This document shows positions 1-64,000 of a stretch of 64,000 nt of DNA, one piece after another; the first letter of the stretch is position 1, and each line of letters begins with the position of its first letter. The stretch covers positions 2,018 through 66,017 of the forward strand of contig JACOWS010000004.1 in assembly GCA_016176685.1 (NCBI GenBank), written 5' to 3'. The position numbers were made by a program, and so were the translations under genes. Source of the DNA: Patescibacteria group bacterium. Its GTDB lineage: Bacteria; Patescibacteriota; Minisyncoccia; Phycocordibacterales; SBAW01. The notes under the pieces are model-generated. The model saw only the letters and a list, made by a program, of their open reading frames with translations. It had not been told where the DNA came from and ran no database searches.

Positions 1-423
1 GACTTTCGCCTGTTGCCGGGGCGTACCGCGTACGAAAATATCGCCTTTGCGATGGAGGCCGCCGGCCGTAGCGAAGAGGATATACACTCCGACGTACCGC
101 ACGTGCTGGAGCTGGTTGACCTCGGCAATAAAATGAGCAATTTTCCAGGCGAACTTTCCGGCGGCGAGCAGCAGCGCGTGGCTATTGCTCGCGCTATAGT
201 CAACCAACCGGATGTAGTTATCGCAGACGAGCCCACCGGCAACCTCGACCCGGTAAACACCTTCGAGGTGGTGCAGATATTGAAGAAGATAAACGACCTC
301 GGAACCACCATTGTCCTCACCACACACAACAAGGGAGTCATCGACAGCTTAAAAAAGCGGGTTATAACCATGGACCGCGGCAAAGTTATCCGCGACGACC
401 GTGAGGGCAAATATATTTTATAA
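1..423 (+). CDS. ftsE: Cell-division ABC transporter ATP-binding protein FtsE (5' truncated by window edge)
   Basis: ABC signature LSGGEQQRVAIARA and Walker B VVIADEPTGNLD. The frame is open from nt 1. The gene is followed by ftsX. Confidence 0.85.
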   Translation, partial: DFRLLPGRTAYENIAFAMEAAGRSEEDIHSDVPHVLELVDLGNKMSNFPGELSGGEQQRVAIARAIVNQPDVVIADEPTGNLDPVNTFEVVQILKKINDLGTTIVLTTHNKGVIDSLKKRVITMDRGKVIRDDREGKYIL

Positions 424-433
424 TCAACCAACC

Positions 434-1366
434 ATGGACCTCGTCACCACAAAAAGAATTTTCCGTGCTGGTTTCCTGGACTTTTGGCGCAACGGGTTTG
501 TATCGCTTGCGGCCATACTCATGATGATATTCACCCTCTTTACCATCGGCATGGCGATGTTTACCGGAGTGATACTCCAAACCACTCTCCAGGAGTTTAG
601 AGATAAAGCCGACATGAACGTATACTTCACCACCGATGCGCCGGAAGAGCGCATAGTGGAGGTACAGGCGTCGCTCAAAGCCCTACCGGAGGTTGCCGAG
701 GTCTCTTACGTATCGCGCGAGGAGGCGCTGGCCGCCTTCCGCGAGCGGCATCAAAACAACCAGCTTATACTCCAAGCGCTCGAGGCGCTGGGCGACAACC
801 CGCTTGGCGCGGTCTTAACCGTCAAGGCAAAAGACCTTTCGCAATACGACTCCATCGCTAACTTTTTAAACGGGCAGGGGGCACTCCAGGGCGGGCAGAC
901 GTCGGTTATCGACAAGATAAACTACTACGACGCGGCGCATCGCGTCGCCATAGACCGGCTGGGTGCGGTAACTGACTCGGCGCGGTGGATAGGGCTTATC
1001 ATCATACTTATTTTTGTAGCCGCTACCATCGCCATTTCGCTCAACACCATGCGGCTTGCCATATACTCTTCCCGCGATGAAATATCCATCATGCGGCTGG
1101 TGGGGGCGGGGCAGGCATACATTCGGGCGCCGTTTATCGTAGAGGGGGTGCTGGTGGGGCTTTCGGCATCGCTGGTAACCCTGCTCTTGTTCTATCCGCT
1201 AACCTGGTGGCTCGGCTCTGCCACGCAAGACTTTTTTGGCGGCATCAATGTCTTTTACTACTACCTTTCTAACTTCCCGCTCTTTTTTGGAGTGTTAGTG
1301 GGTTCCGGAGTGCTCTTGGGCGCGGTTGCAAGCTACCTCGCCGTGCGGCGATACCTAACTATCTAG
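434..1366 (+). CDS. ftsX: Cell-division permease FtsX
   Basis: Immediately downstream of ftsE. It has one N-terminal TM, a periplasmic domain and three C-terminal TMs, the typical FtsX layout. The ATG at 434 is preferred over the GTG at 401, which overlaps ftsE. Confidence 0.75.
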   Translation: MDLVTTKRIFRAGFLDFWRNGFVSLAAILMMIFTLFTIGMAMFTGVILQTTLQEFRDKADMNVYFTTDAPEERIVEVQASLKALPEVAEVSYVSREEALAAFRERHQNNQLILQALEALGDNPLGAVLTVKAKDLSQYDSIANFLNGQGALQGGQTSVIDKINYYDAAHRVAIDRLGAVTDSARWIGLIIILIFVAATIAISLNTMRLAIYSSRDEISIMRLVGAGQAYIRAPFIVEGVLVGLSASLVTLLLFYPLTWWLGSATQDFFGGINVFYYYLSNFPLFFGVLVGSGVLLGAVASYLAVRRYLTI

Positions 1367-1367
1367 T

Positions 1368-3011
1368 ATGCCTAAATATATTTTTATCGTGGGCGGTGTT
1401 ATGTCGGGTATCGGCAAAGGCATCGCCTCCTCCGCCATTGGGCGCATACTCAAGAGCAAAGGTTTTAGCGTTACCGCGATAAAAATAGACCCGTACATTA
1501 ACGTTGACGCCGGCACGATGAACCCAACCGAGCACGGCGAGGTGTTTGTGCTTGACGACGGCTACGAAACCGACCAAGACATGGGCAACTACGAGCGCTT
1601 CTTGGGAGAAACACTGCCAAGCATCAACTACATGACCACCGGCCGGGTATACCAGGAGATTATCCGCCGCGAGCGCAACCTCGAGTATGGCGGCAAAAAT
1701 GTGGAGGTGGTGCCCCACGTGCCGCTGGAGGTTATCCGCCGCATAGAAGAGGCACAAAAACTGGCCCGGGCCGACGTAACGCTCGTGGAAATTGGCGGCA
1801 CCATCGGCGAGTACCAAAACATCATCTTTTTGGAGGCGGCGCGCATGCTCAAACAAAAGCACCCCAAAGACGTTGCAGTAGTGATGGTCTCTTATGTGCC
1901 GATACCGCGCAACATCGGCGAGATGAAGACCAAACCGACGCAGTATGCCAGCCGGGAGCTTAACTCGGCGGGGCTCCAAGCCGACATCATACTCGCGCGC
2001 GCGGAGGTTGCCTTGGACCAAAAGCGCAAAGATAAAATAGCCACCTTTTGCAATGTGGCGCCCGACAGGGTCATCTCGGCTCCCGACGTAGAGAGTATCT
2101 ACGATGTGCCGCTCAATTACGAAAAAGACAATTTGGGCAACATACTCTGCCGGGTGCTGGGGCTCTCGGAGAAAACAAGCAATCTCAAAGATTGGGAAGC
2201 GTTTGTCGCAAAAAGTAAAAACGGCACCGCGGCGGTGCCTATTGCCGTGGTGGGGAAGTACTTTAACTCCGGCGACTTCGTGCTCTCCGACGTATACATT
2301 TCGGTACTCGAGGCGCTCAAAGCCGCCGCCTACCATCTTGACCTCAAGCCCGACATTACCTACCTAAACTCAAAAGACTTCGAGGCGGGCACGATGCCGC
2401 TCTCGGCGCTCGACCAGTATGCCGGCGTGCTTATCCCCGGCGGCTTTGGCGAGACCGGGGTCGAGGGCAAGATAAAGGTCATCGAGTACGTCCGCGAGAA
2501 AAAAATTCCGTACTTCGGGCTGTGCTACGGCATGCAACTGGCGGTGGTGGAGTATGCGCGCCACATGGCGGGGCTCGCTCAAGCGCATACCACAGAGATA
2601 CAGCCGGACACAGCGTATCCGGTTGTTATGGTGATGGAAAGCCAAAAAGAAAATGTGGCAAAGGGAAAGCTCGGCGGCACGATGCGCCTCGGCGCGTATC
2701 CGGCCCTGCTTAAAGAGGGCACCATTGCGCGCGAAGCGTATAAAAAAGACACCATTTCCGAAAGGCATCGCCATCGCTATGAGGTAAACCCGAAGTATGT
2801 CGGGCAGCTCCAAAAAGCGGGGCTGGTATTTTCCGGCCGCTCGCCCGACGGCGTCTTGATGGAGATAGCGGAGCTCCCCACGAGTGTCCACCCCTTCTTT
2901 CTTGGCACGCAGTTCCACCCCGAGTTTCTCTCCCGCCCTCTTTCCCCGCACCCGTTGTTTGTGGCCTTCATCAAAGCCGCCGGCCTGCGCAAGCAGGCGA
3001 GCAAAAAATAA
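1368..3011 (+). CDS. pyrG: CTP synthase
   Basis: 547 aa. N-terminal MPKYIFIVGGVMSGIGKGI synthetase domain and C-terminal glutamine amidotransferase domain with GLCYGMQ and HPEF motifs. Confidence 0.95.
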   Translation: MPKYIFIVGGVMSGIGKGIASSAIGRILKSKGFSVTAIKIDPYINVDAGTMNPTEHGEVFVLDDGYETDQDMGNYERFLGETLPSINYMTTGRVYQEIIRRERNLEYGGKNVEVVPHVPLEVIRRIEEAQKLARADVTLVEIGGTIGEYQNIIFLEAARMLKQKHPKDVAVVMVSYVPIPRNIGEMKTKPTQYASRELNSAGLQADIILARAEVALDQKRKDKIATFCNVAPDRVISAPDVESIYDVPLNYEKDNLGNILCRVLGLSEKTSNLKDWEAFVAKSKNGTAAVPIAVVGKYFNSGDFVLSDVYISVLEALKAAAYHLDLKPDITYLNSKDFEAGTMPLSALDQYAGVLIPGGFGETGVEGKIKVIEYVREKKIPYFGLCYGMQLAVVEYARHMAGLAQAHTTEIQPDTAYPVVMVMESQKENVAKGKLGGTMRLGAYPALLKEGTIAREAYKKDTISERHRHRYEVNPKYVGQLQKAGLVFSGRSPDGVLMEIAELPTSVHPFFLGTQFHPEFLSRPLSPHPLFVAFIKAAGLRKQASKK

Positions 3012-3314
3012 TTTTTCAGAACTTATAAAGCACGTTATCATTTCAATAGAATATTTTTAATTTAGCTATAGCTTAATTAAAAATATATTATTTTAAACTA
3101 AAGTAACGTGCGGAAATTAGAAAATCTGCTACAATTTCGTTGTTGTTAGCAATTGCCGGGTCGTCCCTGGCCGGTAAACCCGTCCACAAAAATGCGAGTG
3201 CCGTTTGTGTTAGTGTATAGCGAGATATTTTCAACTCGGGTAGAGGCGCGGAGGCGAGAGAAATATCTAAAGAGTTATAGAGGAGCGGGAGAAAAATCCT
3301 CTATATTGAAAAAT

Positions 3315-3385
3315 TGCCAGATCGTCTAATGGTAGGACTCCTGCCTCTGGAGCAGGGTATCTTGGTTCGAATCCAAGTCTGGCAG
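3315..3385 (+). tRNA. tRNA-Gln (anticodon CTG)
   Basis: Hand-folded cloverleaf. Acceptor TGCCAGA/TCTGGCA; anticodon stem CCTGC/GCAGG with loop CTCTGGA; T-arm CTTGG-TTCGAAT-CCAAG. No encoded CCA. Confidence 0.85.
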
Positions 3386-3477
3386 CAGTCTAGTTTAGTA
3401 TCGAAGGACCTAAAGCCGTCGATAACTAGATAACTTCACCCCGTTGTGGCATACCGGCTGAGCACCGTATTCAGAAC

Positions 3478-3507
3478 ACAAAACCACCGATTAGTCGGTG
3501 GTTTTGT
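3478..3507 (+). terminator. Perfect 13-bp inverted repeat hairpin (ACAAAACCACCGA-ttag-TCGGTGGTTTTGT) downstream of tRNA-Gln
   Basis: Seen directly. Followed by TGTGTAATTG rather than a long T-run. Candidate terminator, or a boundary element of the AT-rich island. Confidence 0.5.
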
Positions 3508-3589
3508 GTAATTGACCTCATTTAGTACTATATGATACGCTCTGTTGAACCAGTTGTTTTATTTGTAAGGGCGTGATATATATGCAAGT

Positions 3590-3823
3590 ATGCAAAAAGG
3601 AGATAATAAAAACGAATCATCAAGAGAAAGGTTTCGCCGCCTGGCTACCCTTAGGACGAATGGGGTTCTAAAGCGACTGAAGGTTCTGGGTAATTGTTCA
3701 AATCGCCACGCCTACGAATACGATGAGGAGGATATTGATAAGATTTTTTCCGAGATTGAGCGCAAGGTTAAGGAATCTAAAGCAAAATTTCATTTCCCCA
3801 AAAAGCGGGAGTTTAAACTATGA
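3590..3823 (+). CDS. Small basic hypothetical protein (77 aa), first ORF of AT-rich island 1
   Basis: ORF track only. AT-rich codon usage matches the neighbouring island genes. It ends 10 nt before the GHKL ATPase gene. No recognisable domain. Confidence 0.35.
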   Translation: MQKGDNKNESSRERFRRLATLRTNGVLKRLKVLGNCSNRHAYEYDEEDIDKIFSEIERKVKESKAKFHFPKKREFKL

Positions 3824-3832
3824 ACTAATCTT

Positions 3833-5626
3833 ATGTCTAACATACTCACGGATATTAAAACTGAACAAATAGGAGCCGACTTGTCGAAGGTCGTTGATAG
3901 AGTTTCAAAACAATATGACCGCCCGGATATTGCTTTTCAGAAAGAAGCAATCCAAAATTCTTGGGATGTTCGCAGTGATAAAAAGGAGGGGAAAGAGTGG
4001 CTATTTAAAATTTATGAATATAAGGACGGAAATCAGAAGACTCACGTCGTTGTAGAAGATTTTGGGACAAAGGGAATGAACAAAGAAAGGTGGGAGGCCT
4101 TTTCCTCACTATGGCGTCCTAAAAAAGATCGTGATGATGCTGGTGGAAAAGGACAAGGAAAGTTTGTATTGATGAACGCCTCCCAAGAACACGTTTTATT
4201 TGTGGAAAGTGTGAGTGATGATGCTGGTTATATTTGTAAATTTCTTCAGGATGGTAAAAAGAGTAGAGATGAAGAAAATTTCCAAATTTTTAAACATATT
4301 CCAAGCGTTAAACCCCTTGAGCACAAAGGAAGCAGAATTTGGGTATATGACGTTCGAGATGATTTTTTAAAAACACTACATTCCGAGGAATTTGCAGATT
4401 CAATAATAGAATGCTGGTGGCAAGTACTCGGACCCAGATTTAATGGAAAAATTTCTCTGTTTGATAAGGAGGTTGTGTATAAACCTCTTCCGTCCCCAAC
4501 GGAAGAAATAACCTTGTTTGAGAATCATCAGGTTGATGGGTTTGGCCGGATAAAAAGGCTTTGTCTCAGTTTTTATGCAGATAAAGTTCCGTCGGCTTTC
4601 GATGGAGTGATGGTTCAGCGAGCCAATATGATGATCGTTAAAATTCCCTTTGAAGTGCATGACAAAGAATATCAAGGTCGCTTTTCAGGATATATAGAAT
4701 TTGATGAAACGTTGGAAAAAGAGTTGAAGGAAATAGAAAGAAATGATCACTGTAGTTTTCAATATGAATCACCATGGAAAGAAATTAAGGTTCTTATAAA
4801 AGACGAGGTTAGTAAATTTATTACAAAGATCGTTCCATCGAAAGAACAACGCAAAACGATAAATATAAAAAATCTTGCCGAAGTTATTCAAAAAGCAAAC
4901 CAAATTATTGATGAATACTGTCCGGAAATTCTTGGTGGCGGAACAGTTGTGCCGCCGATTACTCCAAGGCCGAAGCCTCCAATCAGAATAAAACATCTTG
5001 CGGTCAATAAGAGAGAGGTGAAATGGGGCGATACAATCAAAGCGACTTGCGGGATACTTAACACTACCAGTGAGGATAAAAAGGTATCGCTTAATATTGA
5101 GATAAAAAGATTGGGAGCGAAAGTTCTTGAGGAAGAATATTCTCTAAAAATTAAAACTAGTGAATCTAAGCCGCTGAAATTAACCGAAATCAAGTTAGCC
5201 CAGAATAAATTTGATAAGGGGAAATATATTGTCCGTGCAATCTTGCGTGAACAGAGGCATGATCTTGATACTAAAACAACCAGTTTTTATCTTGAATCAA
5301 AAAGAGAGCCAGTTAAGAAAGGGTTTATCAAAGAAATTAGATTTTACGAATCTGATGAGCCGTTGAGAAATAAGCAGGTTAAAAGCGGAACTCTTGAAAT
5401 AAATTTAGGACACAAGGACTTTGCGAATATTTGGTCTGTTTTTGAAGAAAAACCAAATATTCAGACTAAACAGATTGGTTTCTTCATAATGAAACTTTGT
5501 CTCGACGAGGCAGTAAGAGAGCTGTTTAAATTGAAGTTAAAAGATGAGAGTTCGAAGGACATAGACGATATTGTTCAAGAAGTTAAAGAAATTCAAGATA
5601 GAATGTACTACGATGTCCATGCCTAA
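3833..5626 (+). CDS. GHKL/Bergerat-fold ATPase (MORC-like HATPase_c_3 family) with long C-terminal extension
   Basis: N-terminus carries Bergerat motifs: motif I EAIQNSWDV (ExxxNxxD), motif II VEDFGTKGM (DxGxG) and the G2 box GGKGQGKF (GxxGxG). 597 aa, about 37% GC, unlike the flanking genes. Confidence 0.75.
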   Translation: MSNILTDIKTEQIGADLSKVVDRVSKQYDRPDIAFQKEAIQNSWDVRSDKKEGKEWLFKIYEYKDGNQKTHVVVEDFGTKGMNKERWEAFSSLWRPKKDRDDAGGKGQGKFVLMNASQEHVLFVESVSDDAGYICKFLQDGKKSRDEENFQIFKHIPSVKPLEHKGSRIWVYDVRDDFLKTLHSEEFADSIIECWWQVLGPRFNGKISLFDKEVVYKPLPSPTEEITLFENHQVDGFGRIKRLCLSFYADKVPSAFDGVMVQRANMMIVKIPFEVHDKEYQGRFSGYIEFDETLEKELKEIERNDHCSFQYESPWKEIKVLIKDEVSKFITKIVPSKEQRKTINIKNLAEVIQKANQIIDEYCPEILGGGTVVPPITPRPKPPIRIKHLAVNKREVKWGDTIKATCGILNTTSEDKKVSLNIEIKRLGAKVLEEEYSLKIKTSESKPLKLTEIKLAQNKFDKGKYIVRAILREQRHDLDTKTTSFYLESKREPVKKGFIKEIRFYESDEPLRNKQVKSGTLEINLGHKDFANIWSVFEEKPNIQTKQIGFFIMKLCLDEAVRELFKLKLKDESSKDIDDIVQEVKEIQDRMYYDVHA

Positions 5627-6179
5627 AAAAGACAACTCAAAACCGGAGTCAAAGATTGGTTTGGGTGAAAAAACTGACTCCGGTTACAAATATTCGTCGC
5701 GAATAAATTTTAAGGAAGATTTATCACTTCAAATTGCAAAGTTAATGCAAGAAAAAAAAGCGAAAGATGAGCTAGAAACTTATGTTGAGCAAATTCGTAA
5801 AATTTCTTCGCGATTTAAAAATAAGGATAAAAACCTCGATTACTATACAGCTGTTGGCAAAGTTTTATTTTTTTTAAGCAGTGATAGCTTTAAGAACATA
5901 AAACCTTACAGCGTATTTAGAAGATTGATTGATGAAGTTCCCGATATATTGCCCGGATTAGACACGAAAAGAATACAAGATCATTTGATGATGATGTACA
6001 GAATTGGCGGGCTAGACGAAAATATTTTGAGTAAAGCGACATGGGAACAGTGGTATGAAATATCGAAGTTCAAAAATGCCATAAACAATCGGAGGGTGTT
6101 AAATAGAATACTTACGGCAAGCGGTAGTGCTTCTGGTCCTGATTTACGCAAAAAGATAGAATCTATACTAGGTAAGTAA
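5613..6179 (+). CDS. Hypothetical protein (189 aa), translationally coupled partner of the GHKL ATPase
   Basis: ATG at 5613 overlaps the upstream stop at 5624-5626 by 14 nt. Same AT-rich composition. No recognisable domain. Confidence 0.6.
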   Translation: MSMPKKDNSKPESKIGLGEKTDSGYKYSSRINFKEDLSLQIAKLMQEKKAKDELETYVEQIRKISSRFKNKDKNLDYYTAVGKVLFFLSSDSFKNIKPYSVFRRLIDEVPDILPGLDTKRIQDHLMMMYRIGGLDENILSKATWEQWYEISKFKNAINNRRVLNRILTASGSASGPDLRKKIESILGK

Positions 6180-6213
6180 AACTTGTCGCCGCAAATTTTC
6201 GTTTCTCAAGCGA

Positions 6214-6256
6214 GGGCGCGGCGGAAGAGGGGTGTGGGGGGAATTCCGCCGCGCCC
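6214..6256 (+). terminator. GC-rich 11-bp perfect inverted repeat (GGGCGCGGCGG ... CCGCCGCGCCC) near the right (6.2 kb) end of AT-rich island 1
   Basis: Seen directly, 35 nt after the stop of the island operon. A second GC hairpin (CCGCC...GGCGG) follows at about 6267-6289. Confidence 0.45.
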
Positions 6257-6418
6257 GAGCGTTCCGCCGGAGCGAAGCGGAGGCGGTCAGTCGTCCGGAT
6301 TCGTTTGGTAAGAAGTTCGGATTTTGTTCAAGAGACACAGCCGAGGTTGGATCGGCCTGTGGATCCGGCGACGCGAGATTCTCCGTCCCGCCGCTTTGCA
6401 GTATACTTAAGGCGACGT

Positions 6419-6922
6419 ATGCCGCTTTCTCTCTACAACACAACCGTCCCCGTATTCATCCGCTCACTCACCGAGCTCCTGCGCCTCATAGAAAAGGGAA
6501 GGGCGTTTGCACGAAGAAAGAACATCTCCGAGAAGAGATTGATTGGCGCGCGCCTCGCACCTGACATGCTCACCTTCGCGGGGCAGGTACAGTATTCCTA
6601 TTTTACGGCGCTCGACGCCGCGGCCGGGCTCTCCGGAAAAAAGGCGCCCGCGTTCGCCTATGACGAGACCTCCGTCGCCGAGCTTGCGCGAAATGTACGG
6701 CGCACGCTCGCATATCTCCACTCCATCACGCCGCGAGATTTTTCACACGCGGGGAGGCGGCGCGTCCCCGTTTACTTCGACCCGTCGCGAAAACTTCCCG
6801 CGCGTCGCTATATAACACAACTCGCGCTCCCCAATTTCTTTTTTCATATGACGGCGGCTTACGCTATCTTGCGCCACATCGGGGTACCTCTTAAAAAGAG
6901 CGACTACCTCGGCAAGCTTTAA
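6419..6922 (+). CDS. DUF1993 family protein
   Basis: MPLSLYNTTVPVFIRSLTELL ... PNFFFHMTAAYAILRHIGVPL matches the DUF1993 pattern. The ATG at 6419 is chosen over the longer GTG-initiated ORF at 6305. Confidence 0.6.
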   Translation: MPLSLYNTTVPVFIRSLTELLRLIEKGRAFARRKNISEKRLIGARLAPDMLTFAGQVQYSYFTALDAAAGLSGKKAPAFAYDETSVAELARNVRRTLAYLHSITPRDFSHAGRRRVPVYFDPSRKLPARRYITQLALPNFFFHMTAAYAILRHIGVPLKKSDYLGKL

Positions 6923-6936
6923 GGGACGCGAGCACG

Positions 6937-7218
6937 CTATTTGTGTTTTACGCGCCGCGTCCGGGATATCGTCGCGCGCGGCTCTCGCCTTCCAAGAGTT
7001 TTCTCGATCCTCCTGCGGTCAAAGCCGATGAGGACGTCGGTCCCGACGACAATGACGGGGACGCCGATTTGGCCGGAGCACTCTATCATTTCCGTCCATT
7101 TTTCTCGGTTAGCGGATACATCGTACTCCGTGAATGGAAGTTTTTGTGCGACAAAATACTCCCGCGCCAGAGCGCAGTACTCGCAATCAGGAGCGCTGTA
7201 GAGAGTTATATGCTGCAT
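6937..7218 (-). CDS. Glutaredoxin-like protein (NrdH/GrxC-like thioredoxin fold)
   Basis: ITLYSAPDCEYC CxxC motif and conserved GVPVIVVG...GFD. Start taken at MQHITLY. Paralogous to the gene at 53471. Confidence 0.7.
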   Translation of the reverse strand: MQHITLYSAPDCEYCALAREYFVAQKLPFTEYDVSANREKWTEMIECSGQIGVPVIVVGTDVLIGFDRRRIEKTLGRREPRATISRTRRVKHK

Positions 7219-7299
7219 AAAGCATAAGAGACGGCAGTCAATGGCAGTCAATAAGTGACGAGCGAGGATAATTATTCTCGCGGGAGTCCGCGTGGGGCA

Positions 7300-8001
7300 T
7301 CAGTCCTCATCGCTCGTATGGAGGATGACGTTCCCCTTTTTGTCGATAGAGATTTTTCGTTTTTTTGCGAGGGACGCGAGAGCCCTCGTCATCGTCTCAC
7401 GCGCGACACCGACGAACTGGGCGAACTTATCGTGGGTGAAGCGGCGAGTGATGGTGCGAACGCCGGCCTCTCTCGTTCCGTACTCACGCCACATGTACTC
7501 GAGTGCTTGCAGAGTTCTTGCCTCGACATCCCCAAGGGTTGCCTCCCGCAAGCGCCCTTCGGCGTTCGCGAGTTCGAGCGAGAGCTGCTTGATTATCGTG
7601 AGGGCAAGGCGTGGCTTGCGCTCAAGGAGCGCGAGGAAGTCGTCATGGGGCATCGTGCAGACCGTTACGTCCGAGGCCGCTTTGATAAAGCGGTGCCGAC
7701 CGCCCTCTTTCCCCGGAGTGTCGCCGAGCGCCGTATAGCCGAAGACATCGCCTGCTTTAAGCGTATCGACGATGAGCTTGCGCCCATCCATGGTCGCCTC
7801 GTACACCTCGACTTCGCCCTTCTTGAGGAAGTAGATGCGCTCGTGGAATTCATCGAACGGCGTCTCGATATAGACATCGCTCTCGAAGTCGCGCATCCGG
7901 GCTTTTTGCGCTATCTCGCGGACCGTCTCCGGTGCAAGCTCACGGAAGAGGTTCACCCGCGAGAGGAACCAGAGTTTCTTTCCCTCGTCCTCCATACCCA
8001 C
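7300..8001 (-). CDS. Crp/Fnr family transcriptional regulator
   Basis: N-terminal cNMP-binding beta-roll (GDVFGYTALG) and C-terminal HTH (TRRFTHDKFAQFVGVARETMTRALASL). Confidence 0.8.
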   Translation of the reverse strand: MGMEDEGKKLWFLSRVNLFRELAPETVREIAQKARMRDFESDVYIETPFDEFHERIYFLKKGEVEVYEATMDGRKLIVDTLKAGDVFGYTALGDTPGKEGGRHRFIKAASDVTVCTMPHDDFLALLERKPRLALTIIKQLSLELANAEGRLREATLGDVEARTLQALEYMWREYGTREAGVRTITRRFTHDKFAQFVGVARETMTRALASLAKKRKISIDKKGNVILHTSDED

Positions 8002-8071
8002 ACTATACCCGTACGGTCTCTATCGCGCACGCCATTCTTTAGGACAGACGGTGGGCCCTTTGAGAACGTGG

Positions 8072-8785
8072 CTAGTTTTCGGGGCGCTTGACGAGATTCA
8101 GCATCATGGCGCTCTGTACGCGCAGGGTGTAGCGGATGGTGTAGAGGGCGAGTGCGATGCCGGTAAGAAGGGTGGCGACGCCGACGAATTTGAACGGCTC
8201 GAGCCACGCTTTCGTTCCTTCTATCGCTTGGAGTTGCCCCAAGAGGAGCGACCCCGACTCGGCGGTGTCAAGCTGTGTCTTGATGGAGTGGTTCCAAAAA
8301 TCGGCAGCGACGTTCGCGAGCGCGAATCCTTCGACGGCGGCTATGGCGAGGATGGTAAGGCCCAACATCATGAGCATCGGGAAGGCGTACGCGGTCCAGG
8401 GCTTTTTCGGCAGGACGGGAGCGATGCCGATTTCACGCTGGAGGACGACCCCGGCATTGCGAAGGGTGAGGATGATGTTTGCAAGCGCCATCGTGATGCC
8501 GGCGAACAGGAGGCCCATGCCGAAGAATTTAAGCGGCGGGAGCCACGCTTTGACGCTCTCGATGCTCACTTTAAGGTTGACAAGGAGCGACCCCGACTCG
8601 GCGCTCTCGCGCACGATTTTCGAGGAGCTCAAGTACTGCGCGGTGTCGGCGCTGTTGCTGAAGCCGACGAGGAGCGCATAGAAGACGATAAGGAGACCCA
8701 TCATGACGAAGGGGCCCCACATAAGGCGCACCATCTTGTACATGGCGGCATCAAGTCCGGTGAGGAGGAATGGAGTATCTTTCAT
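8072..8785 (-). CDS. Membrane protein with internal tandem duplication (hypothetical)
   Basis: Two copies of the module AESGSLL..L..IE..KAWL.P.KF.G...L..GI..AL, each followed by a TM segment. Confidence 0.6.
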   Translation of the reverse strand: MKDTPFLLTGLDAAMYKMVRLMWGPFVMMGLLIVFYALLVGFSNSADTAQYLSSSKIVRESAESGSLLVNLKVSIESVKAWLPPLKFFGMGLLFAGITMALANIILTLRNAGVVLQREIGIAPVLPKKPWTAYAFPMLMMLGLTILAIAAVEGFALANVAADFWNHSIKTQLDTAESGSLLLGQLQAIEGTKAWLEPFKFVGVATLLTGIALALYTIRYTLRVQSAMMLNLVKRPEN

Positions 8786-8831
8786 GGTAGAGATTAATAA
8801 GAGTGAATAGTTCTAATAATGAGCGGAGAAA

Positions 8832-9209
8832 CTATCGTTTGCGGTACGCGAGGAGAAGCTCCGTGGCGGCACGAGCGCGCAGCTTCACCATATTGAGTAT
8901 GGACACGGCGAAGGAAATGCTGATGCCGAAGAGGATGAGGGCGAGTCCGGAGAAGAATACAGGCTCAAGCCACGCCCGCGTGCTCTCGAGGGTCGAGAGT
9001 TGGGCAAGTACTGCGGAACCCGTCTCAGCCGCGTCGCGGATCGCCTTTGTATTCGAGAAGTACTGTGCGTCGACGCCGACGAGCCCGAAGGCGTAGACGG
9101 CATAGATGGTGACGACCGCGATCCCAAGCACGAGGAGAGTCTCCGCGAGGTACGCTGAGCGTGGCGAATGGCCGGCTTTTTCGCTAAGGTCTTGAAGTGA
9201 TGTAGTCAT
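8832..9209 (-). CDS. Membrane protein, single-module paralog of the upstream repeat protein
   Basis: AAETGSAVLAQLSTLESTRAWLEPVFFSGLALILFGISISFA matches the repeat module of 8072..8785. Start taken at MTTSLQ (ATG at 9209). The track extends to 9314. Confidence 0.5.
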   Translation of the reverse strand: MTTSLQDLSEKAGHSPRSAYLAETLLVLGIAVVTIYAVYAFGLVGVDAQYFSNTKAIRDAAETGSAVLAQLSTLESTRAWLEPVFFSGLALILFGISISFAVSILNMVKLRARAATELLLAYRKR

Positions 9210-9374
9210 GGATGATGTTTTGGAAGGAGAAAATAAATTGCTAATGCGCGAACGTAAGTATCGACCGCAATAAGTACAGCATGAGTGCCCCGCCGCCGCA
9301 GTGACGCAGGTCACACGAGTAAAAAAGCGGCCCGGCTTCTCTTGAAGCCGGGCCGCTGGCCGCTTTGGCGCATG

Positions 9375-9764
9375 CTAGGACACCGCGCGGCGGGGGCGGG
9401 GAAGGAAAGCGATTCCCATAATGAGAATCCATATCCCGATCGCCGCGTCGATGACCATGTTCGTATCCTCGACTGGATGGAGCTTGACCGCGACGGCGCC
9501 GAGGTAGAGCGCACCGTAGAACAGTGCGTCGAACTCTCCGGGCGGAGATTTCCTCCGAAACAGACATAAGCAGAGGATGAGCAACAGGGCCGCTTGGGGA
9601 GCAACGAAAGTCCAGTCGCCGATGGCGACTGCTAAAAGTCTGCCGCCGAACAGCTCCAGCCAGACGTAGGCAACCATGACGAGACCGCCCACGATGAGGA
9701 AGCCGATGTGCGCCCATTCGTTCGGATTAGATTCTGCAGGGGAGGAACTGCTACGAGTTTTCAT
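9375..9764 (-). CDS. Hypothetical membrane protein (129 aa)
   Basis: Three to four predicted TM helices. No recognisable domain. Confidence 0.45.
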   Translation of the reverse strand: MKTRSSSSPAESNPNEWAHIGFLIVGGLVMVAYVWLELFGGRLLAVAIGDWTFVAPQAALLLILCLCLFRRKSPPGEFDALFYGALYLGAVAVKLHPVEDTNMVIDAAIGIWILIMGIAFLPRPRRAVS

Positions 9765-10330
9765 GGAACTTCTCCTTTGAGTCTGCCGCAGTAAAGCATA
9801 CTTATGCGGGTGGTTTCAGTGACGTTCGTCACACACCGAGGTATGTTCCGATGCCCCAGCATCAATGTCCTCGTCTGTGTGGTGGTACTTCTTCTGTGCC
9901 TTGCGGTACTCTAGACATTAAAAAGTGTGTTTTAATGATGGTATATGAAACGGCAGGAGCCCGCCGACAAGAAGAAGCTCCTGCGAGTAATGGACCATTT
10001 GACGCGCCCGCCCCGGTTAAAGAATGCGGTGCACAAACGCGGCGTTAAACCCGTGCGCAAGAAGAAACTGCTCCACAAAAAGGAGGAGCAAAAGAAATAG
10101 CGCCATTATCGCAAAGGAAAGAACCGCTCATTTTGAGGAGTTTCCCCAAGTAGAGGATGCTGAAGTTATGCGCCTTATGGCAAAGTAGTAAGGGCCTGTT
10201 TTGACAAACACTGGACAAAAATTGGTATATAGTGTATTATGAATGTACGAATACTCCGTAGTGCTTAGCAGAGTGCAAGGCACCAGTGAGATAGAGAGGA
10301 TTCTGTAGGCGGCACTCTGCCGCATTTCTC

Positions 10331-11614
10331 GTGGATATACAAACACCAACGCAGACACCTGCATCCGGTTTCCAAGGGCTCGGTATTTCGCCGAGACTTT
10401 TAGACGTTCTTTCCTCCGGCGATTTTAAAACACCCACTCCCATACAGAAGATGGCGATACCGCCTGCGATAGAAGGGAAGGATGTGGTCGGCGTGGCGCA
10501 GACCGGCACGGGCAAAACGCTTGCCTTTGGCATTCCTCTTTTGCAGCGCTTGGCCGGGGCGGGCGGCCGCGGGCTTATACTCCTGCCCACGCGCGAGCTT
10601 GCCAACCAGGTTGAAGAGGCCCTGCATAAGATAGGAAAGACCTCCCACCTGCGCACCGCGCTTATCATCGGCGGTGCGTCCATGTACGAGCAGGTCCGCA
10701 AATTAAAAGCAAACCCGCAGGTAATTATCGCTACGCCTGGGCGACTCAACGACCACTTGGCGCAAAAAAATGTCTCGCTTGCCGGGGTCAATGTGCTTAT
10801 TCTCGACGAAGCCGACCGCATGCTCGACATGGGCTTTTTGCCGCAGATCCAGCGTATACTCGCGGCGGTGCCGAAAGAGAGGCAGACGATGCTCTTTTCC
10901 GCCACGCTTTCTCCGGAAATTATGAATATTGCCACCGCACACATGCGCTCCCCCATACGCATCGAAGTGGCGCCCTCCGGCACCACGGCCGAAAAGGTAA
11001 GCCAAGAATTTTTTATCGTCCGCAGGGATGAAAAAATGCGGCTGTTGGAAAAGGTGCTTGCCGACCGCCCCGGCTCCACTATTGTTTTTATGCGCACCAA
11101 GCACAGTGCCAGCCGGGTGCGGCGCACTGTCGAGGCTATGGGGTACAGCGCGGCGGAGCTCCACTCCAACCGCACGCAAGGCCAGCGCCGCGCGGCCCTG
11201 GATGGATTTAAGGCGGGCAAATATCGCGTGCTGGTTGCCACCGACATCGCCGCACGCGGCATCGATGTAAAAGGGGTCGAACTGGTTATAAACTACGACC
11301 TGCCCTCTGACGCGCAAGACTACGTGCACCGCATCGGCCGCACCGCGCGCGCGGGCGCATCGGGGCACGCCATTTCCTTTGCTATACCGGAGGAAAAGCG
11401 CGACATACGCGACATTGAGCGGCTTATTAAAAAAACAGTCCCCGTGTCGCGTACCCCCGAATTGCCGCCCGGCCGCGCCGTGGTACACGCGCCATCGCCA
11501 TCGCCATCACCGGCGGCGCGGCGATTTTCTCATACTCCACGGCAGGGAAGCCGGCCGCCATTCCGCGGCCAGCCACAAAAATCTTTCCGCGGCCGCCGCT
11601 TTAACGGCAGATAA
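10331..11614 (+). CDS. DEAD-box ATP-dependent RNA helicase (RhlE/CshA-like) with Arg/Pro-rich C-terminal tail
   Basis: Q-motif (F...TPTPIQ), Walker A AQTGTGKT, DEAD box VLILDEADRM, SAT, and HRIGRTAR. GTG start at 10331. Confidence 0.9.
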   Translation: MDIQTPTQTPASGFQGLGISPRLLDVLSSGDFKTPTPIQKMAIPPAIEGKDVVGVAQTGTGKTLAFGIPLLQRLAGAGGRGLILLPTRELANQVEEALHKIGKTSHLRTALIIGGASMYEQVRKLKANPQVIIATPGRLNDHLAQKNVSLAGVNVLILDEADRMLDMGFLPQIQRILAAVPKERQTMLFSATLSPEIMNIATAHMRSPIRIEVAPSGTTAEKVSQEFFIVRRDEKMRLLEKVLADRPGSTIVFMRTKHSASRVRRTVEAMGYSAAELHSNRTQGQRRAALDGFKAGKYRVLVATDIAARGIDVKGVELVINYDLPSDAQDYVHRIGRTARAGASGHAISFAIPEEKRDIRDIERLIKKTVPVSRTPELPPGRAVVHAPSPSPSPAARRFSHTPRQGSRPPFRGQPQKSFRGRRFNGR

Positions 11615-12088
11615 GTTGAACACTCCCAAAAGGGCAAAGGTGTATACGAGGTCGCCTATCAGCATATTCCGCAAAAACGGCAACCCAAGCGTGTAGCTGT
11701 AAAACAGCCCCGAAAGACTTTTTTCATACCAGGGGGAAAAGAGCCATACGGAAGCATTGGTGATGAGGAAAAATAGTATAGATGCCGCCACGGCGAGCCC
11801 CGCAACCGAAAGAGCGCTGGAGTGCTTGCGCACGAAGCGGCTCATGATGCCGATAAGCAAAAAAGAGCCGTAGACGCTTGCAAGGACTTTCCAATCATAA
11901 AATCCTAAAACCGCATCTGACGCTATCATAGCGACCATGGGCACGGCAAAAGCCCACCATTTCCCTAGGTGTTTTTGCGCTGCGATAGTTATCGCAGTTA
12001 TGGGAGTCGTGTTGGGAGCGTGAGGCAAGAGGCGCCCGGCGATGCCCACGCCCACGAGCCCCGCTACAACAAGAAACTTTTTACCCAT
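11507..12088 (-). CDS. Membrane protein, probable ECF-type transporter substrate-specific (S) component (candidate cobalamin S component)
   Basis: Six hydrophobic segments over about 194 aa. Last gene of the RNR-II / pduO / DUF4430 operon. Start taken at MGKKFLVV. Confidence 0.45.
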   Translation of the reverse strand: MGKKFLVVAGLVGVGIAGRLLPHAPNTTPITAITIAAQKHLGKWWAFAVPMVAMIASDAVLGFYDWKVLASVYGSFLLIGIMSRFVRKHSSALSVAGLAVAASILFFLITNASVWLFSPWYEKSLSGLFYSYTLGLPFLRNMLIGDLVYTFALLGVFNLSAVKAAAAERFLWLAAEWRPASLPWSMRKSPRRR

Positions 12089-12089
12089 A

Positions 12090-12521
12090 CTATTCTTGAG
12101 AGGTGCCGAAAAACCATTCGACCACCTCGCCGTTTTTAACCGCATAAGCGCCGGCTCCGACCTGCGGCATCACCCCGTTTACTTGGTACTGCCAGTACTT
12201 GCCGCCCATGCCGTTGCGCAGATCACCCATACCGTCTATCAGTGTGCCGAGCCCTGCGTACTCTTTGACCACAAGTCGCATGGCCGGGTCTTGTGTATTG
12301 AGCCCTTGCAACACCTGCAGCAGTGTCTCTCCGGAAGCAAAGGAAACTTGTTTGTCTGTGTACAGCCCCTCTATGGAAAGCGTCACCGTATCGGTTAGGG
12401 ACGCATCAAGCTCTGCCGCTTGCCGCGGAGCCTGTGCCACCTCTGCGTAGAAAAATACCATGGCGACCACAACCGCCAGCACCACGGCTCCTATAATTTT
12501 CCACCTCTGTCTTGTCTGCAT
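12090..12521 (-). CDS. DUF4430 domain protein (transcobalamin-like, cobalamin-associated)
   Basis: N-terminal TM anchor plus a soluble domain resembling DUF4430. Sits between pduO-type adenosyltransferase and the S component. Confidence 0.5.
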   Translation of the reverse strand: MQTRQRWKIIGAVVLAVVVAMVFFYAEVAQAPRQAAELDASLTDTVTLSIEGLYTDKQVSFASGETLLQVLQGLNTQDPAMRLVVKEYAGLGTLIDGMGDLRNGMGGKYWQYQVNGVMPQVGAGAYAVKNGEVVEWFFGTSQE

Positions 12522-12542
12522 ATAGTATTACTTCCTTACAGA

Positions 12543-13055
12543 CTACTCGTATCTTGGCGCTTGTTCAACTATACCCGCTTTTGCAGACTCGTGCCGCGCC
12601 AGCGCAAACAAAAGGCTCGAAAGTCGATTGAGGTATGCATAGGTGGATGGGGAGCAGGTGCGGATATGCCGCGCTTTTATAACCTCTCGCTCGGCTCGGC
12701 GCGACACCGCCCGCGCATAGTCAAACAAAGCGGACATCTTTGTGCTCCCGGAGACCACGAACGACCCTTGGTGGGGAACCAGAGCCTCCAGCGTGTCCGT
12801 CATATGCTCGAGTTGTGTGACCTGCTCTTCCGTGATCTTTTTTTTTGCTCCGGCAAGCTCCGCCTGGATGATAAAGAGGTGCTGTTGTACGGTGTTCACC
12901 TCCTCTTTTTTTGATAAGGCAAAACAGACGCCAAGGAGTGCGTTGAGCTCGTCCAGCGTCCCCAGCGCGTCATACACCGGGCTCTCTTTGGGAAACCGCT
13001 CTTTGGTGCCAAAGAGCCCCGAGGTGCCGCGGTCTCCTTTGCGGGTATAGAGCAT
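12543..13055 (-). CDS. pduO: ATP:cob(I)alamin adenosyltransferase, PduO-type
   Basis: MLYTRKGDRGTSGLFG N-terminus and overall PduO-type ATR pattern, 170 aa. Confidence 0.8.
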   Translation of the reverse strand: MLYTRKGDRGTSGLFGTKERFPKESPVYDALGTLDELNALLGVCFALSKKEEVNTVQQHLFIIQAELAGAKKKITEEQVTQLEHMTDTLEALVPHQGSFVVSGSTKMSALFDYARAVSRRAEREVIKARHIRTCSPSTYAYLNRLSSLLFALARHESAKAGIVEQAPRYE

Positions 13056-13059
13056 AGTT

Positions 13060-15399
13060 CTAGTATCTGGCGGGGGCCGACTCGGCCGGTATCTCCACCA
13101 TGTCTATATCGCACACGCCACCCACGCACGCGAGCTCCTTTTTTTGCTCGGTCTCGTCGGTGCGCTCATAGGTGACGAGCTTGGAGTAGTCTATGTTCGG
13201 GAAGTTTGCAACCATTTCCTCGTACCGTTTTTTGTCTATCGACTCGTAGGGAGCCAGTTGGTACACATGGTCGAAGCGCGGCAAGAATGAGAGCCCGCCG
13301 ACAATGTCCCAGTTTTTCTGTATCCAGTCTACTACCCCTATCCACTCGTCCTCGCCGACAGAAATGGTGGCGGATGGGTTGTGCTCTGTGTAGTTGAGTT
13401 TTACCACCTTCCAATACTCCAGTTGCTCCATGGCCGACAAGTCTTCTTTGAAGGCCGAGCCGTTCGGCGCCTCCACGGGAAATTCCAAGACATACGTGTT
13501 TGCGCTTTCTTTCGACTGGCCGACCTCGGGGTAGTGCGGCACGCCCTGGTCTTTCATCATTTTAAAGAGCGAGTCGGTTGCCGAGATGCGCACCCGGCGT
13601 ATGTAGTACTTTGAGTGGCGCGGATGGATGCCGGATGAGCAGTTGAAGGTTTGCGACACTGTTCCGGAGGGCTTCACTGCCGTGACCGCCATAGACTGGC
13701 TGACGCCAAAACGCTTTGCGTAGGTGGCGTTGGCTTTTACCGCCGCATCGCGCATCGCGCGCAAGGCCTCCGGTGTCCGTGCTACGTCGCTGTCCCACTG
13801 CCCGGTCACCGACACGCCCAGCAGGCGCTCCGCCTCGCAGTGCTTTGTCCACTCTTTTGATATGTATTTGAACTTTGTCAGCGTTGACTGGTAGGTGCCA
13901 AGGAGCGCGGCAAGCCGCGCTTTGCGCACGAGCGACTCTTGCGTATCTCCCGCACGGGCTATCACTTCGGAAAGATTGCAAAATTGTTTTGATTGCAGGA
14001 TGATTTCGCCGCAGGGGTTTGTTCCTATAGAGCCTCTCACGACGCCCTCGGCATCTAACATGCCTATTTTTTTAAAGTAGGAGACCCGCCGCTTTGGAAC
14101 CGTGTGCGCCAATGCCCCCCGGTTGAAGATACCGCGCTCGCCCGAGCCGCTCTTCATCAGTGCTACCCACTCCTCCATTAGCTCGGTATTGGTTGGTTTT
14201 GTCTCATACACCGCCGAGTTGTTTGCAACGGAACGGTGAGGCTCGGTAAGGAAAAATTGCCCTTTTTTTGCATCGCGCGACTCGGTATCGTCAAGGTCCG
14301 AAAGCGAGATCATCGCGGTGCGCCGCACGCCCCCAGCCACCACACATTCGCCGATTTTGCAGATGATGTCGTGTGCATCAATGCTCCGCAGGCGCCGCCC
14401 TTGGCGGCGCAGTATCTTTTCGCGCGCAAAGTCAAGAAGCGAGCGCAAGGGCTCCGGGCCCGATGCTTTGCCGCCCATGGTCTTGAGCCTCGCACCCGCC
14501 GGACGGACGAGCGAGTAGTCAAACTCGACATCGCCGCCCGCGTACCACGTTTTAAGCCCCAGCGTGAGCGCGTCGCACCAACCCTCTTTAGAATCCGCAA
14601 CAGCATACGTCGGCAGCTTCTTTTTTGCTTTTTTCTGTTTTTGTATTTGCGGAAGTTTTTCTATATTTTGACTTTCAACCGAGAATCCGACTCCGCACCC
14701 CTGCATCGAGAGGTACATTATCTCTGCGAAGTCTGCCAATTTTGTGGGGGCGGTAAACGTACAGTTATATGCACAGGTATTGCATCGGCGTGCCGGCTCG
14801 CCGGCAAACTGCATCAGACGCATGGAGGGCATCACTTCTTGCCGTAAAATTGCTTCGCGCAGTTCGGCATACTCGTGCTCCGTAAGTTTGTCGCCGATGT
14901 TCTCCCTCATAAACGACATATATCGGTCGACCGTTTCTACCCAGGTTTCGCGCCGCCCCTCTGTTTCAATCCATCGGGCATAGGTGCGCAGAAACACAAA
15001 TTCGCCAAGCGGATTGTTTTTAAAGTATTGCTTGCTCTCGGCGGCCAGTGCGCGCACGTTTGCCGGCACGTCGCCCTGCTTTTTGCGCATACGCATGCGC
15101 TCGGCACGGTACAAAATATACGCTTTTGCGGTAGCGGGGAACTCTTGCAGCATCAGCTCCTTTTCAACCTCGTCTTGCACGCCCTCAACCGTGGCAGTGT
15201 ATATTTTATCGGCCGCCTTTTTTGCCGCTATTGTTTTTATAACCGCATCTGCAACTTTGTCGGGCGCCTTGTCGACAAACTCCCCGGCGGCCTTCATGGC
15301 CTTTTCCACCGCGGCGGCAATTTTGTGCTCGTCAAACTGCACCACCGTCCCGTCTCGTTTGGTAATAGTGGTAAGCGCGGGGAACTTCTTTTTAGGCAT
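13060..15399 (-). CDS. nrdJ: Adenosylcobalamin-dependent (class II) ribonucleotide reductase with N-terminal ATP-cone
   Basis: 779 aa. ATP-cone (KRDGTVVQFDEHKIAAAVEKA), NPCGEI catalytic Cys region, C-terminal CxxC motif (CVGGVC). 4-nt gap to pduO. Confidence 0.85.
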   Translation of the reverse strand: MPKKKFPALTTITKRDGTVVQFDEHKIAAAVEKAMKAAGEFVDKAPDKVADAVIKTIAAKKAADKIYTATVEGVQDEVEKELMLQEFPATAKAYILYRAERMRMRKKQGDVPANVRALAAESKQYFKNNPLGEFVFLRTYARWIETEGRRETWVETVDRYMSFMRENIGDKLTEHEYAELREAILRQEVMPSMRLMQFAGEPARRCNTCAYNCTFTAPTKLADFAEIMYLSMQGCGVGFSVESQNIEKLPQIQKQKKAKKKLPTYAVADSKEGWCDALTLGLKTWYAGGDVEFDYSLVRPAGARLKTMGGKASGPEPLRSLLDFAREKILRRQGRRLRSIDAHDIICKIGECVVAGGVRRTAMISLSDLDDTESRDAKKGQFFLTEPHRSVANNSAVYETKPTNTELMEEWVALMKSGSGERGIFNRGALAHTVPKRRVSYFKKIGMLDAEGVVRGSIGTNPCGEIILQSKQFCNLSEVIARAGDTQESLVRKARLAALLGTYQSTLTKFKYISKEWTKHCEAERLLGVSVTGQWDSDVARTPEALRAMRDAAVKANATYAKRFGVSQSMAVTAVKPSGTVSQTFNCSSGIHPRHSKYYIRRVRISATDSLFKMMKDQGVPHYPEVGQSKESANTYVLEFPVEAPNGSAFKEDLSAMEQLEYWKVVKLNYTEHNPSATISVGEDEWIGVVDWIQKNWDIVGGLSFLPRFDHVYQLAPYESIDKKRYEEMVANFPNIDYSKLVTYERTDETEQKKELACVGGVCDIDMVEIPAESAPARY

Positions 15400-15538
15400 G
15401 GGTAAGAGATATTATATTGGTAAGCATCTATCTATAGTACCTAGTTATACTTGTCTATGAATAAGAAAAAGTTGTGGATAAGGAACGCCAAAACAAAACC
15501 AGCTCAAGGTAAAGAGTAAAAACCTATAAACACCCCAT

Positions 15539-16045
15539 TTGGCCAGCAAAAAATATAGCCCTATACTATACGGTATGCACACGTTAATCGGACTCCATGC
15601 GGTGTTGGGCGAAGTCGGCGCACTGGCATTTCTATGGGTTTTTGTAGAGCTGTTAAACCCCAACGAGTCGCGGTTGCGAAGGGCCCAGATTATGGCCCTG
15701 CTCGGCGCCCTTTTTTTTGTCGGCGCCTGGTTTTTTGGCGGTTTTTATTACGTCACTGAATATGGCGCCGCAGTTAAACCAATTATCAAAAGCGGCCCGA
15801 TACCGTGGGCGCACTCGATAATTACAGAGACAAAAGAGCACGTCTTTCTCTTTCTCCCGTTTCTTGCCGTACTCACCTGGGGCCTGCTAAAGAGGTATAA
15901 GGATGAGTTTATACAAAAGAGAAATTTTAGGATAGCCGTTCTACTTATCTCCGGACTCGTCGTGCTTTTGGCATTTGCCATGGCGGGTATGGGGTTCCTT
16001 ATATCAAGCGGCTTTAGAGCGGCCTTAGAATCAAAAATCATATGA
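15539..16045 (+). CDS. Hypothetical membrane protein (168 aa)
   Basis: About five TM helices. No recognisable domain. Confidence 0.45.
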   Translation: MASKKYSPILYGMHTLIGLHAVLGEVGALAFLWVFVELLNPNESRLRRAQIMALLGALFFVGAWFFGGFYYVTEYGAAVKPIIKSGPIPWAHSIITETKEHVFLFLPFLAVLTWGLLKRYKDEFIQKRNFRIAVLLISGLVVLLAFAMAGMGFLISSGFRAALESKII

Positions 16046-16344
16046 AACTGAACAGCAAAGCACTCATTACCTCAACCATCGGTGTCATATGGCTCATAGT
16101 TGGCATGACACTTCTGGGCGAAGTGTCAGGACCGTTCAAATCGTTTTTGGTACAACTCGCCGGCCACCATTGGGTAGGAAAGAGCGGCATAGCCGTGGTT
16201 GTTTTTATCGCGCTGTATCTGGCTTTAGGTAAATCGAAAGAGTCGGAAGACATATTGCGCGGTGCACTGCTTGTCGCCTTGAGCATCATACTGGGCGGGT
16301 TAATCATATTTGTTTTCTTTCTCCAACACTTTTTGAGAGGATAG
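16042..16344 (+). CDS. Hypothetical membrane protein (100 aa)
   Basis: Three TM helices. 4-nt overlap with the upstream gene. Confidence 0.4.
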   Translation: MKLNSKALITSTIGVIWLIVGMTLLGEVSGPFKSFLVQLAGHHWVGKSGIAVVVFIALYLALGKSKESEDILRGALLVALSIILGGLIIFVFFLQHFLRG

Positions 16345-16362
16345 CTCGGAAGAAGATAGGGG

Positions 16363-17142
16363 GTGCGGATTGCTGTTCCGAGTTGCTCTGCTATAATGCC
16401 CAGTACTATGAACGAAACAATACCAAAGGCTACTAGTTTGACGGCGCCGGTTGCAATTGTTATCGCCGGGATATTGATCGCCGGTGCGGTGCTATACAGC
16501 AATAAAAGTCAATTTCTTTCTGCTGGTGCGGAAGAAAATGGGAAGGGCGTCGCGCAGACGGCTGGTTCAATCAGTTCTGTCCGACCGGTGAGTGACAGTG
16601 ACCACATCCGCGGCAACCCGAATGCGTTGGTCAAAATTGTGGAATACTCCGACTTTGAATGCCCTTTTTGTAAGCGATTTCACGATACTATGAACCAAAT
16701 AATGGATGAGTATGGAGAGAGCGGACAGGTTGCGTGGGTGTATCGGCACTTCCCGCTTGACCAACTGCATCCAAAAAATGCTCGTATCGAGGCGATTGCC
16801 TCCGAATGTGTCAACGAACTTGGAGGAAACGACGCGTTTTGGAAATTTGCAGACCGATTTTTTGAACGTACGCCTTCAAACGATCAAACCGATGTTACAA
16901 CGGTCTTACCGCAAATAGTTCGAGAACTTGGCATTAATGAACAAAGATTCAACACTTGTATGGATAGCGGTACGTATGACCAGCATATAGAATCTGATAT
17001 CGTAAACGCTGTCGAAACCGGCGGACAGGGCACGCCGTGGAGTATCGTTATCGCTGAAAACGGCAGGGCATTCCCGTTGTCGGGTGCTCAACCATACGCA
17101 TCGGTAAAGCAACTTATTGAGATAGCTCTTAAGGAGAAATAA
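16363..17142 (+). CDS. DsbA-like thiol:disulfide oxidoreductase (thioredoxin fold, membrane-anchored)
   Basis: CPFC active site in VEYSDFECPFCKRFH, with an N-terminal TM anchor. True start may be an internal Met (MNETIPK, about 16408). Confidence 0.75.
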   Translation: MRIAVPSCSAIMPSTMNETIPKATSLTAPVAIVIAGILIAGAVLYSNKSQFLSAGAEENGKGVAQTAGSISSVRPVSDSDHIRGNPNALVKIVEYSDFECPFCKRFHDTMNQIMDEYGESGQVAWVYRHFPLDQLHPKNARIEAIASECVNELGGNDAFWKFADRFFERTPSNDQTDVTTVLPQIVRELGINEQRFNTCMDSGTYDQHIESDIVNAVETGGQGTPWSIVIAENGRAFPLSGAQPYASVKQLIEIALKEK

Positions 17143-17158
17143 TTCTTTAAAACATTTT

Positions 17159-17689
17159 ATGATGCGAAAAGTAAAAAATTACGGCATAGTTCTGCTAGTT
17201 ATCGGCGGTATCAGCTATGGGGTATATTTATTCGCGCAAAGCGTCGCGCCAAAAGGAGAAGATATGAGTCAATCCATTCCGCTCTTGGAGGCCACTCATA
17301 TTGCAACAGACAGTCCTCTTGGGGAATATAATTCGAATCCGCCGACATCGGGACCGCACTACGGGCAAACGGCGCGGTCTGGTTTTCGCAGCGAGCCCGT
17401 TTCCGACCAAAACATCATCCATAACCTCGAGCATGGCGATGTTTGGATCGCCTACCATCCGCGTATTTCAGAAGCGATGAAGGAAGGCCTCAAACAATTT
17501 GCGGCCGCAAAAGTAATTATCACGCCGCGCGAAGAAAACGAAACTGACATTGCGCTTGTTGCGTGGGGCCGGTTGGACACCTTTACTATAGAGGGCGGTG
17601 TTCTTCCGGAACAGCGCATACAAGACTTCATCACGCGCTACAGTAATAAAGGGCCGGAGCGTGTTCCCGGCGCAAGTGGTGGTATATAG
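17159..17689 (+). CDS. DUF3105 domain protein
   Basis: N-terminal TM anchor. NPPTSGPHYG and LEHGDVWIAYHP are typical of DUF3105. Confidence 0.6.
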   Translation: MMRKVKNYGIVLLVIGGISYGVYLFAQSVAPKGEDMSQSIPLLEATHIATDSPLGEYNSNPPTSGPHYGQTARSGFRSEPVSDQNIIHNLEHGDVWIAYHPRISEAMKEGLKQFAAAKVIITPREENETDIALVAWGRLDTFTIEGGVLPEQRIQDFITRYSNKGPERVPGASGGI

Positions 17690-17704
17690 GCATGGTTTTT
17701 TGGT

Positions 17705-18259
17705 ATGTTCTATACAGTCTTTAGGAAAGTCTTCTCTCGTATTTACTACCTAGCCCTTGCCGCTGTTCTTGCGGGGCTTGTTTTTGCGTTTGCGACCTGG
17801 TTGCCAAACCTAAAACTGATTAACGAAATCGCTTTTAACTCGCCTGCTTCAATTACAGAGAAAATAATCCTACTCTACAGTTTGCTTGGGTCGATACAGA
17901 CAAATTTTTCAACAGTTTCTGCGGGCTACACGATAGCAATTGCCGTTTTGTTTGGCATCAACACCGCACTGCTTGCGTACTACCTACGCACCGGGCGCGC
18001 GGCATTGTCCGGCTCGGGAGCGACTCTAAGCGCGGGGGGCAGTGTCGGAGGGTTGGTCAGCGGTGTGTTTGGAATCGGCTGTGCCGCGTGCGGTACGTTT
18101 TTATTTACCTCAACCCTGGCCTTGTTTGGGGCGGGGGGCCTGCTTGCCCTGTTGCCGTTTGGCGGTGAAGAGTTCGGGTTTCTTGGCGTTGGCTTGTTAG
18201 CGTATTCTACTTATGTAACAGCAAAAAAAATCACAGAACCTTTGGTGTGCGAACCGTAG
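17705..18259 (+). CDS. Gly-rich hypothetical membrane protein (184 aa)
   Basis: Several TM helices. GCAACG motif within a Gly-rich helix. Confidence 0.45.
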   Translation: MFYTVFRKVFSRIYYLALAAVLAGLVFAFATWLPNLKLINEIAFNSPASITEKIILLYSLLGSIQTNFSTVSAGYTIAIAVLFGINTALLAYYLRTGRAALSGSGATLSAGGSVGGLVSGVFGIGCAACGTFLFTSTLALFGAGGLLALLPFGGEEFGFLGVGLLAYSTYVTAKKITEPLVCEP

Positions 18260-18272
18260 TGTGAGTAAACAT

Positions 18273-18590
18273 ATGCAGACGTTTAGCGAGCGGGTGGTAA
18301 GAGCGGCGCTCTCTGTCCCCAAGGGCCGGGTTACTACCTATGGCCGCATCGCGCGCGCGGCCGGGGGCGGAGGGCAGGCCGCGCGCAGTGTCTCGGGCAT
18401 ATTGGGCAAAGCGTGGGAGCGGGGCGAGCGGCGCATCCCCTGGCACCGCCTGGTGTATGCAAACGGACACATCTGGGTTGATGCCCGCCACCGCAAAGAG
18501 CGCATGCGTTTATATAAAGAAGAGGGAATAGCGATAGACAAAAAAGACCGCGTCGTACATTTCCGCGACCTATTGTTCGAGTTTGAGTAG
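18273..18590 (+). CDS. Alkyltransferase-like protein (MGMT DNA-binding domain with Trp replacing the active-site Cys; Atl/YbaZ type)
   Basis: VPKGRVTTYGRIA HTH region and IPWHRLV, where canonical Ogt/Ada has PCHRV. ATG at 18273 is preferred over GTG at 18261. Confidence 0.7.
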   Translation: MQTFSERVVRAALSVPKGRVTTYGRIARAAGGGGQAARSVSGILGKAWERGERRIPWHRLVYANGHIWVDARHRKERMRLYKEEGIAIDKKDRVVHFRDLLFEFE

Positions 18591-18691
18591 ATTGACTATA
18601 AAAAATTTAGTGTCGTACTTTTGTTTCTTGCGTAAGGAGAACTTTTTGCGCGCGTCTACACAGTAGTTACCTAATAATAATCACTACTAGT

Positions 18692-20068
18692 ATGCATACG
18701 CGCACCCTTACACTCTCTAAAGCTCCACTTATTTTGTTTATCATCGGCGCGGCGGCCGTCGCTTTTTCCTTGGCGGTTATGCTCGTTCGTGCCGACACGG
18801 TTCCTACGGTGGAGACTGCCATACTCAACTCCAGTCATAGTACTACCACCACAGCCGCCATCGGCACCGTGGTTCACGACTATGTTTCGGTCGCCTCGAC
18901 CACCGGCCCCCTGCCCGAAGGGACGGTCAACTTTAACCTCTACGCCAACACACAGTGCAGTGGCAGCCCCGTGGTACAAAGTGCCGTACCGCTTATAAAC
19001 GGCATCGCCACGTCAAGCACCACCACCGTGCCGGCAACAGGGCTTTCGTACCTGGTTCACTACAACGGGCAGCAAGATGTATATACCGCGGTAGACGGCG
19101 CGTGCGAGCCGCTTATCCCAACCGCGCCAAATACTTCCATTACCACCGCGCTCTCTACCACCACATCAATTTGGGCGGGTGAAAGTGTTCACGACACGGC
19201 TGTGCTCCACAACACCACTGCCGCGGCAACCGGCACCGTTGCCTACTCTGTCTACACTAACAATACCTGCACCACGGGAGCCGTGAGTGCTGGCAGCAAA
19301 GTAGTGGCTAGTGCGATTGTGCCAAACTCCGACACACTCCAGTTCAACACGCCGGGCACCTACTGGTGGCAGGCAGTATATAGCGGCGACGAGTTCAATG
19401 CGGCGGCTACTTCCACCTGCTTGAGCGAAGCGCTGGTAGTGCTGGCAACCTCCACACCGCCAGCCCCCGCAGGCACCGGCTCGATAAGCGGGAAAAAGTA
19501 TAATGACTTGAACCACAATGGTATAAAGGATGCAGGCGAGCCGGGACTTACGGGCTGGACCATCAATCTCTACGGTACGGTCAAAGAACACGGCTGGAAT
19601 TGGTGGCGCGGTTTTAAGTGGGGTTTTTGGAAAAATAAAGAGGTGGTAGAAACCGCAGTGACCGATATTAACGGCGACTACTCCTTTAGCAACCTCACAG
19701 ACGGCACCTATACCGTGCGCGAGGTCCCGCAAAAGGGTTGGCGCCAGACAAGCACACCGCCCCCGCCGATAACCATAAAAAACAGCTCGTCTATAGCCAA
19801 TGTAGACTTCGGCAATGCAAGCACAACCTCTATCGGTTCCGACCGCAAGGATATACGAGAGGCAAGGGGGCAAAGAGACCAAGGCCGCGACCGTGGTAGA
19901 GATGTTGATAATGACGACGACGACAACGATACTGACGATGATGACGCAGACGGAAATGACCGCCACGGCAGAGGCCTCGGTACACAGATAAATACCAAAG
20001 TTCGAGAAATGAGTTCCACTATCCTCAACGACATGTTTTCCGGCAAGTTTTTTAAGCGCGACGACTAG
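18692..20068 (+). CDS. Secreted/anchored Thr-rich surface protein with Cna-B/SdrD-B-like domain and acidic Asp-rich C-terminal tail
   Basis: N-terminal signal anchor. TDINGDYSFSNLTDGTYTVREVPQKGW resembles Cna B-type domains. C-terminal DNDDDDNDTDDDDADGND tail. Confidence 0.6.
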   Translation: MHTRTLTLSKAPLILFIIGAAAVAFSLAVMLVRADTVPTVETAILNSSHSTTTTAAIGTVVHDYVSVASTTGPLPEGTVNFNLYANTQCSGSPVVQSAVPLINGIATSSTTTVPATGLSYLVHYNGQQDVYTAVDGACEPLIPTAPNTSITTALSTTTSIWAGESVHDTAVLHNTTAAATGTVAYSVYTNNTCTTGAVSAGSKVVASAIVPNSDTLQFNTPGTYWWQAVYSGDEFNAAATSTCLSEALVVLATSTPPAPAGTGSISGKKYNDLNHNGIKDAGEPGLTGWTINLYGTVKEHGWNWWRGFKWGFWKNKEVVETAVTDINGDYSFSNLTDGTYTVREVPQKGWRQTSTPPPPITIKNSSSIANVDFGNASTTSIGSDRKDIREARGQRDQGRDRGRDVDNDDDDNDTDDDDADGNDRHGRGLGTQINTKVREMSSTILNDMFSGKFFKRDD

Positions 20069-20156
20069 CCCTCCAATTGCATACTGCTGTTGTACGGAAG
20101 CGCTTTGTGGCGTATACTAACGCTACTGCTCGGGGTGCCCGGGCTTTTTTATTGCT

Positions 20157-21926
20157 ATGGAAATCCGCAACATCGCCATTATCGCGCACGTGGACCACGG
20201 TAAGACCACGCTCACCGACGCACTTTTGCGCCAAACCGGCGTCGCCAAAGAGGGCGTCTCTATGGACTCCGACTCGCTCGAGCAGGAGCGCGGCATCACC
20301 ATCTACTCCAAAAACGCATCGATACCCTACAAAGGGACCAAAATAAATATTGTCGACACTCCCGGGCACGCCGACTTTGGCAGCGAGGTTGAACGTGTTT
20401 TGCGCTCCATAGATTGCGTACTGTTGGTGGTAGACGCGCAGGAAGGGCCCATGCCGCAGACCCGCTTCGTGTTAAAAAAATCACTCGAGCTCGGGCTCAA
20501 GCCAATTGTGGTCATAAACAAAATAGACAAGCCCGCCGCCGACCCCGCACGGTGCGAAGAGCAGGTACTTGAGCTGTTTATGGAGCTGGGGGCCAGTGAT
20601 GAACAAATCAATTTTCCGGTCGTCTACACCATCGGCCGGCAGGGCATTGCCAAAAAAGACTTGGCCGACGACTCTACCGACCTAACTCCGCTTTTGGACA
20701 CGGTGCTTTCGCACGTGCCGCCGGCCTCATCAATCGAGCATGCGGGAAAACCACTGCGGCTCCAGCCCTTTAACCTTGCGTACGACACGTTTTTGGGTCG
20801 GCTGGCGGTGGCGCGCGTGTACGATGGCAGGGCCTTGGCAGGACAAAGTGTTTTTGTAAAAAACGCCGCAGGTGCCGCACGCTCGGGCAAAATTATCACA
20901 CTGTTTTCCTTTAAAGGGCTCGAGCGGGTTGAAAGCGGGCAGGCACAAGCGGGCGACATTGTGCTTGTGGCGGGGCTCCCTGACATAAACATAGGCGAGA
21001 CCGTATGTGCCGAGGAGTCGGCCGAGCCGCTGCCCGCTATTGCTGTAGATGAGCCGACCATCTCGCTCAACCTGATGCCCAACGCCTCGCCCTTTGCCGG
21101 CCGCGAGGGTAAGTTTGTCACCGGCCGCCAGTTGCGCCTGCGGCTCGAGCGCGAGCTTGAGGTCAACGTGGGGCTCAAGGTCGACTTCTCTTCCGCAGAC
21201 GCAATGCGCCTCTCCGGCCGCGGCGAACTGCACATCGCTATTTTGCTCGAGCACATGCGCCGCGAGGGGTACGAAATGCAGGTTTCCCAACCGCAGGTCG
21301 TCTTCCTCACAGCCGCCGGTGGTGAGCTTGTCGAACCATTTGAAGAGGTGATAATCGACATCCCGACAGAGTTTCAGGGCGCCATCATCGAGCGGCTCGG
21401 CAAACGCAAGGTAATTATGAAGGATATGAAGGTGCACAACGGCTCGGTGCGGCTTTTGTTCGAAGGGCCGACGCGCGGGCTCCTTGGCTATCGCAGCGCT
21501 TTTGTGCTCGACACCAAAGGCGAGGGTATTTTTTCTTCCCGTTTTGTCGAGTTTCGCCCCCATGCGGGTGAGTTGCAAAAGCGCGCCACGGGCTCGATGG
21601 TGTCGATGATAGCGGGCAAGGTGCTCGGCTACGCGCTGTGGAACCTGCAAGAGCGCGGGGTGCTCTACCTCGGCCCGGGCAGTGAGGTGTATGAGGGGCA
21701 GGTCATAGGCGACACTGCCAAGGGGGAAGATATGTACGTAAACCCCACCAAAGGCAAACAGCTCACCAACATGCGCGCTTCCGGCTCCGACGAAGCGATT
21801 AACCTCGTACCGCCCTACGAGCTTTCAATCGAGCGCGGGCTTGAAAGTATGAATGAGGACGAATATTTGGAAATCACTCCATCTTCTGTCCGCCTGCGCA
21901 AAAAAGAAATAGCCCGCAAGTTTTAA
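20157..21926 (+). CDS. typA: Translational GTPase TypA/BipA
   Basis: [14 protein letters not shown] and DTPGHADF G-domain motifs. 589 aa, EF-G-like but short. Confidence 0.9.
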
Positions 21927-21976
21927 AGTGTCGCAGTAAGAGAGCGTGCAACCGCTCGTCCTGTATACTAAGAGTT

Positions 21977-23116
21977 ATGCGACCCCTTTCTACCGGTATC
22001 GTGTTTGTTGCACTTTTCTTCCTGCCGCTTGGGGCGCATGCGGCGACGTTTGAAACGGGCGGGTGGATACCCTACTGGCGCTCGGCAACGGGCACGCAGG
22101 ATGTATTGCCGCACATCAATACGCTCACTACCGCGCATCCCTTTGGCTACACGGTTAAAAACGACGGCACACTGTACGATGCCCTGGGCATTGACGCGGA
22201 ACCGTGGACCACTTTTATACACACGGCAAAGCTAAATAAAACTCGGGTAATACCCTCGGTGATGTGGAGCGACGGCGCGGCAATGCATCGCATCCTTTCC
22301 AACACCACTACGCGCATCGCGCTTGAAGATGAGATAGCAAACTTGGTAAAGGAAAAAGGATTCGACGGCATCGACATCGACTTTGAGGGCAAATGGGCGG
22401 AAACAAAAGACTATTTTTCAACCTTCCTTAAGGGGCTCTATATGCGGATGGGCCCCAAGTGGGTCTACTGCACCATTGAGCCGCGTACGCCTATAAGCAG
22501 CCGCTATGAAGGCGCGCCGCCGCCAGGTACCGGCACCTATGCCAATGATTATGTACAAATAAATAAGTACTGCGATCGCGTGCAAATTATGGCATACGAC
22601 CAGGGCAGTATCGATGTCAAACTCAATGCCGCAAATGAGGGGCCCTATGTGCCCGTCGCCGACCCACTGTGGGTCGAAAAGGTGGTCAACCTTGCCGCCA
22701 AAGACATACCAAAACGCAAACTAATCCTCGGCATACCCACTTACGGTTACGAGTATCAGGTGACCCCGCTTTCTATAGAAGGATATAGCTACAAAATGCA
22801 ATGGGCGCTCAACCCCGAGTACGCGCTTGCCCTGGCCGGGCAGCTGGGGTTGGTTCCGCAACGCAACTCTGCCGGTGAGTTAAGTTTTACCTACCTCGCC
22901 ACCACCTCGCCGCTGTATACTTCTACTGCCGCCGCGGCCGGCCCGGCACTTGCCGCGCAAAACACCGGCGTCCTAAACATCGTGTGGTGGAGCGACGCTC
23001 TCTCGGTGATGGATAAGGTGACTTTGGCCAAAAAACTCGGCCTGCGCGGTGTCGCCGTGTTTAAGTTCGACGGCGGGGAAGACCAACGCATCTGGAATGT
23101 GCTCGATGCGTACTAA
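21977..23116 (+). CDS. Secreted glycoside hydrolase family 18-like protein
   Basis: Signal peptide. GH18 catalytic motif DGIDIDFEG (DGxDxDxE). Confidence 0.65.
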   Translation: MRPLSTGIVFVALFFLPLGAHAATFETGGWIPYWRSATGTQDVLPHINTLTTAHPFGYTVKNDGTLYDALGIDAEPWTTFIHTAKLNKTRVIPSVMWSDGAAMHRILSNTTTRIALEDEIANLVKEKGFDGIDIDFEGKWAETKDYFSTFLKGLYMRMGPKWVYCTIEPRTPISSRYEGAPPPGTGTYANDYVQINKYCDRVQIMAYDQGSIDVKLNAANEGPYVPVADPLWVEKVVNLAAKDIPKRKLILGIPTYGYEYQVTPLSIEGYSYKMQWALNPEYALALAGQLGLVPQRNSAGELSFTYLATTSPLYTSTAAAAGPALAAQNTGVLNIVWWSDALSVMDKVTLAKKLGLRGVAVFKFDGGEDQRIWNVLDAY

Positions 23117-23168
23117 TTGCCGTGCTATACTCCTGTGCATAGTTACCAGATAAAATAATTACCACTGT

Positions 23169-23675
23169 ATGAAAAATACAATTATTGCGGTGCTGGTGGT
23201 GGTGGTAGCGGCGGGCGCATGGTGGTACTACTACGGGACATCTCCCGCTCTGGCCCCCTCAATCGACACCGCCACGGTAGATGGTTCCCAAGGCGGAAAT
23301 AGCGCCATGCCGGTACCAGGGAGCAGTGGTGTTACCGAAAAAGAGGTTATAAATGTAGACGTTTCCATGGCCGCACAGGTAGCACTCACCGCAAACGGCT
23401 TTTCTCCGCAGACGGTAACGATTAAAAAAGGAGGCGCCGTTACCTTTGTGAATGAAAGTGGAAGCGGTATGTGGGTTGCAAGCGCACAGCACCCTACACA
23501 CACGGCGTATGCAGGCACGTCGCTCGGGGAGCATTGCGATGACGCGGTCGACGTGTCTTTCGACCAGTGTAACATTGGCGATACGTACTCCTTTGACTTC
23601 GACAAGACGGGGAGCTTTAAGTACCACAACCACGCAAACTCAAGCCAGTTTGGCACCGTGGTAGTTGTCGAGTAA
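23169..23675 (+). CDS. Hypothetical membrane-anchored secreted protein (168 aa)
   Basis: N-terminal TM segment. C-terminal His/Cys-containing domain (HCDD...C...HNH). A cupredoxin-like fold is not established. Confidence 0.4.
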   Translation: MKNTIIAVLVVVVAAGAWWYYYGTSPALAPSIDTATVDGSQGGNSAMPVPGSSGVTEKEVINVDVSMAAQVALTANGFSPQTVTIKKGGAVTFVNESGSGMWVASAQHPTHTAYAGTSLGEHCDDAVDVSFDQCNIGDTYSFDFDKTGSFKYHNHANSSQFGTVVVVE

Positions 23676-24075
23676 CTCTATGGTTAAGAGAGCGCGAGCC
23701 ACGTACCTCTTGATGCGGCTTGGCGCGGCTTTTGCCTTGCTATACCCGGCACTTGATGCGTGGTTTGAACCATATACCTGGGCCGGATACCTGCCAAGTT
23801 TTGCGCGTGGGTATGTGCCGGACACCGCACTACTCAACCTCTTTGGCGTTGTAGAAATAACGCTCGCGCTTTGGATACTCTCCGGGATAAAGATATTCTG
23901 GCCTTCAATCGTGGCTACAGGACTGCTCATTTCTATTGTAGTTTTTAACCCGCACGAGTTTTCGGTGCTCTTTCGAGACCTCTCTATAGCGTCGCTCACC
24001 TTTGCCTTGGCGCTTATGCAAGCGCAAAAAACCAGCACACCTACCGAAAGTTTAGAATTTAAGAAACAGCTGTAG
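23665..24075 (+). CDS. Hypothetical membrane protein (DoxX-like?)
   Basis: Four TM helices, 136 aa. Confidence 0.4.
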   Translation: MSSNSMVKRARATYLLMRLGAAFALLYPALDAWFEPYTWAGYLPSFARGYVPDTALLNLFGVVEITLALWILSGIKIFWPSIVATGLLISIVVFNPHEFSVLFRDLSIASLTFALALMQAQKTSTPTESLEFKKQL

Positions 24076-25191
24076 CGCGGATATAACAGATGCCCCCAGG
24101 TTGCTAGTGGTGGCGGGTTTTAAGTTCTCGCGCTCTTTCGTCTGGAAGAAAGGGTTTTGTCCAGGGAGCACTTTTTTTGGCAATTGCGGTTGGAATCCGG
24201 CGTTCTCCGGCTTGCCTTGGTGCATGATGGAAGGGGGTGGTATTTGGCGTGTAGTACTCCCCATCATATTGGGGCGCAATGGTAATGCGCGCTTTGGGAA
24301 ATCGGGAAGCATCGGTTGCACCGGGCGCACTTTGGTAGTGGTACCCACGCCACCCAAGTTGTGTTCTTGTGCAAAGGCCCGACATTCGCCTTGGTGCTCC
24401 GGGTTTGCACAGTACTCGCGGCACGCAGCGATTCCCTGGCATCCTCCGGGGCCTTCCATGGTACGCAAGTTTTCTTCGCGGTCCGCTCTTTCTTTCGTGA
24501 TAAGACCGTTTTTAAGCGCAAAAGCCACGCATTCCTCGCGGTTTTCTTCTTTAGCGCAGTATACTTTGCACTCCTCGCCGCGGCAGTCGCCCGGGCCGAG
24601 CTTGCCCACCAGAGCGCGGGCATGTTCGGCCTCCTTGGCACTCATGAGATCATAGTCTTTGGCAAATTGTACGCACTCTTCGTGGTTTTCCTCTGCACTG
24701 CAGTAGGTTTTGCACTCGCCTTGGGTGGTACACCCGCCCGGACCCGTCGTTTCGCGCAATATTCGGACTATCTTACTTTGGTTTTCGTTTTGACGGTGTT
24801 GCTCTGCCGCGGGCGGGGGTCGAAGCCCGTTTTCCAAGGCAAAAGCCACGCATTCCTTGCGATGCTCTGCCTGTGCGCAGTAATTTTGGCACTCGCTTTT
24901 GGTGGCACAGCCGCCAGGCCCCTCGCCATTCTGCACCTTTTTTACAAAGGAGCGCGCCGCAGCTATCTCGTCTTTTTGCATGAGATTGTGCTCTTCGGCA
25001 AAGGCGATACATGCGTCGCGATTATCCGGCTGGTCGCAATACGTTTTGCACTCCGCTTTTGAAGTACAGCCGCCTAGCTCTGCAATGGGAAATATGACCG
25101 TGCCTTCTTGCGCAAACACCACGCCGGCAAACAGGAAAACTCCTGCCGTAACGCCAAAAAGGCCAACATATTTTTTTGTCATATTACTCAA
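24052..25191 (-). CDS. Secreted cysteine-rich tandem-repeat protein (about five copies of a 4-Cys module)
   Basis: Signal peptide MSNMTKKYVGLFGVTAGVFLFAGVVFAQE. Repeats of GPGGC-x4-EC-x2-YC-x6-7-EC-x2-FA-x-E(H/N)-L. Pro-rich C-terminus. Confidence 0.65.
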   Translation of the reverse strand: MSNMTKKYVGLFGVTAGVFLFAGVVFAQEGTVIFPIAELGGCTSKAECKTYCDQPDNRDACIAFAEEHNLMQKDEIAAARSFVKKVQNGEGPGGCATKSECQNYCAQAEHRKECVAFALENGLRPPPAAEQHRQNENQSKIVRILRETTGPGGCTTQGECKTYCSAEENHEECVQFAKDYDLMSAKEAEHARALVGKLGPGDCRGEECKVYCAKEENREECVAFALKNGLITKERADREENLRTMEGPGGCQGIAACREYCANPEHQGECRAFAQEHNLGGVGTTTKVRPVQPMLPDFPKRALPLRPNMMGSTTRQIPPPSIMHQGKPENAGFQPQLPKKVLPGQNPFFQTKERENLKPATTSNLGASVISALQLFLKF

Positions 25192-25495
25192 AAGGGTTAA
25201 TCTTTACATCTTGGAGCGGGTTGGTCTCTACCTCTGCGTAGGGGTTGGCTTGCTCTGCGGCAGCTGCATCTTGTGCCGCCAATGCCTGCTCTGCCGCCGC
25301 CTGCGCGCTCGCCTCCGCAACTCCCTGTGATTTGCCGTACACATAGCCGCTGCCTGCACCGAGCACCAGCCCAAGAAGTAGCGAGCCTATGGCTATAGCG
25401 GCGCCAGAGCCGCCCATGCTTGGCGTGCTAGGTGCCGCCACTGGCGCGGCAGTAAGTGTGGTATTGGTGGTTGGTTGTTCCATATAATAATGCAT
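25184..25495 (-). CDS. Small Ala-rich secreted/membrane hypothetical protein (103 aa)
   Basis: ORF track only. Hydrophobic core and low complexity. 8-nt overlap with the downstream Cys-rich gene. Confidence 0.35.
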   Translation of the reverse strand: MHYYMEQPTTNTTLTAAPVAAPSTPSMGGSGAAIAIGSLLLGLVLGAGSGYVYGKSQGVAEASAQAAAEQALAAQDAAAAEQANPYAEVETNPLQDVKINPFE

Positions 25496-25629
25496 TGCTT
25501 TAACGTAATAAATCTACTGTTCTTACAGTATAAGGGGTATATATGCGCGCGGCCGCGTTTGTGTTGATAACGATAGAAAAGCGCCACGCATTTGATGCGC
25601 GGCGCTCCTTAACCGTGTTGCTAGTTGTC

Positions 25630-25896
25630 CTAGGCAGTCAAATCCGGGTTCAGCACCCAGTCCACCAAGTCTTTTACCGTTTCGAGGTCGGCCACCACCT
25701 GGGATGCGATTTCTTTTGCTTCCTCGAACCCAAACCCATAGTGCATACCCATGCCCTCGAGGTATGCAGAGTAACGTTTGCGGTCCTCCTCGTTTTTCGT
25801 GAAGACCAGTCCAAGGCAGTACCGGCGATACTGCTGTCTGGCGCTTTCGGACGATGCCGGTTTTACGCCTCTGATGATTATGTCGACACTTGGCAT
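25630..25896 (-). CDS. Hypothetical protein (start taken at MPSVDIIIRG)
   Basis: ORF track only. No recognised domain. Confidence 0.35.
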   Translation of the reverse strand: MPSVDIIIRGVKPASSESARQQYRRYCLGLVFTKNEEDRKRYSAYLEGMGMHYGFGFEEAKEIASQVVADLETVKDLVDWVLNPDLTA

Positions 25897-25986
25897 GGCC
25901 AGCTCCTTCTCTGTTGATATTTGTTCACTATAACAACCGTTCCGCACTGTAGCAAAAAAATATGGTGTTTGCTAGGCTGGAGAAGT

Positions 25987-26211
25987 ATGAAGATTTCTGT
26001 TCGGGTTACCACCCGCGCAAAAAGAGAAGGGGTCGAGACGCTAGCCGGCGGTCGGCTTCATGTGTCGGTAAAAGCAAAAGCAGAGGGCGGTGCGGCAAAC
26101 GCCCGCGCGCTGGGGTTGGTGGCGGGGTATTTTAAAATCTCTCCTAAAAAAATCCACATTATCCGCGGCCACAAAACCCCCGCCAAAATTTTAGAAGTAG
26201 GGAGCAGGTAA
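25987..26211 (+). CDS. DUF167 (YggU) family protein
   Basis: MKISVRVTTRAKREGVE...KAKAEGGAANARALGLVAGYF...IIRGHKTPAK matches the DUF167 pattern. Confidence 0.65.
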   Translation: MKISVRVTTRAKREGVETLAGGRLHVSVKAKAEGGAANARALGLVAGYFKISPKKIHIIRGHKTPAKILEVGSR

Positions 26212-26257
26212 AATACGGTGCCTTGAAAAACGGTGGAATGTGTGATAGAGTGTAGGC

Positions 26258-26494
26258 GTGCAGACTAAGAAAAACAGCCAAGACGAAGCTAATTTTATAC
26301 CCAAACAGCTCTACGCTTTCGTCCAATACTACAACCAAAACATACCCGCGTCTTTTCCGCGGGCCTCCGCCAAGATTTTGCAAAAGTTTAAGGAAACGCA
26401 TGAAGAACTTTTTAAAGATGGCGGCGAGTGGACGGTAGACAAACATCGCAAAAAACTGATGGACTGGATCACCTCCAATCGCGAGATGCTATAA
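26258..26494 (+). CDS. Hypothetical protein (78 aa)
   Basis: ORF track only. Confidence 0.3.
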   Translation: MQTKKNSQDEANFIPKQLYAFVQYYNQNIPASFPRASAKILQKFKETHEELFKDGGEWTVDKHRKKLMDWITSNREML

Positions 26495-26504
26495 TTTTTT
26501 TATT

Positions 26505-27005
26505 ATGACTCTGCGTGCGCGAGGGTACAGTGTAATACTTGTTATATTGGCGGCGGCGTTTGTAGCGGTGCTTGGTATTGTTGCCTGGCAGCAAGGAGGG
26601 CTCGGCACCATTGCTTTCCCCGCCGTGCCGACCGTGCCAGAAGAAACTCCTACGCCAACCGATGATACCAGCGGGAGTATCGCGCCTTATCAAAGCGGAG
26701 TGCGCGGCGTGGTGTTGCTCGGACCCACGTGCCCGGTAGCGCAAAACCCTCCTCAGCCGGGGTGTGATGATCGCCCTTATGCAACAGCGGTGAAAATCTC
26801 CCGCGCCGGCGACCCCGCGCATGCTTTTGCACAAACGGAGAGCACCGAAACTGGCGAGTTTGAAGTGGCGCTGCCGCCGGGCGACTACCTGGTCATCGCG
26901 GGCCCGGGTACTGTCTCTTTGCCGCGCTGTACTACACAGCCGGTTACCGTGCCGGCGTATGGCTATGTTGGCGTCGCCATTAATTGCGACAGCGGCATCC
27001 GCTAG
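26505..27005 (+). CDS. Hypothetical secreted protein with N-terminal signal anchor
   Basis: N-terminal TM plus a Pro/Thr-rich linker. C-terminal beta-rich domain containing Cys residues. Confidence 0.45.
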   Translation: MTLRARGYSVILVILAAAFVAVLGIVAWQQGGLGTIAFPAVPTVPEETPTPTDDTSGSIAPYQSGVRGVVLLGPTCPVAQNPPQPGCDDRPYATAVKISRAGDPAHAFAQTESTETGEFEVALPPGDYLVIAGPGTVSLPRCTTQPVTVPAYGYVGVAINCDSGIR

Positions 27006-27048
27006 CAGGGTCGTGGTTTCTTCGGTGTGCGTGGGGTATACTGGGCCG

Positions 27049-27384
27049 ATGCATCGAAATACCTTAGACAAAGATGCAGAGGAGATTACCCTTGCGGAAT
27101 TGCAGGTGCTTTTGTCGCAGTTGCGCACGCAACTTTCCATAGTGCGCACCGGGGTAGGGGCGCTCCTTGGCGCACTTTCCCTCACTTTTTTAATACTGGC
27201 GAATCAATGGACCTTCAAGGGCGACTGGGCTTGGCTTAACATGCTGTTTTACGTAATGCTTGGAGTATTAGTGTTTCTGGGATTGTGGCGGATGGCGGTT
27301 GCCGAGCGCAAACTGGTTGCTATAAACAAAATAATTCACAATATAGAGCGCAAAGATAAACACATTGAAGAACTCATTGTCTAA
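27049..27384 (+). CDS. Hypothetical membrane protein (111 aa)
   Basis: ATG at 27049 taken to avoid overlap with the upstream gene. Two TM helices. Confidence 0.4.
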   Translation: MHRNTLDKDAEEITLAELQVLLSQLRTQLSIVRTGVGALLGALSLTFLILANQWTFKGDWAWLNMLFYVMLGVLVFLGLWRMAVAERKLVAINKIIHNIERKDKHIEELIV

Positions 27385-27421
27385 GTTCTTCGACCTAGGA
27401 TTTTGATGTACTATCAATAGG

Positions 27422-30118
27422 GTGAATGAGGCGATAGATAGGTTGTGGTACACGCATACCGCCCTTGCAGTGCGTAAACAGTTACAAACGAGCGAGCAGG
27501 GCCTCTCCGCCCATGAGGCCGCGGTGCGATTGGCAAAATATGGGCCCAATGTATTGCCCGAGGCAGGGAGAGCTTCCTACCTGGTTATATTTCTGGAGCA
27601 GTTTAAGAGTCCGCTTATATACCTGTTGTTGGGGGCGAGCGTCATCGTGTTTGCGGTGGGGGAGCCTGTCGACAGCGCCATCATAGTGGCGCTCCTTTTG
27701 TTTAACGCGGCGGTAGGTACCGTGCAGGAGGGGCGCGCGCAAAACACTCTTTTAGCGCTTAAAAAGTTTGTGGAGACTACGGCGACGGTCTTGCGCGAAG
27801 GTAAGGAAATAGAGGTTGTCGACCGCGCCGTGGTCCCCGGCGACCTGGTGGTGCTCGAAGAGGGGGAGAAAGTGCCTGCCGACGCGCGCATAGTAATGGC
27901 CAGGAACCTCCAGATAGACGAAGCGTCTCTCACCGGCGAGTCCGGCGCGGTGCATAAGACCGATCGGCCGCTCGCCGCAAAAAATGCTCCGCTAGCCGAG
28001 CAAAAAAACATGGTGTTTAAAGGCACCCACATTGTTTCGGGCAGCGGGCTGGCGGTGGTGGTTGCGGTGGGGCTTGAAACGGCAATTGGAAAAATTGCAA
28101 AAAAAATAGCAACCATAGACTCGGAGATTCCTCTTAAAACCGACATTCGCCGCCTCTCGCGTGTGGTAATTGCCTCGGTACTTTTATTAAGCACGGCACT
28201 TTTTGTGTATGGTATTGTTGTCGGCCACACCGCCAAGGAAATGTTTGTCACCGTGGTATCACTTTCCGTCTCTCTTGTTCCCGAAGGGCTCCCCATTGTC
28301 ATGACGCTGGTGTTGGCGACCGGCGTGTGGCGCATGTCAGGACGAAACGCTTTGGTAAAACGCCTCCAGGCGGTTGAGGCGCTTGGCCAAGCAAGCGTTA
28401 TCGCGGTTGATAAAACAGGTACCGTAACTAAAAACGAGTTGGTGGTACAAAAAATATGGGTGGCAGATGAACTTTTTACCGTAAGCGGCGTCGGCTATGA
28501 GCCGACGGGCAACGTCTCGCTCGGGAAGGGGGTGGTAGACGCTGAGCGCCACCCAGCCCTTAAGTATGTGCTCAAGGCGGCCGCACTGTGTGCGCACGCC
28601 AGATTATTTTTTTCAAAAGAGAAAGGTCAGTGGCGAATCGCCGGGGACCCAACCGAAGCGGCTTTGTTGGTTGCAGCGCAAAAAGTCGGCTTGCATAAGG
28701 AAGCGCTTGTGCAAGAAAATCCGCTGGTCGCGGAAATTCCTTTTGACAACAAGTGTAAGTATCACGCAACAGTACACAACATTGCAGGAACACCACAACT
28801 GACGATTATAGGTGCACCCGAGGTGACCCTACAGCACTCAACCGCTATATGGCAAAATGATTCTTCCCGACCGCTTTCCGCAAAAAAACGCAAAGAGCTC
28901 GAAGAGGTGTTTGTACATATGTCGGAAGAGGGTTTGCGCGTAGTGGCGCTTGCAGTGCGCGCCAAGGTACCGAGCGATGTAACGCACGAGTCTATACAAA
29001 AGCTGACGTTTGTAGGTTTTTTCGGCTTGAAGGATGCTCTGCGCCCCGAGGTGCATGGCGCCTTGGCGAGAGCACGCAGTGCGGGTGTGAGAGTAGTGAT
29101 GATTACCGGCGACCATGCGGTTACCGCACGTGCCATAGCCAGGGACGCGGGAATATATAGGAGCGGGGAAAGGGTGCTCACCGGCGCCGACATCGACGCG
29201 CTCGCCGACACCGAGCTCCCAAACCACCTTGGCCTCGTCTCCGTGTTTGCCCGGGTAACTCCGGAGCATAAACTGCGCATAATAAGGGCATACAAAGAGC
29301 GCGGCGAGGTAGTGGCTATGACCGGCGACGGTGTCAACGACGCGCCCTCTTTGGTGGCGGCCGACCTTGGGGTGGCGATGGGAGGTATTGGTACCGAGGT
29401 GGCTAAAGAGGCGGCCGACATGGTGCTTTTGGACGACAACTTTGGGAGCATTGTATCGGCCATTGAAGAGGGAAGGAGCATATACCAGACAATGAAAAAG
29501 GTCATCCTTTACCTCTTTTCAACGGGGGTGGGCGAGGCGCTCACCATCACGGTGGCTCTCATAGCGGGCCTGCCGCTGCCAGTCCTGGCGGTGCAAATAA
29601 TTTGGCTTAACTTTGTCACCGATGGGTTTCTCGACGTGTCTCTTGCCATGGAGCCAAAGGAAAAGAATTTACTTTCAAGCAGGTTTGGGGGGCGCAAGAG
29701 GATGATGATAGACGGTCTTTCGATACGGCGTATGATTCTAATGGCGACCCCCATGATGGCGGGGACACTCGTTCTCTTTTCGCACTTTGTGACGGCGGGA
29801 GATATGGCCAAGGCGCTTACCGTGTCGCTCACCACGCTCGCCGTTTTCCAGTGGTTTAATGTGTGGAACTGCCGTTCGGAAACGGAGTCTGTTTTCCGCA
29901 TGAACCCGCTCAACAATCCTTTTCTTCTTGGAGCGACTGCAGTTATAATTTCGCTACAAGTGGCGGCGGTGTACACTCCTTTTTTGCAATCTATTCTGCA
30001 CACCGTGCCGCTTGGCTTTTTTGAGTGGATGATGATTATACCGGTAGCTTTCTCTGTTGTAGTGGTAGAAGAGGCGCGCAAGTTTTTGCATAGAAGAAGT
30101 CTCAACCCCGCCTTCTAG
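27422..30118 (+). CDS. P-type cation-transporting ATPase (type IIA, Ca2+/Mg2+-like)
   Basis: DKTGTVT phosphorylation site, TGDGVNDAPSL hinge, ten TM segments, 898 aa. Confidence 0.9.
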   Translation: MNEAIDRLWYTHTALAVRKQLQTSEQGLSAHEAAVRLAKYGPNVLPEAGRASYLVIFLEQFKSPLIYLLLGASVIVFAVGEPVDSAIIVALLLFNAAVGTVQEGRAQNTLLALKKFVETTATVLREGKEIEVVDRAVVPGDLVVLEEGEKVPADARIVMARNLQIDEASLTGESGAVHKTDRPLAAKNAPLAEQKNMVFKGTHIVSGSGLAVVVAVGLETAIGKIAKKIATIDSEIPLKTDIRRLSRVVIASVLLLSTALFVYGIVVGHTAKEMFVTVVSLSVSLVPEGLPIVMTLVLATGVWRMSGRNALVKRLQAVEALGQASVIAVDKTGTVTKNELVVQKIWVADELFTVSGVGYEPTGNVSLGKGVVDAERHPALKYVLKAAALCAHARLFFSKEKGQWRIAGDPTEAALLVAAQKVGLHKEALVQENPLVAEIPFDNKCKYHATVHNIAGTPQLTIIGAPEVTLQHSTAIWQNDSSRPLSAKKRKELEEVFVHMSEEGLRVVALAVRAKVPSDVTHESIQKLTFVGFFGLKDALRPEVHGALARARSAGVRVVMITGDHAVTARAIARDAGIYRSGERVLTGADIDALADTELPNHLGLVSVFARVTPEHKLRIIRAYKERGEVVAMTGDGVNDAPSLVAADLGVAMGGIGTEVAKEAADMVLLDDNFGSIVSAIEEGRSIYQTMKKVILYLFSTGVGEALTITVALIAGLPLPVLAVQIIWLNFVTDGFLDVSLAMEPKEKNLLSSRFGGRKRMMIDGLSIRRMILMATPMMAGTLVLFSHFVTAGDMAKALTVSLTTLAVFQWFNVWNCRSETESVFRMNPLNNPFLLGATAVIISLQVAAVYTPFLQSILHTVPLGFFEWMMIIPVAFSVVVVEEARKFLHRRSLNPAF

Positions 30119-30181
30119 TTATCCACAGAATGTGTGTATTGTATGTATTGCACGTGGAAAGATGTGTTAAATTATCTATAT

Positions 30182-30829
30182 ATGTACACACCTCTCACCT
30201 ACAAGCAAAAGCGCGTGTTGGAGAATATACGCCTCTACATAGGAGCCAAAGGCCAGCCGCCCACACTGGAGGAGCTACGCCGCAACTTGGGGCTCAAGTC
30301 TACCCGCACGGTGGTGCAGTATCTGGAGTCCTTGGAGCAAAAGGGCTATCTGGTGCGTCGCCGCAACGCGTGGCGCAACATAGAGCTGCGCAATGTCGAT
30401 GGCGGGTGGGGAACTGTTTCAGTGCCAGTGGTGGCCAATGTCGGGTGCGACGACCTATCGCTTTTTGCGGAGCAACAGTACGATGAGTTTTTAGAGGTGG
30501 ATAAAAAAATTGTCGAGGAGTCCGGCGACATTGTCGCCGTGCGCGCGGTGGGCGAGAGCATGCTAGACGCCGGTATCCGCGACGGAGACTACATTTTGGT
30601 GCAATTCACCGACCAGGTACAAAACGGCGACAAGGTGGCGGCCATGGTGGGCGACATGGTCACGGTCAAGCGGTATGAAAAGAAAAACGGAGTGGTCATA
30701 CTGTACCCCGAGTCTAAAGACCCGAAGTACAAACCAATAGTCCTGCACGAAGACTTTAAGGTTGCGGGTAAGGTGCTGTGTATTATACCGGCCCCCGAGC
30801 GCGAGCTCACGGAGGTGGTGCCGCTCTAG
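30182..30829 (+). CDS. lexA: LexA repressor (S24 peptidase)
   Basis: LexA wHTH (PTLEELRRNLGLKSTRTVVQYLESLEQKGYL) and S24 domain with GESM Ser and TVKRY Lys. The cleavage-site position reads N-V-G rather than A-A-G. Confidence 0.8.
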   Translation: MYTPLTYKQKRVLENIRLYIGAKGQPPTLEELRRNLGLKSTRTVVQYLESLEQKGYLVRRRNAWRNIELRNVDGGWGTVSVPVVANVGCDDLSLFAEQQYDEFLEVDKKIVEESGDIVAVRAVGESMLDAGIRDGDYILVQFTDQVQNGDKVAAMVGDMVTVKRYEKKNGVVILYPESKDPKYKPIVLHEDFKVAGKVLCIIPAPERELTEVVPL

Positions 30830-30917
30830 GGCTTGCATGTCAGCAGTGTAGGGTATACTAGAGTATACTAGGGTATACGCGTGTAATTAATCATACCCCT
30901 AAGCGTCTTATAATAAT

Positions 30918-31226
30918 ATGATGAAGTGGATTGGAGCAGTACTTATCGTCGTTGCAGTAGCAGGAGTATATGCCTGGTGGAGCGGCATGCTTGGACAGTT
31001 TGGTATAGCAGGCCCGGCACAGATGCAAAATGCAGAGGAAGCCGACAACCAAGCGGCCGGAGGACAGGCCCCAGCGAGCGACCTGCCTACCGCCACTACA
31101 GACACCTCTACTGCCGCTATAGAGCAAGACACTGCCGCGCTTGACGTACAACTCCAAGCGCTTCAAAACGACTCGGCTAGCGTCGACACCAGTCTTAACG
31201 ACGCCGCAGTACCGCAGGAGTATTAA
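30918..31226 (+). CDS. Small secreted hypothetical protein (102 aa)
   Basis: Signal anchor and low-complexity Ala/Asp/Thr-rich sequence. Confidence 0.4.
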   Translation: MMKWIGAVLIVVAVAGVYAWWSGMLGQFGIAGPAQMQNAEEADNQAAGGQAPASDLPTATTDTSTAAIEQDTAALDVQLQALQNDSASVDTSLNDAAVPQEY

Positions 31227-31231
31227 TCACA

Positions 31232-32095
31232 TTGCACGAAAATCATATGACACGCACACACTATATAAAGATATTAATATCACTTTTTATCGGAGCGCCG
31301 CTGTTAGTGCCGGTGTTTGCGATGGCGCAGCTTAACAGCGCAGATATAAACGCCACTGTTAACGCAAAAGCCGAAGTCCGCACCAATGCGGGAACAGGAG
31401 CAACACTTTCCGCAACCACAACGGCACGTATGGAAAAGGCGCGCACCAAGGCGGCGCAAGAAATAGAACGCCGCATCGAGGCTTTGACCAAGATAAATGC
31501 CCGCATAAGCGAGGTAACCAAAATTTCCGACCAGTTTAAGACTAACCTCAACACCAACATACAAAATCAAATAACTGCCCTGACTGCGCTTAAGGTAAAA
31601 ATAGAGGGAGATACAGACCTAAACACGCTCAAGACAGACGTGCAATCGATAACAAAATCGTACCGCGTGTTTGCACTGGTAATGCCGCAGACGCACATTG
31701 CCGCTATGGCCGACCGCATGGCAACGGCAATAAACATCATGATAGGGGTAGGCAACAAGCTTCAAACGCGCCTAACGGAGATGCAAAATGCCGGTAGCGA
31801 TGTCAGTACTCTCATTACCACCTTGTCTGACATGGGGACCAAGATATCCGACGCTCAAGCGAAGGCGCAAGCGGCGGTCAACGTCACCGCAACGCTTGTA
31901 CCGGACGACGGTGACAAGGAAAAAATGGCGGCCAACAAAGCGGCTCTTAGAGAGGGACGCGACAATCTCAATGCGGCACATCAAGACCTGGTTGACGCGC
32001 GCAAATACATCACCACGATACTTAAGGGTATTCGTGAGATATCTGCAAGCGCCTCGGCATCTGCAGACACTTCCGCTACTGTGGAGACGCAGTAG
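31232..32095 (+). CDS. Secreted coiled-coil hypothetical protein (287 aa)
   Basis: Signal peptide and Ala/Thr/Lys-rich heptad-like sequence. Confidence 0.45.
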   Translation: MHENHMTRTHYIKILISLFIGAPLLVPVFAMAQLNSADINATVNAKAEVRTNAGTGATLSATTTARMEKARTKAAQEIERRIEALTKINARISEVTKISDQFKTNLNTNIQNQITALTALKVKIEGDTDLNTLKTDVQSITKSYRVFALVMPQTHIAAMADRMATAINIMIGVGNKLQTRLTEMQNAGSDVSTLITTLSDMGTKISDAQAKAQAAVNVTATLVPDDGDKEKMAANKAALREGRDNLNAAHQDLVDARKYITTILKGIREISASASASADTSATVETQ

Positions 32096-32134
32096 AGCAA
32101 CTCTTGTGTCCGCGCCGACCGCTACTATTATTCA

Positions 32135-32878
32135 ATGATCGAAATTCTTGCGGCATCTCTGCTCGTGATGCTCGCCTCTTTGGTGGGAGTGTTTTCTCTG
32201 TGGCGGAGGGCGGAAAAAATAATCGAACGAAATTTAGATTTTTTAGTCAGCTTTTCTGCGGGTGTGTTTGTGGTGATAGTGTACCGTCTCGCAGTTGAGA
32301 CAATAGAACATGCGGGGCAGGCAGTATGGGGTTTTACGTGGATACTCGTTGGAGCGCTCTTCATATGGGTCATATGTAAGTTGCTACCGGCAACCCACAT
32401 GCACGCAGAGCCGGGCGACGAAACACGCGTTGACCCGCGGAAAATTTTAGTGAGTGACAGCATACACAACGTAGGTGATGGTGTTCTCCTTGCCGCTACG
32501 TTTTCGGTGAGCGTTGCGCTTGGTATTGCAACGACAGCGAGCGTTCTCATTCACGAAGTTCTTCAGGAAATTTCTGAGTTTTTTATATTACGTAAGGGAG
32601 GATACACACCGCAGAAAGCGCTCTCACTCAATTTTCTTACCTCAAGTTCCATACTCGTTGGTTCTGTCGGGGGTTTTTTCTTTCTCGAGCTATTCGAGTA
32701 CCTTGAATCTCCACTCCTTGGGTTTGCAGCCGGAGCGCTACTGGTCGTGGTACTCACGGACCTCATCCCGCACTCGATAAGCGGTTCATACGAGCGGTCG
32801 CATTACGCCAAGCACCTTTTGTTGTTTCTCATCGGAGTAGCGCTGATGCTCGCGGTGAGTGTATTTGCCGCCCACTAG
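32135..32878 (+). CDS. ZIP family metal (zinc) transporter
   Basis: HNVGDGVLLAATF and HEVLQEISEF motifs. Eight TM helices. Confidence 0.75.
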   Translation: MIEILAASLLVMLASLVGVFSLWRRAEKIIERNLDFLVSFSAGVFVVIVYRLAVETIEHAGQAVWGFTWILVGALFIWVICKLLPATHMHAEPGDETRVDPRKILVSDSIHNVGDGVLLAATFSVSVALGIATTASVLIHEVLQEISEFFILRKGGYTPQKALSLNFLTSSSILVGSVGGFFFLELFEYLESPLLGFAAGALLVVVLTDLIPHSISGSYERSHYAKHLLLFLIGVALMLAVSVFAAH

Positions 32879-32893
32879 CGCTATACTTACCGT

Positions 32894-33124
32894 ATGCAAG
32901 AACCCTTCGATACTACTCAAGGCGGGCAGTTAGACCGTATGGAAATAAAACTTGCCGAGATTTCCGGCAAAATCGACGAGGTACACGCATCGGCTGAAAA
33001 GATGCGCAGATATTTTTTATGGACTCTATGGGTGACTATTGGACTTATCGTAGTGCCGTTGCTTATACTCCCCATGGTGTTGCCGACATTTTTGCAGACG
33101 CTCGTCTTGCCGGCCGGGTTTTAG
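32894..33124 (+). CDS. Small hypothetical membrane protein (76 aa)
   Basis: ORF track only. One or two TM helices. Confidence 0.3.
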   Translation: MQEPFDTTQGGQLDRMEIKLAEISGKIDEVHASAEKMRRYFLWTLWVTIGLIVVPLLILPMVLPTFLQTLVLPAGF

Positions 33125-33293
33125 TTTTTGCGTGCCAAGCGACGGCATATAAATAAAAAAAGAGTAAAAAAGCAAAAATAGCGCAGTAGGATCAACTCTT
33201 GTAAAAACAAAAAATACGTTGTAGAGTGGAGCCAGAACGCTCTCCTGGTTTGCCCGTGCGCATTATTGGTGTTTTTAAACCAAGACTTTTACC

Positions 33294-34295
33294 ATGTCTA
33301 TCTTCATAAAATCTCTAGGGTTTTCAATACTTTTTGCCGTTTCGGCATTCTCTATAGTACCTATGGTCGCTTCAGCCGATACCCCTTGGTGGTGCGACAC
33401 CAGCTTTGGCGCATGGTGGGGTGTAGGCAACTGCGGTACCACAACCGGCCCCGCAGGGGTCTTGGTATATGTGCAAACGCCGTCCCATGGAAATTACTAC
33501 AACATCGCACCACGCCAGCCCTCAGACTTTACCGTTTCTGTCTCCGGGCAAAATCCTTCCCCGACAACTTTTTTGGGCTCATTGAATGGGTCTCCGGTGT
33601 TGCTTGGTTCCGGCTCATACTCGGTGTATGTAAGCGGCGACTTGTACGGATATACGCCCAGCTACTCGTCCGGATGCTCGGGCGCCATTGCCGTTGGCGA
33701 GCACGCGCTGTGCGTTATCACTATGAGCGGCTCATCCTACTCTTCGTACCCAACACCATACCCATACCCCTGCACCGTGGGCCCCTATGGTTGTACTTAC
33801 CAGCTGCCCTCACTGTCTTGCACGCCGTCGTACCAATCGGTTGCGGCGGGCAGTGCCGCAACGTTTACTGCGGTGGGAGGCAGTGGCTCATACAATTGGA
33901 CGACCCCTAGCCGCACGTACCTTAGTGTAGGTCCTGTGCTTTCTGTGGTGTTGCAGTCGTACGGCACACAGACTGTAGTGGTGACAAGCGGCTCACAAAG
34001 CGCTATCTGCACGGTAAACGTTGTTGCAGGAGCGCCGGTCTACCCGGTAGTCTCTGGTATCACCCCCACCATCGCGGTTCCTGCCGTAGTATATTCTCCG
34101 GGCGGCGCGGTTTCCGTGGCTCCATCCTCGGCCGTGTACACCGCTTCTTCCTATGTAGTCGCGCCCGGCCTCCCCAACACAGGTTTTGAACCTGTCGACG
34201 GAGCCGCAATGGCGCTTGCATTAGTCTTTCTTTTTGGCGCAGGCATCTTCGTACTTCCGTATGTCAGAAAAGCTTCTGCTTCTATACTCGGCTAG
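33294..34295 (+). CDS. LPXTG-anchored surface protein (sortase substrate)
   Basis: N-terminal signal peptide. C-terminal sorting signal LPNTG followed by a hydrophobic stretch and RKAS tail. Cys/Ser/Thr-rich body. Confidence 0.75.
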   Translation: MSIFIKSLGFSILFAVSAFSIVPMVASADTPWWCDTSFGAWWGVGNCGTTTGPAGVLVYVQTPSHGNYYNIAPRQPSDFTVSVSGQNPSPTTFLGSLNGSPVLLGSGSYSVYVSGDLYGYTPSYSSGCSGAIAVGEHALCVITMSGSSYSSYPTPYPYPCTVGPYGCTYQLPSLSCTPSYQSVAAGSAATFTAVGGSGSYNWTTPSRTYLSVGPVLSVVLQSYGTQTVVVTSGSQSAICTVNVVAGAPVYPVVSGITPTIAVPAVVYSPGGAVSVAPSSAVYTASSYVVAPGLPNTGFEPVDGAAMALALVFLFGAGIFVLPYVRKASASILG

Positions 34296-34971
34296 GTCGG
34301 GGGTTCTTGTTGAGCCGCCGCGGGCTTCTCCGCGGTGGCGTACCGCCGCTGCTCTCATGGGGATACTGATGATTCTTGTCGGTGCGGCAGATGCTACGTC
34401 ACGCCTTGCCCAGAGCGTGTTTGGCAGTGGGGCGGGTGTGGCCGCCTTTGCTCCGGTTGCGACTATCGGCAACCCATCACTACTCGCACTCCTTCAAGCG
34501 GGGCAATCACCGGCTACCACCACCGCGCTCTTACCGGCGCGCATTATGGTCGGTGCCGCCCTCGTTGACGCCGCAGTGGAGCCGGTCGGCAAAAAACCGG
34601 ACGGCTCGATGGACACGCCCAAAAATTTTACCGATGTCGCCTGGTACTCGCTCGGGGCAAAACCGGGGGAAGCGGGCAATGCGGTGTTTGCCGGACATGT
34701 AAACAACGCGCTCGGAACCGCAGGAGTTTTTGAACATCTTACCGACATCTCCATCGGTGACCAGATAGTAATCGCAGATGTGCAGGGGCGCATGCTTACC
34801 TACGTGGTACGCGCTGTGGATCTATACCGGGTAGACACCGCTCCTTTGGAAACCATTTTTAGAATGGTAGGTCCATCACAAGTGGTGCTTATCACGTGCG
34901 AAGGCGTGTGGGACAAAGACACGCGCTCGTACACCAAACGCCTGGTGGTGACCGCCAGCCTGGAAATGTAG
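34261..34971 (+). CDS. Sortase family transpeptidase
   Basis: N-terminal TM. Catalytic VFAGH (His) and LITC (Cys) motifs. Overlaps the end of its LPNTG substrate gene by 35 nt. Confidence 0.8.
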   Translation: MSEKLLLLYSARSGVLVEPPRASPRWRTAAALMGILMILVGAADATSRLAQSVFGSGAGVAAFAPVATIGNPSLLALLQAGQSPATTTALLPARIMVGAALVDAAVEPVGKKPDGSMDTPKNFTDVAWYSLGAKPGEAGNAVFAGHVNNALGTAGVFEHLTDISIGDQIVIADVQGRMLTYVVRAVDLYRVDTAPLETIFRMVGPSQVVLITCEGVWDKDTRSYTKRLVVTASLEM

Positions 34972-35136
34972 CCAGGGGTTTCTTGCAGAGTGTTTTGCTT
35001 GTGTTTCTATACACTTGTGCTAAGGTGGGGTCGTTCGCAGTTAAGTCTCCGGTGCCGCACTCCAAGTGCAGTTTGGCAGGAGGAGGGTCGCCTTACGCGA
35101 ACAGTATTAGTTTAGATCTCGTGTTTCGCGTAATAT

Positions 35137-35391
35137 ATGGCACGCAAATTGTTTGTTGGCGGCCTTCCGTACCGCACCACCGGGGATGAGCTGAAAGATG
35201 CTTTTTCCCAAGCGGGCGAAGTCGCCACTGCTTCTGTCGTGACGGATCGCGAGACCGGCCGCTCACGGGGCTTCGGCTTCGTTGAGATGGTCAATGACGG
35301 GGACGCCGACAAAGCCATCGATATGTGGAATGGCAAAGAGTTCGACGGTCGCACGCTCACGGTCTCTGAAGCTCGTCCGAAAGCGGCTTAA
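35137..35391 (+). CDS. RNA-binding protein with RRM domain
   Basis: RNP2 KLFVGGL and RNP1 RGFGFVEM. Confidence 0.85.
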   Translation: MARKLFVGGLPYRTTGDELKDAFSQAGEVATASVVTDRETGRSRGFGFVEMVNDGDADKAIDMWNGKEFDGRTLTVSEARPKAA

Positions 35392-35465
35392 TCCTTCGAT
35401 TTCTCGAACGGTTTTCAAAGCGCCCCCAAGAGCAATTGAGGGGCGTTTTGCTATGCTGTGGTGGT

Positions 35466-36254
35466 ATGAAGAAGCTGCTTTCTGAAATAAAAAGATATTA
35501 TCGCGCACATAAACGCGACCTACCGTGGCGGCATACCCGCGACCCATACAAAATTTTGGTGTCGGAGATGATGCTCCAACAAACCCAAGTGGGGCGGGTA
35601 CTGCCATTTTATAAAAAGTTTATACGCGAGTTCCCGAATGCACGAACCTTGGCGAATGCAAAGTTGTCGGCCGTGTTAAAAATGTGGAGCGGCTTGGGCT
35701 ACAACCGCCGCGCGAAATACCTGCACGAAGCGGCGAAGATTATTGCGCGAGAGGGGATCATTGGGCAAAAGCTCCCGGGTGTAGGGCTATACACCGGCGC
35801 CGCAGTGGATGCTTTTGCTCATAACAAACCCACCGTTTTTGTCGAAACCAACATCCGCACCGTATTCTTTCATTCTTACATACTTGAGAATATAAGGATG
35901 ACCGATGCACAGCTGTTGCCGCTGGTTGGGCAGGCACTCCGGCAGTCCAAAATGCAGCCGCGGGATTTTTACGCGGCGCTCATGGACTACGGCGCGCATC
36001 TCAAAGGGCAGGGGGTGCGGCTCAACAAAAAAAGCGCGCACTACACACGCCCAAAAAAGTTTGAGGGCTCCACCCGCCAACTGCGGGGCGCGATACTAAA
36101 AATAGTGCTCCACGCGCCCCGCAGCACCCTAAGCTCTGTAACAAAAAACCTCCCGCGTTCTGCCAATTGGCAGAAGCGAGAGGTCTTGAGAGTGCTGGCC
36201 CAGCTGAAAAAAGAGGGGCTAGTTCGCCGTCACAAAGGAAAATATCTTGTGTGA
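35466..36254 (+). CDS. HhH-GPD family DNA glycosylase (MutY/EndoIII-like)
   Basis: LVSEMMLQQTQV and HhH-GPD region. No obvious C-terminal Fe-S cysteine cluster. Start taken at MKKLLSEI. Confidence 0.7.
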   Translation: MKKLLSEIKRYYRAHKRDLPWRHTRDPYKILVSEMMLQQTQVGRVLPFYKKFIREFPNARTLANAKLSAVLKMWSGLGYNRRAKYLHEAAKIIAREGIIGQKLPGVGLYTGAAVDAFAHNKPTVFVETNIRTVFFHSYILENIRMTDAQLLPLVGQALRQSKMQPRDFYAALMDYGAHLKGQGVRLNKKSAHYTRPKKFEGSTRQLRGAILKIVLHAPRSTLSSVTKNLPRSANWQKREVLRVLAQLKKEGLVRRHKGKYLV

Positions 36255-36484
36255 AATCTATCCACAATTTCGTGGATTATTGCATACAACAACGACCCCA
36301 CCTCCTCCTCGGCAACTTCTATACCGCTCCCTTTGCACTCCCCATCTGAGCGCATAAGCCATTCAACTCCTTCTTTTTTAAGCGGGGGGCGATGAGGGGC
36401 AAGAGTAAGCCGTCCATTTGCACCCGCTATCGCCGGCCGTTCGGTGTCACACACCGGACATTTGCATCGCTTTTTTATCGGCAT
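36230..36484 (-). CDS. Hypothetical small protein with CxC-P-x-C zinc-ribbon-like motif
   Basis: ORF track only. Converges on, and slightly overlaps, the MutY-like 3' end. Confidence 0.25.
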   Translation of the reverse strand: MPIKKRCKCPVCDTERPAIAGANGRLTLAPHRPPLKKEGVEWLMRSDGECKGSGIEVAEEEVGSLLYAIIHEIVDRFHTRYFPL

Positions 36485-36556
36485 AACATCCTCTTTTTTC
36501 TGCCGTATTTGTACCGTCCTTCCTCGTTGTAACGCCACGGTGCGTCAACGTCAACC

Positions 36557-38410
36557 TCATATCGCCAAGACCACGGGGATAACGATGGGGCGCTTGTTGG
36601 TTTTTTCGAAAAGAAAGCGCGCGACCGCGTCGGTGACATTGTTTTTGACGTAGTCGAAGTTAACCGGCTGTTGGCCGTGGGTGGTGTCCTCAATAGTTTT
36701 CTTCACAATGATACGGGCTTGCTGGAGAAGTTCCTGGCTCTCGCGCAAATATATAAAGCCGCGCGAGATAATGTCCGGGCTTTTGCGCAGTTTCCCTGTG
36801 CGCGAGTTTACCGTTGCGATGATAACAAACATACCCTCGGCCGAAAGCACCGTCCTGTCGCGGATAACCACTTCCTGCATCTCTCCAATGGCAAAACCAT
36901 CCACCATCCGCAAGCTGTTGGGCGCATTTTCCTTAAGGCGTACAATTTTTTGCCCCTCGTTCTGTATCTCTATGACGGCGCCGTTGTCGGGAACCACTAT
37001 TTCGTCCTCGCTGCGCCCGCAGGCTTTGGCGATGTCGGCGTGCACGCGCAACATGTAGTGGTATCCGTGCAGCGGCATAAAGAATCGGGGATTTATTTTT
37101 TGATGTATCCAAAACGTTTCGTCTCGGTTGGCATGGCCGGAAGAGTGTACGTCCATTTGTTCGCGGTGGATGATACGCGCGCCCTGTCTCGAGAGATTGT
37201 CTTTTAGTTTTTGTACCGCGCGCTCATTGCCTGGCACTATGGAGGAGGAGAGCACCACCGTGTCTCCCTTTTTTATCTTGACGTATTTGTGTGTTTTGAC
37301 GGCGATGCGCATGAGTGCCGCAAACTCGTCGCCCTGGGCTCCGGTGGCAAGTATCAGTATTTTGTTGTCGGGCAGGCTCGTGAGCTGCTCCGGGCCGATA
37401 AACACGTTTTCGCTTACCTTAAGGAGCCCCAAGTGCTTCACTATCTCGATGTTTACCTTCATACTGCGGCCCTCTACCAAAATTTTGCGGCCCACACGCT
37501 CGGCCTGTTCAATAATACGCATCAAGCGCTCCAGCTGGGAGGAAAAGGTTCCTACAATAAGACGCCCCGGGGTCGTCACTATAATATCGTCCATGTTTTT
37601 CTTGACCGTGCTCTCGGGGATGGAAAACCCCGGCCTCTCGCAATTGGTCGAGTCTGCCGCCAAAAACAGCACTTTTTTGTCTTTGAAGAAGGCAAACTCT
37701 TCCTCCTCGGCTTGTGTCGGTACTCCTTCAACATGGTCAAGCTTGAGGTCGCCGGTAAACACCATGAGCCCGAATGGTGTTTCGATTATAATGCCCATCG
37801 CGTCTGGTATGGTGTGTGTCACCTCAAAGAAGCGCACTTTAAGGTCGCCGGCTCGCACAACTTCTTTCGCCTCTACCTCTTTGATGTCGAGCGGCTTCAA
37901 ATGGGGAAATTCCTCTTGTCGCTTGCGTATCATCACCGAGGTCAAGCGCCGTGTGTAGACAGTAGGGTAGCCGATGCGGTCTATTATGTAGGGTATGCCG
38001 CCGATGTGGTCGAGGTGGCCGTGCGTTATAAATATCCCGCGAATTTTTTGCGCTCGGTCCTCTAGATATTTGGTATTGGGAAGTATGTAGTCAATACCGG
38101 GCGTGTCGCCGTCGCGGAACTGAAATCCGCAGTCGACGACGATGATGTCGTCGCCAAACTCAATCGCGGTCATATTGCGGCCTATTTCCTCCACGCCACC
38201 CAAAGGGACTACGCGTATGTTGCCTGGTTCGAGCGGCGGTAGCGGCCTTTCCTCGCCGTTTACGCCGCCACTGCGCTCGCGTAGCTGGCGCGGCGGCGGC
38301 GTCTGGTGCGGGCGCGGCCCGCCGCGGCTCAAAGGGGCGCCTCTATGTCCGCGATTGCTCCTACCTCCGCGCTTGTCTCGCACTATAAAAGATTTTTTCT
38401 GTTGTTCCAT
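36557..38410 (-). CDS. rnj: Ribonuclease J (metallo-beta-lactamase/beta-CASP) with Arg/Gly/Pro-rich N-terminal extension
   Basis: ITHGHLDHIGG motif and overall beta-CASP layout. About 60-aa basic N-terminal extension before IRVVPLGG. Confidence 0.85.
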   Translation of the reverse strand: MEQQKKSFIVRDKRGGRSNRGHRGAPLSRGGPRPHQTPPPRQLRERSGGVNGEERPLPPLEPGNIRVVPLGGVEEIGRNMTAIEFGDDIIVVDCGFQFRDGDTPGIDYILPNTKYLEDRAQKIRGIFITHGHLDHIGGIPYIIDRIGYPTVYTRRLTSVMIRKRQEEFPHLKPLDIKEVEAKEVVRAGDLKVRFFEVTHTIPDAMGIIIETPFGLMVFTGDLKLDHVEGVPTQAEEEEFAFFKDKKVLFLAADSTNCERPGFSIPESTVKKNMDDIIVTTPGRLIVGTFSSQLERLMRIIEQAERVGRKILVEGRSMKVNIEIVKHLGLLKVSENVFIGPEQLTSLPDNKILILATGAQGDEFAALMRIAVKTHKYVKIKKGDTVVLSSSIVPGNERAVQKLKDNLSRQGARIIHREQMDVHSSGHANRDETFWIHQKINPRFFMPLHGYHYMLRVHADIAKACGRSEDEIVVPDNGAVIEIQNEGQKIVRLKENAPNSLRMVDGFAIGEMQEVVIRDRTVLSAEGMFVIIATVNSRTGKLRKSPDIISRGFIYLRESQELLQQARIIVKKTIEDTTHGQQPVNFDYVKNNVTDAVARFLFEKTNKRPIVIPVVLAI

Positions 38411-38415
38411 TGCAC

Positions 38416-40197
38416 CTATCGATTAGTAAATAGAGGCCACACGTAGTCTGTCTCCCGATGCCAACTCTGCACAGAGAGGAAGCGGTCGCTTGGAGTTCCT
38501 ATAAAGCCCACATTGAGCCCGTATACGTCTTGAGGAATAGTATACACGAAATCCGGCGCATAGAGAAATATCGCCGGAATGTCCTTTGCCAACTCTGCCT
38601 CAAACTTTTTGTATAGCATGGCGCGCGCGTCTTGGTCTACCGTTTTTCTAAGGTCTTCAAGGGCAGCGTCGGCGGTGGAGTTTGCATACAGAGCGATGTT
38701 GAGTCCCGGGTCGTTGCGTTGGCTCGAGTGCCAAAAGGCAAATAAGTCGAGTTCGCGGCCCACCACCTCGCCAAAAAGAAGCGCGTCGTACTTGCGCGGG
38801 CGGATAACATTTTGTGACAAATCTCCCTGGTCGTAAATCTGTACCTCAACATCGGCCCCCATGCGCTCCCATGCGGCGCGTACAAACTCTGCGGCGGCTC
38901 GCAGCTCCGGCACGTTTCCTGTCGAAAGTGTAAATGCAAGTCTGATGGTCTGCGCTTTTTTGCCGGTGCCGGTTGTTTTAAACAACACCCCATCGCCTCC
39001 AAGCTCCCAACCCTTAGAGATGAAAAATTGCCGTGCCAAAAGAGCGTGGTCGACCTTGTCTATCGATTGGTAAGACGGGTCTGTCGAGGCGGCGGCGGAT
39101 ATCCCTCTGCTGGCAAGGATATTCGGCGGCACCGGACCCTCAAGCGCGGCGCCGTAACCCCCTAAAATCTCCACAACTAGCGAATCTCTATCCACCGCCT
39201 TCTGGAGTGCCTGTCTCACGGTGATGTCGCGCAGTACCTCGGACTGGTTTTGGTTAAAAAAGACGCCAAACACTCGGTTGAGCGGCGAGCGTACTATGTT
39301 AAAACTCTGCAATTTTTCAAGCGAGGAGGGAGAAAGCTCGCTGGCGGCCTCTATCTCGCCGGACTGCAATGCCGAAACAACCGCCTCTTCATTTTGATAA
39401 AAACGGAGTGTCAGATTCGCAAGGTACGGTTCTCCAAGTTCATATTTTTTAAATGCACTAAGGTTATAGGAAGAGGGGATGCCCGCCGGCGTACGCGCTA
39501 TGGTATTAATTCGGAACGGCCCGGATCCTATGGGCGACGTGTTAAGTTCGCTGAAGGGAAATTCTTCACCGCTGACATCTTGCCAGAGATGCTTGGGGAG
39601 TATGCCCAGAATCATATTTTCAATAAACGGGGAGTAAGCGCTTTTTAAGCTGAAACGCACGGTGTAATCGTCGACTTTTCCCACGGCGACGCCGTCCCAG
39701 TTTGCCCGCACGGGGCTTTTGAGCACCGGGTCTTGGGTTTTTGCGATGGTAAAGACGATATCGTCGGCGGTCACCGGCGACCCGTCGTGGAAGGTTGCGT
39801 CCTGGCGCAGGGCAAACGTGTAGGTCCTCCCATTGTCGGAAATATCATAACTCGCAGCCAGGTCAGGCAGGTAGTCGCCATCGGGTGTCGCGCGCAGAAG
39901 CCCGGAGTACACCAGGGTGGTGAGGTCGCGGTCGGCGTCGGAGAGCGCGAGTATTGGGTTGATAAAGCGCGGGCTACCGACGATACCTTCAGATATGCCG
40001 CCACCGTACCCTGGGGTGGCCACGAGGAGCGAGTTATTCAGTATATAGATGAGCCCGCTGGCCGAGACAATAAGCAATCCTGCAAAAAAGAGAAATAGAG
40101 CCCGCCCGCTTGCAGAAAAGGAGCGATACAGACCTTCCGCTGTATCAAACAACGGCACATACACGGGCCGGGAGGCGCTCTGCCAAAGATGTTTCAT
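38416..40197 (-). CDS. ABC transporter substrate-binding protein, family 5 (peptide/nickel), membrane-anchored
   Basis: N-terminal TM anchor and SBP_bac_5-like sequence, 593 aa. Confidence 0.7.
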   Translation of the reverse strand: MKHLWQSASRPVYVPLFDTAEGLYRSFSASGRALFLFFAGLLIVSASGLIYILNNSLLVATPGYGGGISEGIVGSPRFINPILALSDADRDLTTLVYSGLLRATPDGDYLPDLAASYDISDNGRTYTFALRQDATFHDGSPVTADDIVFTIAKTQDPVLKSPVRANWDGVAVGKVDDYTVRFSLKSAYSPFIENMILGILPKHLWQDVSGEEFPFSELNTSPIGSGPFRINTIARTPAGIPSSYNLSAFKKYELGEPYLANLTLRFYQNEEAVVSALQSGEIEAASELSPSSLEKLQSFNIVRSPLNRVFGVFFNQNQSEVLRDITVRQALQKAVDRDSLVVEILGGYGAALEGPVPPNILASRGISAAASTDPSYQSIDKVDHALLARQFFISKGWELGGDGVLFKTTGTGKKAQTIRLAFTLSTGNVPELRAAAEFVRAAWERMGADVEVQIYDQGDLSQNVIRPRKYDALLFGEVVGRELDLFAFWHSSQRNDPGLNIALYANSTADAALEDLRKTVDQDARAMLYKKFEAELAKDIPAIFLYAPDFVYTIPQDVYGLNVGFIGTPSDRFLSVQSWHRETDYVWPLFTNR

Positions 40198-40211
40198 TAT
40201 GTCTTACTTCG

Positions 40212-40442
40212 TTATTGTATGAGGAGTGCGAGGAACGACAGCACGCCCAGAAGTACCCCCATGACTATGGTCGCATAGAAGAGGTTTTTCTCCATCCCGC
40301 GCCGCGTGTGGTACCCGGCAGAGAAGTTGTCTCCGCCGAACGCACCGCCCAAAGAAGCGCCTGTCTGCTGGAGCAGTACGGCGATAATAATAAGTATTGC
40401 GAGCACTAACTGTATGTACGGCAACAGGCCGCCAAGCGTCAT
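40212..40442 (-). CDS. secG: Preprotein translocase subunit SecG
   Basis: 76 aa, two TM helices with a Gly-rich loop (GASLGGAFGG). Confidence 0.75.
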   Translation of the reverse strand: MTLGGLLPYIQLVLAILIIIAVLLQQTGASLGGAFGGDNFSAGYHTRRGMEKNLFYATIVMGVLLGVLSFLALLIQ

Positions 40443-40563
40443 GTGGGTTTATGCTAGCACACCTCCCCCAAACCCGCAACGGCCTCAATAAGAGGTGGTC
40501 GTGGTAAGGTTGGTCCTTAGACACAGTTTGTTTTAGGTGTGGAAATGTGTTATTTTTTTAGGC

Positions 40564-40767
40564 ATGGATATCGCCGACCTCAAAAACGTAGTGTGGAAAG
40601 AAGGTAAGCATTATGTTGCCCAGTCTTTGAATGTTGATGTGTCCAGTTTTGGAAACACAAAAGGAGAGGCTCTTGTAAATTTACGAGAAGCTCTCGAGCT
40701 TTATTTTGAGGACGCAGAACAAGATTCCGCGACGACGGTGGAAGAACCTGAAATCGTGTCGGTATAA
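40564..40767 (+). CDS. hicB: HicB family antitoxin
   Basis: KHYVAQSLNVDVSSFGNTKGEALVNLREALELYFE. Stop overlaps the hicA start (TAATG). Confidence 0.7.
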   Translation: MDIADLKNVVWKEGKHYVAQSLNVDVSSFGNTKGEALVNLREALELYFEDAEQDSATTVEEPEIVSV

Positions 40768-40979
40768 TGCCGCAACTATTTTCCTCAGCGCACATCATCA
40801 CTGTTCTCGAAAAGAATGGCTTTTACCTTGTCTCGCAGAAAGGGAGCCACACAAAGTATAGGAAGGTGAATAAAGAAAAGAAGCTTACCGTGATTGTCCC
40901 AGCCAACAAGAAAGAAATCCCGCTGGGGACTTTTCGCTCTATCCTACGGCAATCTCAATTGGACATTAAGGACTTTTAG
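40767..40979 (+). CDS. hicA: HicA family mRNA interferase toxin
   Basis: QKGSHTKY...VIVPANKKEIPLGTFRSILRQSQL is the classic HicA signature. Confidence 0.75.
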   Translation: MPQLFSSAHIITVLEKNGFYLVSQKGSHTKYRKVNKEKKLTVIVPANKKEIPLGTFRSILRQSQLDIKDF

Positions 40980-41152
40980 AATATTTACCCTCACTCAAAC
41001 TACCGCTAGTTTGACATTAAACACGGCAAAATGGGCGGCTTTTCTCATTTTGACGCACACATCTTGACAGGGGGGGTGGTTTTGCCTATTGTGGAGCCGA
41101 TTGTTCGTCCCGAGACAAACGTTTTTACCAGCATTAGCAACGCGCTTTTCCT

Positions 41153-41515
41153 ATGAAAAAGAAACAGAAGAAATCAGCAACAAAGTCCGAGTCAAAAAAA
41201 GCGCCGGCAAAAAAGCCGGCAAAAAAAGGCGCGCTTGGCCAACCCTATGGCGACCGCGTACTGGTAAAACCCGCCGCGCCGGAGGAGGTAACCTCTTTTG
41301 GCCTCATAATCCCAGACGCCGCCAAGGAAAAACCCGAGCAGGGCACGGTGGTCGCTATTGGCCCCGGTAAAAAAAACGATGAAGGTCGCGTGGTTCCGCT
41401 GTCGGTTAAAGTGGGCGACCGTATTATGTTCTCGAAATACGGGTATGAAGAAATAAAAATCAACGGCACCGAGTATTACCTTATCAAGGAAGACAGCATT
41501 ACCTACCTCTTTTAA
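41153..41515 (+). CDS. groES: Co-chaperonin GroES with Lys-rich N-terminal extension
   Basis: GroES core begins at LGQPYGDRVLVKP. It is preceded by a 27-aa KKKQKKSATKSESKKAPAKKPAKKGA extension, and no alternative in-frame start is closer. Confidence 0.85.
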   Translation: MKKKQKKSATKSESKKAPAKKPAKKGALGQPYGDRVLVKPAAPEEVTSFGLIIPDAAKEKPEQGTVVAIGPGKKNDEGRVVPLSVKVGDRIMFSKYGYEEIKINGTEYYLIKEDSITYLF

Positions 41516-41533
41516 TCTCTCTAGAATCTCACT

Positions 41534-43180
41534 ATGGCAAAGCAAATTCTCTACAACGAAAAAGCTCGCCGCGCGCTTAAGGCGGGTATCGACAAGGCGG
41601 CGGGTGCCGTCAAGGTAACCTTGGGCCCGCGCGGCCGCAACGTCGCGCTCGACAAAGGATACGGCGGCCCGACCATCACCAACGACGGCGTTTCTATCGC
41701 CAAGGAAATAACATTGCGCGACAAGTTTGAAAACATGGGAGCCGAGATTGTAAAAGAGGTAGCCCAAAAAACCAACGACATCGCCGGCGACGGCACCACC
41801 ACCTCGGTGGTTCTCCTGCTGGCTTTGGTGGAAGAGGGGATGAAACATACCGAGGCGGGGCTCAACGCCATGGGCATACGTTCAGGCATAGAAAAAGCTG
41901 GTGCCGATGCGGTGACGGCACTGCGCGGCCTTGCAAAAAAGATTGCGGGAGACGAGGAAATCCGACAGGTTGCCACTATTGCCGCCGAGTCGGAAGAGGT
42001 AGGCAAAATTATCGCCGACACCATCGGCGAGGTGGGCAAAGATGGAGTTGTAACGGTGGAGGAGTCGCAGTCGCTGGGGATAGAAAAGGAGGTGGTGGAG
42101 GGTATGGAATTTGACCGCGGCTATGTGAGCGCCTATATGGTAACTGATGCTCAGCGGATGGAAGCATCAATGAAAGATGCGCCCATACTAATCACAGACA
42201 AAAAAATATCATCCGTGCAAGAAATTTTACCTGTGCTTGAAAAGATAGCGGGGAGTGGCAAAAAAGACCTCGTGATTATCGCCGACGATGTAGAGGGCGA
42301 GGCCTTGGCGACTTTTGTGCTCAATAAACTGCGCGGCACATTCAATATCCTTGCGGTTAAGGCACCGGGCTACGGCGACCGAAAAGAGGAGATGCTTCAG
42401 GACATCGCCACGGTGACCGGCGGACAGGTCATTTCAGAAAAAGTCGGCATCAAGTTCGAAAACGCGGAGATTGCCATGCTCGGCCGCGCCGCGCGCGTGG
42501 TGGCTACCAAGGACTCTACCGTAATCGTGGGAGGCAAGGGAGGCAAAAAAGATATAGAAAAACGCATTGCCGAAATCCGCGAACAGCTTGGGAAAACGGA
42601 ATCGAAGTTTGACAAAGAAAAGCTTGAGGAGCGGCTGGCAAAACTTATGGGCGGGGTGGCGGTCATACGCGTGGGCGCGGCGACCGAGACGGAGATGAAG
42701 TATCTTAAGCTCAAGATCGAAGACGCGGTTAACGCAACCAAGGCCGCAATAGAAGAGGGCGTGGTTGCCGGCGGCGGCACCGCACTGGTGCGGGCCGCGC
42801 AAAAAATAGAAGAAAATTTTGCAAAGACGAAAGAAAAAATGACCGTCGACGAGCGCATCGGATACGAAGTGGTGCTCAAGGCGCTTGAGATGCCACTGCG
42901 CCAAATTGCACAAAACGCCGGCTTTGACCCGGGCGTCGCGGTGCTTAAAATATCGGAGGGCAAGGGTAATGCGGGATACGATGCCGTGTCGGGGAAAGTC
43001 GTTCCAGACATGATGGAAGCGGGCATCATCGACCCGGTCAAGGTTACGCGCACGGCGCTCGAGCGTGCCACCTCCGCCGCCGCTATGCTTATAACGACCG
43101 AAGCGGCCGTAGCCGAAGAGCCAAAAGAGGAAAAAGATTCCCCCATCCCAGGCGGTGGGATGGGGGACATGGACTATTAA
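41534..43180 (+). CDS. groEL: Chaperonin GroEL
   Basis: [21 protein letters not shown]...C-terminal GGMGDMDY. Confidence 0.95.
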
Positions 43181-43198
43181 AAGTGCTATACTTGTAGT

Positions 43199-43759
43199 AT
43201 GAACTGGGTTTACCTGCTACTGGGCGCACTTTTAGTGGTTGTGCTGTGGGTGGTAGCGGTGTACAACCGCTTTATCCGGATGGTCAACCGCGCTAAAGAG
43301 GCGTGGGCCGACATTGATGTCCAACTCAAGCGCCGCTATGACCTTATCCCCAACCTTTTGGAAACGGTCAAGGGTTATGCCAAGCACGAAAGCGGCACGT
43401 TTGAAAAGGTGACCGCCGCGCGCGCGGCGGCGATGGACGCCGGCGGTGTTGCAGAGAAGGGCAAGGCGGAAAACTTTTTGAGTGAAACACTGAAATCTCT
43501 CTTTGCGGTTGCCGAGGCGTATCCGGACCTTAAGGCAAACCAAAACTTCCTCGAGCTTCAGCGCGAGTTGTCCGACACCGAAAATAAAATCCAGGCCGCG
43601 CGCCGATTTTACAACGGCAATGTGCGCGACCTCAACACTTCGCTCCAAAGCTTCCCCAACAACGTTATAGCGGAGTTCTTCCACTTTGAGCCGCGCGAGT
43701 TCTTCGAGCTGGGGGAAAGGGAAGGTGCCGCCCGCGAACCTGTTGCGGTCAAATTTTAA
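43199..43759 (+). CDS. lemA: LemA family protein
   Basis: N-terminal TM plus the conserved LemA sequence. Confidence 0.75.
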   Translation: MNWVYLLLGALLVVVLWVVAVYNRFIRMVNRAKEAWADIDVQLKRRYDLIPNLLETVKGYAKHESGTFEKVTAARAAAMDAGGVAEKGKAENFLSETLKSLFAVAEAYPDLKANQNFLELQRELSDTENKIQAARRFYNGNVRDLNTSLQSFPNNVIAEFFHFEPREFFELGEREGAAREPVAVKF

Positions 43760-43884
43760 TCGCTATATAAAAACAAGCCTTCAGGGCACCACAAATTTCC
43801 TGCTGGAAATTTGCTGAGTCTCGCGCCGACGCGCTCGACCGCGGACTCACTGCCCTTAAGACTTGTTTTTATCTAGCCTCACAC

Positions 43885-44778
43885 ATGGCCACTCTCTACA
43901 CTCACCAGTCGGAAAATATTGCAAAAACCTGGGTCTTGCTGGGTGTTTTTGTGGGCATAGTTATAGGCGTAGGGTGGGCCGTATCGTGGTACTTTAACAA
44001 CCCGGGCATCCTGGTTATTGCCGTTATCTTTGCCTTGGTGATGAATGTCTTGAGCTACTGGTGGAGTGACAAAATTGTGGTGGGCTTAGCAGGTGCGCGG
44101 CAGGCGCCGGAAACCGAGTTCCCCGACCTGCACAACTTGGTAGAGAATTTGGCTATTACCGCCGGGCTTCCAAAACCAAAAGTGTATATTATCGAGGACT
44201 CCGCCCCCAATGCCTTTGCCACGGGGCGCAACAAGGAGCATGCGGTGGTTGCTGTAACGACCGGGCTCTTGGCGGCACTTGAGCGTGCCGAGCTGGAGGG
44301 GGTTATAGCACACGAGCTTTCTCACATCGGCAACCGCGACATGCTGGTTTCGACGGTGGCGGTGGTGTTGGTCGGGTTTATTGCCATTGTATCCGACCTA
44401 TTTTTGCGCTCGATGTTGTGGGGTGGCAAAGGTGGAGACCGAGACAACAAAAACCCTGTTTTGATGATTGTTGCGATGGCGTTCATTGTGCTCGCCCCCA
44501 TTGCCGCAACCCTGCTGCAGCTGGCAGTCTCGCGCAAACGCGAGTTTTTGGCAGACGCCTCCGGCGCGCTTTTGACCCGCTATCCCGAAGGGCTCGCAAA
44601 CGCCCTGCGCAAAATAGGCAGCTACCAAACGCCGATGCGCCGCGCGAGCAACGCCACCGCGCACCTCTATATTGCCAACCCCTTTGGCCCCAAGGCCCAA
44701 ACAAGCGGCCTGGCAAAACTGTTCATGACCCACCCGCCGATAGCGGAGCGCATTAGGGCACTTACCGGCGGCAAATAA
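43885..44778 (+). CDS. htpX: Zinc metalloprotease HtpX homolog (M48)
   Basis: HELSHIGNRD HExxH motif and four TM helices. Confidence 0.85.
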   Translation: MATLYTHQSENIAKTWVLLGVFVGIVIGVGWAVSWYFNNPGILVIAVIFALVMNVLSYWWSDKIVVGLAGARQAPETEFPDLHNLVENLAITAGLPKPKVYIIEDSAPNAFATGRNKEHAVVAVTTGLLAALERAELEGVIAHELSHIGNRDMLVSTVAVVLVGFIAIVSDLFLRSMLWGGKGGDRDNKNPVLMIVAMAFIVLAPIAATLLQLAVSRKREFLADASGALLTRYPEGLANALRKIGSYQTPMRRASNATAHLYIANPFGPKAQTSGLAKLFMTHPPIAERIRALTGGK

Positions 44779-44899
44779 AACCGACCAGCGCAAACGCAAT
44801 GCCTGGTTGCGCGAGCAACAAGTTAAAAGGTATAAACATGGAGAAGCTTTCAGAAAGTTGATAGGGTCACTGCCTCGGGTGGGGCCACATTGAAAGCGA

Positions 44900-44984
44900 G
44901 GAGGGTTCGCATAGCGGTCTAGTGCGCACGCTTGGAAAGCGTGTGTGGAGCAATCCACCAAGGGTTCGAATCCCTTACCCTCCG
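44900..44984 (+). tRNA. tRNA-Ser (anticodon GGA), type II with long variable arm
   Basis: Acceptor GGAGGGT/ACCCTCC; 3-bp D-stem; anticodon loop TTGGAAA; long variable arm; T-arm AAGGG-TTCGAAT-CCCTT. The ORFs 44922..45443 and 44932..45156 overlapping it are rejected. Confidence 0.8.
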
Positions 44985-45487
44985 CAGAAAGAAACTTCCG
45001 AATCCGAAAGGTGGGAAGAAGCCGCTGCCTGCGGCGCGGGCGTGGGCAAAAGAGCCCGTCGCTTCGCGACGAATTGGGACGGGACGGGTGCGGCGAAATG
45101 GGCGGATTTGTCACGAACCAGCGGGTTCGTTCCGATTTTTTGGACGAACGACTTGATTTGGTACAAATCAGAGGAGGAGGACAAAAAATTGGCTTGTTTC
45201 GTATCTAAAGATAAGGGGGACAGGCACAGTATTGACATGATATGCTTCACGCATGGCTCAATCAAATGGTGGAAAAGTACCAGCTTGAGTCTACAGTCAG
45301 ACCACTTGGTCGGCCGAAGAAGTCCTAAAATTGTGCCTGTCCCCGTATTCCGTATTTCTGTGCCTGTCCCCGTATTTGTCCCCGTATTCGTATTCCTTCC
45401 TGAGCAAGGAGGCACTCCGCGCTCTCCAACGTATACTCAATAAGATGTTGGAATGACATGTGCATAAACTCTTCTATTCTCAGTACC

Positions 45488-45529
45488 AGCTCGCCAAGTA
45501 GAAAACGAACGGCGAGCTTTCTTTTTTAT
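45488..45529 (+). terminator. Rho-independent terminator (AGCTCGCC-loop-GGCGAGCT + TTCTTTTTTAT)
   Basis: 8-bp GC-rich stem followed by a T-run, seen directly. Ends an ORF-poor, about 540-nt, segment downstream of tRNA-Ser. Confidence 0.65.
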
Positions 45530-45631
45530 AAATTCAAAGAGCGAGAATTTGCCGCCCCATACTTCGCCAAGGCTTCGTAGGGCGAGCGTGACGCAACCTG
45601 TCAAGGTTTGCGAGGGCGACCCATTGAAATC

Positions 45632-45865
45632 ATGTATTATAAAAATATGATTAAAAAATTACCTTTAGGAAAATACGAGCACTACAAGGGGAAACAATAT
45701 GAAGTTATTGGAGTTGCAAAACACAGCGAAACTCTGGAAGAACTGGTAGTTTATCGAGCTTTGTATGGGGAACACAGTTTATGGATTAGGCCACTGGATA
45801 TGTTTTTAGAAACGGTAGAAATTGAGGGCAAGAAAATCCCAAGATTCAAGTTTATAGAAAAGTAA
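45632..45865 (+). CDS. DUF1653 domain protein
   Basis: LGKYEHYKGKQYEVIGVAKHSETLEELVVYRALYG...WIRPLDMF matches DUF1653. Start is either 45632 or 45647. Confidence 0.65.
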   Translation: MYYKNMIKKLPLGKYEHYKGKQYEVIGVAKHSETLEELVVYRALYGEHSLWIRPLDMFLETVEIEGKKIPRFKFIEK

Positions 45866-45882
45866 GTAGTATAGGTAGTATC

Positions 45883-46362
45883 ATGTCTTTGCGTCTTATG
45901 GTTGCGCTCACCGGTGTGGCCCTGCTTGTGGTAGCGTTTGGTATGCACTTTGCTTCCACGGAGTATCCAAAAATGCAAACAAAATTACCGACAACCACGG
46001 TAATAATAGGCCCCGTCGTTGTTCTTGTAGAAGTCGCTTCGACCGACATTGCAAGGCGACAGGGCCTTTCCGGCAGAGCCACTCTAGAGGAGGGGAGTGG
46101 TATGCTGTTTGTGTTTGATACGGAAGGGGAATGGGGTATCTGGATGAAGGACATGCACTTTCCGATAGACATCATTTGGGCAAGCCAAGATGGCACCGTG
46201 GTTACCGTTGCCAAAGATATATCGCCCGATACCTACCCACAGGCGTTTTATCCGAGTGTCCCGGCGCGCTATGTACTTGAGGTGCCCGCAGGGTTTGTTG
46301 CGGCGCACGATGTTGCAGAGGGTTCTCGTTTGAGTATTGAAAATGCAAACGCTCCGCGGTAG
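45883..46362 (+). CDS. DUF192 domain protein
   Basis: LFVFDTEGEWGIWMKDMHFPIDIIW matches DUF192 (COG1430). Confidence 0.65.
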   Translation: MSLRLMVALTGVALLVVAFGMHFASTEYPKMQTKLPTTTVIIGPVVVLVEVASTDIARRQGLSGRATLEEGSGMLFVFDTEGEWGIWMKDMHFPIDIIWASQDGTVVTVAKDISPDTYPQAFYPSVPARYVLEVPAGFVAAHDVAEGSRLSIENANAPR

Positions 46363-46379
46363 CGGAGCGTCCACAGGTC

Positions 46380-46700
46380 TAGCACGCGCGTCTGTAAGCC
46401 GAATTCTGTCGTGAGCAACAATTTATCTGGGCCCTGCGTCGCCACAGAGCTCAAGCGGCACTCCCGTTGATTTCTCTCAGGGCACGGCCTTGCACTCGGG
46501 TAAGGATTTTGCCGTTTCACCCTTCGACAAGCAAAGGGCAAGCCCTAAGATATCGAAGACTCGTCTCTGTTCGCACCTCTTTTGCCTGCTAGAAGCAAAT
46601 GACAGGCGTTACCTGCTACCCTTTCTACACACATCGCGTAGATAGTGTTCGGACTTTCCTCTCCGCTTATAGGCGAAGTAGTTGCTAAACGCGCTTTAAA
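46380..46700 (-). ncRNA. rnpB: RNase P RNA (bacterial type A-like), rnpB
   Basis: The minus strand carries, in order, AGGAAAGTCCGAAC (P4 5' strand), CAGGTAACGCCTG, AAGGGTGAAACGG and ACGACAGAATTCGGCTTACAG (P4 3' strand). P1 pairs AAAGCGCGTTT with AGACGCGCG. Ends are approximate. Confidence 0.85.
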
Positions 46701-46729
46701 TAGTATATCACAAATCCACACCCCTTGTC

Positions 46730-49180
46730 TTGCGAGCCAAAATACAAGGTATACTGGGGGAGGTTGAATTAATAGGAGGGCATAGCGCCCTCATAAATAG
46801 TTTATTGTTAACTATCATGCACTCACGACTCGTTTCGTGGTCGCGATGGCTGTACCTTGCCGGCATAGTGCTTGCACTGGTGCTCATCGTACCGACCGCG
46901 TGGTTCCCGTTCCAGTTAGGAAAAATAGCCGTCTTTGCCACCCTGCTTATGGTAGTGGTGGTGTTTTATGTGCTTGGCAGAGGGGTCCCCGACCTCTTGG
47001 AGACGCACGGCCTTAAGCTGGCGCTCTTGGCGGCACTCCTACCGCTCTCATACCTGGTGTCGATGTTTTTTTCGACCGATCGCGCGGTAGCATTGATTGG
47101 CTACGGGCTTGAAACAGATACCGTGCTCTTCGTCACGTTTGTGTTCCTTGCGTTTATTATTTCCTTCACGCTGTTTCGGACACTGCGTACGGCGCGTCTG
47201 CTGCTCTCGGTACTATTTGCGGCGCTCATTGCTGCGGTTATCTTCCAGTGGGTGGCGGTGGCGTTTGGCACGTCGGTACTGCCATTCTCGACTTTTGCCG
47301 ACCGCTCGGCAAACTTAATAGGCAAATGGAACGACCTTGGGCTCCTCGCGGGGCTCCTGGGCATGCTCATTTTGGTGTGGGGAGAATTTGCCCGCACCGC
47401 ACCTCTTCGGCGAGGGCTCGGTGTAGCCATGGCGGTTGGTGTTGCGGTGCTGCTTGGTATCATTAACTTTCCCTTGGTGTGGGGGATTATATTCGGCTTC
47501 TCTATTATCTTGGGGGTTACCGCATTCCTTATGCAGCACTCTTCCGGTGCTATTCAGCAAGAAGAGAAGCCAAACATCACCACCCCCCCAACCTCGTTGG
47601 TTGAGAAGGCTCCATGGTTTGCTGTTGGTGGTGCCATAGTGTCTCTACTGTTTTTGGTCTTTGGAGCCACTCTAAGCACCGGCCTTGCCAGCGTGTTCCC
47701 CGTGTCTTCTCTTGAGGTGCGTCCTTCATACAGTGCCACTCTCGACATCATCAACGACTCGCACAGCTCCGTAAAGCAATTGTTCGTGGGTACCGGGCCA
47801 AACACTTTTGGTGAGAACTGGATCATGTACAAGCCCCTGGCAGTTAACCAGACGCAGTTTTGGAGTCTCGACTTTAATGTGGGATTTTCCACCGTGATGA
47901 CCGCCCTGGACACGGTAGGATTCCTTGGAGCCATCGCGTGGCTCATCCCATCACTGCTTATCCTGGCCGGGCTCCTGCGGGCGGTACGGCTTGGGGTCTT
48001 AAGTCGCGAAGAGCGGTTTGTTGCCGCCAGTCTGTCTATTGCCGGATTGTTCCTTATGACCGCGGCGGTGTTGTATGTCCCGAGCCAAAACATACTGTTG
48101 CTTGCCTTCACGCTATCGGGAGCCGCGTTCGGGTTTTTGTGGCGGCAGGGGCGGTCGTCCGCCTCCACGGCCCACTTGCCGCAGTCGCTATTGTCGTTGT
48201 TTAATTCAGCGTTTGTTGCGCTCCTATTGCTTGCGGTCACGCTGTGGGCCGGTTACACCGCCGACCGCCGCTTTGTTGCGCAGGCTTTTGTGGGCCAGGG
48301 CTCGGCCGCCCTTAACCGGGGCGATGCCGACCAAGCTTTACGAAGCGCCGCGGCGGCGTATCGCGCTGATGCCGCAAACACCAACGCGACGCGGCTCATA
48401 CTGGGGGCAGGGGTCACCAAACTGCAGAATCTTGCAAACACGCCCACGCCGACGGCAGACACACAAACCGAATTTGCCAACACGGTGAGCCAGTCTATAG
48501 CGGCTGGACTAGAGGCCGCTTCGACCACCCCGCGCGACTACCGGCCGGTTTTTGCGCTCGGAAATGTGTATAACTTGCTTGCTTCGCTCAATGTGCAGGG
48601 AGCGTATGAAAACGCCCGCACTTTGTACCAAAGAGCCGTCGCGCTAAACCCCACAAACCCGGCGATAGAACTCTCGCTCGCGCGCCTTGAGGCCGTGCAG
48701 GGCAACAGCGACCTTGCGCGGCAACATATACAGAAGGCCCTCACTTTAAAGCCAAACTACACCGACGCAATACTTCTCGTAGTGCAACTTGAAGTGGCGA
48801 ACAATGATATACCCAGCGCCATACAGGCGGCCACAGCCGCCGCGCAGACAGCGCCCGGAGTCGCCCCTATATGGTTTCAGCTAGGACTCTTGTACTACTC
48901 CAATGGCGATATGGCAAAGGCTATACCTGCTCTTGAGAGGGCACTGTCTATTACTCCGGAGTATGCTAATGCCAAGTATTTCCTCGGGCTCTCTTACTAC
49001 GCGCAAAAGCGTACAGAAGATGCCACAAAACAGTTTGAAGACCTGCAAAAAACCAACCCGGACAATAGCGAAGTGCAGTTGGTCATCAGCAATATGGCCG
49101 CAGGCAGAGAACCGTTTGCAAGCTCCACTCCGCCACTCTCCCCACCGCAAGGGCGCACCTCCGCTCCCATACCCGAGTAG
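46730..49180 (+). CDS. Large polytopic membrane protein with C-terminal TPR repeats (O-antigen ligase/Wzy-like family?)
   Basis: At least ten TM helices in the N-terminal 480 aa, then TPR-like repeats. True start is probably an internal Met. Confidence 0.6.
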   Translation: MRAKIQGILGEVELIGGHSALINSLLLTIMHSRLVSWSRWLYLAGIVLALVLIVPTAWFPFQLGKIAVFATLLMVVVVFYVLGRGVPDLLETHGLKLALLAALLPLSYLVSMFFSTDRAVALIGYGLETDTVLFVTFVFLAFIISFTLFRTLRTARLLLSVLFAALIAAVIFQWVAVAFGTSVLPFSTFADRSANLIGKWNDLGLLAGLLGMLILVWGEFARTAPLRRGLGVAMAVGVAVLLGIINFPLVWGIIFGFSIILGVTAFLMQHSSGAIQQEEKPNITTPPTSLVEKAPWFAVGGAIVSLLFLVFGATLSTGLASVFPVSSLEVRPSYSATLDIINDSHSSVKQLFVGTGPNTFGENWIMYKPLAVNQTQFWSLDFNVGFSTVMTALDTVGFLGAIAWLIPSLLILAGLLRAVRLGVLSREERFVAASLSIAGLFLMTAAVLYVPSQNILLLAFTLSGAAFGFLWRQGRSSASTAHLPQSLLSLFNSAFVALLLLAVTLWAGYTADRRFVAQAFVGQGSAALNRGDADQALRSAAAAYRADAANTNATRLILGAGVTKLQNLANTPTPTADTQTEFANTVSQSIAAGLEAASTTPRDYRPVFALGNVYNLLASLNVQGAYENARTLYQRAVALNPTNPAIELSLARLEAVQGNSDLARQHIQKALTLKPNYTDAILLVVQLEVANNDIPSAIQAATAAAQTAPGVAPIWFQLGLLYYSNGDMAKAIPALERALSITPEYANAKYFLGLSYYAQKRTEDATKQFEDLQKTNPDNSEVQLVISNMAAGREPFASSTPPLSPPQGRTSAPIPE

Positions 49181-49183
49181 CGC

Positions 49184-50866
49184 ATGGTAGGAGCCCTTAT
49201 GAGCATGGTGGGGCGCGAGATACGCGGTATGCACCATGCGGCATATGTGTTGGCCGGCTTTGCGCTTGGCTCGCAACTCTTGGCGCTGGTGCGCGACCGA
49301 CTGCTCGCGGCGCACTTCGGAGCCGGCCACACGCTCGACCTATACTATGCAGGATTCCGCATACCCGACCTGCTTTTTGCCACGGTGGCATCGCTCCTGT
49401 CGCTCTACGCACTCCTGCCGGTCTTATCAAAATTCGAAGCAGAGTCGCAGGGACAGATGGTGTCGTTTTTGCGGCACACTCTGCTCTTCTTTTTTGTGGC
49501 GATGGGAGTGATATCCCTGGTGCTTTTCTTCTTTGTGCCGAAGTTGGTCCTGTTGGTGGCACCGGGCTTAAGCGATGCGGCTTCGCGCGTCGACCTGGTG
49601 CCCTTGATACGCATACTCCTCTTGCAACCGATACTCCTGGGTGCATCAAATATTGTTGCGGCGTTGACACAGCTGCGGCATAGATTCCTTCTCTACTCGA
49701 TTTCGCCGCTCCTCTACAACGTCGGGATTATATTCGGCATCGTCGCCCTGTACCCGCGCTTTGGACTTGCAGGCCTGGGGTGGGGCGTAGTCCTGGGCGC
49801 GGCCATGCATTTTTTGGTCCAAGTGCCATTTTTTTCCGCCGAAAAGAGCGAGCACCTGCCCGCGCCGATTAGATGGAAAGGGCTCGCCCAGGTGCTCGCT
49901 CTTTCCGTTCCGCGCACGTTGGCGCTTGCGGCAGGTCAACTTTCTCTTTTGGCACTGGTGGCGCTTGCATCTCTCCTCTCACCGGGGTCTATAGCCGTGT
50001 TTATGTTCGCCTGGAACCTGCAAGCGGTTCCTCTTACCATCATTGGCGTATCCTACTCGGTTGCCGCCTTCCCGACGCTTGCAAGGTTCCACGCGTCCGG
50101 AGAGCGCGAAGCCTTCGTGGGCCACATTGAAGCGGCTTTGCGGCATATCTTTTTTTGGTCTATTCCTGCGATGGTCTTGGCGGTTGTTTTGCGGGCACAA
50201 TTGGTGCGCATCATCCTTGGAGCCGGAGCTTTTGACTGGGTGGCGACGCGCTTGACTGCCGCCGCTCTGGCGCTCTTTGTCCTTTCTCTTACGGCGCAGA
50301 GCGTGGTGCTTCTTTTTGCACGCGCCTACTACGCCGCCGGTAAGACAAAAACGCCGCTGGTGATGGGTATGGTGTCGGTTATTGTAACGGTGGCGAGCGC
50401 ACTCATACTCTCGTTCGGGTTCCACGCCAGCCAGTTTTGGAGATTTTTTTTGGAGTCGATTTTGCGCGTGTCCGATGTGGGAGGCACGACGGTCTTGATG
50501 CTTGCACTTAGTTTCACCATAGGGAGTTTGTTGCAGGCAACCGGTGCGCTACTATATCTAAAAAAAGAATTCCACATTTCCTACGCGGGCCTCTCGCGGC
50601 TTGCTTTCCAGAGTTTTAGCGCCGCGGTGTTGGGTGGCGCCGCCGCATACGGCGCGCTTGCCGCTGTCGGCCTTGTGGTTGATATAAACACCGTGGCCGG
50701 TATTACTACCCAAGGGGTCCTGGGAGGTATCGTGGGGCTTTTGGCGACAGGCGGCATGCTGTTAGCGCTCGGGAACCCGGAGATAGCCGAGGCATACGCT
50801 TCTATAAAACGGCGGTTTGAAGGGGAGCCTCAAGTGGCGCTGGAGCCGACGGACGTTTCGTCGTAG
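49184..50866 (+). CDS. murJ: Lipid II flippase MurJ (MviN)
   Basis: 14-TM MOP-superfamily sequence. N-terminus matches MurJ. Confidence 0.8.
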   Translation: MVGALMSMVGREIRGMHHAAYVLAGFALGSQLLALVRDRLLAAHFGAGHTLDLYYAGFRIPDLLFATVASLLSLYALLPVLSKFEAESQGQMVSFLRHTLLFFFVAMGVISLVLFFFVPKLVLLVAPGLSDAASRVDLVPLIRILLLQPILLGASNIVAALTQLRHRFLLYSISPLLYNVGIIFGIVALYPRFGLAGLGWGVVLGAAMHFLVQVPFFSAEKSEHLPAPIRWKGLAQVLALSVPRTLALAAGQLSLLALVALASLLSPGSIAVFMFAWNLQAVPLTIIGVSYSVAAFPTLARFHASGEREAFVGHIEAALRHIFFWSIPAMVLAVVLRAQLVRIILGAGAFDWVATRLTAAALALFVLSLTAQSVVLLFARAYYAAGKTKTPLVMGMVSVIVTVASALILSFGFHASQFWRFFLESILRVSDVGGTTVLMLALSFTIGSLLQATGALLYLKKEFHISYAGLSRLAFQSFSAAVLGGAAAYGALAAVGLVVDINTVAGITTQGVLGGIVGLLATGGMLLALGNPEIAEAYASIKRRFEGEPQVALEPTDVSS

Positions 50867-50878
50867 TATGCAGTACCG

Positions 50879-52729
50879 ATGCAGCACATTAGAAACTTCA
50901 GTATCATTGCGCACATAGACCACGGCAAGTCGACGCTTGCCGACCGTTTTTTAGAGCTCACCCATACGGTGGAGCGGCGCAAGATGCGCGCCCAGGTACT
51001 CGACTCGATGGAGCTTGAGCGCGAGCGCGGTATCACTATCAAAATGCAGCCCGTACGGATGCTATGGCGGCCTGTCCAAGGGTTCCCCTTGGAAAATGGA
51101 CGGGAATACGAGCTTAACTTGATTGACACGCCCGGGCACATCGACTTTTCCTACGAGGTGTCTCGCGCGCTCTGCGCTGTTGAGGGCGCAATACTCCTGG
51201 TGGATGCGACCCAGGGGATACAGGCGCAAACCTTGACCACCTTGCGCAGCGCGCGGGAGTTGGGGCTCGCCATAGTACCGGCTGTTTCAAAAATAGACTC
51301 GCCGCTTGCTCGGGTCGACGAAGTGCGCGCCGAGCTCGCTTTACTGTTGGAAGTGCCAAAAGAGTCTGTGCTTATGTGCTCCGGCAAAACGGGGGAAGGG
51401 GTGGCCGAGCTTTTGCAGGCCGTTATAGAGCGCGTGCCGCCGCCAAGCACAACCAAAAGTCCTCAAGGCAACGCCTTAACACCCGGGCTCTCCAAGACGT
51501 CGCCTTTGGAAGTACGGGCGCTAGTTTTTGACTTTGAGTATTCCGACCACCAAGGGGTCATCGTGTATGTGCGTTTGATAGACGGGGCGATTGCAAAAGG
51601 CGATGTGCTTGAGTTTGTCGCTGGAGAAAAAAAGTTCCAGGCACTTGAGGTCGGAACCTTCTCTCCGACACCGATTCCGTGCAAGCAGCTCGATGCGGGC
51701 GCCATAGGGTATGTGGTCACCGGTATCAAAGAGCCGGGCGTTGCGCGCGTCGGAGATACCGTGCGCGCGTATGGTGCAAAAACCACTCCTCTTTCCGGGT
51801 TTGCGGTGCCGTCCCCGGTGGTGTGGGCGAGCGTCTACCCGGAGAGTCAGGACGATTTTGCGGGGCTCCGGCAAGCGCTTATGCGTTTGCACCTGACGGA
51901 CGCATCATTGTCGTTTGAAGAAGAGTCTTCGGGGGTGTTGGGGCGCGGATTCCGCATTGGACTTTTGGGGATGCTTCACCTAGAAATTGTGACCGAGCGC
52001 TTGTACCGGGAGTTTAACCTCTCGCTTGTGGTTACCACCCCCACTATAACCTACGAGGTCGAAACAAAGCGCGGCGAGCGCCGCACCGTTTACTCGCCGT
52101 CTTTGTTCCCCGAGTACGCCGACATCGCGCAGGTGTGGGAACCCATGAGCGCCGTGGATATAATACTCCCCGCAGAGTTCCTGGGAGCAGTCACGCCGCT
52201 CCTTTTTGCACACGAGGCGTCCATAGAGTCGACAGAAAACTTTTCAGAAGGGCGATTGGTGATACGGGCGCTCATGCCGCTGCGCGAGCTTATGCGAAAT
52301 TTTTTCGACAAACTTAAAAGCGCTTCCCAAGGCTATGCCTCCATATCGTATGCACTGCGCGAGCTGCGCCCTGCAGATGTGGTGCGTCTCGACGTGTTGG
52401 TGGCGGAGGAACAGGTCCCTGCTTTTACCCGTATTGTGACACGGCATCGTGCCTACGAAGAGGCCACTGCCGCGGTGGAAAAACTGTATAAGATACTCCC
52501 ACGCCAGATGTTTGCCGCCAAAATACAAGGTCAGGCATTGGGGCGCATTCTTTCATCAAAAACACTGCCCGCAATGAGTAAAAATGTTACCCAGCACATG
52601 TACGGCGGTGACAGGACCCGCAAAATGAAGCTTTGGGAGAAGCAAAAAAAGGGTAAAGCAAAGATGAAGGAGCGCGGCAAGGTCAATATCCCCGAGGAGG
52701 TTTTTTTGAAGATGATTAAGTCGGAGTAG
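50879..52729 (+). CDS. lepA: Elongation factor 4 (LepA)
   Basis: IIAHIDHGKSTLADR and DTPGHIDF. C-terminal LepA-specific domain ending ...KMIKSE. Confidence 0.95.
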   Translation: MQHIRNFSIIAHIDHGKSTLADRFLELTHTVERRKMRAQVLDSMELERERGITIKMQPVRMLWRPVQGFPLENGREYELNLIDTPGHIDFSYEVSRALCAVEGAILLVDATQGIQAQTLTTLRSARELGLAIVPAVSKIDSPLARVDEVRAELALLLEVPKESVLMCSGKTGEGVAELLQAVIERVPPPSTTKSPQGNALTPGLSKTSPLEVRALVFDFEYSDHQGVIVYVRLIDGAIAKGDVLEFVAGEKKFQALEVGTFSPTPIPCKQLDAGAIGYVVTGIKEPGVARVGDTVRAYGAKTTPLSGFAVPSPVVWASVYPESQDDFAGLRQALMRLHLTDASLSFEEESSGVLGRGFRIGLLGMLHLEIVTERLYREFNLSLVVTTPTITYEVETKRGERRTVYSPSLFPEYADIAQVWEPMSAVDIILPAEFLGAVTPLLFAHEASIESTENFSEGRLVIRALMPLRELMRNFFDKLKSASQGYASISYALRELRPADVVRLDVLVAEEQVPAFTRIVTRHRAYEEATAAVEKLYKILPRQMFAAKIQGQALGRILSSKTLPAMSKNVTQHMYGGDRTRKMKLWEKQKKGKAKMKERGKVNIPEEVFLKMIKSE

Positions 52730-52878
52730 CGGCTGTTAGATTTAGATAAGGAGAGAAAAGGAGGCGAGTATCATGGAGATACTGACAGCAATACCCAGAA
52801 CCCACGCCACAATGCGGGTGTTGCGGTCCCTGTTTTTGCCAAATAAGCCAAACATATACAGCGTGTATACTACCATAC

Positions 52879-53274
52879 ATGCAGGACTTTCGTAAACCAA
52901 AACAGCGAGCTTTGAGGGTTTTTCGTGTCGCGATACGCAGTGTCGTCACTCTAGTACTTTTGGCGCTTGCGGTGGTGTCGGTACGCGCCGCATTTGGTAT
53001 GTACCAAACCTTTACCGTAGCCCTTGCCTCCGAGGAAGAAACCGCCAAAGAGCTTGCGATACTCAAGCAGCAGGAAACACAGATGGGGGCTGCGGTGGAG
53101 GGCCTTTTGACCGAGCGCGGGCTCGAGGCGCAGGTGCGCGCGCGGTACGGGTGGGGGAGGCCCGGGGAGGGGAAAATAGATGTGGTGAGAGACCCCGGGC
53201 TCTATGCCGAGGGTGGCCAGGCGCGGGGAGACAACGCCATAATCCGATTTTTCAAATCGCTGATAGGTTTATAA
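52879..53274 (+). CDS. Septum formation initiator family protein (FtsB/DivIC-like)
   Basis: Single TM plus coiled coil plus a conserved C-terminal region. Confidence 0.55.
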   Translation: MQDFRKPKQRALRVFRVAIRSVVTLVLLALAVVSVRAAFGMYQTFTVALASEEETAKELAILKQQETQMGAAVEGLLTERGLEAQVRARYGWGRPGEGKIDVVRDPGLYAEGGQARGDNAIIRFFKSLIGL

Positions 53275-53290
53275 AAATGATGTTTTTGTG

Positions 53291-53361
53291 TGCGGAATGC
53301 GAGAATCGAACTCGCGCCTACTGCTTGGGAAGCAGTCATTCTACCACTAAACTAATTCCGC
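53291..53361 (-). tRNA. tRNA-Gly (anticodon CCC)
   Basis: Acceptor GCGGAAT/ATTCCGC; anticodon arm ACTGC-TTCCCAA-GCAGT; T-arm GCGAG-TTCGATT-CTCGC. Confidence 0.8.
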
Positions 53362-53470
53362 CTTCGTCTCGCCGGAGCGAGACTTCGGCAAGGCGAGGCC
53401 CGCTGAAGTCCGCGAAGGCGGACTTGACAGCTATGCTATACTACAAGAAAGCTAATAATAATCATAACGT

Positions 53471-53713
53471 ATGGAAAAGAACGTCACCATATATTCAACA
53501 CCGACCTGCCACTTTTGCCACATGGCCAAAGAGTTTTTTAATGAAAAAGGGGTGCCGTTTACCAACTATGATGTGTCGGTAGACGCCGCCAAGCGCCAGG
53601 AAATGATCCAGCTCACCGGCCAGCTGGGCGTGCCGGTTATAGTTATAGACGGCGACCTGATGGTCGGTTTTGACCGCGCCAAACTCGCCGCCAAACTAGG
53701 GCTAGAGGCGTAA
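53471..53713 (+). CDS. Glutaredoxin-like protein
   Basis: VTIYSTPTCHFCHMAKEFF CxxC motif and GVPVIVIDG...GFD. Paralog of the gene at 6937..7218. Confidence 0.75.
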   Translation: MEKNVTIYSTPTCHFCHMAKEFFNEKGVPFTNYDVSVDAAKRQEMIQLTGQLGVPVIVIDGDLMVGFDRAKLAAKLGLEA

Positions 53714-53840
53714 ATAGAAAAAAGTAGAACCCCTCCAACAGAATTATGTTCCGCAAAAGGGGCTCACTCTAAAAGTAAGAGGGCGAGGGTTTTTAGTAAA
53801 GTACAGTATATTAAGTGCTATAGGTGTCGTTGTTGACTGT

Positions 53841-54038
53841 CTAAAACGATACCAGAAAACCGACCAAGCCAGCGGGTGAACGATGGATTTCGTCGGCACT
53901 AATGATGTCGTCCATCGATAGCACACTTTCTTCGGGGAGATTTCCCCAAACAAAAGAAATACGCTGTTTGTACCGGTCCTCATCCGTCATTTGTACAGTT
54001 CTGGCAACTTCAATGAGAGAAGTGAGTTCAGGATCCAT
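53841..54038 (-). CDS. Small hypothetical protein (65 aa)
   Basis: ATG (+strand 54036-54038) with an AGGAGA SD 6 nt upstream on the minus strand. Lies in an AT-rich spacer between tRNA genes. Confidence 0.4.
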   Translation of the reverse strand: MDPELTSLIEVARTVQMTDEDRYKQRISFVWGNLPEESVLSMDDIISADEIHRSPAGLVGFLVSF

Positions 54039-54210
54039 GATTTTCTCCTGGGTGTTTATGCCGAACCAATTTCGGCACATACACCAAGAGAAAACCTCCA
54101 AATTGATATTACCACACAATGGCGAATGTCCATACGCCCTGGTATAAATTGTGCCCTCACTAGGAACCCACCTCGCCGAAGACGTCGAGTCGAGACGGGT
54201 CGAACCCAAG

Positions 54211-54282
54211 TGCCCCTGCCAAGAATCGAACTTGGATTCTCGCGTTAGGAGTGCGAAGTTCTATCCATTGAACTACAGGGGC
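54211..54282 (-). tRNA. tRNA-Arg (anticodon CCT)
   Basis: Acceptor GCCCCTG/CAGGGGC; anticodon loop CTCCTAA; T-arm CCAAG-TTCGATT-CTTGG. One A-C mismatch at the base of the anticodon stem. Confidence 0.7.
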
Positions 54283-54322
54283 AGTAACAAAAATTTACCA
54301 CATTTGTGGTATAATTGCCTTT

Positions 54323-54616
54323 GTGGACCCGCAGATTGAAGAGTTAAAAGAGCTGGTGCGGCAAAACATCACGCTTTCGCAAGAGACAAACAACATCGTG
54401 CATGGCATGCGCAGTGCCGCGCGCTGGAGCCGTCTATTCCGCATGGTGTGGATCGTTGCAATACTTATTGCCTCCGGTGCGGCATATCTGTACTTTGCAC
54501 CCTACCTCGAGCAAATTATTGACCTCTACAACCAGGCGAGTGGGGCTTTGGAGCAACTGCGTGCATTTGGTGGACAAGCAACAAATGCTGTGCAAAACTT
54601 TACCCCTGGCCAGTAA
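54323..54616 (+). CDS. Hypothetical membrane protein (97 aa)
   Basis: GTG start at 54323, preceded by an extended -10 (TGgTATAAT at about 54307-54315). One TM helix. Confidence 0.4.
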   Translation: MDPQIEELKELVRQNITLSQETNNIVHGMRSAARWSRLFRMVWIVAILIASGAAYLYFAPYLEQIIDLYNQASGALEQLRAFGGQATNAVQNFTPGQ

Positions 54617-54622
54617 CTATAC

Positions 54623-54698
54623 GCTTGGGTAGCTCAGTTGGTAGAGCGCTTCCCTGAAGAGGAAGATGTCGCCGGTTCGAGCCCGGCCCCAAGCACCA
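54623..54698 (+). tRNA. tRNA-Phe (anticodon GAA), CCA encoded
   Basis: Acceptor GCTTGGG/CCCAAGC; anticodon arm CTTCC-CTGAAGA-GGAAG; T-arm GCCGG-TTCGAGC-CCGGC; 3' ACCA. Confidence 0.85.
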
Positions 54699-55282
54699 AG
54701 TAGGAAATTGCAAGGTGGAGCTCACCGCCGCGCAGGGCGCGGCGGCTCGCGCGTAGCCCAGCTTCGGGCTGAATTGGAATTGGCGATTTCGCTTTCGGGA
54801 AAAAGAAAATTTTAGACATACAACTCAGAAGCTCAAAAACCCTTGTTTTACAAGGTATTTTTGTATTTCAGCTTGTTGCCGCGACAACTATCGGCACGAC
54901 CGGGGCAACGCCGCGACATGGCACCGCCCCACCCAGAAGACAGGTCAGTTGAACTCCGCCGCGTGAGAACTGTATAAGCCCTCGACCTGGGCCTCTATAC
55001 AAAAACTCACCTTGGCGGTGTCCCCACGACGGAGGCATAGAGCCCTCGGGGACTAGACAGGGACAGGAAGTACCCAATCATCCATTCGTTTAGCCAGAGG
55101 TTCTGGCAACACAGGCCCGCTATCTCCAATGAGAAGCGGGCCTTACTACTTTCCGGCTTCTCGTATGCTATTGACACGGCATTACACACATGATATTCTA
55201 TTGGCCGGGTAGTTCAGGCAAGCGAATGAGGTTGATGTCAGGGGCCGCAGTCGCGGCTTCCACAGCTCCTAGGGAGCACGAA

Positions 55283-55570
55283 ATGAAAATTGTACGCGAC
55301 ATTTCCTACGACGGAATCGACCTTTGCAACCTCATACGCATCGCACCCGACGAACCGTTCTACGTCGACGAGCTCATCGCCATCGCGGAAGCCGTCGGCG
55401 CAACCTATATCGACCGTATAACGTATTACCGAACCCTTAAAAACGGCCAGGAAAACAAGACGACGGTCGAAACGAAATATTACGTCATCGAAATCACGGG
55501 CAGAGGACCTAAAAAATCCTACACTCGCGAACAACTGTGGGAGGCCTTGGCCACCTACAACGATGCGTAA
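55283..55570 (+). CDS. Hypothetical protein (95 aa)
   Basis: ATG at 55283 with an AGGGAG SD 6 nt upstream. A possible sigma70-like promoter TTGACA-N17-TATTCT lies at about 55155-55183. Confidence 0.45.
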   Translation: MKIVRDISYDGIDLCNLIRIAPDEPFYVDELIAIAEAVGATYIDRITYYRTLKNGQENKTTVETKYYVIEITGRGPKKSYTREQLWEALATYNDA

Positions 55571-55824
55571 CACCTCGGGAGCGGCAACAACCGCTCCCTT
55601 TCTCTTTTCTATTTTGAAAGAACAATTGTGTGCGCGAGACGCGCACTCGAACCTTTTTCGCCAAAGAAAAATTTGATATTGTCAGCGGAGCGGCTTCCCT
55701 CCTTCGCTAAAGCTACGGACGGGCAGGCGCCGCGTTCGGCATTTTGGAAGCCAGATGTGCCGCGCCGCCGCCCCCACTGGCGGCGCTGGTTCGCGCTATT
55801 TCAAGTATTCTGCACAACGAACGG

Positions 55825-56358
55825 TTAATTCGACCTTACTTTGAGTTTTGCGTGGCGGCCTTTGTCGAGTTTAGGGAGTCTAATGGTAAGCAAGCCATGC
55901 TTCTCGGAGGCTTCGGCCTCCTCAATTTCTACCTCCTGCGGCAGCACGATAGTACGGGAAAAAGAGCCCCAGTACAATTCTTGAAAGAAGAAATCGTCCC
56001 CGCCGCCTTCAGTATGCTGCTCGCGCTTGCCGCGGATGGTAACCATGTCGCGGGTGAGAGAGACATCCAGGTCTTCCGGCCTGACACCAGCAATCATCGC
56101 CTTTATCACAATATGAGTCGGCGTTTGGTACACATCTACTGAAAGCTCTCCCTCAAGCTCTTCTGCGGGCTCGGAAAGGAGCGAGCCATTTGTTGTACCC
56201 GCCGATGCACTTCCGGTTTTGCCCTTTATATTGAGCGTACGGCTTTCCCCAACGGCAGGTGTGGCGCTCCCGCTCTCGAGGTCGTCAAAAGAAAAATCTC
56301 GCTCGGCACTGCCGCCACCCGTTAGCCAGTCGAAAAGAGATTTTTTGTTGCGAGCCAT
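55825..56358 (-). CDS. Hsp20/alpha-crystallin family small heat shock protein
   Basis: Alpha-crystallin domain (VDVYQTPTHIVIKAMIAGVRPEDLDVSL...VTIRGKRE...GSFSRTIVLP...GLLTIRLPK) with an N-terminal extension. Confidence 0.8.
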   Translation of the reverse strand: MARNKKSLFDWLTGGGSAERDFSFDDLESGSATPAVGESRTLNIKGKTGSASAGTTNGSLLSEPAEELEGELSVDVYQTPTHIVIKAMIAGVRPEDLDVSLTRDMVTIRGKREQHTEGGGDDFFFQELYWGSFSRTIVLPQEVEIEEAEASEKHGLLTIRLPKLDKGRHAKLKVRSN

Positions 56359-56380
56359 AGTAAATAGGTTCTAAAATATG

Positions 56381-57133
56381 TTAACAATAATCCCTCGCGG
56401 GTAGTTTTACCCTCTCAACCAGTAGTAAAGCCGCAACAATTCCGCACCAGATGAGGAGGAATATCCAGAAAGTGGCTCCACTGCTCGTTCCTAGTATAAA
56501 AAAATTAAACAGCGTATGCAAGACAACGGCGAGGATAACTCCGGCGGCGGCCGCAAACCAGCGCGCAGCGACGCTTTTGTAAAAAGCAAATGCAAGCGCT
56601 ACGCCTATTGTGGCCGAGGAGAGCGTGTGCAGGAGCGTAGCGCCGATAAAGCGCAGGTCTCCCGTCACCACGGTACGCAGTGCGTCGCCCTGGCTTAAGG
56701 GCCCCATCAAAAAGAGCGTGTTTTCTATGGCGGAGAAGCCCAGTGCCGCCGTTACCAGGTAGATAACGGCGTCCAACGGCTCGTCAAATACCGCACTGCG
56801 CAGGGCTATAAAGTAAGCGGCCGCAAATTTGGCAAGCTCTTCAATAATCGCCCAGGAGAACAGCACTAGCGGGGTAGAGACGTGCAGGCCCAATAGCAGT
56901 AGCGGGTGGGGAGTGGAAGAGGCAAGAACTTGTTGCATAAAAAGCTCAAGGTAGTAAACAGGGAAAATCGCGAGCCCGCCGGCTATAAAAGTGAGTATTA
57001 TGTAGCGCTTGGGCTCTGGATCGCAGCGATCCTCCAGGAGCCAAAAAAACAGCCACAGGAGGGCGGGCAGAACTCCGCCCAAAAAGGCAATCGCCAACAC
57101 CGGAGAGAACATACCGTATAGTATATAGCACAA
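56381..57133 (-). CDS. PrsW/CPBP-type intramembrane metalloprotease family protein
   Basis: Polytopic protein with EELAKF, FSAIEN and H...N motifs typical of PrsW-like proteases. Confidence 0.55.
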   Translation of the reverse strand: MCYILYGMFSPVLAIAFLGGVLPALLWLFFWLLEDRCDPEPKRYIILTFIAGGLAIFPVYYLELFMQQVLASSTPHPLLLLGLHVSTPLVLFSWAIIEELAKFAAAYFIALRSAVFDEPLDAVIYLVTAALGFSAIENTLFLMGPLSQGDALRTVVTGDLRFIGATLLHTLSSATIGVALAFAFYKSVAARWFAAAAGVILAVVLHTLFNFFILGTSSGATFWIFLLIWCGIVAALLLVERVKLPARDYC

Positions 57134-57148
57134 ACTCTCTTGCAGGGG

Positions 57149-59305
57149 CTATTCGCGAACTTGTGGCCACGGTGCCACCATCAATAGCTCTTTTGTGCCG
57201 GGTATGGACCCCCAAATTTCTTCGGTAATAAACGGCATGAACGGGTGCAAGAGCTTGAGCGAGCCGGACAACACGGACATAAGCAGGCGTTTGCGGGAAG
57301 CGACCTCTTCCGGCGTGCCGGTTTTGAGTATTGACTTGCTCTCTTCCAGTATGTTTGCGGCAAACTCGTCCCACAGGTAGTGATATATTTTTTCCGCAGC
57401 GAGGTAGATGCGGTACTCCTCAAGGTCATGGGTTATGTCGGTTGCGAGCGCATCAAACTGCGCCTGGCACTCTTGGTCTTTGGCAACCAAGGCAAGGCCT
57501 TGGGAACCCGGGCTTAAGGCGTTGCCTTGGTCTGTATTTTCCAACACAAAGCGCGCGACATTCCACAGCTTGTTTGCAAAGTGTTTGTAAGATCGTATTT
57601 TGTCTTCGGCAAGGGCCATATCAGTTCCCGGCGTGTTACCGATCAGTAGCGCCATACGCAGTGCGTCAGTCCCGTACTTTTCGGCGACGTCGAGCGGGTT
57701 TATCACGTTGCCTTTGCTTTTGCTCATTTTTTGCTTTTGAGCATCGCGCACCAAGCCATGCAGGTACACGTCGCGGAAAGGCACCTCGCCCGTGCGGTAG
57801 AGCCCGAGCATTATCATCCGCATGACCCAGAAAAATAGAATGTCATGCCCCGTCTCCATAACACTGGTAGGGTAGTGGTTTTTGAAGTCAGGCGAGTCCG
57901 GGTAGCCGAGTGCCGCAAACGGCCATTGTCCGGAAGAGAACCAGGTATCAAAGGTGTCCGTGTCACGCACCCAACCCTCCCCGGGCGGCTTTTCGCCGAT
58001 ATACATTTCTTCACTAGCCCCCTCCTGTGCGGTCTTGGGCCGAAACCAGGCGGGGATGGGGATACCCCACACTATCTGGCGGGAAATGTTCCAGTCGCGC
58101 AATTGCTCCAGCCAATGAAAGAAAATTTTTCGATATTGCTCGCTCACAAAATGCACGCGTCCGTCTTCAACCGCCGTGCGGGCAAGGTCGGCGAGAGGCG
58201 CCATTTTGACAAACCATTGCGGCAAAATGCGCGGTTCGAGCACATCATTTTCATTTTTGTAATTGACCAGGACGGTATGAGTATACTCCGCATCCACTTT
58301 CTCCACTAAACCTTTCTCGGCCAAGTCTTTTGCCACCGCCGCGCGTGCCTCCATAACCTTCATCCCGGCATATTTACCGCACTTTTCCGTGAGTCTGCCA
58401 TAGCGGTCTATAACCTCAACCGCGGGGAGGTTGTGGCGCTGTGCTACCTCGAAGTCGTTGGGGTCGTGTGCCGGAGTGATTTTGACCACCCCGGTTCCAA
58501 ACTCGGGGTCCACATACTCGTCGGCTATGACTTTTAGCTTAACTCTGCCGATAAGGCCATCAAACTCAATTTCTTTGCCTACCCATTCTTTGTAGCGAGA
58601 GTCATTGGGGTTAACAGCCACTGCGGTATCACCAAACTTGGTTTCCGGCCGCACGGTTGCAAGTACAAACGGCCCGTATTTAAGGTAGTACAGCGGGTCT
58701 TTGCGCTCCACCGCCCTTGTTTCAAGGTCGGAAAGGGACGTTTGGTACTTGGTCGACCAATTGACCGGCCGTACCCCGCGGTACACGAGCCCGTCATCGT
58801 AGAGTTTTTTAAACGTGTCGTAAACCGTTTTTATAATGTCGGGGTCGAGGGTAAATTTCTCTCGGCTCCAGTCGCACGATGCGCCAAGCTGGCGTAGCTG
58901 GCCCTCGGTAAATTTTTTATTTTCAAGCGTAAAGGCAAGCGTCTCTTTATAAAATTCCTCGCGCTCCATCTTAAAGCGCGAACGGCCTTCTTTCTCCAGC
59001 TTTTTTTCATACACAATTTGGGTTTCAAACCCGGCGTGGTCCATGCCCGGCAACCACAGCGTTTTGTACCCTTGCATGCGCTTAAAGCGGATAAGGAGGT
59101 CTTGAAGCGTCACAAAGAGCGCGTGCCCCACATGCAAAGAGCCGTTGGCATTAGGCGGCGGCATAATAATCGTGTAGGGCTCGGTGCACTCGCCGGGCAG
59201 ATTGTCTGGGTTAAAGTAGCCCGACTCCTCCCATTTTTTGTATAGGGGGCCTTCTACCTCTGTGGGGTCATACGGCTTTTTAAACTTATCGAGCATACCG
59301 CTCAC
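57149..59305 (-). CDS. valS: Valine--tRNA ligase (short form lacking C-terminal coiled coil)
   Basis: PPPNANGSLHVGHAL (HIGH) and KMSKSKGN. 718 aa. Confidence 0.85.
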   Translation of the reverse strand: MSGMLDKFKKPYDPTEVEGPLYKKWEESGYFNPDNLPGECTEPYTIIMPPPNANGSLHVGHALFVTLQDLLIRFKRMQGYKTLWLPGMDHAGFETQIVYEKKLEKEGRSRFKMEREEFYKETLAFTLENKKFTEGQLRQLGASCDWSREKFTLDPDIIKTVYDTFKKLYDDGLVYRGVRPVNWSTKYQTSLSDLETRAVERKDPLYYLKYGPFVLATVRPETKFGDTAVAVNPNDSRYKEWVGKEIEFDGLIGRVKLKVIADEYVDPEFGTGVVKITPAHDPNDFEVAQRHNLPAVEVIDRYGRLTEKCGKYAGMKVMEARAAVAKDLAEKGLVEKVDAEYTHTVLVNYKNENDVLEPRILPQWFVKMAPLADLARTAVEDGRVHFVSEQYRKIFFHWLEQLRDWNISRQIVWGIPIPAWFRPKTAQEGASEEMYIGEKPPGEGWVRDTDTFDTWFSSGQWPFAALGYPDSPDFKNHYPTSVMETGHDILFFWVMRMIMLGLYRTGEVPFRDVYLHGLVRDAQKQKMSKSKGNVINPLDVAEKYGTDALRMALLIGNTPGTDMALAEDKIRSYKHFANKLWNVARFVLENTDQGNALSPGSQGLALVAKDQECQAQFDALATDITHDLEEYRIYLAAEKIYHYLWDEFAANILEESKSILKTGTPEEVASRKRLLMSVLSGSLKLLHPFMPFITEEIWGSIPGTKELLMVAPWPQVRE

Positions 59306-59343
59306 TTTAGCATTTTAAGGTTCGACCTTGAAGAGCCTCGTGT

Positions 59344-60561
59344 TTAAGGTCGAACCTTGGCAATTGAGAGGTTTCCCACGGCACGAACTTCCTCTTTGGC
59401 CGCGTCATCGAGGCCGGCAAGAGCGCGGGCCAGGGCCGCTTCGGCTATCATAATCGCGTTGTCGCCGGTAATAGAGAGCTCGGGCAGGCGCACCTCTACA
59501 CCAGGAAACTCGTCGGCCACTAGTTTTTGCAACGTAACGCGCAGGTAAGCGTTGGCCGCAACCCCGCCGCCAATGACAAATGTTTGTGCACCAGTTTGTA
59601 TAAGCGCTTTGCGCGTTTTTGCGACAAATACATCCGCCACCGCATCTTCAAACTCGCGGGCAAACGCCGCCTTTTCTTCTTTGATTAAAGGCGACTCCTT
59701 AGCCCGGGAAGGTGTCGCCTTGGTGTATTCACGTAACGCATAGAGCGCCGCCGTCTTAAGGCCAGAGAACGAGACGTCGCAATTGTCTGTCTTGATCATG
59801 GGACGTGGAAGCCTCCAAGAAAAACCCTCCAGCAAAGGTCCTCGGGTTTCCCCACTCGCCGACAATCTGCCAGTCGGCGAGGTGGGGCCAGACCATTTGC
59901 CAGAGGGTTTTTCTCTCCGGCTTTGTATCGCCAGTTTCGAAATCTCCGGCCCGCCGGGGTAGGGGAGCCCGAGCATCCGAGCCACCTTGTCGAACGCCTC
60001 GCCCACAGCATCGTCCAAGGTCTCTCCGATCACTTCATATTTAAACCACTCCCGCATTAGCACAAACTCGGTATGCCCGCCGGAGATTAAAAGAGCCAAC
60101 ACCGGCAGCTGCACCCCCCGCAACTCACCGGACATACCAACATTCTCAAGTTTGTTGGTATGTCGTATGAGGGAGGAAATCAAATGGCCTTCCATATGGT
60201 TTGCGGGGAGGAGCGGCTTGTGCCAATCCTGCGCAAGCTTTTTTGCAAACTCGATGCCCTGCCACAGCGCGGGCTCGAGCCCGGGCCCCGCCGTTACCGC
60301 AATAGCGTCAATATCTAACGGCGACTCCTTAGCCCGGGGGGGTGTTGCCTTGAAGATTTGTTCAAAAAGTATCGGCAAGTTTTTTTGATGCTCGCGCTTG
60401 GCCAGGTTGGGGTACACGCCGCCGTAGGGCGCGTGTAGTTTGGCTTGCGAGAGGAGCGTGGCCTTCAGTACGCGAAAGGAGAAGCCGTCAGAGATTTTTT
60501 CTCCTTCGACAACGGCCACACCGGTTTCATCACAACTTGTTTCGATTGCAAGAATTTTCAT
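59344..60561 (-). CDS. tsaD: tRNA N6-adenosine threonylcarbamoyltransferase TsaD (Kae1/YgjD family) with three short insertions
   Basis: MKILAIETSCDETGVAVV, HMEGHL and SGGHTEF motifs. 405 aa against a typical length of about 340. Confidence 0.85.
   Translation of the reverse strand: MKILAIETSCDETGVAVVEGEKISDGFSFRVLKATLLSQAKLHAPYGGVYPNLAKREHQKNLPILFEQIFKATPPRAKESPLDIDAIAVTAGPGLEPALWQGIEFAKKLAQDWHKPLLPANHMEGHLISSLIRHTNKLENVGMSGELRGVQLPVLALLISGGHTEFVLMREWFKYEVIGETLDDAVGEAFDKVARMLGLPYPGGPEISKLAIQSRREKPSGKWSGPTSPTGRLSASGETRGPLLEGFSWRLPRPMIKTDNCDVSFSGLKTAALYALREYTKATPSRAKESPLIKEEKAAFAREFEDAVADVFVAKTRKALIQTGAQTFVIGGGVAANAYLRVTLQKLVADEFPGVEVRLPELSITGDNAIMIAEAALARALAGLDDAAKEEVRAVGNLSIAKVRP
59688..59723 (+). 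repeat. 34-nt hairpin-forming repeat, copy A, inside tsaD (AAGGCGACTCCTTAGCCCGGGAAGGTGTCGCCTT)
   Basis: Near-identical to the copy at 60317..60352. Contains an 8-bp inverted repeat AAGGCGAC/GTCGCCTT. Encodes KATPSRAKESPL in the tsaD frame. Confidence 0.6.
60317..60352 (+). repeat. 34-nt hairpin-forming repeat, copy B, inside tsaD
   Basis: GGCGACTCCTTAGCCCGGGGGGGTGTTGCCTT. Encodes KATPPRAKESPL. Confidence 0.6.
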
Positions 60562-60652
60562 ACTGTTTACACGGAGTTTGTCGAAATGTGGTCACAAATA
60601 ACTTTTTGCCGTCACAAAAAGTTTTCGCGACCCCGGCTCGCGGCCGCACTAG

Positions 60653-60725
60653 TGCGCGGTGCAGGACTTGAACCTGCGACCCTCCCCACGTCAAGGGGAT
60701 GCTCTACCAACTGAGCTAACCGCGC
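60653..60725 (-). tRNA. tRNA-Val (anticodon GAC)
   Basis: Acceptor GCGCGGT/ACCGCGC; anticodon arm TCCCC-TTGACGT-GGGGA; T-arm GCAGG-TTCAAGT-CCTGC. Confidence 0.85.
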
Positions 60726-60800
60726 ATACGTCAAAAGACGGCTTTTACTATAGCCGTCTTTTACAGTCTTTTCAATTCCGCCGCCGTGCAACACGCTCGG

Positions 60801-61076
60801 TTACTCGTGATGCCTGTGCACGGTAAATAAGTCGGCAAATTTTATTTTAGCGATACCAAATAGATAGATAATCTCCAAAATTCCCAAGGTGTTTACCACC
60901 AAAAGAATCACAAACCACCACGGGTGGCCGCGCTGGCCCGCATGCCACAGTGCAAGCCCTTTCCAAAACAAGCTCCACAGCAAGACCGCAACAAACCCAA
61001 GCCCGGCAAGCGGTAGCATCCAGCCGCCTGCTCCAAACCCCATTGCGTATTCAAAACTATTAAATCCACTAGCCAT
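60801..61076 (-). CDS. Small hypothetical membrane protein (91 aa)
   Basis: Two TM helices. WHAGQRGHPWWFVILL motif. Confidence 0.4.
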   Translation of the reverse strand: MASGFNSFEYAMGFGAGGWMLPLAGLGFVAVLLWSLFWKGLALWHAGQRGHPWWFVILLVVNTLGILEIIYLFGIAKIKFADLFTVHRHHE

Positions 61077-61333
61077 AAAGCGTGATGTTTATGAGTATAT
61101 ATAAATTATACCACGTGGCGAGGACGATGCCCGGAACTTTGAACCAACTGCGGCCCACCGAAGCCTTGTGCGAAGGGGGCAAACGTGGCTCAAATTCAAG
61201 TATCTTGATAAAAGCATACGCGAATTGAGGGCTTATGTTCAAGTAACATCCGTAATGGTTTGAGGTGCCTAAGCCGAAATCTGACAAGGGGCAAAATGCT
61301 GTAGATTATCCCTTAGGAAATGACAATATCTAA

Positions 61334-62083
61334 CTATAAATTAGCTTTGATTTTATCACTAATACTATTGGTCTTCTCGATAATTTTATTTCTCATCTCC
61401 TCAGTGATCTGACCAATTTCTTTGTCTGTTTTTTCTGCGTTAGCGATAATTTCATCCAGTTTATCTAGAGTCGGATTTGTAAAATTAGTTCCACTCATAA
61501 TTAACTGTAAATTAATCTGATAATTTTTGATTACGTTTATATTATCTGTTGCCATAGCACTCAATTTGTTTAACATCTCATTCCACTTTTCACATTCATC
61601 TCTGAAATACGTATCCGCATAAGCCACAACTATCTGAAATCCATCGTCAATGTCTTTCTTTGATAGGGTATCGTTGAAATCCATGAACACTTGTTTTTTC
61701 TTTATTGCATCCTGATGGCTTTTTAGAGTTTTGACAATAATGTCACTTTTTTGCTTAATTGCGATCAATTTACTTATTATTGCTAAACCATTATTTCTTA
61801 CCGATTCCCAAACATTGATGTTATAGGTTAGCTTTCTATCTTTTGTGTTCTGCCAAATACTGACCATGAGAGTAATAACTGTTAAAAATCCGAGTACAAA
61901 GTTCGCGTCAATTTTTTGTTCAGAGAGGTAATCTCTAAATGATGGGTATGCTAAATATAGACCGAAAAATAAAACAACGATTGTTATCAATATTTGTATC
62001 GTTTTTCCTTTCAAGATAGTTTTTAGGTGTAATAGGTTACTCATAATCTTAATGCTTTTTGTCATGAGGCGGATTCGGGTCAT
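61334..62083 (-). CDS. Single-pass membrane protein with coiled-coil ectodomain (hypothetical), AT-rich island 2
   Basis: N-terminal TM (IQILITIVVLFFGLYLAY), a Lys/Asn/Ile-rich body, and about 33% GC. 35-nt overlap with the upstream DUF2188 gene. Confidence 0.5.
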   Translation of the reverse strand: MTRIRLMTKSIKIMSNLLHLKTILKGKTIQILITIVVLFFGLYLAYPSFRDYLSEQKIDANFVLGFLTVITLMVSIWQNTKDRKLTYNINVWESVRNNGLAIISKLIAIKQKSDIIVKTLKSHQDAIKKKQVFMDFNDTLSKKDIDDGFQIVVAYADTYFRDECEKWNEMLNKLSAMATDNINVIKNYQINLQLIMSGTNFTNPTLDKLDEIIANAEKTDKEIGQITEEMRNKIIEKTNSISDKIKANL

Positions 62084-62291
62084 GTCCTGGAGCTACGGTG
62101 TCACTGTCTCGGATAGGTCCTTTTGGAGTATGGATTCTTACTTCACCGCCACTGGTATTCGCAGAGAATCGTTTTGCCGCTTTTTCTGCTTCAGCTTGAG
62201 TATCATAATAACCAGCAGCTCGATCTGCTCCTTCTCGCTTTGCTTTCCAGTCGCCCGATTCTTTGTCTTTTGTAACGTGATAATTTGACAT
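62049..62291 (-). CDS. DUF2188 domain protein
   Basis: MSNYHVTKDKESGDWKAKREGADRAAGYYDTQAEAEKAAKRFSANTSGGEVRIHTPKGPIRDSDTV matches the DUF2188 pattern. Confidence 0.65.
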   Translation of the reverse strand: MSNYHVTKDKESGDWKAKREGADRAAGYYDTQAEAEKAAKRFSANTSGGEVRIHTPKGPIRDSDTVAPGHDPNPPHDKKH

Positions 62292-62347
62292 GGTTTTTGT
62301 GGATAACTTAACTTGTATACATTCTAATTATCATCTATACTATCAGC

Positions 62348-64000
62348 ATGCTCACAAAAAAGCAAGTGCAAGTGCTTGATTTCATCAAATCTTATAGATC
62401 AAAGCATGAGTATGCCCCCTCTCTTGAGGAAATAAGGCAAAAATTTAAACTAGCTTCTGCTTCCACATCTCACTATTACATCAGCAAACTCCAAGATGCT
62501 GGCTTTTTAAATAAGGAGCACAATCAACCCCGGGCTGTCTCCACAGTAGAAGCAAAGCAAATGATAGAGATTCCTATTCTTGGGGCAATTGCCGCTGGTC
62601 AACCCATTGAGGCCATAGAAATTTCCGATGAGACTATCACGATTGCAAAGGATGAAATTGGTAAGCAAGGAAAGCATTACGCTCTGCGTGTTCAAGGTAG
62701 CAGTATGATTGATGAGGGTATTTTTGATGGTGACATTGTTGTAATCCGCAAACAAGAGGTAGCAGAAAATGGTCAGACCGTTGTAGCAGTCATTGATGAT
62801 AACGAAGCAACACTCAAAAAGCTGTACCGTGAAAATGGGAAGTTCAGACTCCAGCCGGCAAATCCGACACTTTTCCCAATATATCGTGACGAAGTTGAAG
62901 TAAGAGGGGTAGTTGTAAAAATCATTCGCAATCTTGAATCGCAACTGGATCAAGGGCAATCAAGAGATGAAAAGTATGTCCGTAAAATAGATTATTCATG
63001 GGATTACAGAGGAGAAAAAACAAAATCATACACACATGGAATACATACCTATCCTGCAATGTTCATTCCGCAAGTTGGGCGAAGATTATTAGAAACTTAT
63101 AGTAAAGAGGGTGATACGATTTGTGATATCTTCTGTGGTTCCGGTTCAGCTTTAGTCGAAAGTAGATTGATTGGAAGAAATGCCTACGGCATTGATCTTA
63201 ATCCTTTGGCTATTTTTCTTGCGAAAGCAAAGACAACTCCGATCAATCCTCAAAAATTAACAAAGGAGTATATCGCTTTGTTAGATCGAGTAGAAAAAAT
63301 TAAAGATAACGAGATAAAAAGGCCAGATTTTAAGAATATTGATTTTTGGTTCAAAAATAAGGTAATAATTAAACTTGCAAAATTAAAGAAAACTATACGT
63401 GCAATAAAAGATGAGACGATTCAGAATTTCTTGATGGTCGCTTTTAGTGAGACAGTTCGCTATTCCTCAAACACAAAGACCGGTGAGTTTAAACTGGTTC
63501 GGGTTAAAGGCGACAAATTGGAAAAACATGATCCGGACGTCATTGGTATATTTCGCAAACACGCTGAAAAAAATATAGCTGGAATGACTGAATTCTACAA
63601 AGATGCCAAAAAGGATTCGTGGACAAAAATAATCTATGGGGATTCTTCAAAAGATAATGGGATTAAAGCCAATTCTATTGATTGCATTGTTACCTCACCC
63701 CCATACGGCGATAGTCGCACCACAGTAGCTTATGGACAGTTTTCACGCCTTTCTGCTCAATGGATTGATGTGTTTGAGGATCCAAATGACGCCTCAGGGG
63801 TAGATAACGACCTTCTTGGCGGTAGAGCTACTAAAAATTTAATTCATGCACTCTCATCTGCTTATCTCAAAGAATCCTTAGAAAAAATTGCTAAGCAAGA
63901 CGAGGCAAGGGCAAAAGATGTATTGAGCTTTAATCTCGGATTGAATGAGTGTTTGAAGCAGGCTCATAGAATCCTTAAACCAGGAAAGTATTTTTGCCTT
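62348..64000 (+). CDS. LexA-like repressor (wHTH + S24 self-cleaving peptidase) fused in frame to a DNA amino-methyltransferase domain (3' truncated by window edge)
   Basis: Not in the ORF track because there is no stop in the window. By hand translation from the ATG at 62348 the frame stays open for 551 aa. Residues 1-197 are LexA-like (HTH; AAGQP cleavage site at about 82-86; GSSM Ser119; EATLKKL Lys157). From about residue 214 it is MTase-like (DYSWDY...HTYPAMF...DIFCGSGS motif I at 262-267, GIDLNPLA, SPPY motif IV at 450-453, RILKPGKYF). Confidence 0.55.
   Translation, partial: MLTKKQVQVLDFIKSYRSKHEYAPSLEEIRQKFKLASASTSHYYISKLQDAGFLNKEHNQPRAVSTVEAKQMIEIPILGAIAAGQPIEAIEISDETITIAKDEIGKQGKHYALRVQGSSMIDEGIFDGDIVVIRKQEVAENGQTVVAVIDDNEATLKKLYRENGKFRLQPANPTLFPIYRDEVEVRGVVVKIIRNLESQLDQGQSRDEKYVRKIDYSWDYRGEKTKSYTHGIHTYPAMFIPQVGRRLLETYSKEGDTICDIFCGSGSALVESRLIGRNAYGIDLNPLAIFLAKAKTTPINPQKLTKEYIALLDRVEKIKDNEIKRPDFKNIDFWFKNKVIIKLAKLKKTIRAIKDETIQNFLMVAFSETVRYSSNTKTGEFKLVRVKGDKLEKHDPDVIGIFRKHAEKNIAGMTEFYKDAKKDSWTKIIYGDSSKDNGIKANSIDCIVTSPPYGDSRTTVAYGQFSRLSAQWIDVFEDPNDASGVDNDLLGGRATKNLIHALSSAYLKESLEKIAKQDEARAKDVLSFNLGLNECLKQAHRILKPGKYFCL

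Follow-up and report, generated by a model that had tools for sequence, protein, structure and literature searches.

At 3510-6184 of the window, the 64,000-nucleotide stretch of Patescibacteria DNA analysed here, a 2.7-kb AT-rich block interrupts host-type sequence just downstream of a tRNA-Gln gene, raising the questions of whether this DNA is foreign, how it entered the chromosome and what its three genes do. An island of this kind is nothing unusual in itself, since small foreign islands are a frequent feature of Patescibacteria (PMC12455944). Its interest lies in the cargo, a conserved cross-phylum three-gene module none of whose proteins is recognised by current annotation resources, which appears to combine a MORC/MutL/Hsp90-type ATPase with two novel partners and whose first gene and promoter are reused before at least three GHKL families. 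The best overall explanation, held with moderate confidence, is a horizontally transferred GHKL ATPase operon forming a defence or conflict module.

Composition and boundaries of the AT-rich block

The features considered below are as follows:

3315..3386, + strand: tRNA-Gln(CTG) (ARAGORN; Rfam tRNA 60.4 bits)
3476..3509, + strand: left hairpin (3476-3490 / 3495-3509), perfect 15 bp, 4-nt loop
3510..6184, + strand: AT-rich, very probably foreign block with promoter and three-gene operon, from GC and tetranucleotide composition
3554..3582, + strand: putative cassette promoter, from upstream regions compared by eye
3590..3823, + strand: orf1, small, basic protein of 77 aa
3833..5626, + strand: orf2, predicted GHKL ATPase of 597 aa
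5613..6179, + strand: orf3, protein of 188 aa
6214..6256, no strand assigned: right inverted repeat (6214-6226 / 6244-6256), perfect 13 bp, 17-nt loop, GC-rich

The low-GC block that the original prediction had placed at about 3540-6180 was recovered by both sliding-window GC and tetranucleotide analysis. GC content in 300-bp windows was 0.30-0.41 over approximately 3450-6150 and 0.55-0.60 on both flanks; the interval 3510-6184 had a GC content of 0.366, compared with 0.533 ± 0.031 in other 2.67-kb windows (z = -5.4), and no other stretch of the window deviated as far in tetranucleotide usage (L1 distance 0.587 vs a median of 0.201). The right edge is sharp, at 6184, matching the abrupt return to higher GC expected near 6180, and the left edge falls at about 3467-3510. 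The block contains exactly one operon, comprising the promoter and three co-oriented ORFs, whose AT-rich codon usage proved as distinctive as had been claimed, with GC3 values of 0.42 (orf1), 0.33 (orf2) and 0.34 (orf3) against 0.63-0.80 in the neighbouring ftsX, pyrG, DUF1993, grx, crp and membrane genes. Elsewhere in the window, the pyrG-tRNA spacer at 3012-3150 is also very AT-rich and constitutes a separate host-side feature, and two further AT-rich segments likewise adjoin tRNAs.

The tRNA-Gln gene is the host-side landmark immediately 5' of the insertion, the block starting 124 nt past its end, and host-type composition stops at the left hairpin. The arms of this hairpin (ACACAAAACCACCGA / TCGGTGGTTTTGTGT) have a GC-rich core and are accompanied by a T-run; the structure, absent from the consensus scan listing, is probably an intrinsic, possibly bidirectional, terminator of tRNA-Gln. 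It had been described as a perfect 13-bp hairpin, and it is indeed perfect, with a stem of 15 bp. On the other side, the block is bounded by a GC-rich hairpin 5' of a DUF1993 gene (Pfam E = 1.5e-44), corresponding to the perfect inverted repeats already noticed at 6214..6256. These lie in host-type DNA just beyond the block, have no T-run and are not repeated in the window, where 6 matches at ≤2 mismatches were found against 4.2 expected, the only exact ones being the two arms.

As in the earlier inspection, neither an integrase nor a direct repeat of the tRNA 3' end was found: no integrase or phage gene is present among the three ORFs of the block, neither the repeat scan nor a comparison of 3340-3520 with 6141-6340 gave an att-like repeat of the tRNA 3' end beyond chance level, and no direct or inverted repeat joining both edges exceeded shuffled controls (best score 6.5, shuffle mean 7.7). 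The reading of the block as a tRNA-adjacent island is retained for its tRNA adjacency and atypical composition; it is not an island of the classical integrase/att type.

Gene content of the operon

The putative promoter, which was missed by the consensus scan, would consist of a -35 box TTGTTT (3554-3559), a 17-nt spacer tatttgTAAGGGcgtga and a -10 box TATATA (3577-3582). It aligns with TTGACT-N17-TATATA upstream of orf1 homologues that head other cargo, and a TAAGG(G) box in the spacer is common to both. As the putative -10 box ends only 7 nt before the orf1 ATG, the resulting mRNA would be leaderless or nearly so.

The orf1 product, probably helical on inspection of its sequence, has more than 800 homologues (identity 74-97%) with the consensus E..R.RF.RLA..RTN.VL..L.vLGNcSN...Y.Y.eedi.KIF and an invariant C-terminal F-x-L (alignment A4), and no significant match in Pfam, NCBIfam, PHROGs or PDB and none of any strength in PADLOC. 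At about 80% amino-acid identity, 44-65% of conserved codons are synonymously changed, a pattern indicative of strong purifying selection on the protein. Together with its conserved promoter, orf1 is the leading gene in at least three GHKL ATPase families that are unrelated to one another, a DNA methyltransferase accompanying some of them, and many AT-rich ATPase cassettes in Patescibacteria begin with it. One sister family comprises 531-aa HATPase_c_3 proteins (L032-35; Pfam 3.4e-8), another proteins of 750-840 aa (L028-31, L126) carrying the N-box EKIxNxxDA, G1 DxGEG and G2 GKFGMGG, with a convergent N6_N4 methyltransferase beside some cassettes of the latter. These sister cassettes are likewise AT-rich islands (0.39 vs 0.53; 0.40 vs 0.57).

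Motifs and modelled structure indicate with high confidence that orf2 encodes a GHKL ATPase of the MutL/MORC/Hsp90/Topo VI-B type that looks active and has intact ATP-binding motifs. In the AF2 model (pLDDT 83), compared using Foldseek, a Bergerat fold (residues ~1-200) and a putative transducer or S5-like domain (~200-335) are followed by a linker, an Ig-like beta-sandwich (~384-487) and a C-terminal helical hairpin (541-596), the latter probably mediating dimerisation. The motifs comprise E38/N42/D45 (N box), D76-x-G78-x-x-G81 (G1), G104..G107-Q-G109-K (G2) and H164-x-G166. Across 43 sequences (alignment A1), E38 of the N box KEAIQNSWD, corresponding to the catalytic Glu of E-x3-N-x2-D, is at least 90% conserved, and N42, corresponding to its Mg-binding Asn, and D45 are invariant; so are E75, D76, G78, T79, G81 and M82 of G1, and G104, G107, Q108, G109 and K110 of G2, the Gly-rich ATP lid. 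The top Foldseek matches in the PDB were TRAP1/Hsp90 (4e-12), Topo VI-B (8e-10) and the Topo II ATPase region (3e-6), each with probability 1.00, and Ig-like domains of glycosidases and AlkC were also matched. At the sequence level, orf2 has no similarity to Hsp90 or any solved protein and the window protein has no Pfam match at E ≤ 1; of the 86 members of the family, about 12 carry a PF13589 annotation.

The start of orf3 at ATG 5613 agrees with its homologues, of which 54 were found, and its first 14 nt are also the last of orf2, an overlap suggestive of coupled translation. Its predicted fold (AF2 pLDDT 85, pTM 0.77) is a short N-terminal beta-hairpin followed by an all-helical region, with no PDB or BFVD match at E < 0.1. 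The conserved motifs YY.vGK.L.F and A(T/S)WDQWYEI.KFK (alignment A2) include no obvious catalytic one. DUF1016_N (PF17761) was matched in one of 31 members (E = 8.5e-4), the window protein having no match; the motifs presumably resemble the DUF1016_N / YhcG N-terminal helical domain, a similarity we take as a lead only.

None of the three proteins matched PADLOC, Pfam, NCBIfam or PHROGs models, PADLOC-DB 2.0.0 giving no match at E ≤ 1, and a distant 666-aa superfamily member was assigned by PADLOC only to PDC-M33A (E = 1e-4 over ~80 residues). The cassette encodes no effector domain that could be recognised, whether nuclease, helicase, methylase, TIR or any other.

Distribution of the cassette and route of acquisition

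Collinearity of orf1-orf2-orf3 extends to 20+ loci, including those in which orf2 is just 27-31% identical, and the three-gene cassette is found at sites unrelated to one another in at least nine groups of phylum or class rank (Saccharibacteria, Chloroflexi/Dehalococcoidia, Cloacimonadota, Eubacteriales, KSB1, WOR-3, Ignavibacteria, Pirellulales and Peregrinibacteria). Cassette GC remains at 0.30-0.45 whatever the GC of the host (0.30-0.60), and in L021 the cassette is GC-richer than its host. The nearest DNA relatives, L117 (85% identity, on a Patescibacteria contig of 34% GC) and L118 (79%), lie on contigs of 33-40% GC, and their homology is limited to window positions 3654/3665-6161, stopping at the ORF ends. 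Among 80 pyrG relatives (best pyrG identity 78%), ftsE-ftsX-pyrG is conserved and tRNA-Gln lies within 1.5 kb downstream in 27, and none has the three genes downstream of pyrG. No neighbour family recurs across 17 loci, any Pfam/PADLOC family being found in at most 3 of 108 neighbouring ORFs.

The claim of a compositionally foreign, horizontally acquired block is thus upheld by the presence of the same genes elsewhere, by the GC content that they keep and by their absence from the pyrG relatives, and no homologous genome among those compared carries these genes at this locus with normal GC. We consider it very probable that 3510-6184 is a foreign, horizontally acquired cassette, most likely donated by a low-GC Patescibacterium; the transferred unit is a bare operon, consisting of promoter and orf1-orf2-orf3 and nothing else. 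Its point of entry would be the stretch separating the tRNA-Gln terminator from the DUF1993 gene in a Patescibacteria genome of ~53% GC. As integrase, att site and terminal repeats are all lacking, the cassette probably arrived on incoming DNA that recombined into a permissive spacer 3' of a tRNA, rather than through a dedicated integrase.

Two other origins were weighed against this one. That the genes are native, their AT-richness being imposed locally, for instance by expression level or amino-acid composition, is extremely unlikely: the host does have other AT-rich intergenic stretches, such as 3012-3150, but this reading is already contradicted by the low GC3 of the three genes relative to their neighbours, by the constancy of cassette GC across hosts of very different GC (with L021 even reversed), by the relative with 85% nucleotide identity on a 34% GC contig and by the absence of the cassette from all 80 pyrG relatives. 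The block could instead be what is left of an integrative element or prophage that targeted a tRNA, its integrase and att sites having been lost and the three genes being the surviving cargo. Its position 124 nt past tRNA-Gln, the two other tRNA-adjoining AT-rich segments of the window, the cassettes of the same class that begin 104-217 bp after a tRNA in L118 and L125, and the orf1 relatives on four IMG/VR contigs would fit such a remnant; tRNA adjacency is, however, not general. Integrase, att repeat and phage genes are all absent, the DNA homology of the closest relatives ends at ORF boundaries, the same three-gene unit stands in ~20 other loci, mostly between housekeeping genes, and orf2 has no match in IMG/VR, INPHARED phages or PLSDB plasmids, so that a decayed element is quite unlikely and the transfer of a bare operon is preferred.

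Comparison with known systems

As its first gene also heads many other AT-rich ATPase cassettes of Patescibacteria, the cassette may well be an undescribed three-gene system of defence type. One close parallel is with the prokaryotic MORC/paraMORC GHKL+S5 ATPases of R-M-like systems (Iyer, Abhiman and Aravind 2008, PMC2292703), which share an N-terminal GHKL domain with intact ATP motifs, a domain of which the putative transducer or S5-like domain of orf2 may be the equivalent, a family-specific C-terminal extension and a wide but sporadic distribution implying lateral mobility; the pairing of a GHKL protein with a DNA methyltransferase is likewise seen in the sister cassettes led by orf1. Unlike these systems, the window orf2 lacks a Pfam HATPase_c_3 or PADLOC match, its C-terminal extension is an Ig-like domain plus helical hairpin, and no SF-II helicase, nuclease or methylase is linked to its family, a methylase lying near the cassette in only 2 of 17 loci. 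The fixed partners orf1 and orf3 are novel and not described in PMC2292703. With Hsp90/TRAP1, Topo VI-B and Topo II, orf2 shares the Bergerat fold plus a probable transducer, probably as an ATP-gated dimeric clamp (Foldseek 4e-12 to 3e-6), but identity is just 10-13%, TM-scores are just 0.25-0.39, no Toprim/Spo11-like partner is present here and orf2 adds the Ig-like domain.

Among immune systems, VcSduA (GHKL-Shedu, paraMORC3, Vibrio cholerae; PMC12137116) is a validated anti-phage GHKL ATPase, the ATPase being proposed to gate the effector; it is, however, a single protein with a fused DUF4263 PD-(D/E)xK nuclease, and no nuclease domain is detectable in orf1-3. Controller genes (R-M C proteins; CapW, CapH+CapP, CapK+CapS; PMC13373217) resemble orf1 in being small, first in the operon and preceded by a conserved promoter with varied downstream cargo, whereas orf1 has no recognisable HTH, wHTH, WYL or STAS domain; orf2 lacks the HTH-STAS-GHKL architecture of CapK. 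Restriction-modification differs in that no cognate methyltransferase and endonuclease occur in the window cassette or in orthologous cassettes. Classical tRNA genomic islands are matched by the position immediately 3' of a tRNA, the sharp compositional break and the accessory cargo, but not by this 2.7 kb single operon without a tyrosine/serine integrase, duplicated tRNA 3' end or mobility genes.

Proposed function and alternatives

A role of the cassette in defence or conflict is put at about an even chance. A function in R-M-like systems has been predicted for prokaryotic GHKL+S5 ATPases (PMC2292703), experiments have shown a GHKL-Shedu fusion to act in defence (PMC12137116), and horizontally transferred genes of Patescibacteria are enriched for defence, most transfers occurring within the phylum (PMC12455944). 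Some loci have suggestive neighbours: a ThsB-TIR gene directly 3' of the cassette in L117, RhuM, a PD-(D/E)xK nuclease, an antitoxin and IS1595 in L009, an HTH + Ymh pair in L003, and type II R-M genes near two loci. Elsewhere housekeeping genes (DprA, TopA, EF-P, polA, fpg) make up most of the neighbours, which makes for a weak defence-island context.

A division of labour may be proposed tentatively, and is itself doubtful. The orf2 protein would be an ATP-driven dimeric clamp that binds and remodels a nucleic acid or protein target, like MORC, MutL or Hsp90, orf3 its family-specific partner giving target recognition or the effector, and orf1 a portable controller or adaptor travelling with its own promoter; the proposals for orf1 and orf3 derive from conservation patterns. 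The near identity of orf1 in front of at least three GHKL families with no relationship to each other makes it likely that its contact is a generic one, for instance its own promoter DNA or a conserved component of host or invader, rather than the ATPase. Should the cassettes prove to be defence systems, the sparse known CPR immune repertoire would gain a sizeable family, and they would offer a simple bacterial model of GHKL clamps acting on foreign DNA when no nuclease is fused to them; should orf1 prove to be a shared controller, mobile operons would have a small regulator of a new class. Bolder and rather improbable is that promoter and orf1 form a portable leader module marking a large, undescribed GHKL ATPase immune class (at least 800 clusters, mainly CPR), in which orf1 senses a conserved component of host or invader and the orf2/orf3 type is a nuclease-free MORC-like clamp trapping, compacting or silencing invading DNA. 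In prokaryotes, such a class would correspond to the MORC-mediated silencing of eukaryotes, and it would be a main innate defence of bacteria mostly without CRISPR.

The same genes could have been acquired for a function other than defence, as an Hsp90/HtpG-like chaperone with two co-factors or a signalling pair built on a SpoIIAB/CapK-type GHKL protein kinase phosphorylating orf1 or orf3. TRAP1/Hsp90 is the best structural match of orf2, which has an N-middle-C layout and a helical C-terminus, and GHKL kinases regulating partner proteins are known in immune-operon control (PMC13373217). This has a low probability, given that accessory conflict genes typically show such a sporadic distribution across phyla with retention of their own composition, that similarity to Hsp90 is lacking at the sequence level, that the putative transducer domain of orf2 is typical of the ATPase branch, that the partners have no STAS, HTH or His-phosphoacceptor domain, unlike CapK/CapS, and that a methyltransferase is linked to sister cassettes. 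A toxin-antitoxin or addiction module, with orf2 and/or orf3 toxic and orf1 neutralising or autoregulating, would spread through the cost of its loss and not through phage protection. It would account for the compact mobile operon, in which larger genes closely follow a small first one, and for a patchy distribution with a composition of its own. We regard it as unlikely, because cognate antitoxins co-evolve with their toxins, whereas the conservation of orf1 far exceeds that of its partners and the gene is common to unrelated cargo, and because no toxin-like domain occurs in the cassette. L009 bears on this reading in both directions: its IS1595 copy sits at the expected position of orf1, and orf2 and orf3 persist there without it.

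A compositionally foreign three-gene operon

The segment at 3510–6184 departs abruptly from its surroundings in composition. In 300-bp windows, GC content is 0.55–0.60 over pyrG and beyond 6150 and 0.30–0.41 across approximately 3450–6150; the segment as a whole has a GC content of 0.366, against 0.533 ± 0.031 in other 2.67-kb windows (z = −5.4), and it is the top tetranucleotide outlier of the 64-kb window. The AT-rich block put forward in the original prediction is thus a real and sharp compositional break. Its three co-oriented AT-rich ORFs were likewise recovered, with GC3 values of 0.42 (orf1), 0.33 (orf2) and 0.34 (orf3), compared with 0.63–0.80 in neighbouring genes. The features of the island and its edges are listed below.

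Features of the AT-rich island and its edges (window coordinates)
3315–3386, tRNA-Gln(CTG)
3476–3509, perfect 15-bp hairpin with a GC-rich core and a T-run
3554–3582, promoter-like architecture, recognised by eye
3590–3823, orf1 (77 aa), co-oriented with orf2 and orf3
3833–5626, orf2 (597 aa)
5613–6179, orf3 (188 aa)
6214–6256, perfect 13-bp GC-rich inverted repeat, just beyond the right edge

The 9-nt spacing between orf1 and orf2, the 14-nt overlap of orf2 with orf3 and their shared orientation indicate a single operon, and the gene that follows the island encodes a DUF1993 protein (Pfam, E = 1.5e-44). The hairpin behind tRNA-Gln, predicted with 13-bp arms, is indeed perfect, but the arms measure 15 bp; it looks like a tRNA terminator. 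The inverted repeat claimed at the right side was found as described, just outside the edge, and its interpretation as a repeated element was rejected, as it is not repeated within the window. No integrase occurs among the ORFs of the block, and a search for direct or inverted repeats joining both edges gave nothing above chance, the same outcome as the earlier inspection for an integrase and an att-like direct repeat; among non-coding RNAs, Rfam detected the tRNA only. Taken alone, the island is ordinary and is not a classical integrase/att element, and Patescibacteria frequently carry small islands (PMC12455944).

Distribution and origin of the cassette

The source of the window is a MAG of the Patescibacteria group (locus tag HYS79_02215). 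Homologues of orf2 (n = 86) have a nearly constant length (~597 aa) and 45–100% identity, with a more distant branch at 27–31%, and the order and orientation of the three genes are identical wherever a locus is of sufficient length to assess them. When a single genome of each species was scanned, the family was found in Saccharibacteria, Chloroflexi/Dehalococcoidia, Cloacimonadota, Eubacteriales, KSB1, WOR-3, Ignavibacteria, Pirellulales and Peregrinibacteria. Its genomic settings are unrelated: in a Chloroflexi MAG it is flanked by polA and fpg, in contig L118 by ydjM and a DinG-like helicase, and it sits after an HTH and Ymh pair in a Patescibacteria-like contig (L003) and beside IS1595, RhuM and a PD-(D/E)xK gene in contig L009. 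In the latter, an IS1595-family transposase gene (10–693) occupies exactly the position expected for orf1 while orf2 and orf3 are intact (741–3099), so that some cassettes persist lacking orf1. A ThsB-like TIR gene directly follows the cassette in contig L117 (3050–3625), succeeded by two further ORFs of unknown function.

Cassette GC content is 0.30–0.45 in hosts of 0.30–0.60; in GC-rich hosts it lies 5–15 points below the host value, and in one very AT-rich host it lies above it. The closest DNA relatives, L117 (85% identity) and L118 (79%), resemble the window solely over the coding region (3654/3665–6161); these contigs have 33–40% GC, the cassette matching its surroundings there, which points to a low-GC donor. 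Horizontal acquisition of the block is very likely; on the simplest reading, the cassette arrived fairly recently from a low-GC Patescibacterium and has ameliorated little since.

Across the 80 pyrG relatives compared, whose identity does not exceed 78%, the gene order ftsE-ftsX-pyrG is conserved; 27 of them carry tRNA-Gln within 1.5 kb downstream. The comparison with related genomes that the original prediction had proposed gave a uniform answer: orf1–orf3 are absent downstream of pyrG in all 80, and the closest relative that has the tRNA displays no GC dip after it. Since these relatives are too distant and their regions downstream of pyrG(-tRNA-Gln) are not syntenic, they yield no base-precise empty site. 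In sample SRR12113384, contigs L002 (equivalent to window 3358–6251) and L036 (starting at window 6282) reflect assembly breaks at both island edges. These breaks were rejected as evidence for island-free variants because they lie within the tRNA and the inverted repeat, positions at which assemblies break in any case, and they are probably an assembly artefact.

The cassette starts 204 bp after a co-oriented tRNA in the window and 104–217 bp after one in L118 and L125, and most other cassette loci have no adjoining tRNA; tRNA adjacency is therefore recurrent, not obligatory.

The GHKL ATPase and its downstream partner

Scans of the three proteins, their family members and distant homologues against Pfam, PADLOC, NCBIfam and PHROGs returned nothing significant, so that the window proteins match no curated profile; a HATPase_c_3 hit is recorded on several orf2 family members. 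Sequence profiles of orf1, orf2 and orf3 had no match in the PDB. The family alignment shows complete or almost complete conservation of the GHKL motifs of orf2 (E38/N42/D45, D76-x-G78-x-x-G81 and G104..G107-Q-G109-K). The AlphaFold2 model (pLDDT 83) matches TRAP1/Hsp90, Topo VI-B and the ATPase region of Topo II through the transducer, followed by a separate segment at ~384–487 that matches Ig-like domains and a C-terminal long helical hairpin. Motifs and model matches together place orf2 in the ATPase branch of the superfamily that includes MutL, MORC, Hsp90 and type II topoisomerases, and it is very likely a GHKL ATPase. Members of this branch act as ATP-gated dimeric clamps. No phage or plasmid carriage of orf2 or of one distant relative was found in IMG/VR, INPHARED or PLSDB. 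The wider superfamily includes the protein P0153 and about 100 others (640–800 aa, E = 1e-27 to 1e-7) devoid of Pfam domains, and one longer relative weakly matches the PADLOC candidate PDC-M33A (E = 1e-4, about 80 residues).

Homologues of orf3 (n = 54) share the motifs YY.vGK.L.F and ATWDQWYEI.KFK and lack obvious catalytic residues. The predicted fold is all-helical (pLDDT 85, pTM 0.77), with no structural counterparts in the PDB or BFVD. One family member matches DUF1016_N (E = 8.5e-4), a possible link that serves as a lead, not an assignment.

orf1 as a portable leader of several GHKL cassettes

Among the components orf1 was the unexpected one, and its leader module, common to several GHKL cassette types, offers the most valuable lead. 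Homologues of orf1 number more than 800 at 74–97% identity, roughly ten times those of orf2, and orf1 retains 49–60% identity in loci where orf2 falls to ~28%, thus outconserving its partners. Approximately 80% of its residues are identical and 44–65% of the conserved codons differ synonymously, so that conservation acts at the protein level. The C-terminus is an invariant F-x-L.

Two further GHKL families are headed by orf1 homologues. In L032–35, one lies directly upstream of a 531-aa HATPase_c_3 protein and a 185-aa protein; this region (6001–8860), which also holds a 94-aa ORF, is located between nrdG and a NYN-domain gene. In L028–31 and L126, the homologue heads a 750–840-aa family whose assignment to GHKL is proposed from motifs only (N box EKIxNxxDA, G1 DxGEG, G2 GKFGMGG), several loci carrying a convergent N6_N4 DNA methyltransferase. 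Within this group, orf1 is ~80% identical to that of the window in L028 (6001–10066), L029 (6001–10066), L030 (220–4031) and L126 (5001–8374), and 57-aa and 180-aa ORFs replace the methyltransferase in L126. The three families are treated as distinct, since hmmsearch, hhalign, blastp and phmmer gave no significant similarity among them. Like the cassette of the window, the sister cassettes form AT-rich islands, their hosts being GC-rich Patescibacteria (0.39 vs 0.53 and 0.40 vs 0.57), and in one IMG/VR contig an orf1 homologue directly precedes a non-GHKL protein of 353 aa.

By-eye comparison of the regions upstream of orf1 revealed, across cargo types, TTGAC(T), a 17-nt spacer with T(G/A)TAAGG(G) and an A/T-rich −10. 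This architecture occurs in the window, where the −10 box ends 7 nt before the orf1 ATG, and in L029, L030, L118, L125, L126 and L032. As both orf1 and its upstream region are kept across cargo types, promoter and orf1 behave as a portable leader module. An inverted repeat that spans the −10 region in L117 and L126 (AAGGGTG..CACCCTT; GCAAGG..CCTTGC) has the AAGGG box as one of its halves and may be an operator. A Peregrinibacteria contig (L026, 8108–8707) has the orf1 domain at the C-terminus of a mechanical ORF of ~200 aa with a helix-turn-helix-like N-terminus; provided that translation does begin at the upstream start codon, orf1 may here be naturally fused to a DNA-binding domain. One unassigned member of the alignment of orf1 homologues (A4) matches Sigma70_r3 (E = 1e-4), and its attribution to the L026 ORF is a guess.

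Function and alternative explanations

The analysis shows a foreign and self-contained operon that encodes an intact GHKL ATPase with two conserved partners and belongs to a family of orf1-led cassettes. In the proposed mechanism, orf2 would act as an ATP-driven clamp on a nucleic acid or protein client and orf3 as its specific partner or effector. orf1 would serve as a controller or adaptor and, showing no co-variation with the ATPase, would recognise something generic; this specific division of labour is rather doubtful. The chances that the cassette is a defence or conflict module are evenly balanced. In its favour are the pattern of mobility, the sister cassettes with a linked methyltransferase, defence-type neighbours in some loci and the literature, which covers the predicted work of GHKL+S5 ATPases in R-M-like systems (PMC2292703), a GHKL-Shedu defence that has been validated (PMC12137116) and an enrichment of defence genes among those transferred in Patescibacteria (PMC12455944). 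Against it, known defence profiles are unmatched, no effector domain is visible in the cassette, neighbours are mostly housekeeping genes and no neighbour is conserved.

Among the alternatives, an addiction module, for which a mobile operon with a small leading gene could be read, is improbable. Slightly less probable still is a degraded integrative element, the tRNA at the left edge being set against edges devoid of att-like repeats and a gene order preserved intact across loci, and the same holds for a chaperone or kinase-type accessory function, with which the Hsp90-like model would agree; a CapK/CapS-like kinase-regulator pair was rejected for want of STAS or HTH domains. Native genes of odd composition are highly improbable, none of the 80 pyrG relatives having the genes at this site.

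As a system, the cassette resembles a paraMORC-type GHKL module in ATP-binding motifs and fold and may work in a similar manner, with an S5 domain in orf2 being only consistent with the model; the likeness is incomplete, however, as the helicase/nuclease/methylase neighbourhood that defines paraMORC is not found for the orf2 family. The literature search returned no description of orf1, orf3 or the whole cassette, and nothing closer than paraMORC.

Other AT-rich patches in the window

Two other AT-rich patches were observed, and together with the island at tRNA-Gln all three adjoin tRNA genes. The segment at 61001–63900 (GC < 0.42), the second-strongest tetranucleotide outlier, abuts tRNA-Val (60652–60725, −) and reaches the window end; it includes a 249-aa ORF, membrane- or coiled-coil-like (61334–62083, −), and an 80-aa ORF with by-eye likeness to DUF2188 (62049–62291, −). 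A short patch at 45401–46000, downstream of tRNA-Ser (44900–44985), contains an 85-aa ORF (45608–45865) with by-eye likeness to DUF1653. The pyrG-tRNA-Gln spacer, which spans 0.1–1.3 kb in relatives, is extremely AT-rich at 3012–3150 and bears a 24-nt palindrome at 3045–3092. An ORF at 3153–3329 runs into tRNA-Gln and matches the C-terminal part of GIY-YIG only (profile positions 43–73 of 78, E = 0.0024); it has the look of a GIY-YIG gene that was truncated.

Follow-up and report, generated by a model that had tools for sequence, protein, structure and literature searches.

Locus and borders

Does a compact cassette of three genes in a Patescibacteria genome, built around a MORC-like ATPase, encode a novel defence system? 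A preliminary description had proposed this for positions 3590-6179 of the window, i.e. the whole stretch of 64,000 nucleotides that was analysed. To our knowledge, very few defence systems are known from Patescibacteria (CPR). The proposed cassette indeed exists and comprises three ORFs in one orientation, coding for proteins of 77, 597 and 188 amino acids (aa). Related clusters, relatives in metagenomes and conserved synteny demonstrate that the ORFs did not arise by chance but are true genes. The features of the locus are as follows:

3315-3386, directly left of the island: tRNA-Gln (ARAGORN and Rfam)
3387..6190, no strand assigned: low-GC island (GC 0.34-0.40 inside, 0.55-0.57 in the flanks)
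3476..3509, + strand: perfect inverted repeat with 15-bp arms and a 4-nt loop (repeat search, 100% complementary; upstream regions of related cassettes compared)
3513-3518, 3' of the inverted repeat: -35-like TTGACC
3590..3823, + strand: gene A, 77-aa basic protein (pI 9.9) of an orphan family (ORF; conserved 5' of the ATPase gene)
3833..5626, + strand: gene B, 597-aa MORC-like (paraMORC-type) GHKL ATPase (ORF, homologues, fold comparison)
5613..6179, + strand: gene C, 188-aa basic (pI 9.6), all-helical protein of an orphan family (first 14 nt shared with the end of the ATPase gene)

The GC content of the cassette (37%, or 0.37) contrasts sharply with the 55-57% of the surrounding genome, and the right edge of the island adjoins GC-rich host DNA; a like contrast is seen at the related loci L001 and L004/L005. 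The island was acquired horizontally. The DNA kept between this cassette and related ones is limited to ~3640-6160, and in blastn comparisons with 18 loci the similarity ends with the coding region. As judged from its sequence, the inverted repeat probably terminates the tRNA-Gln unit and probably delimits the inserted cassette on its left. Integration at the tRNA site was considered but rejected, since the locus lacks an integrase, the 3' end of tRNA-Gln does not recur as a direct repeat, and DNA similarity ends at the coding region. The only candidate operator palindrome 5' of gene A in the window is the 8-bp TAGTACTA, which is not common to other loci.

Domains and family of the ATPase

The Bergerat boxes named in the preliminary description, EAIQNSWDV, DFGTKGM and GGKGQGKF, were located at residues 38-46, 76-82 and 104-111 of gene B. 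The same description had confined the ATPase module to the first ~170 residues and left ~430 residues beyond assignment. Both statements had to be revised: together with an S5-like transducer domain the module reaches to ~residue 310, and the remainder divides into a helical linker, an Ig-like region and a helical hairpin:

3833..4432, + strand: residues 1-200, Bergerat-fold ATP-binding domain
4445..4762, + strand: residues ~205-310, S5-like transducer domain
4775..4933, + strand: residues 315-367, helical linker (AlphaFold2 model, pLDDT mostly 65-90)
4982..5404, + strand: residues 384-524, Ig-like beta-sandwich region
5414..5620, + strand: residues 528-596, C-terminal helical hairpin (model helices 528-536, 541-570, 577-596)

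Gene B joins a GHKL+S5 ATPase, its ATP-binding motifs intact, to an Ig-like domain and a tail of helices. Motif I is E38/N42 (ExxxN, the catalytic Glu and the Mg-binding Asn); N42 is invariant in 67/67 family sequences, and position 38 is Glu in all 33 sequences of subfamily 1 and Asp in all 34 of subfamily 2. Motif II (D76xG78xxG81), G104, G107, Q108, G109 and K110 of motif III, the ATP lid (G104..G107QGKF), and motif IV (G166-T/S167) are invariant or almost so. From these motifs, ATP binding and hydrolysis are predicted. The S5-fold domain that follows the GHKL domain has the conserved basic residue; Q262-R263, K299, D291, E295, E302 and H306 are invariant there, with Q262-R263 and K299 as candidate gamma-phosphate sensors. 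E302 and H306 form an ExxxH motif, invariant in 67/67 sequences, just past helix 292-300, where the domain ends. In the C-terminal hairpin E559 and D589 are conserved, and the hairpin is possibly a dimerisation or partner-docking element.

According to Pfam, PADLOC and the model, gene B has no nuclease domain; its C-terminal half consists of the Ig-like domain and helices. A His-Me-finger (ββα nuclease) site at N524/H527/D529/N532 in the tail was considered but is unlikely, N524 and N532 not being conserved in subfamily 2. The conserved polar patches of the three proteins match no known catalytic signature.

The ATPase family comprises 86 clusters in a database of 5.8 billion proteins, and a profile search to widen it returned the identical 86 clusters; metagenome contigs yielded 124 relatives. 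The HATPase_c_3 arrangement that had been proposed is found in part of the family: PF13589 was reached by 7 of 22 close relatives (best E 9.7e-7), but the window protein alone gave no Pfam match at E<=1. Gene B has the Bergerat fold, and the closest solved folds are MORC3, MORC2 and SMCHD1, followed by Hsp90, Topo VI-B and MutL.

Housekeeping GHKL enzymes share the Bergerat fold, and Topo VI-B and Hsp90 are among the top whole-chain matches in Foldseek. However, that gene B is a divergent MutL, gyrase or Topo VI B subunit, HtpG or sensor kinase, the outcome that the preliminary description had set against a defence role, is hardly credible. MutL_C/DNA_mis_repair, Toprim, HSP90 and HisKA domains are all absent by Pfam, and the sporadic distribution (only 2 of 185,579 species genomes carry the cassette), the low-GC island and the horizontal transfer effectively refute it.

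An obligate partner

The ATG of gene C lies at 5613 and the TAA of the ATPase gene at 5624-5626, giving the 14-nt overlap read from the sequence. The preliminary description had the start right, but the product has 188 and not 189 aa. Other starts are a TTG, for a longer reading from 5571, and a second in-frame ATG at 5619, from which the NCBI record reads gene C (186 aa). An overlap of the two genes is also seen in related loci. The gene C family follows the ATPase gene in all 63 related loci that have room for it (29/29 and 34/34 in the two subfamilies), even though ATPase identity between both subfamilies is only ~28%. Gene C is an obligate, translationally coupled partner of gene B, and it matches no known family, as had been noted before. 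Only 33 relatives were found among 1.84 billion representative proteins, none of them fused to a known domain. The fold is predicted confidently, yet has no convincing match in the PDB. A relation to the N-terminal domain of YhcG/DUF1016, suspected from a motif likeness, was dismissed after hhalign gave a probability of 0.07% against E. coli YhcG, a weak test with a single-sequence target.

A frequent but dispensable small protein

The upstream 77-aa protein is basic, as stated in the preliminary description, and gave nothing significant in Pfam, NCBIfam, PADLOC, PHROG or PDB. Gene A precedes the ATPase gene in 19 of 27 subfamily-1 loci (21 of 27 after correction of two start-call artefacts) and in 17-18 of 36 subfamily-2 loci, i.e. 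in about half to three-quarters of the loci. It is frequent yet dispensable, and putatively a regulator or adaptor. Gene A and a methyltransferase gene exclude each other: a methyltransferase is present in 0/35 loci with gene A and in 7/36 without.

Three small, tightly coupled genes, the first of them small and basic, could also be a selfish addiction or abortive infection module. The toxin would then be the partner, alone or in complex with the ATPase, with gene A as antitoxin or repressor, and the cell would be killed or arrested upon infection or loss of the cassette, with no direct targeting of foreign DNA. The exclusivity of gene A and methyltransferase would fit alternative self-protection devices, and one locus, L010, lies amid toxin-antitoxin genes and IS elements. 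However, gene A is missing in a quarter to half of the loci, most of which likewise have no methyltransferase, and an essential antitoxin should not be dispensable. At L010 itself, an IS1595 element stands in place of gene A while B and C are intact, and gene C has neither a toxin-like domain nor a membrane segment. We consider an addiction module unlikely.

Distribution, mobility and neighbours

The flanks are different at every locus. Neighbourhoods were surveyed at 71 dereplicated loci, and no conserved helicase or nuclease was found across the set. The cassette moves among Patescibacteria, Chloroflexi and other uncultured lineages. The cassette could conceivably serve a small mobile element in its upkeep or movement, be it in partition, in replication control or as a novel transposition machinery, which would explain its travelling as a unit. 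In favour are the unrelated chromosomal sites with sharp GC contrast, the many carrying contigs of only 2-5 kb and a weak structural likeness of gene C to helical domains of ParB, KorB and protelomerase. Such a function is nevertheless very improbable: the cassette has neither terminal repeats nor conserved non-coding ends and no linked replication or integrase gene, and short contigs are usual in these collections. Nor did 72,556 plasmids (PLSDB), 50,697 phage genomes (INPHARED), IMG/VR contigs or PHROGs give a match, for which reason a phage or plasmid origin was rejected as well.

Its insertion sites lie among defence genes, and some lineages have the cassette in one operon with DNA methyltransferases. 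Defence-related neighbours include N6/N4 methyltransferase, HNH, Mrr, SduA_C and NERD (L012), HEPN/AbiU2 (L013), ThsB_TIR (L016), RhuM, PD-(D/E)XK and an antitoxin next to the IS1595 (L010), and NYN (L040). The association, seen locus by locus, is anecdotal, and the tight spacing to defence genes may be incidental because CPR genomes are compact. A methyltransferase adjoins the cassette in 7 of the 71 loci, and additionally at L099, which belongs to a third lineage. In five subfamily-2 loci the genes for ATPase, partner, C5 methyltransferase and HhH-GPD glycosylase overlap and make up one operon of four genes; an example of this variant is found at 6022-10438 of L079. An N6/N4 methyltransferase occurs at L007, and at L099 a C5 methyltransferase and an HhH-GPD gene adjoin. 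Among the 149 nearest neighbours, methyltransferases outnumber every other family. In the window the cassette itself has no methyltransferase and no nuclease.

In very-short-patch repair, MutL assists Vsr, and in the cassettes with a C5 methyltransferase HhH-GPD stands where Vsr would. This could mean that the MutL-like ATPase and its partner serve the C5 methyltransferase and a T:G mismatch glycosylase in methylation-associated DNA repair or epigenetic maintenance, with no attack on foreign DNA. The five four-gene operons and the like neighbours at L099 speak for such a function. Moreover, mismatch repair employs GHKL+S5 modules, and some paraMORCs have perhaps been recruited to repair (PMC2292703). 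All things considered, we regard a repair function as decidedly unlikely.

Relation to known systems

As to the MORC-like nature claimed in the preliminary description, the GHKL ATPase and the nearest folds bear it out, but the MORC-specific S5 motif is missing: GhXhhpXXRhl is absent in 66/67 members by regular expression and the sole match is off-position. The nearest stretch, G258-V-M/R-V-Q-R-A-N-M-M-I, has its Arg out of register. By its sequence features the cassette family belongs instead in the paraMORC radiation described in 2008 by Iyer, Abhiman & Aravind (PMC2292703). The novelty claimed for the cassette must be qualified accordingly: the kind of system is not new, but this ATPase family and its partner families appear undescribed.

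Common to both are the N-terminal GHKL domain with all ATP-binding motifs and an S5-like domain, the absence of the MORC-specific motif, and the sporadic, laterally mobile occurrence in 'hotspots'. ParaMORC genes lie near DNA methylases, Vsr-type repair genes and restriction nucleases; a likeness in this respect is seen at a minority of the loci, in their C5 DNA methylases and T:G-repair genes. The signature published for paraMORC2, an ExxxH towards the C-terminus of the S5 domain, is present as E302/H306, and it is with this signature that the family was compared. In contrast to paraMORCs, the cassette has no linked superfamily-II helicase or restriction-fold nuclease, adds the obligate 188-aa helical partner and the 77-aa basic protein, both of orphan families, and its ATPase bears the extra Ig-like domain and helical tail. 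The hosts are Patescibacteria and Chloroflexi, those of paraMORCs cyanobacteria and Gram-positives. The linkage of MORCs sensu stricto, a superfamily-II helicase and a nuclease in the operon of ~70% of prokaryotic MORCs, was not found at the 71 loci. Compared with the eukaryotic MORC2, MORC3 and SMCHD1, gene B has a sequence identity of 11-14%, lacks the CW, coiled-coil insertion and hinge domains and sits in a prokaryotic operon.

A validated anti-phage protein with a GHKL ATPase is VcSduA (Shedu type I-D/paraMORC3), in which mutations in the ATPase motifs abolish defence and for which the authors predicted an entwined dimer whose middle domain resembles a clamp (PMC12137116). In VcSduA a single polypeptide ends in a DUF4263 PD-(D/E)xK nuclease, whereas gene B has no nuclease and no Shedu match in PADLOC or Pfam. 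Tight linkage to one small partner is shared with the HEF_HK/Response_reg_2 pairs, in which a HATPase_c_3 (paraMORC-related) protein is linked to a small gene at 91.6%, in regions rich in type II restriction-modification systems and C5 methylases (Bellieny-Rabelo et al. 2021, PMC8011034). However, the Response_reg_2 partner has a receiver-like alpha/beta fold and gene C is all-helical, and the 22 ATPases and 18 partners scanned with Pfam yielded neither PF19191 nor PF19192. Dallas and LdgA, Patescibacteria defences from metagenomic selection, have no homology to known proteins according to their authors (PMC12366544); as gene B is clearly GHKL, the cassette seems unlikely to be either.

As the preliminary description had found by eye, no named defence system matched: in PADLOC-DB v2.0.0 the three window proteins had no match and 22 ATPase relatives a best E of 0.1. 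Single-sequence searches of Pfam, NCBIfam, PADLOC and PDB sequences with the three proteins gave nothing significant, and profile searches of the three families against PDB sequences only noise (Cid1, haemagglutinin, methyltransferase type 12).

A proposed restriction-like module

Whether the cassette is a self-contained, horizontally mobile operon for DNA-directed conflict, i.e. a restriction-like defence module of the paraMORC kind, stands about even in our judgement. The defence role is inferred from genomic context; its contexts match in part those reported for MORC/paraMORC ATPases (PMC2292703), which we count as precedent. Against it speak the absence of a nuclease, helicase or other recognised effector in the three proteins, the missing methyltransferase in the window and the anecdotal defence association in compact genomes. 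By analogy to MORC, MutL and Topo VI-B, gene B would dimerise upon ATP binding and close around DNA as an ATP-gated clamp. DNA recognition, the effector step or both would come from gene C, which is basic and helical. Alternatively, the effector could be the patch of invariant residues D291/E295/K299/E302/H306 in the ATPase. B and C would jointly restrict or immobilise foreign DNA. In the operons with C5 methyltransferase and mismatch glycosylase, methylation would be the mark of self; in the window, gene A would take over regulation or self-protection, like a controller protein or an antitoxin.

It is tempting to speculate further that ATPase and partner together make up a minimal restriction effector with no known nuclease fold, although we hold this to be unlikely. 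It would act via a new DNA-cleaving or -modifying site, in gene C or in the patch of the ATPase, or as a clamp that neutralises unmethylated foreign DNA through ATP-driven entrapment or compaction, with gene A as substitute for the methyltransferase in self-protection or control.

The cassette probably represents a restriction-like immunity module that is rare and undescribed, and with its compact 2.6 kb and its crossing of phylum boundaries it is a tractable candidate. With no convincing PDB match for the partner fold and no recognisable nuclease, the effector step could be a new activity. Should it be merely another restriction-associated paraMORC, it would still give a new family entry for defence-finder databases. 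The MORC2/MORC3/SMCHD1-like fold together with the C5 methyltransferase operons may offer a simple prokaryotic model of a MORC-type clamp on methylated versus unmethylated DNA. If the clamp version is true, prokaryotes would have their own equivalent of MORC/SMCHD1-type silencing, tied to cytosine methylation.

A GC-poor three-gene cassette

The co-oriented trio at 3590-6179 is present as claimed in the preliminary description and forms a real, conserved and rare cassette. Its genes and an adjoining hairpin are:

3476-3509, perfect 15-bp hairpin between tRNA-Gln and cassette
3590-3823, +, small protein (gene A), ORF of 77 aa
3833-5626, +, ATPase (gene B), ORF of 597 aa
5613-6179, +, partner (gene C), ORF of 188 aa

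The GC content of the island is 0.37 (left flank 0.55, right flank 0.57), and the cassette is bounded by pyrG and tRNA-Gln(CTG) (3315-3386) on one side and by GC-rich host genes on the other. As read directly in the sequence, the partner ATG lies 14 nt ahead of the ATPase stop codon, exactly the overlap proposed before; the partner ORF is indeed coupled downstream of the ATPase, but it encodes 188 and not 189 aa. In the NCBI record of this metagenome-assembled contig the partner starts two codons further downstream, and the products of the two larger genes are annotated as hypothetical proteins.

The ATPase has a GHKL+S5 module

As a single query, the ATPase retrieved nothing from Pfam, NCBIfam, PADLOC or PDB sequences. 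In a database of 5.8 billion proteins its family comprises 86 clusters with a conserved length of ~597 aa, and a profile search with the family returned the same 86 clusters. From 99 related loci we obtained 71 distinct ATPase sequences, which fall into two subfamilies; motif conservation was judged on 67 full-length relatives, the subfamilies having a mutual identity of only ~28%. All four Bergerat motifs show no or almost no variation: E38/N42 (motif I, with Asp at residue 38 throughout subfamily 2), D76xG78xxG81 (II), G104..G107-Q-G-K-F (III) and G166-T/S (IV). The signatures noticed initially, EAIQNSWDV, DFGTKGM and GGKGQGKF, are residues 38-46, 76-82 and 104-111. Q262-R263, D291, E295, K299, E302 and H306 are also invariant in the 67 sequences. 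Residue 38 (window 3944-3946) is Glu in 33/33 subfamily-1 and Asp in 34/34 subfamily-2 sequences, at the sequence level a clean clade-specific swap of the presumed general base in motif I.

The AlphaFold2 model (mean pLDDT 83) divides into five parts. A GHKL domain spans residues 1 to ~200 and is followed by a second, β-rich domain (~205-310); a helical linker (315-367) then leads to an Ig-like β-sandwich (384-524), and the C-terminus is a helical hairpin (528-596). The ATPase region is therefore not confined to the first ~170 residues, as had been assumed. Structure comparison gave the following matches:

Structure comparison of the ATPase model (score; residues aligned)
MORC3: 20.2; 276
MORC2: 19.7; 287
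SMCHD1: 19.3; 286
TRAP1: 16.7; 285
Topo VI-B: 15.4; 321
MutL: 14.5; 258

Since the alignment with the MORC modules covers ~280 residues, the match spans the GHKL domain and the S5-type transducer domain. Foldseek pointed to the same superfamily, with Topo VI-B, Hsp90 and MORC2 as best matches, and the β-sandwich resembles Ig-like domains found in glycosidases and in the DNA glycosylase AlkC. The model shows an intact predicted ATP-binding GHKL+S5 module, whose closest structural matches are MORC-type clamps.

An obligate partner and an accessory small protein

The partner has no Pfam domain, and its relatives form 54 clusters. When the partner profile was run exhaustively against 1.84 billion representative proteins (HMM search), only 33 proteins were found, each either stand-alone (~190 aa) or a fragment; fusions to known domains were not among them. 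At 63/63 loci with room for it (29/29 in subfamily 1, 34/34 in subfamily 2), the gene directly following the ATPase on the same strand is a partner homologue, and in subfamily 1 the two genes usually overlap. The partner is obligate, translationally coupled, basic and helical. In a third lineage (P0086, locus L099) the ATPase has 674 aa and 24% identity (hhalign probability 99.9), and the 229-aa product of the downstream gene carries the partner motifs in order, weakly matched (E 0.0016).

The small protein is found upstream of the ATPase in 19/27 subfamily-1 loci, or 21 once two loci with ORF-start calls that hid it are corrected, and in 17-18/36 subfamily-2 loci; its profile scores ~100-137 bits in both. 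DNA similarity of the window to other loci is restricted to ~3640-6160, and neither shared ends nor flanking repeats were found between them. Because the pairing is kept and the similarity is limited in this way, ATPase and partner are the core unit; the small protein often accompanies them as an accessory.

Unexpectedly, conservation of the small protein is about equal between and within subfamilies, despite ATPase divergence to ~28% identity. Measured against the window copies, small-protein and ATPase identities are out of step: 73% versus 52% at L012, 41% versus 70% at L004. Some subfamily-2 cassettes without it have a 145-376-aa gene in its place, upstream on the same strand (L007 315-1241, L068 1024-2124, L082 5388-5825, L062 2574-3491, L088 3117-4247). 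Three of these are mutually related and match nothing in Pfam, PADLOC or PHROG; the L088 protein carries DUF2130. At L010 an IS1595-family transposase (10-693, -) occupies the small-gene position, adjoining the ATPase (741-2537); ATPase and partner are intact, so that at this locus gene A is naturally knocked out.

Distribution and genomic neighbourhood

Among 185,579 species-representative genomes, only two carry the cassette (a Saccharibacteria MAG and a Chloroflexi MAG); it was not found in IMG/VR, 50,697 phage genomes, 72,556 plasmids or PHROGs. Its flanks differ at every locus, in GC-richer hosts it remains GC-poor, and it is horizontally mobile. It resides among conflict genes:

Neighbours of the cassette at individual loci
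L004: HTH protein and Ymh
L010: IS1595, RhuM, PD-(D/E)XK, antitoxin
L012: N6/N4 methyltransferase, HNH, Mrr, Shedu SduA_C, NERD
L013: weak HEPN/AbiU2 match
L016: ThsB-TIR
L040: NYN

The commonest Pfam families among 149 nearest neighbours were DNA_methylase (6 members), HhH-GPD (5), N6_N4_Mtase (4) and ThsB_TIR (3). In five subfamily-2 loci ATPase, partner, a C5 cytosine methyltransferase (PF00145, E 1e-55; PADLOC DrmMII/MTase_II) and an HhH-GPD glycosylase form an overlapping four-gene operon; L007 has an N6/N4 methyltransferase downstream, and L099 has a C5 methyltransferase and HhH-GPD in divergent orientation. In some lineages there is thus an operonic tie to cytosine methylation. A methyltransferase is adjacent in 7/36 loci without a detected small protein versus 0/35 with one (hypergeometric one-sided p ~0.006), an exclusion that is only suggestive, since a single clade contributes five of the seven loci.

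At 14/49 loci the partner stop is followed within 40 nt by the start of another gene on the same strand, at least 100 aa long; in the window no fourth gene closely trails the partner. These trailing genes vary (methyltransferase, Mrr, TIR, HEPN, NYN and others) and could be swappable effectors, or could merely reflect compact defence islands.

Relation to known systems and possible mechanism

The MORC/HATPase_c_3 arrangement suggested earlier holds in part. HATPase_c_3 is reached by 7/22 aligned ATPase members (best E 9.7e-7) and MORC3 heads the structure list, but the GhXhhpXXRhl motif in the S5 domain, which defines the MORC family (Iyer et al., PMC2292703), is absent in 66/67 family sequences, so that the ATPase falls outside the MORC family proper. 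In architecture the family fits paraMORC1-5, GHKL+S5 families lacking the MORC motif and found in restriction-modification settings alongside cytosine methylases and Vsr-type repair genes (PMC2292703); some of its loci resemble these settings, with HhH-GPD in place of Vsr. Its invariant ExxxH (E302/H306) at the C-terminal end of S5 matches the signature described for paraMORC2 (PMC2292703). It departs from the described paraMORC systems in four respects: helicase and nuclease partners are lacking, two orphan families accompany the ATPase, the ATPase carries an Ig-like domain and a tail of helices, and the hosts are Patescibacteria and Chloroflexi.

Two known systems were rejected: Shedu type I-D/paraMORC3 (PMC12137116), whose DUF4263 nuclease belongs to Shedu and has no counterpart here, and the HEF_HK/Response_reg_2 pair (PMC8011034), whose Pfam models gave no match. 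No PADLOC v2 model matches the cassette, in agreement with the earlier view that it is not assignable to a named defence system. It is best described as a restriction-like defence module of the paraMORC kind with an undescribed obligate partner. We put a conflict or defence role at an even chance, and the specific clamp-plus-partner mechanism below that. This kind of system was predicted in 2008; the ATPase family, the partners and the nuclease-free composition appear undescribed, and the cassette is small and hence easy to test.

By analogy to MutL, Topo VI-B and MORC, ATP-driven N-terminal dimerisation would close a clamp acting on DNA, and the partner would recognise DNA, carry out the effector step, or do both. 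Methylation may be the self mark where a methyltransferase is present, and the small basic protein, where present, a controller or inhibitor. The effector is the weakest point, because all three cassette proteins lack a nuclease or any other recognised toxic domain; candidates for it are the orphan partner and, at the S5 end, the invariant D291/E295/K299/E302/H306 patch. A suspected ββα site in the ATPase tail is unlikely, as it is not conserved in subfamily 2.

Upstream elements and further features of the window

Cassettes of both subfamilies have a promoter-region element in common, ~60-115 nt upstream of the small gene in L023, L027, L050, L061, L067 and L069 and partial in L022, L024, L029 and L095. 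In it ATAAGGGTA-TTGACA is preceded, ~9 nt upstream, by TTATCCACA, which equals the DnaA-box consensus, and the spacer holds a second ATAAGG(G/A)T. Exact copies of TTATCCACA have a 17-fold higher density in upstream regions than in the rest of the loci, and ATAAGGGT occurs in 7/58 upstream regions (0.23 expected). The shared element is absent from window 3387-3589; the window retains only a GTAAGGGCG-TGATATATAT element at ~3567-3585.

Where the low-GC stretch begins, ~35 nt past the pyrG stop (3011), lies an AT-rich, spacer-free 24-nt perfect-register palindrome (3045-3092, 88% complementary). Directly upstream of tRNA-Gln, with its 3' end overlapping that gene, a 58-aa ORF (3153-3329, +) resembles a GIY-YIG nuclease in its C-terminal half only (Pfam E 0.0024, positions 43-73 of the 78-position profile) and is probably a truncated remnant. 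A second low-GC stretch (~60800-64000, 0.39-0.44 vs ~0.54) follows tRNA-Val (60652-60725, -) and runs off the window end; it has few long ORFs, among them a membrane/coiled-coil-like ORF of 249 aa (61334-62083, -), and may be another acquired island. A milder dip (0.47-0.49, ~15400-17700), downstream of a class II-type ribonucleotide reductase-like ORF (13060-15399, -), holds by eye small membrane proteins and a DsbA/thioredoxin-like ORF.

Follow-up and report, generated by a model that had tools for sequence, protein, structure and literature searches.

REPIN-like hairpins inside tsaD and other genes of Patescibacteria

Palindromic repeats within genes

In REPIN/RAYT systems, doublets of REP sequences form hairpins that are mobilised by REP-associated tyrosine transposases (Bertels and Rainey, 2011; PMC3337134, PMC3116915). 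Palindromic repeats of 20–40 bp, the GTAG- and CGTC-tagged REPs, have been found within known genes, some of which, such as uvrB of R. conorii, are hit twice (Di Nocera et al., 2013; PMC3733652). The eight phyla in which these tagged repeats were reported do not include Patescibacteria; the repeats often reside in genes for replication, repair and RNA modification and are thought to occupy flexible loops (PMC3733652). The Rickettsia palindromic elements (RPE), as summarized in PMC10969869, are palindromic repeats that interrupt unrelated housekeeping genes without breaking the frame and are translated into additional, fold-compatible peptide segments (Ogata et al., 2000). In mitochondrial genes of Nematomorpha, inverted repeats have been described in the coding sequence, with both arms translated (PMC6649704). 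Our literature search returned no paper linking Patescibacteria to REP-, REPIN- or RPE-like intragenic repeats.

The hairpins described here, found in tsaD and many other genes of Patescibacteria, resemble REPIN/RAYT systems in that a short near-palindromic unit is present as two inverted copies that form a hairpin around a spacer, in many dispersed copies per genome and in subfamilies with compensated stems. As in those systems, the same units lie on either side of a single-copy IS200-like Y1/HUH gene, in relatives of the organism studied and not in the window itself (the whole 64-kb stretch of DNA that was analysed). They differ in that the unit is only 13 nt long with a 3-nt centre, the doublets measure 34–42 nt, there is no GTAG tag and most copies lie inside genes and are predicted to be translated, whereas REPINs are predominantly extragenic. 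GTAG and CGTC REPs are defined by an unpaired end tag, which the Patescibacteria elements lack, and their intragenic copies are a minority. In-frame residence in housekeeping open reading frames (ORFs) and reduced host genomes are features shared with the RPE. The latter, however, are described in the summary cited above as ∼ 100–150 bp long, as forming the Rickettsia-specific families RPE-1 to RPE-10 and as having no known dedicated transposase, and by this description are set apart from elements of 34–42 nt tied to a RAYT-like gene. The nematomorph palindromes are perfect repeats of up to 284 bp in an organellar genome, as opposed to a short dispersed family with a transposase.

Repeat copies in tsaD and elsewhere in the window

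The tsaD gene (59344–60561, minus strand; 405 aa; Pfam TsaD, E = 3e-69) carries four hairpin-coded inserts, at sites designated A to D. The sequence GGCGACTCCTTAGCCCGGG has exactly two plus-strand matches in the window (59690–59708 and 60320–60338), with none expected from 100 shuffles. The full direct repeat is 37 nt long (59686–59722 and 60316–60352, 89% identity) and its copies are spaced by 630 nt, or 210 codons, in frame. The element proper comprises 34 nt. Its copy at site D (59688–59721, minus strand; aa 281–292) is an intact REP doublet that reads AAGGCGACACCTT-CCCGGGCT-AAGGAGTCGCCTT on the coding strand and encodes the peptide KATPSRAKESPL. Its 13-nt arms pair at 12 of 13 positions around the 8-nt spacer CCNNNGCT, and the DNA fold has an energy of −11.3 kcal/mol (z = −4.3). 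The second copy, at site A (60318–60351, minus strand; aa 71–82; peptide KATPPRAKESPL), reads AAGGCAACACCCC-CCCGGGCT-AAGGAGTCGCCGT and differs from the first at 4 of 34 positions; its arms pair at only 8 of 13 positions and it folds no better than shuffled sequences (z = +0.7). Thus, only the site D copy is still hairpin-forming and the site A copy has decayed.

Both sites are insertions relative to close orthologs and, in a PDB alignment, to solved TsaD structures; site A is empty in 6 of the 10 aligned tsaD orthologs. In the AF2 model of TsaD, the inserts are coil or have low pLDDT, with values below 50 for residues 74–78 and 220–245. The preliminary description of this locus, which reported a same-strand, in-frame pair of repeats encoding similar peptides in two insertion-like segments of TsaD, was correct in these respects. 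It erred in starting both copies with AAGG, as the second begins with ACGG, and the 8-bp inverted repeat that it assigned to each copy is found at site D and not at site A.

The insert of about 30 aa that had been noted between the two copies is also present (site C, 59809–59923). It is coded by a 115-nt imperfect palindrome, whose outer arms are 28 nt long and which has a 14-nt hairpin inside (DNA fold −40.1 kcal/mol, z = −7.0), and its peptide includes KWSGPTSPTGRLSASGETRGPLLEGFSW. A search with this palindrome over the collected loci gave matches in tsaD orthologs only. Site B (60124–60171, z = −5.45) is occupied by a hairpin of another family, CATACCAACA...TGTTGGTATG, which encodes HTNKLENVGMSGE and whose stems are compensated in orthologs (CATTCTA.../...TAGAATG); the same search found one intergenic copy of it (L027:6916–6945).

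In all, the window contains five members of the family to which the site A and D copies belong: these two, one each in valS and lepA, and one in the tsaD/valS spacer. Strict criteria recovered four family hairpins, the decayed copy A being additional, and none in 200 first-order Markov simulations. Four of the five fall within ORFs of 170 aa or more, a location shared by ∼ 60% of the copies in metagenomes. The 42-nt spacer hairpin (59317–59358, z = −4.6), AAGGTTCGACCTT-16 nt-AAGGTCGAACCTT, overlaps the last codons of tsaD (KVRP*) and has a counterpart in the same position in L006. The valS hairpin (57486–57531, minus strand; z = −3.6), which reads AAGGCAACGCCTT-AAGCCCGGGTTCCC-AAGGCCTTGCCTT on the coding strand and encodes GNALSPGSQGLAL in frame, occurs only in the window and in L001, the site being empty in seven other orthologs. 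The 42-nt member in lepA (51465–51506, plus strand), AAGGCAACGCCTT-AACACCCGGGCTCTCC-AAGACGTCGCCTT, is in frame but decaying: it shows no significant folding (z = −0.6) and has decayed further in L088 and L001. A search of the window against Rfam at gathering thresholds detected six tRNAs only and no Rfam family for the hairpins.

A dispersed family and its RAYT-like neighbours

Hairpins with 13-nt arms of the form AAGG-N5-CCTT are a dispersed family in Patescibacteria, in which tsaD holds no special place. The arms are near-palindromic 13-mers with the consensus AAGGCGWCGCCTT, and the commonest pair, AAGGCGACGCCTT and AAGGCGTCGCCTT, is a palindrome apart from the central base. There are at least 20 distinct stem cores, each with its complementary partner, whereas the AAGG/CCTT ends and the loops are constant. 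Within the subfamily with 16-nt loops, a search by loop alone mainly returned copies already selected by their stems, hence it provides no independent test of pairing. All 34-nt copies keep the loop, the AAGG/CCTT ends and one A-A mismatch. Among 19 oriented 34-nt copies, the flanks contained no GTAG or CGTC tag or its complement, no conserved sequence and no target-site duplication; CGTC was found only within the stem and centre of the 13-mer.

A genome scan for AAGGCRACNCCTT-N4-20-AAGGNGTYGCCTT yielded 76 loci, 55 of them in Patescibacteria-type MAGs, with up to 10 perfect-stem loci in one MAG and 3–9 in several others. A metagenome scan for the exact 34-nt type added 28 further loci in at least 12 contexts. 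The identical element was found, in many genomes, in GatB, PepA and RecG, in PilB-upstream regions, in a 1039-aa ORF, in other ORFs and in intergenic positions. Host genes of the family encode RecG, PepA, GatB, PilB, TsaD, LepA, SMC, a Mur ligase, CysRS, IF-2, UvrC, PNPase, MnmA and Fmt, and open frames continue through the element in TsaD, ValS, LepA, GatB, PepA, RecG and others; some copies are intergenic or span stop codons. Four of the six possible readings of the element are free of stops, and it is read in three frames and in both orientations, giving KATPSxAKESP, RRHLPxLRSRL and, from the reverse strand, GDSLAxEGVAL. At the same site of GatB the element occurs in opposite orientations, and at the same site of PepA it is read in different frames. 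The suggestion that a miniature repeat is tolerated in an essential gene is supported by this dispersal of one hairpin family over many Patescibacteria genes and intergenic sites.

Near-identical strains (L001, L002 and L003; L004 and L005) showed no indels over 11–13 kb and thus no sign of recent movement. When lineage-specific inserts in six syntenic genes were examined for an excess of hairpins, 3 of 25 had z < −3, versus 6 of 144 control segments, by a definition of inserts that missed the common ones and clipped the hairpin edges. In viral contigs, a scan with a loose pattern picked up a single match, in a DNA methyltransferase gene, which forms no hairpin and was attributed to chance. 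A reading of the repeats as DNA-uptake sequences was dropped, their density being ∼ 1 per 13 kb and the conserved unit being a doublet with paired arms rather than a short motif on one strand.

Conservation of the site D element is strong at the DNA level. It has 0–4 substitutions per 34 nt over seven orthologs that share 65–86% amino acid identity, and its nucleotide identity is 0.92, versus 0.69 in the rest of tsaD. Where the amino acid is the same, codon identity is 0.83 versus 0.48 for the rest of the gene, which ranks first among 335 windows of 12 codons. The site D copy is therefore the most synonymously conserved stretch of tsaD, and it is the DNA that is conserved. A neutral selfish insert would not be expected to show such conservation.

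In four related lineages, AAGGCGWCGCCTT or its close variant GAGGCGWCGCCTC flanks a single-copy Y1/HUH gene of RAYT-like type; the 64-kb window contains no such gene. Leads to Y1 transposases came from tblastn, and the loci were then scored against curated models. The ORF from Kaiserbacteria (L046:7233–7964) has the motifs YHVFSRG, HPH and YVHLNP; its match to Pfam Y1_Tnp is weak, at the threshold (23.4 bits, cut-off 23), and that to NCBIfam REP_Tyr_transpos (E = 2.4e-6, 27.5 bits) lies below the cut-off of 80. A RAYT-like ORF from Lacibacter has a match in NCBIfam and none in Pfam. A family doublet at 7196–7229 of L046 abuts the stop codon of the Kaiserbacteria ORF, and a second one is located upstream of it in the next contig block, L015, which appears to follow L046 directly on the contig, judging from the 8-kb block structure and from its likeness to the region upstream of the L121 homolog. 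The homologs in L121/L122 lie between single AAGGCGACGCCTT and AAGGCGTCGCCTT units, and GAGGCGWCGCCTC is the bracketing unit in L120 and L118; the loci of L121/L122 and L120 contain no other such 13-mers. From L118 to L120, the position of the gene is conserved, between alaS and an M16 peptidase gene. The RAYT-like family has more than 1000 members; among the 120 best members listed, the four with organism names all come from Patescibacteria lineages, and three are named RayT.

Origin and significance of the hairpins

We consider it probable, with odds of about three in four, that the tsaD repeats are REPIN-type copies, that is, pairs of inverted 13-nt REP units with an 8-nt spacer that make up a 34-nt hairpin and are mobilised by a RAYT-like enzyme. 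RAYT-driven spread is suggested by the known behaviour of REP/RAYT systems and by the presence of the same 13-mer next to RAYT-like genes in related genomes, an adjacency that sharpens the mobile-type reading of the preliminary description. The single-copy RAYT-like Y1/HUH transposase of the host would act on single-stranded DNA hairpins and so spread the family, and, because these genomes have very little intergenic space, many insertions would hit genes. Copies expected to survive are those that keep the frame open and fall into a permissive surface loop, where they would be translated as short coil peptides; the inserts are predicted to form coil or low-confidence loops and are probably functionally neutral for the host proteins. 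A resident copy could then stay near-unchanged as DNA, as at site D of tsaD, decay, as at site A and in lepA, become inverted or give way, at that site, to a different member of the family.

A purely local history, in which a 36-nt stretch of tsaD reached a second site in the gene by duplication or gene conversion and no genome-wide element is involved, would account for the loop variant that sites A and D have in common within a genome (CCCGGG in the window and in L001, CCAARG in L004) and for copy A of L004 showing 4 differences from its own copy D but 9 from copy A of the window. The tsaD of another clade (L022) likewise has two copies of one hairpin. As the sole cause, however, a local event is contradicted by the identical element in GatB, PepA, RecG and elsewhere, and we regard it as very unlikely; recombination-mediated duplication inside tsaD, proposed earlier, fails as the whole story now that the same 34 nt are found in at least 12 other contexts. 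Given the shared loop variant, exchange of sequence between sites A and D, by copying or gene conversion, may nevertheless play a part. It is very unlikely that KATPSRAKESPL is a functional linear motif, serving for example in interaction or modification: the peptide is hydrophilic, predicted to be coil and well kept at site D in seven orthologs, but the orthologous positions of PepA and GatB give unrelated peptides from other frames and the other strand, copies are also found outside genes and both copy A and the lepA copy decay. Moreover, selection on the peptide would leave the conserved synonymous positions unexplained, so that this reading is already contradicted.

Formation of the hairpins de novo at each site, by template switching or quasi-palindrome correction during replication and without copying of an element, is suggested by the many stem cores, each perfectly complementary, and by the inversion of the 115-nt palindrome of site C between the window and its closest relative, L001, both being changes that strand switching would give. 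This would not explain why identical 34-nt sequences, loops and AAGG/CCTT ends recur at unrelated loci and in different genomes, nor why REP units bracket RAYT-like genes. As the origin of the family it is contradicted and highly improbable, although the perfection of the stems and the inversions may still come from strand switching. Somewhat more credible, yet still rather unlikely, is that the hairpins are, or have become, cis-acting elements of the host that selection keeps in place, as sites for the RAYT-like protein or another DNA factor or as signals for mRNA stability or pausing. This agrees with the extreme synonymous conservation at site D, with the constant loop, ends and A-A mismatch, with the compensated stems and with the common G-to-A arm variant, which gives a G-T wobble on just one strand, the one antisense to tsaD. 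Against it, copies occur in both orientations relative to transcription, several decay with no apparent harm, site occupancy is patchy among close relatives and there is no Rfam family match. A cis-acting role is compatible with a mobile REPIN origin.

If the REPIN-type reading holds, at least some of the extra loops that have been puzzling in the core proteins of ultra-small bacteria dependent on hosts would be predicted translated copies of a tiny DNA repeat, and the range of REP/RAYT systems would extend to a very large section of the bacterial tree that has been little studied. In TsaD, insertions recur in the same four loops, which makes these genes a natural experiment on the insertion-tolerant sites of essential enzymes. 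Since one DNA sequence can give unrelated peptides in orthologs, masking of such segments is advisable in annotation and phylogenetics. Some copies are so strongly conserved as DNA that one may ask whether the host uses the hairpins. More tentatively, Patescibacteria may possess an old, vertically inherited REPIN-RAYT system whose hairpins reside mainly in essential genes, are in part kept unchanged over deep divergence, form a major source of lineage-specific insertions and are maintained for a role at the nucleic-acid level, such as RAYT binding, replication or transcript control; we consider this possible but doubtful. In that case, the hairpins would be kept for a nucleic-acid role that goes beyond mere tolerance.

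A hairpin element repeated within tsaD

The tsaD gene (59344-60561, minus strand; 405 aa; Pfam TsaD, E = 3e-69) contains a direct repeat of 37 nt with 89% identity, whose copies are spaced 630 nt, or exactly 210 codons, apart, which bears out the preliminary description of two in-frame copies in this gene. Two occurrences of the 19-mer GGCGACTCCTTAGCCCGGG lie in the window (starts 59690 and 60320, + strand), against none in 100 shuffles. The core of the repeat is a 34-nt element, AAGGCGACACCTT-CCCGGGCT-AAGGAGTCGCCTT on the coding strand, and the copies encode the peptides KATPPRAKESPL at aa 71-82 (site A) and KATPSRAKESPL at aa 281-292 (site D). Both had been described as carrying an inverted repeat. 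This holds for the site D copy, which forms a hairpin as DNA (arms pairing at 12 of 13 positions, -11.3 kcal/mol, z = -4.3), but not for the site A copy, whose arms have drifted to AAGGCAACACCCC...AAGGAGTCGCCGT, pair at only 8 of 13 positions and fold no better than shuffles (z = +0.7).

TsaD has four hairpin-coded insert positions (sites A-D), each of them an insertion relative to the solved TsaD structures, as had been supposed for the two repeat copies; the AlphaFold model, whose mean pLDDT is 83.6, shows them as coil or as low-confidence segments, with residues 74-78 and 220-245 below 50. The third insert that had been seen between the copies corresponds to site C (59809-59923; 30-aa peptide), an imperfect palindrome of 115 nt (-40.1 kcal/mol, z = -7.0). 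It is flipped in the closest relative (L001:10650-10761), where 112 nt match its reverse complement with 85.7% identity, so that two TsaD proteins with 86% identity carry unrelated peptides of ~30 aa at this site because the same DNA is inverted. The insert at site B (60124-60171), CATACCAACA...TGTTGGTATG, forms a hairpin too (z = -5.45) and represents a second family, with the pattern CATWCCAACA...TGTTGGWATG. Its stems are doubly compensated among orthologs (CATTCTA.../...TAGAATG) and a perfect copy lies between convergent genes on another Patescibacteria contig (L027:6916-6945).

The nearest TsaD proteins (65-86% identity) belong to Patescibacteria, the 86% cluster including a protein of Candidatus Adlerbacteria; they range from 343 to 442 aa, with the variation confined to a few sites. 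Occupancy of these sites, scored on a codon alignment of ten syntenic tsaD orthologs, is patchy: seven orthologs have the 34-nt element at site D, one has another hairpin there and two have next to no insert; at site A the element is present in the window, L001 and L004 and decayed in L008, and the site is vacant in the other six. The different hairpin at site D of L088 reads AAGGTCCGACCTT-AACACCGGGCTCTCC-AAGATCGGACCTT. On a rough neighbour-joining tree the carriers of the site D element are scattered, and in their sisters this position is taken by the other hairpin type. Hairpins of the form AAGG-N5-CCTT also occupy the same permissive sites in a more distant TsaD clade, where L022 has one hairpin twice and the number per gene reaches five in a Paceibacterota tsaD (L033:1856-3241, 462 aa), with five different stem cores, at or near the permissive sites of the window gene.

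Other mobile genes were seen around tsaD in relatives (L089:11504-12817; L005:415-2881; L009:162-941), namely an ORF with a faint Transposase_20 match between tsaD and valS, and resolvase/recombinase genes and LAGLIDADG endonuclease ORFs upstream of tsaD. The window has none of these genes.

A dispersed hairpin family

The family was defined by 13-nt arms AAGG-N5-CCTT with at most two mismatches between the arms and a loop of 4-22 nt. Four hairpins in the window fit this definition, in lepA (51465-51506), valS (57489-57528), the tsaD/valS spacer (59317-59358) and tsaD site D (59688-59721), whereas 200 first-order Markov simulations yielded no such hairpin. The decayed copy at site A brings the family members to five. 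All five are found in the last 9 kb (51465-60351) and none in the first 51 kb. The element proved to be dispersed: the pattern AAGGCRACNCCTT-N4-20-AAGGNGTYGCCTT matched 76 loci in a scan of species-representative genomes, and one metagenome scan yielded 28 further loci of the exact 34-nt type. Of the former, 55 come from Kaiserbacteria, Adlerbacteria, Vogelbacteria, Nomurabacteria, Paceibacterota, Saccharibacteria and two unlabelled MAGs with the same TsaD type, with 10 loci in one MAG and 3-9 in several others. The remaining 21 matches, Lacibacter excepted, resemble ordinary terminators, most of them with 4-nt loops.

Conserved features of the family are the AAGG/CCTT ends and the loops, which are CCNNNGCT of 8 nt, AACACCNGGGCTCTYC of 16 nt and a related one of 14 nt, each with CCCGGG at its heart. 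The five bases in the middle of the stem differ between copies; at least 20 cores occur, and the opposite arm complements each of them. An A-A stem mismatch common to all 34-nt copies shows their ancestor to be one master sequence. Around these copies we found neither a target-site duplication nor a conserved flank, and they lack the GTAG and CGTC end tags that define the two published REP superfamilies (PMC3733652).

Within ORFs of at least 250 aa there are 29 genome matches, and the host proteins identified by Pfam are RecG, PepA (M17), GatB, a PilB-type ATPase, TsaD, a class-V aminotransferase, LepA, SMC, Mur ligase, CysRS, IF-2, UvrC, PNPase, MnmA and Fmt. The 34-nt type can be read as KATPSxAKESP, as RRHLPxLRSRL in the next frame of the same strand, or as GDSLAxEGVAL on the opposite strand; the two remaining readings are interrupted by a stop codon. 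Two GatB orthologs have the element in the same loop in opposite orientations, two PepA orthologs share its position but read it in different frames, and some family copies are intergenic or span stop codons. Together with the hairpins of the distant TsaD clade, these frames, orientations and intergenic copies show that what family members have in common is DNA, not a peptide.

At the LepA site of the decaying hairpin, two relatives (L004:12186-14216 and L007:10058-11968) carry far longer inserts of 24-60 aa with a common KSSDLLS segment, and two of the three insert segments fold well (z = -3.8 and -2.5). The window contains further palindromic sequences: a hairpin in the MurJ gene (49840-49907; 19-nt arms pairing at 18 of 19 positions, loop of 30 nt), strong intra-ORF hairpins at 5425-5462, 25580-25606 and 36081-36124, and, at 43139-43167, an inverted repeat with perfect 12-nt arms, TCCCCCATCCCA ggcgg TGGGATGGGGGA, which precedes the stop codon of GroEL by 11-14 nt. 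The 10-mer CACCTCGCCG or its complement, among the most over-represented in the window, occurs six times (1535, 12123, 22903, 42025, 54169 and 59875). One occurrence forms the inner stem of the palindrome at site C; others lie in conserved GEV-coding stretches, so codon usage may underlie its abundance.

RAYT-like genes with flanking REP units

Searches by tblastn with approximate Y1-transposase queries led to an ORF adjoining a hairpin in two Lacibacter genomes. One such ORF (L080:5306-5971) matches the NCBIfam model REP_Tyr_transpos of REP-associated tyrosine transposases (RAYTs) with E = 5.6e-16; its score of 58.7 bits falls short of the equivalog cut-off (80). Three hairpins, whose arms read AAAAAGGCGACACCTT / AAGGTGTYGYCTTTTT, flank this ORF. 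In these Bacteroidota (L080:5168-6076; L035:1077-1984) the hairpin arms beside the RAYT-like gene share the core AAGGCGACACCTT with Patescibacteria, a likeness that may go back to common descent of the REP/RAYT pair, to transfer from one lineage to another or to convergent evolution of a terminator-like sequence.

With the Lacibacter ORF as query, we found a Kaiserbacteria ORF of 244 aa (L046:7233-7964) with the motifs YHVFSRG, HPH and YVHLNP, which matches Pfam Y1_Tnp (23.4 bits, cut-off 23, E = 7e-5) and REP_Tyr_transpos (E = 2.4e-6). More than 1000 proteins are related to it at E ≤ 1e-5; among the best 120 listed, four bear organism names (two Candidatus Kaiserbacteria, one Candidatus Paceibacterota and one Patescibacteria group bacterium) and three are named "REP element-mobilizing transposase RayT". 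The doublet AAGGCGACGCCTT-TATCAATA-AAGGCGTCGCCTT (L046:7196-7229) adjoins the stop codon of this ORF, and a second one, with a TATCGATA spacer, lies ~38 nt upstream of its start codon in the next block of the contig; we infer the contiguity of ORF and second doublet from the 8-kb blocks and from likeness to the upstream region of L121. The same MAG has more family copies (L034, L062, L076 and L084).

The surroundings of three relatives of this protein were examined on five contigs. The gene on L121/L122 has a single AAGGCGACGCCTT upstream and a single AAGGCGTCGCCTT overlapping its stop codon, the sole such 13-mers in 12.7 kb, that on L120 has GAGGCGTCGCCTC on either side, and that on L118 has one GAGGCGACGCCTC unit, upstream. 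On L118-L120 the gene position is constant, with alaS and an M16 peptidase gene on either side and ribosomal protein genes adjoining, which agrees with the description of RAYTs as single-copy and vertically inherited (PMC3337134). No RAYT-like gene is present in the 64-kb window.

Proposed mobilization and fate of the elements

A REPIN, as published, is a doublet of REP units forming a hairpin (PMC3337134). The 34-nt tsaD element is such a doublet, its two arms being REP units; the same unit also flanks RAYT-like genes of related genomes. By analogy with the proposals for REP/RAYT systems, the tsaD elements were most likely mobilized in the same manner. A Y1/HUH enzyme would recognize the hairpin in single-stranded DNA and now and then copy it to a new site. 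As these genomes are ~90% coding, many insertions would hit genes, and selection would retain only copies with an open frame in surface loops, which would explain the repeated use of a few loops in TsaD, GatB, PepA and LepA. The inversions at site C and in GatB and the perfected stems would be the behaviour expected of palindromes during replication.

Intragenic REPs, with some genes hit twice, have been described from eight phyla for the families with GTAG and CGTC tags (PMC3733652), and Rickettsia is the classical case of in-frame palindromic elements (Ogata 2000, via PMC10969869). Unlike these systems, the present family has a 13-nt unit and doublets of 34-42 nt, lacks an end tag, is mostly intragenic and resides in Patescibacteria. 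Full-text searches of incomplete coverage found no literature tying Patescibacteria to REP, REPIN, RAYT or RPE-like elements.

Among seven orthologs, site D codons are identical in 83% of same-amino-acid pairs vs 48% elsewhere in tsaD, ranking top of 335 sliding windows, and nucleotide identity is 0.92 vs 0.69; in L007 all 34 bases are identical despite 68% protein identity. This conservation may stem from ongoing conversion by other copies or from selection at the DNA or RNA level. Pairing has been lost at site A, L088 and L001 show stepwise decay of the lepA copy, and the valS copy was found only in the window and L001. As copies thus differ in fate and strains with 99.9% identity show no indels between them, the family elements are old and seldom mobile, some being kept while others erode.
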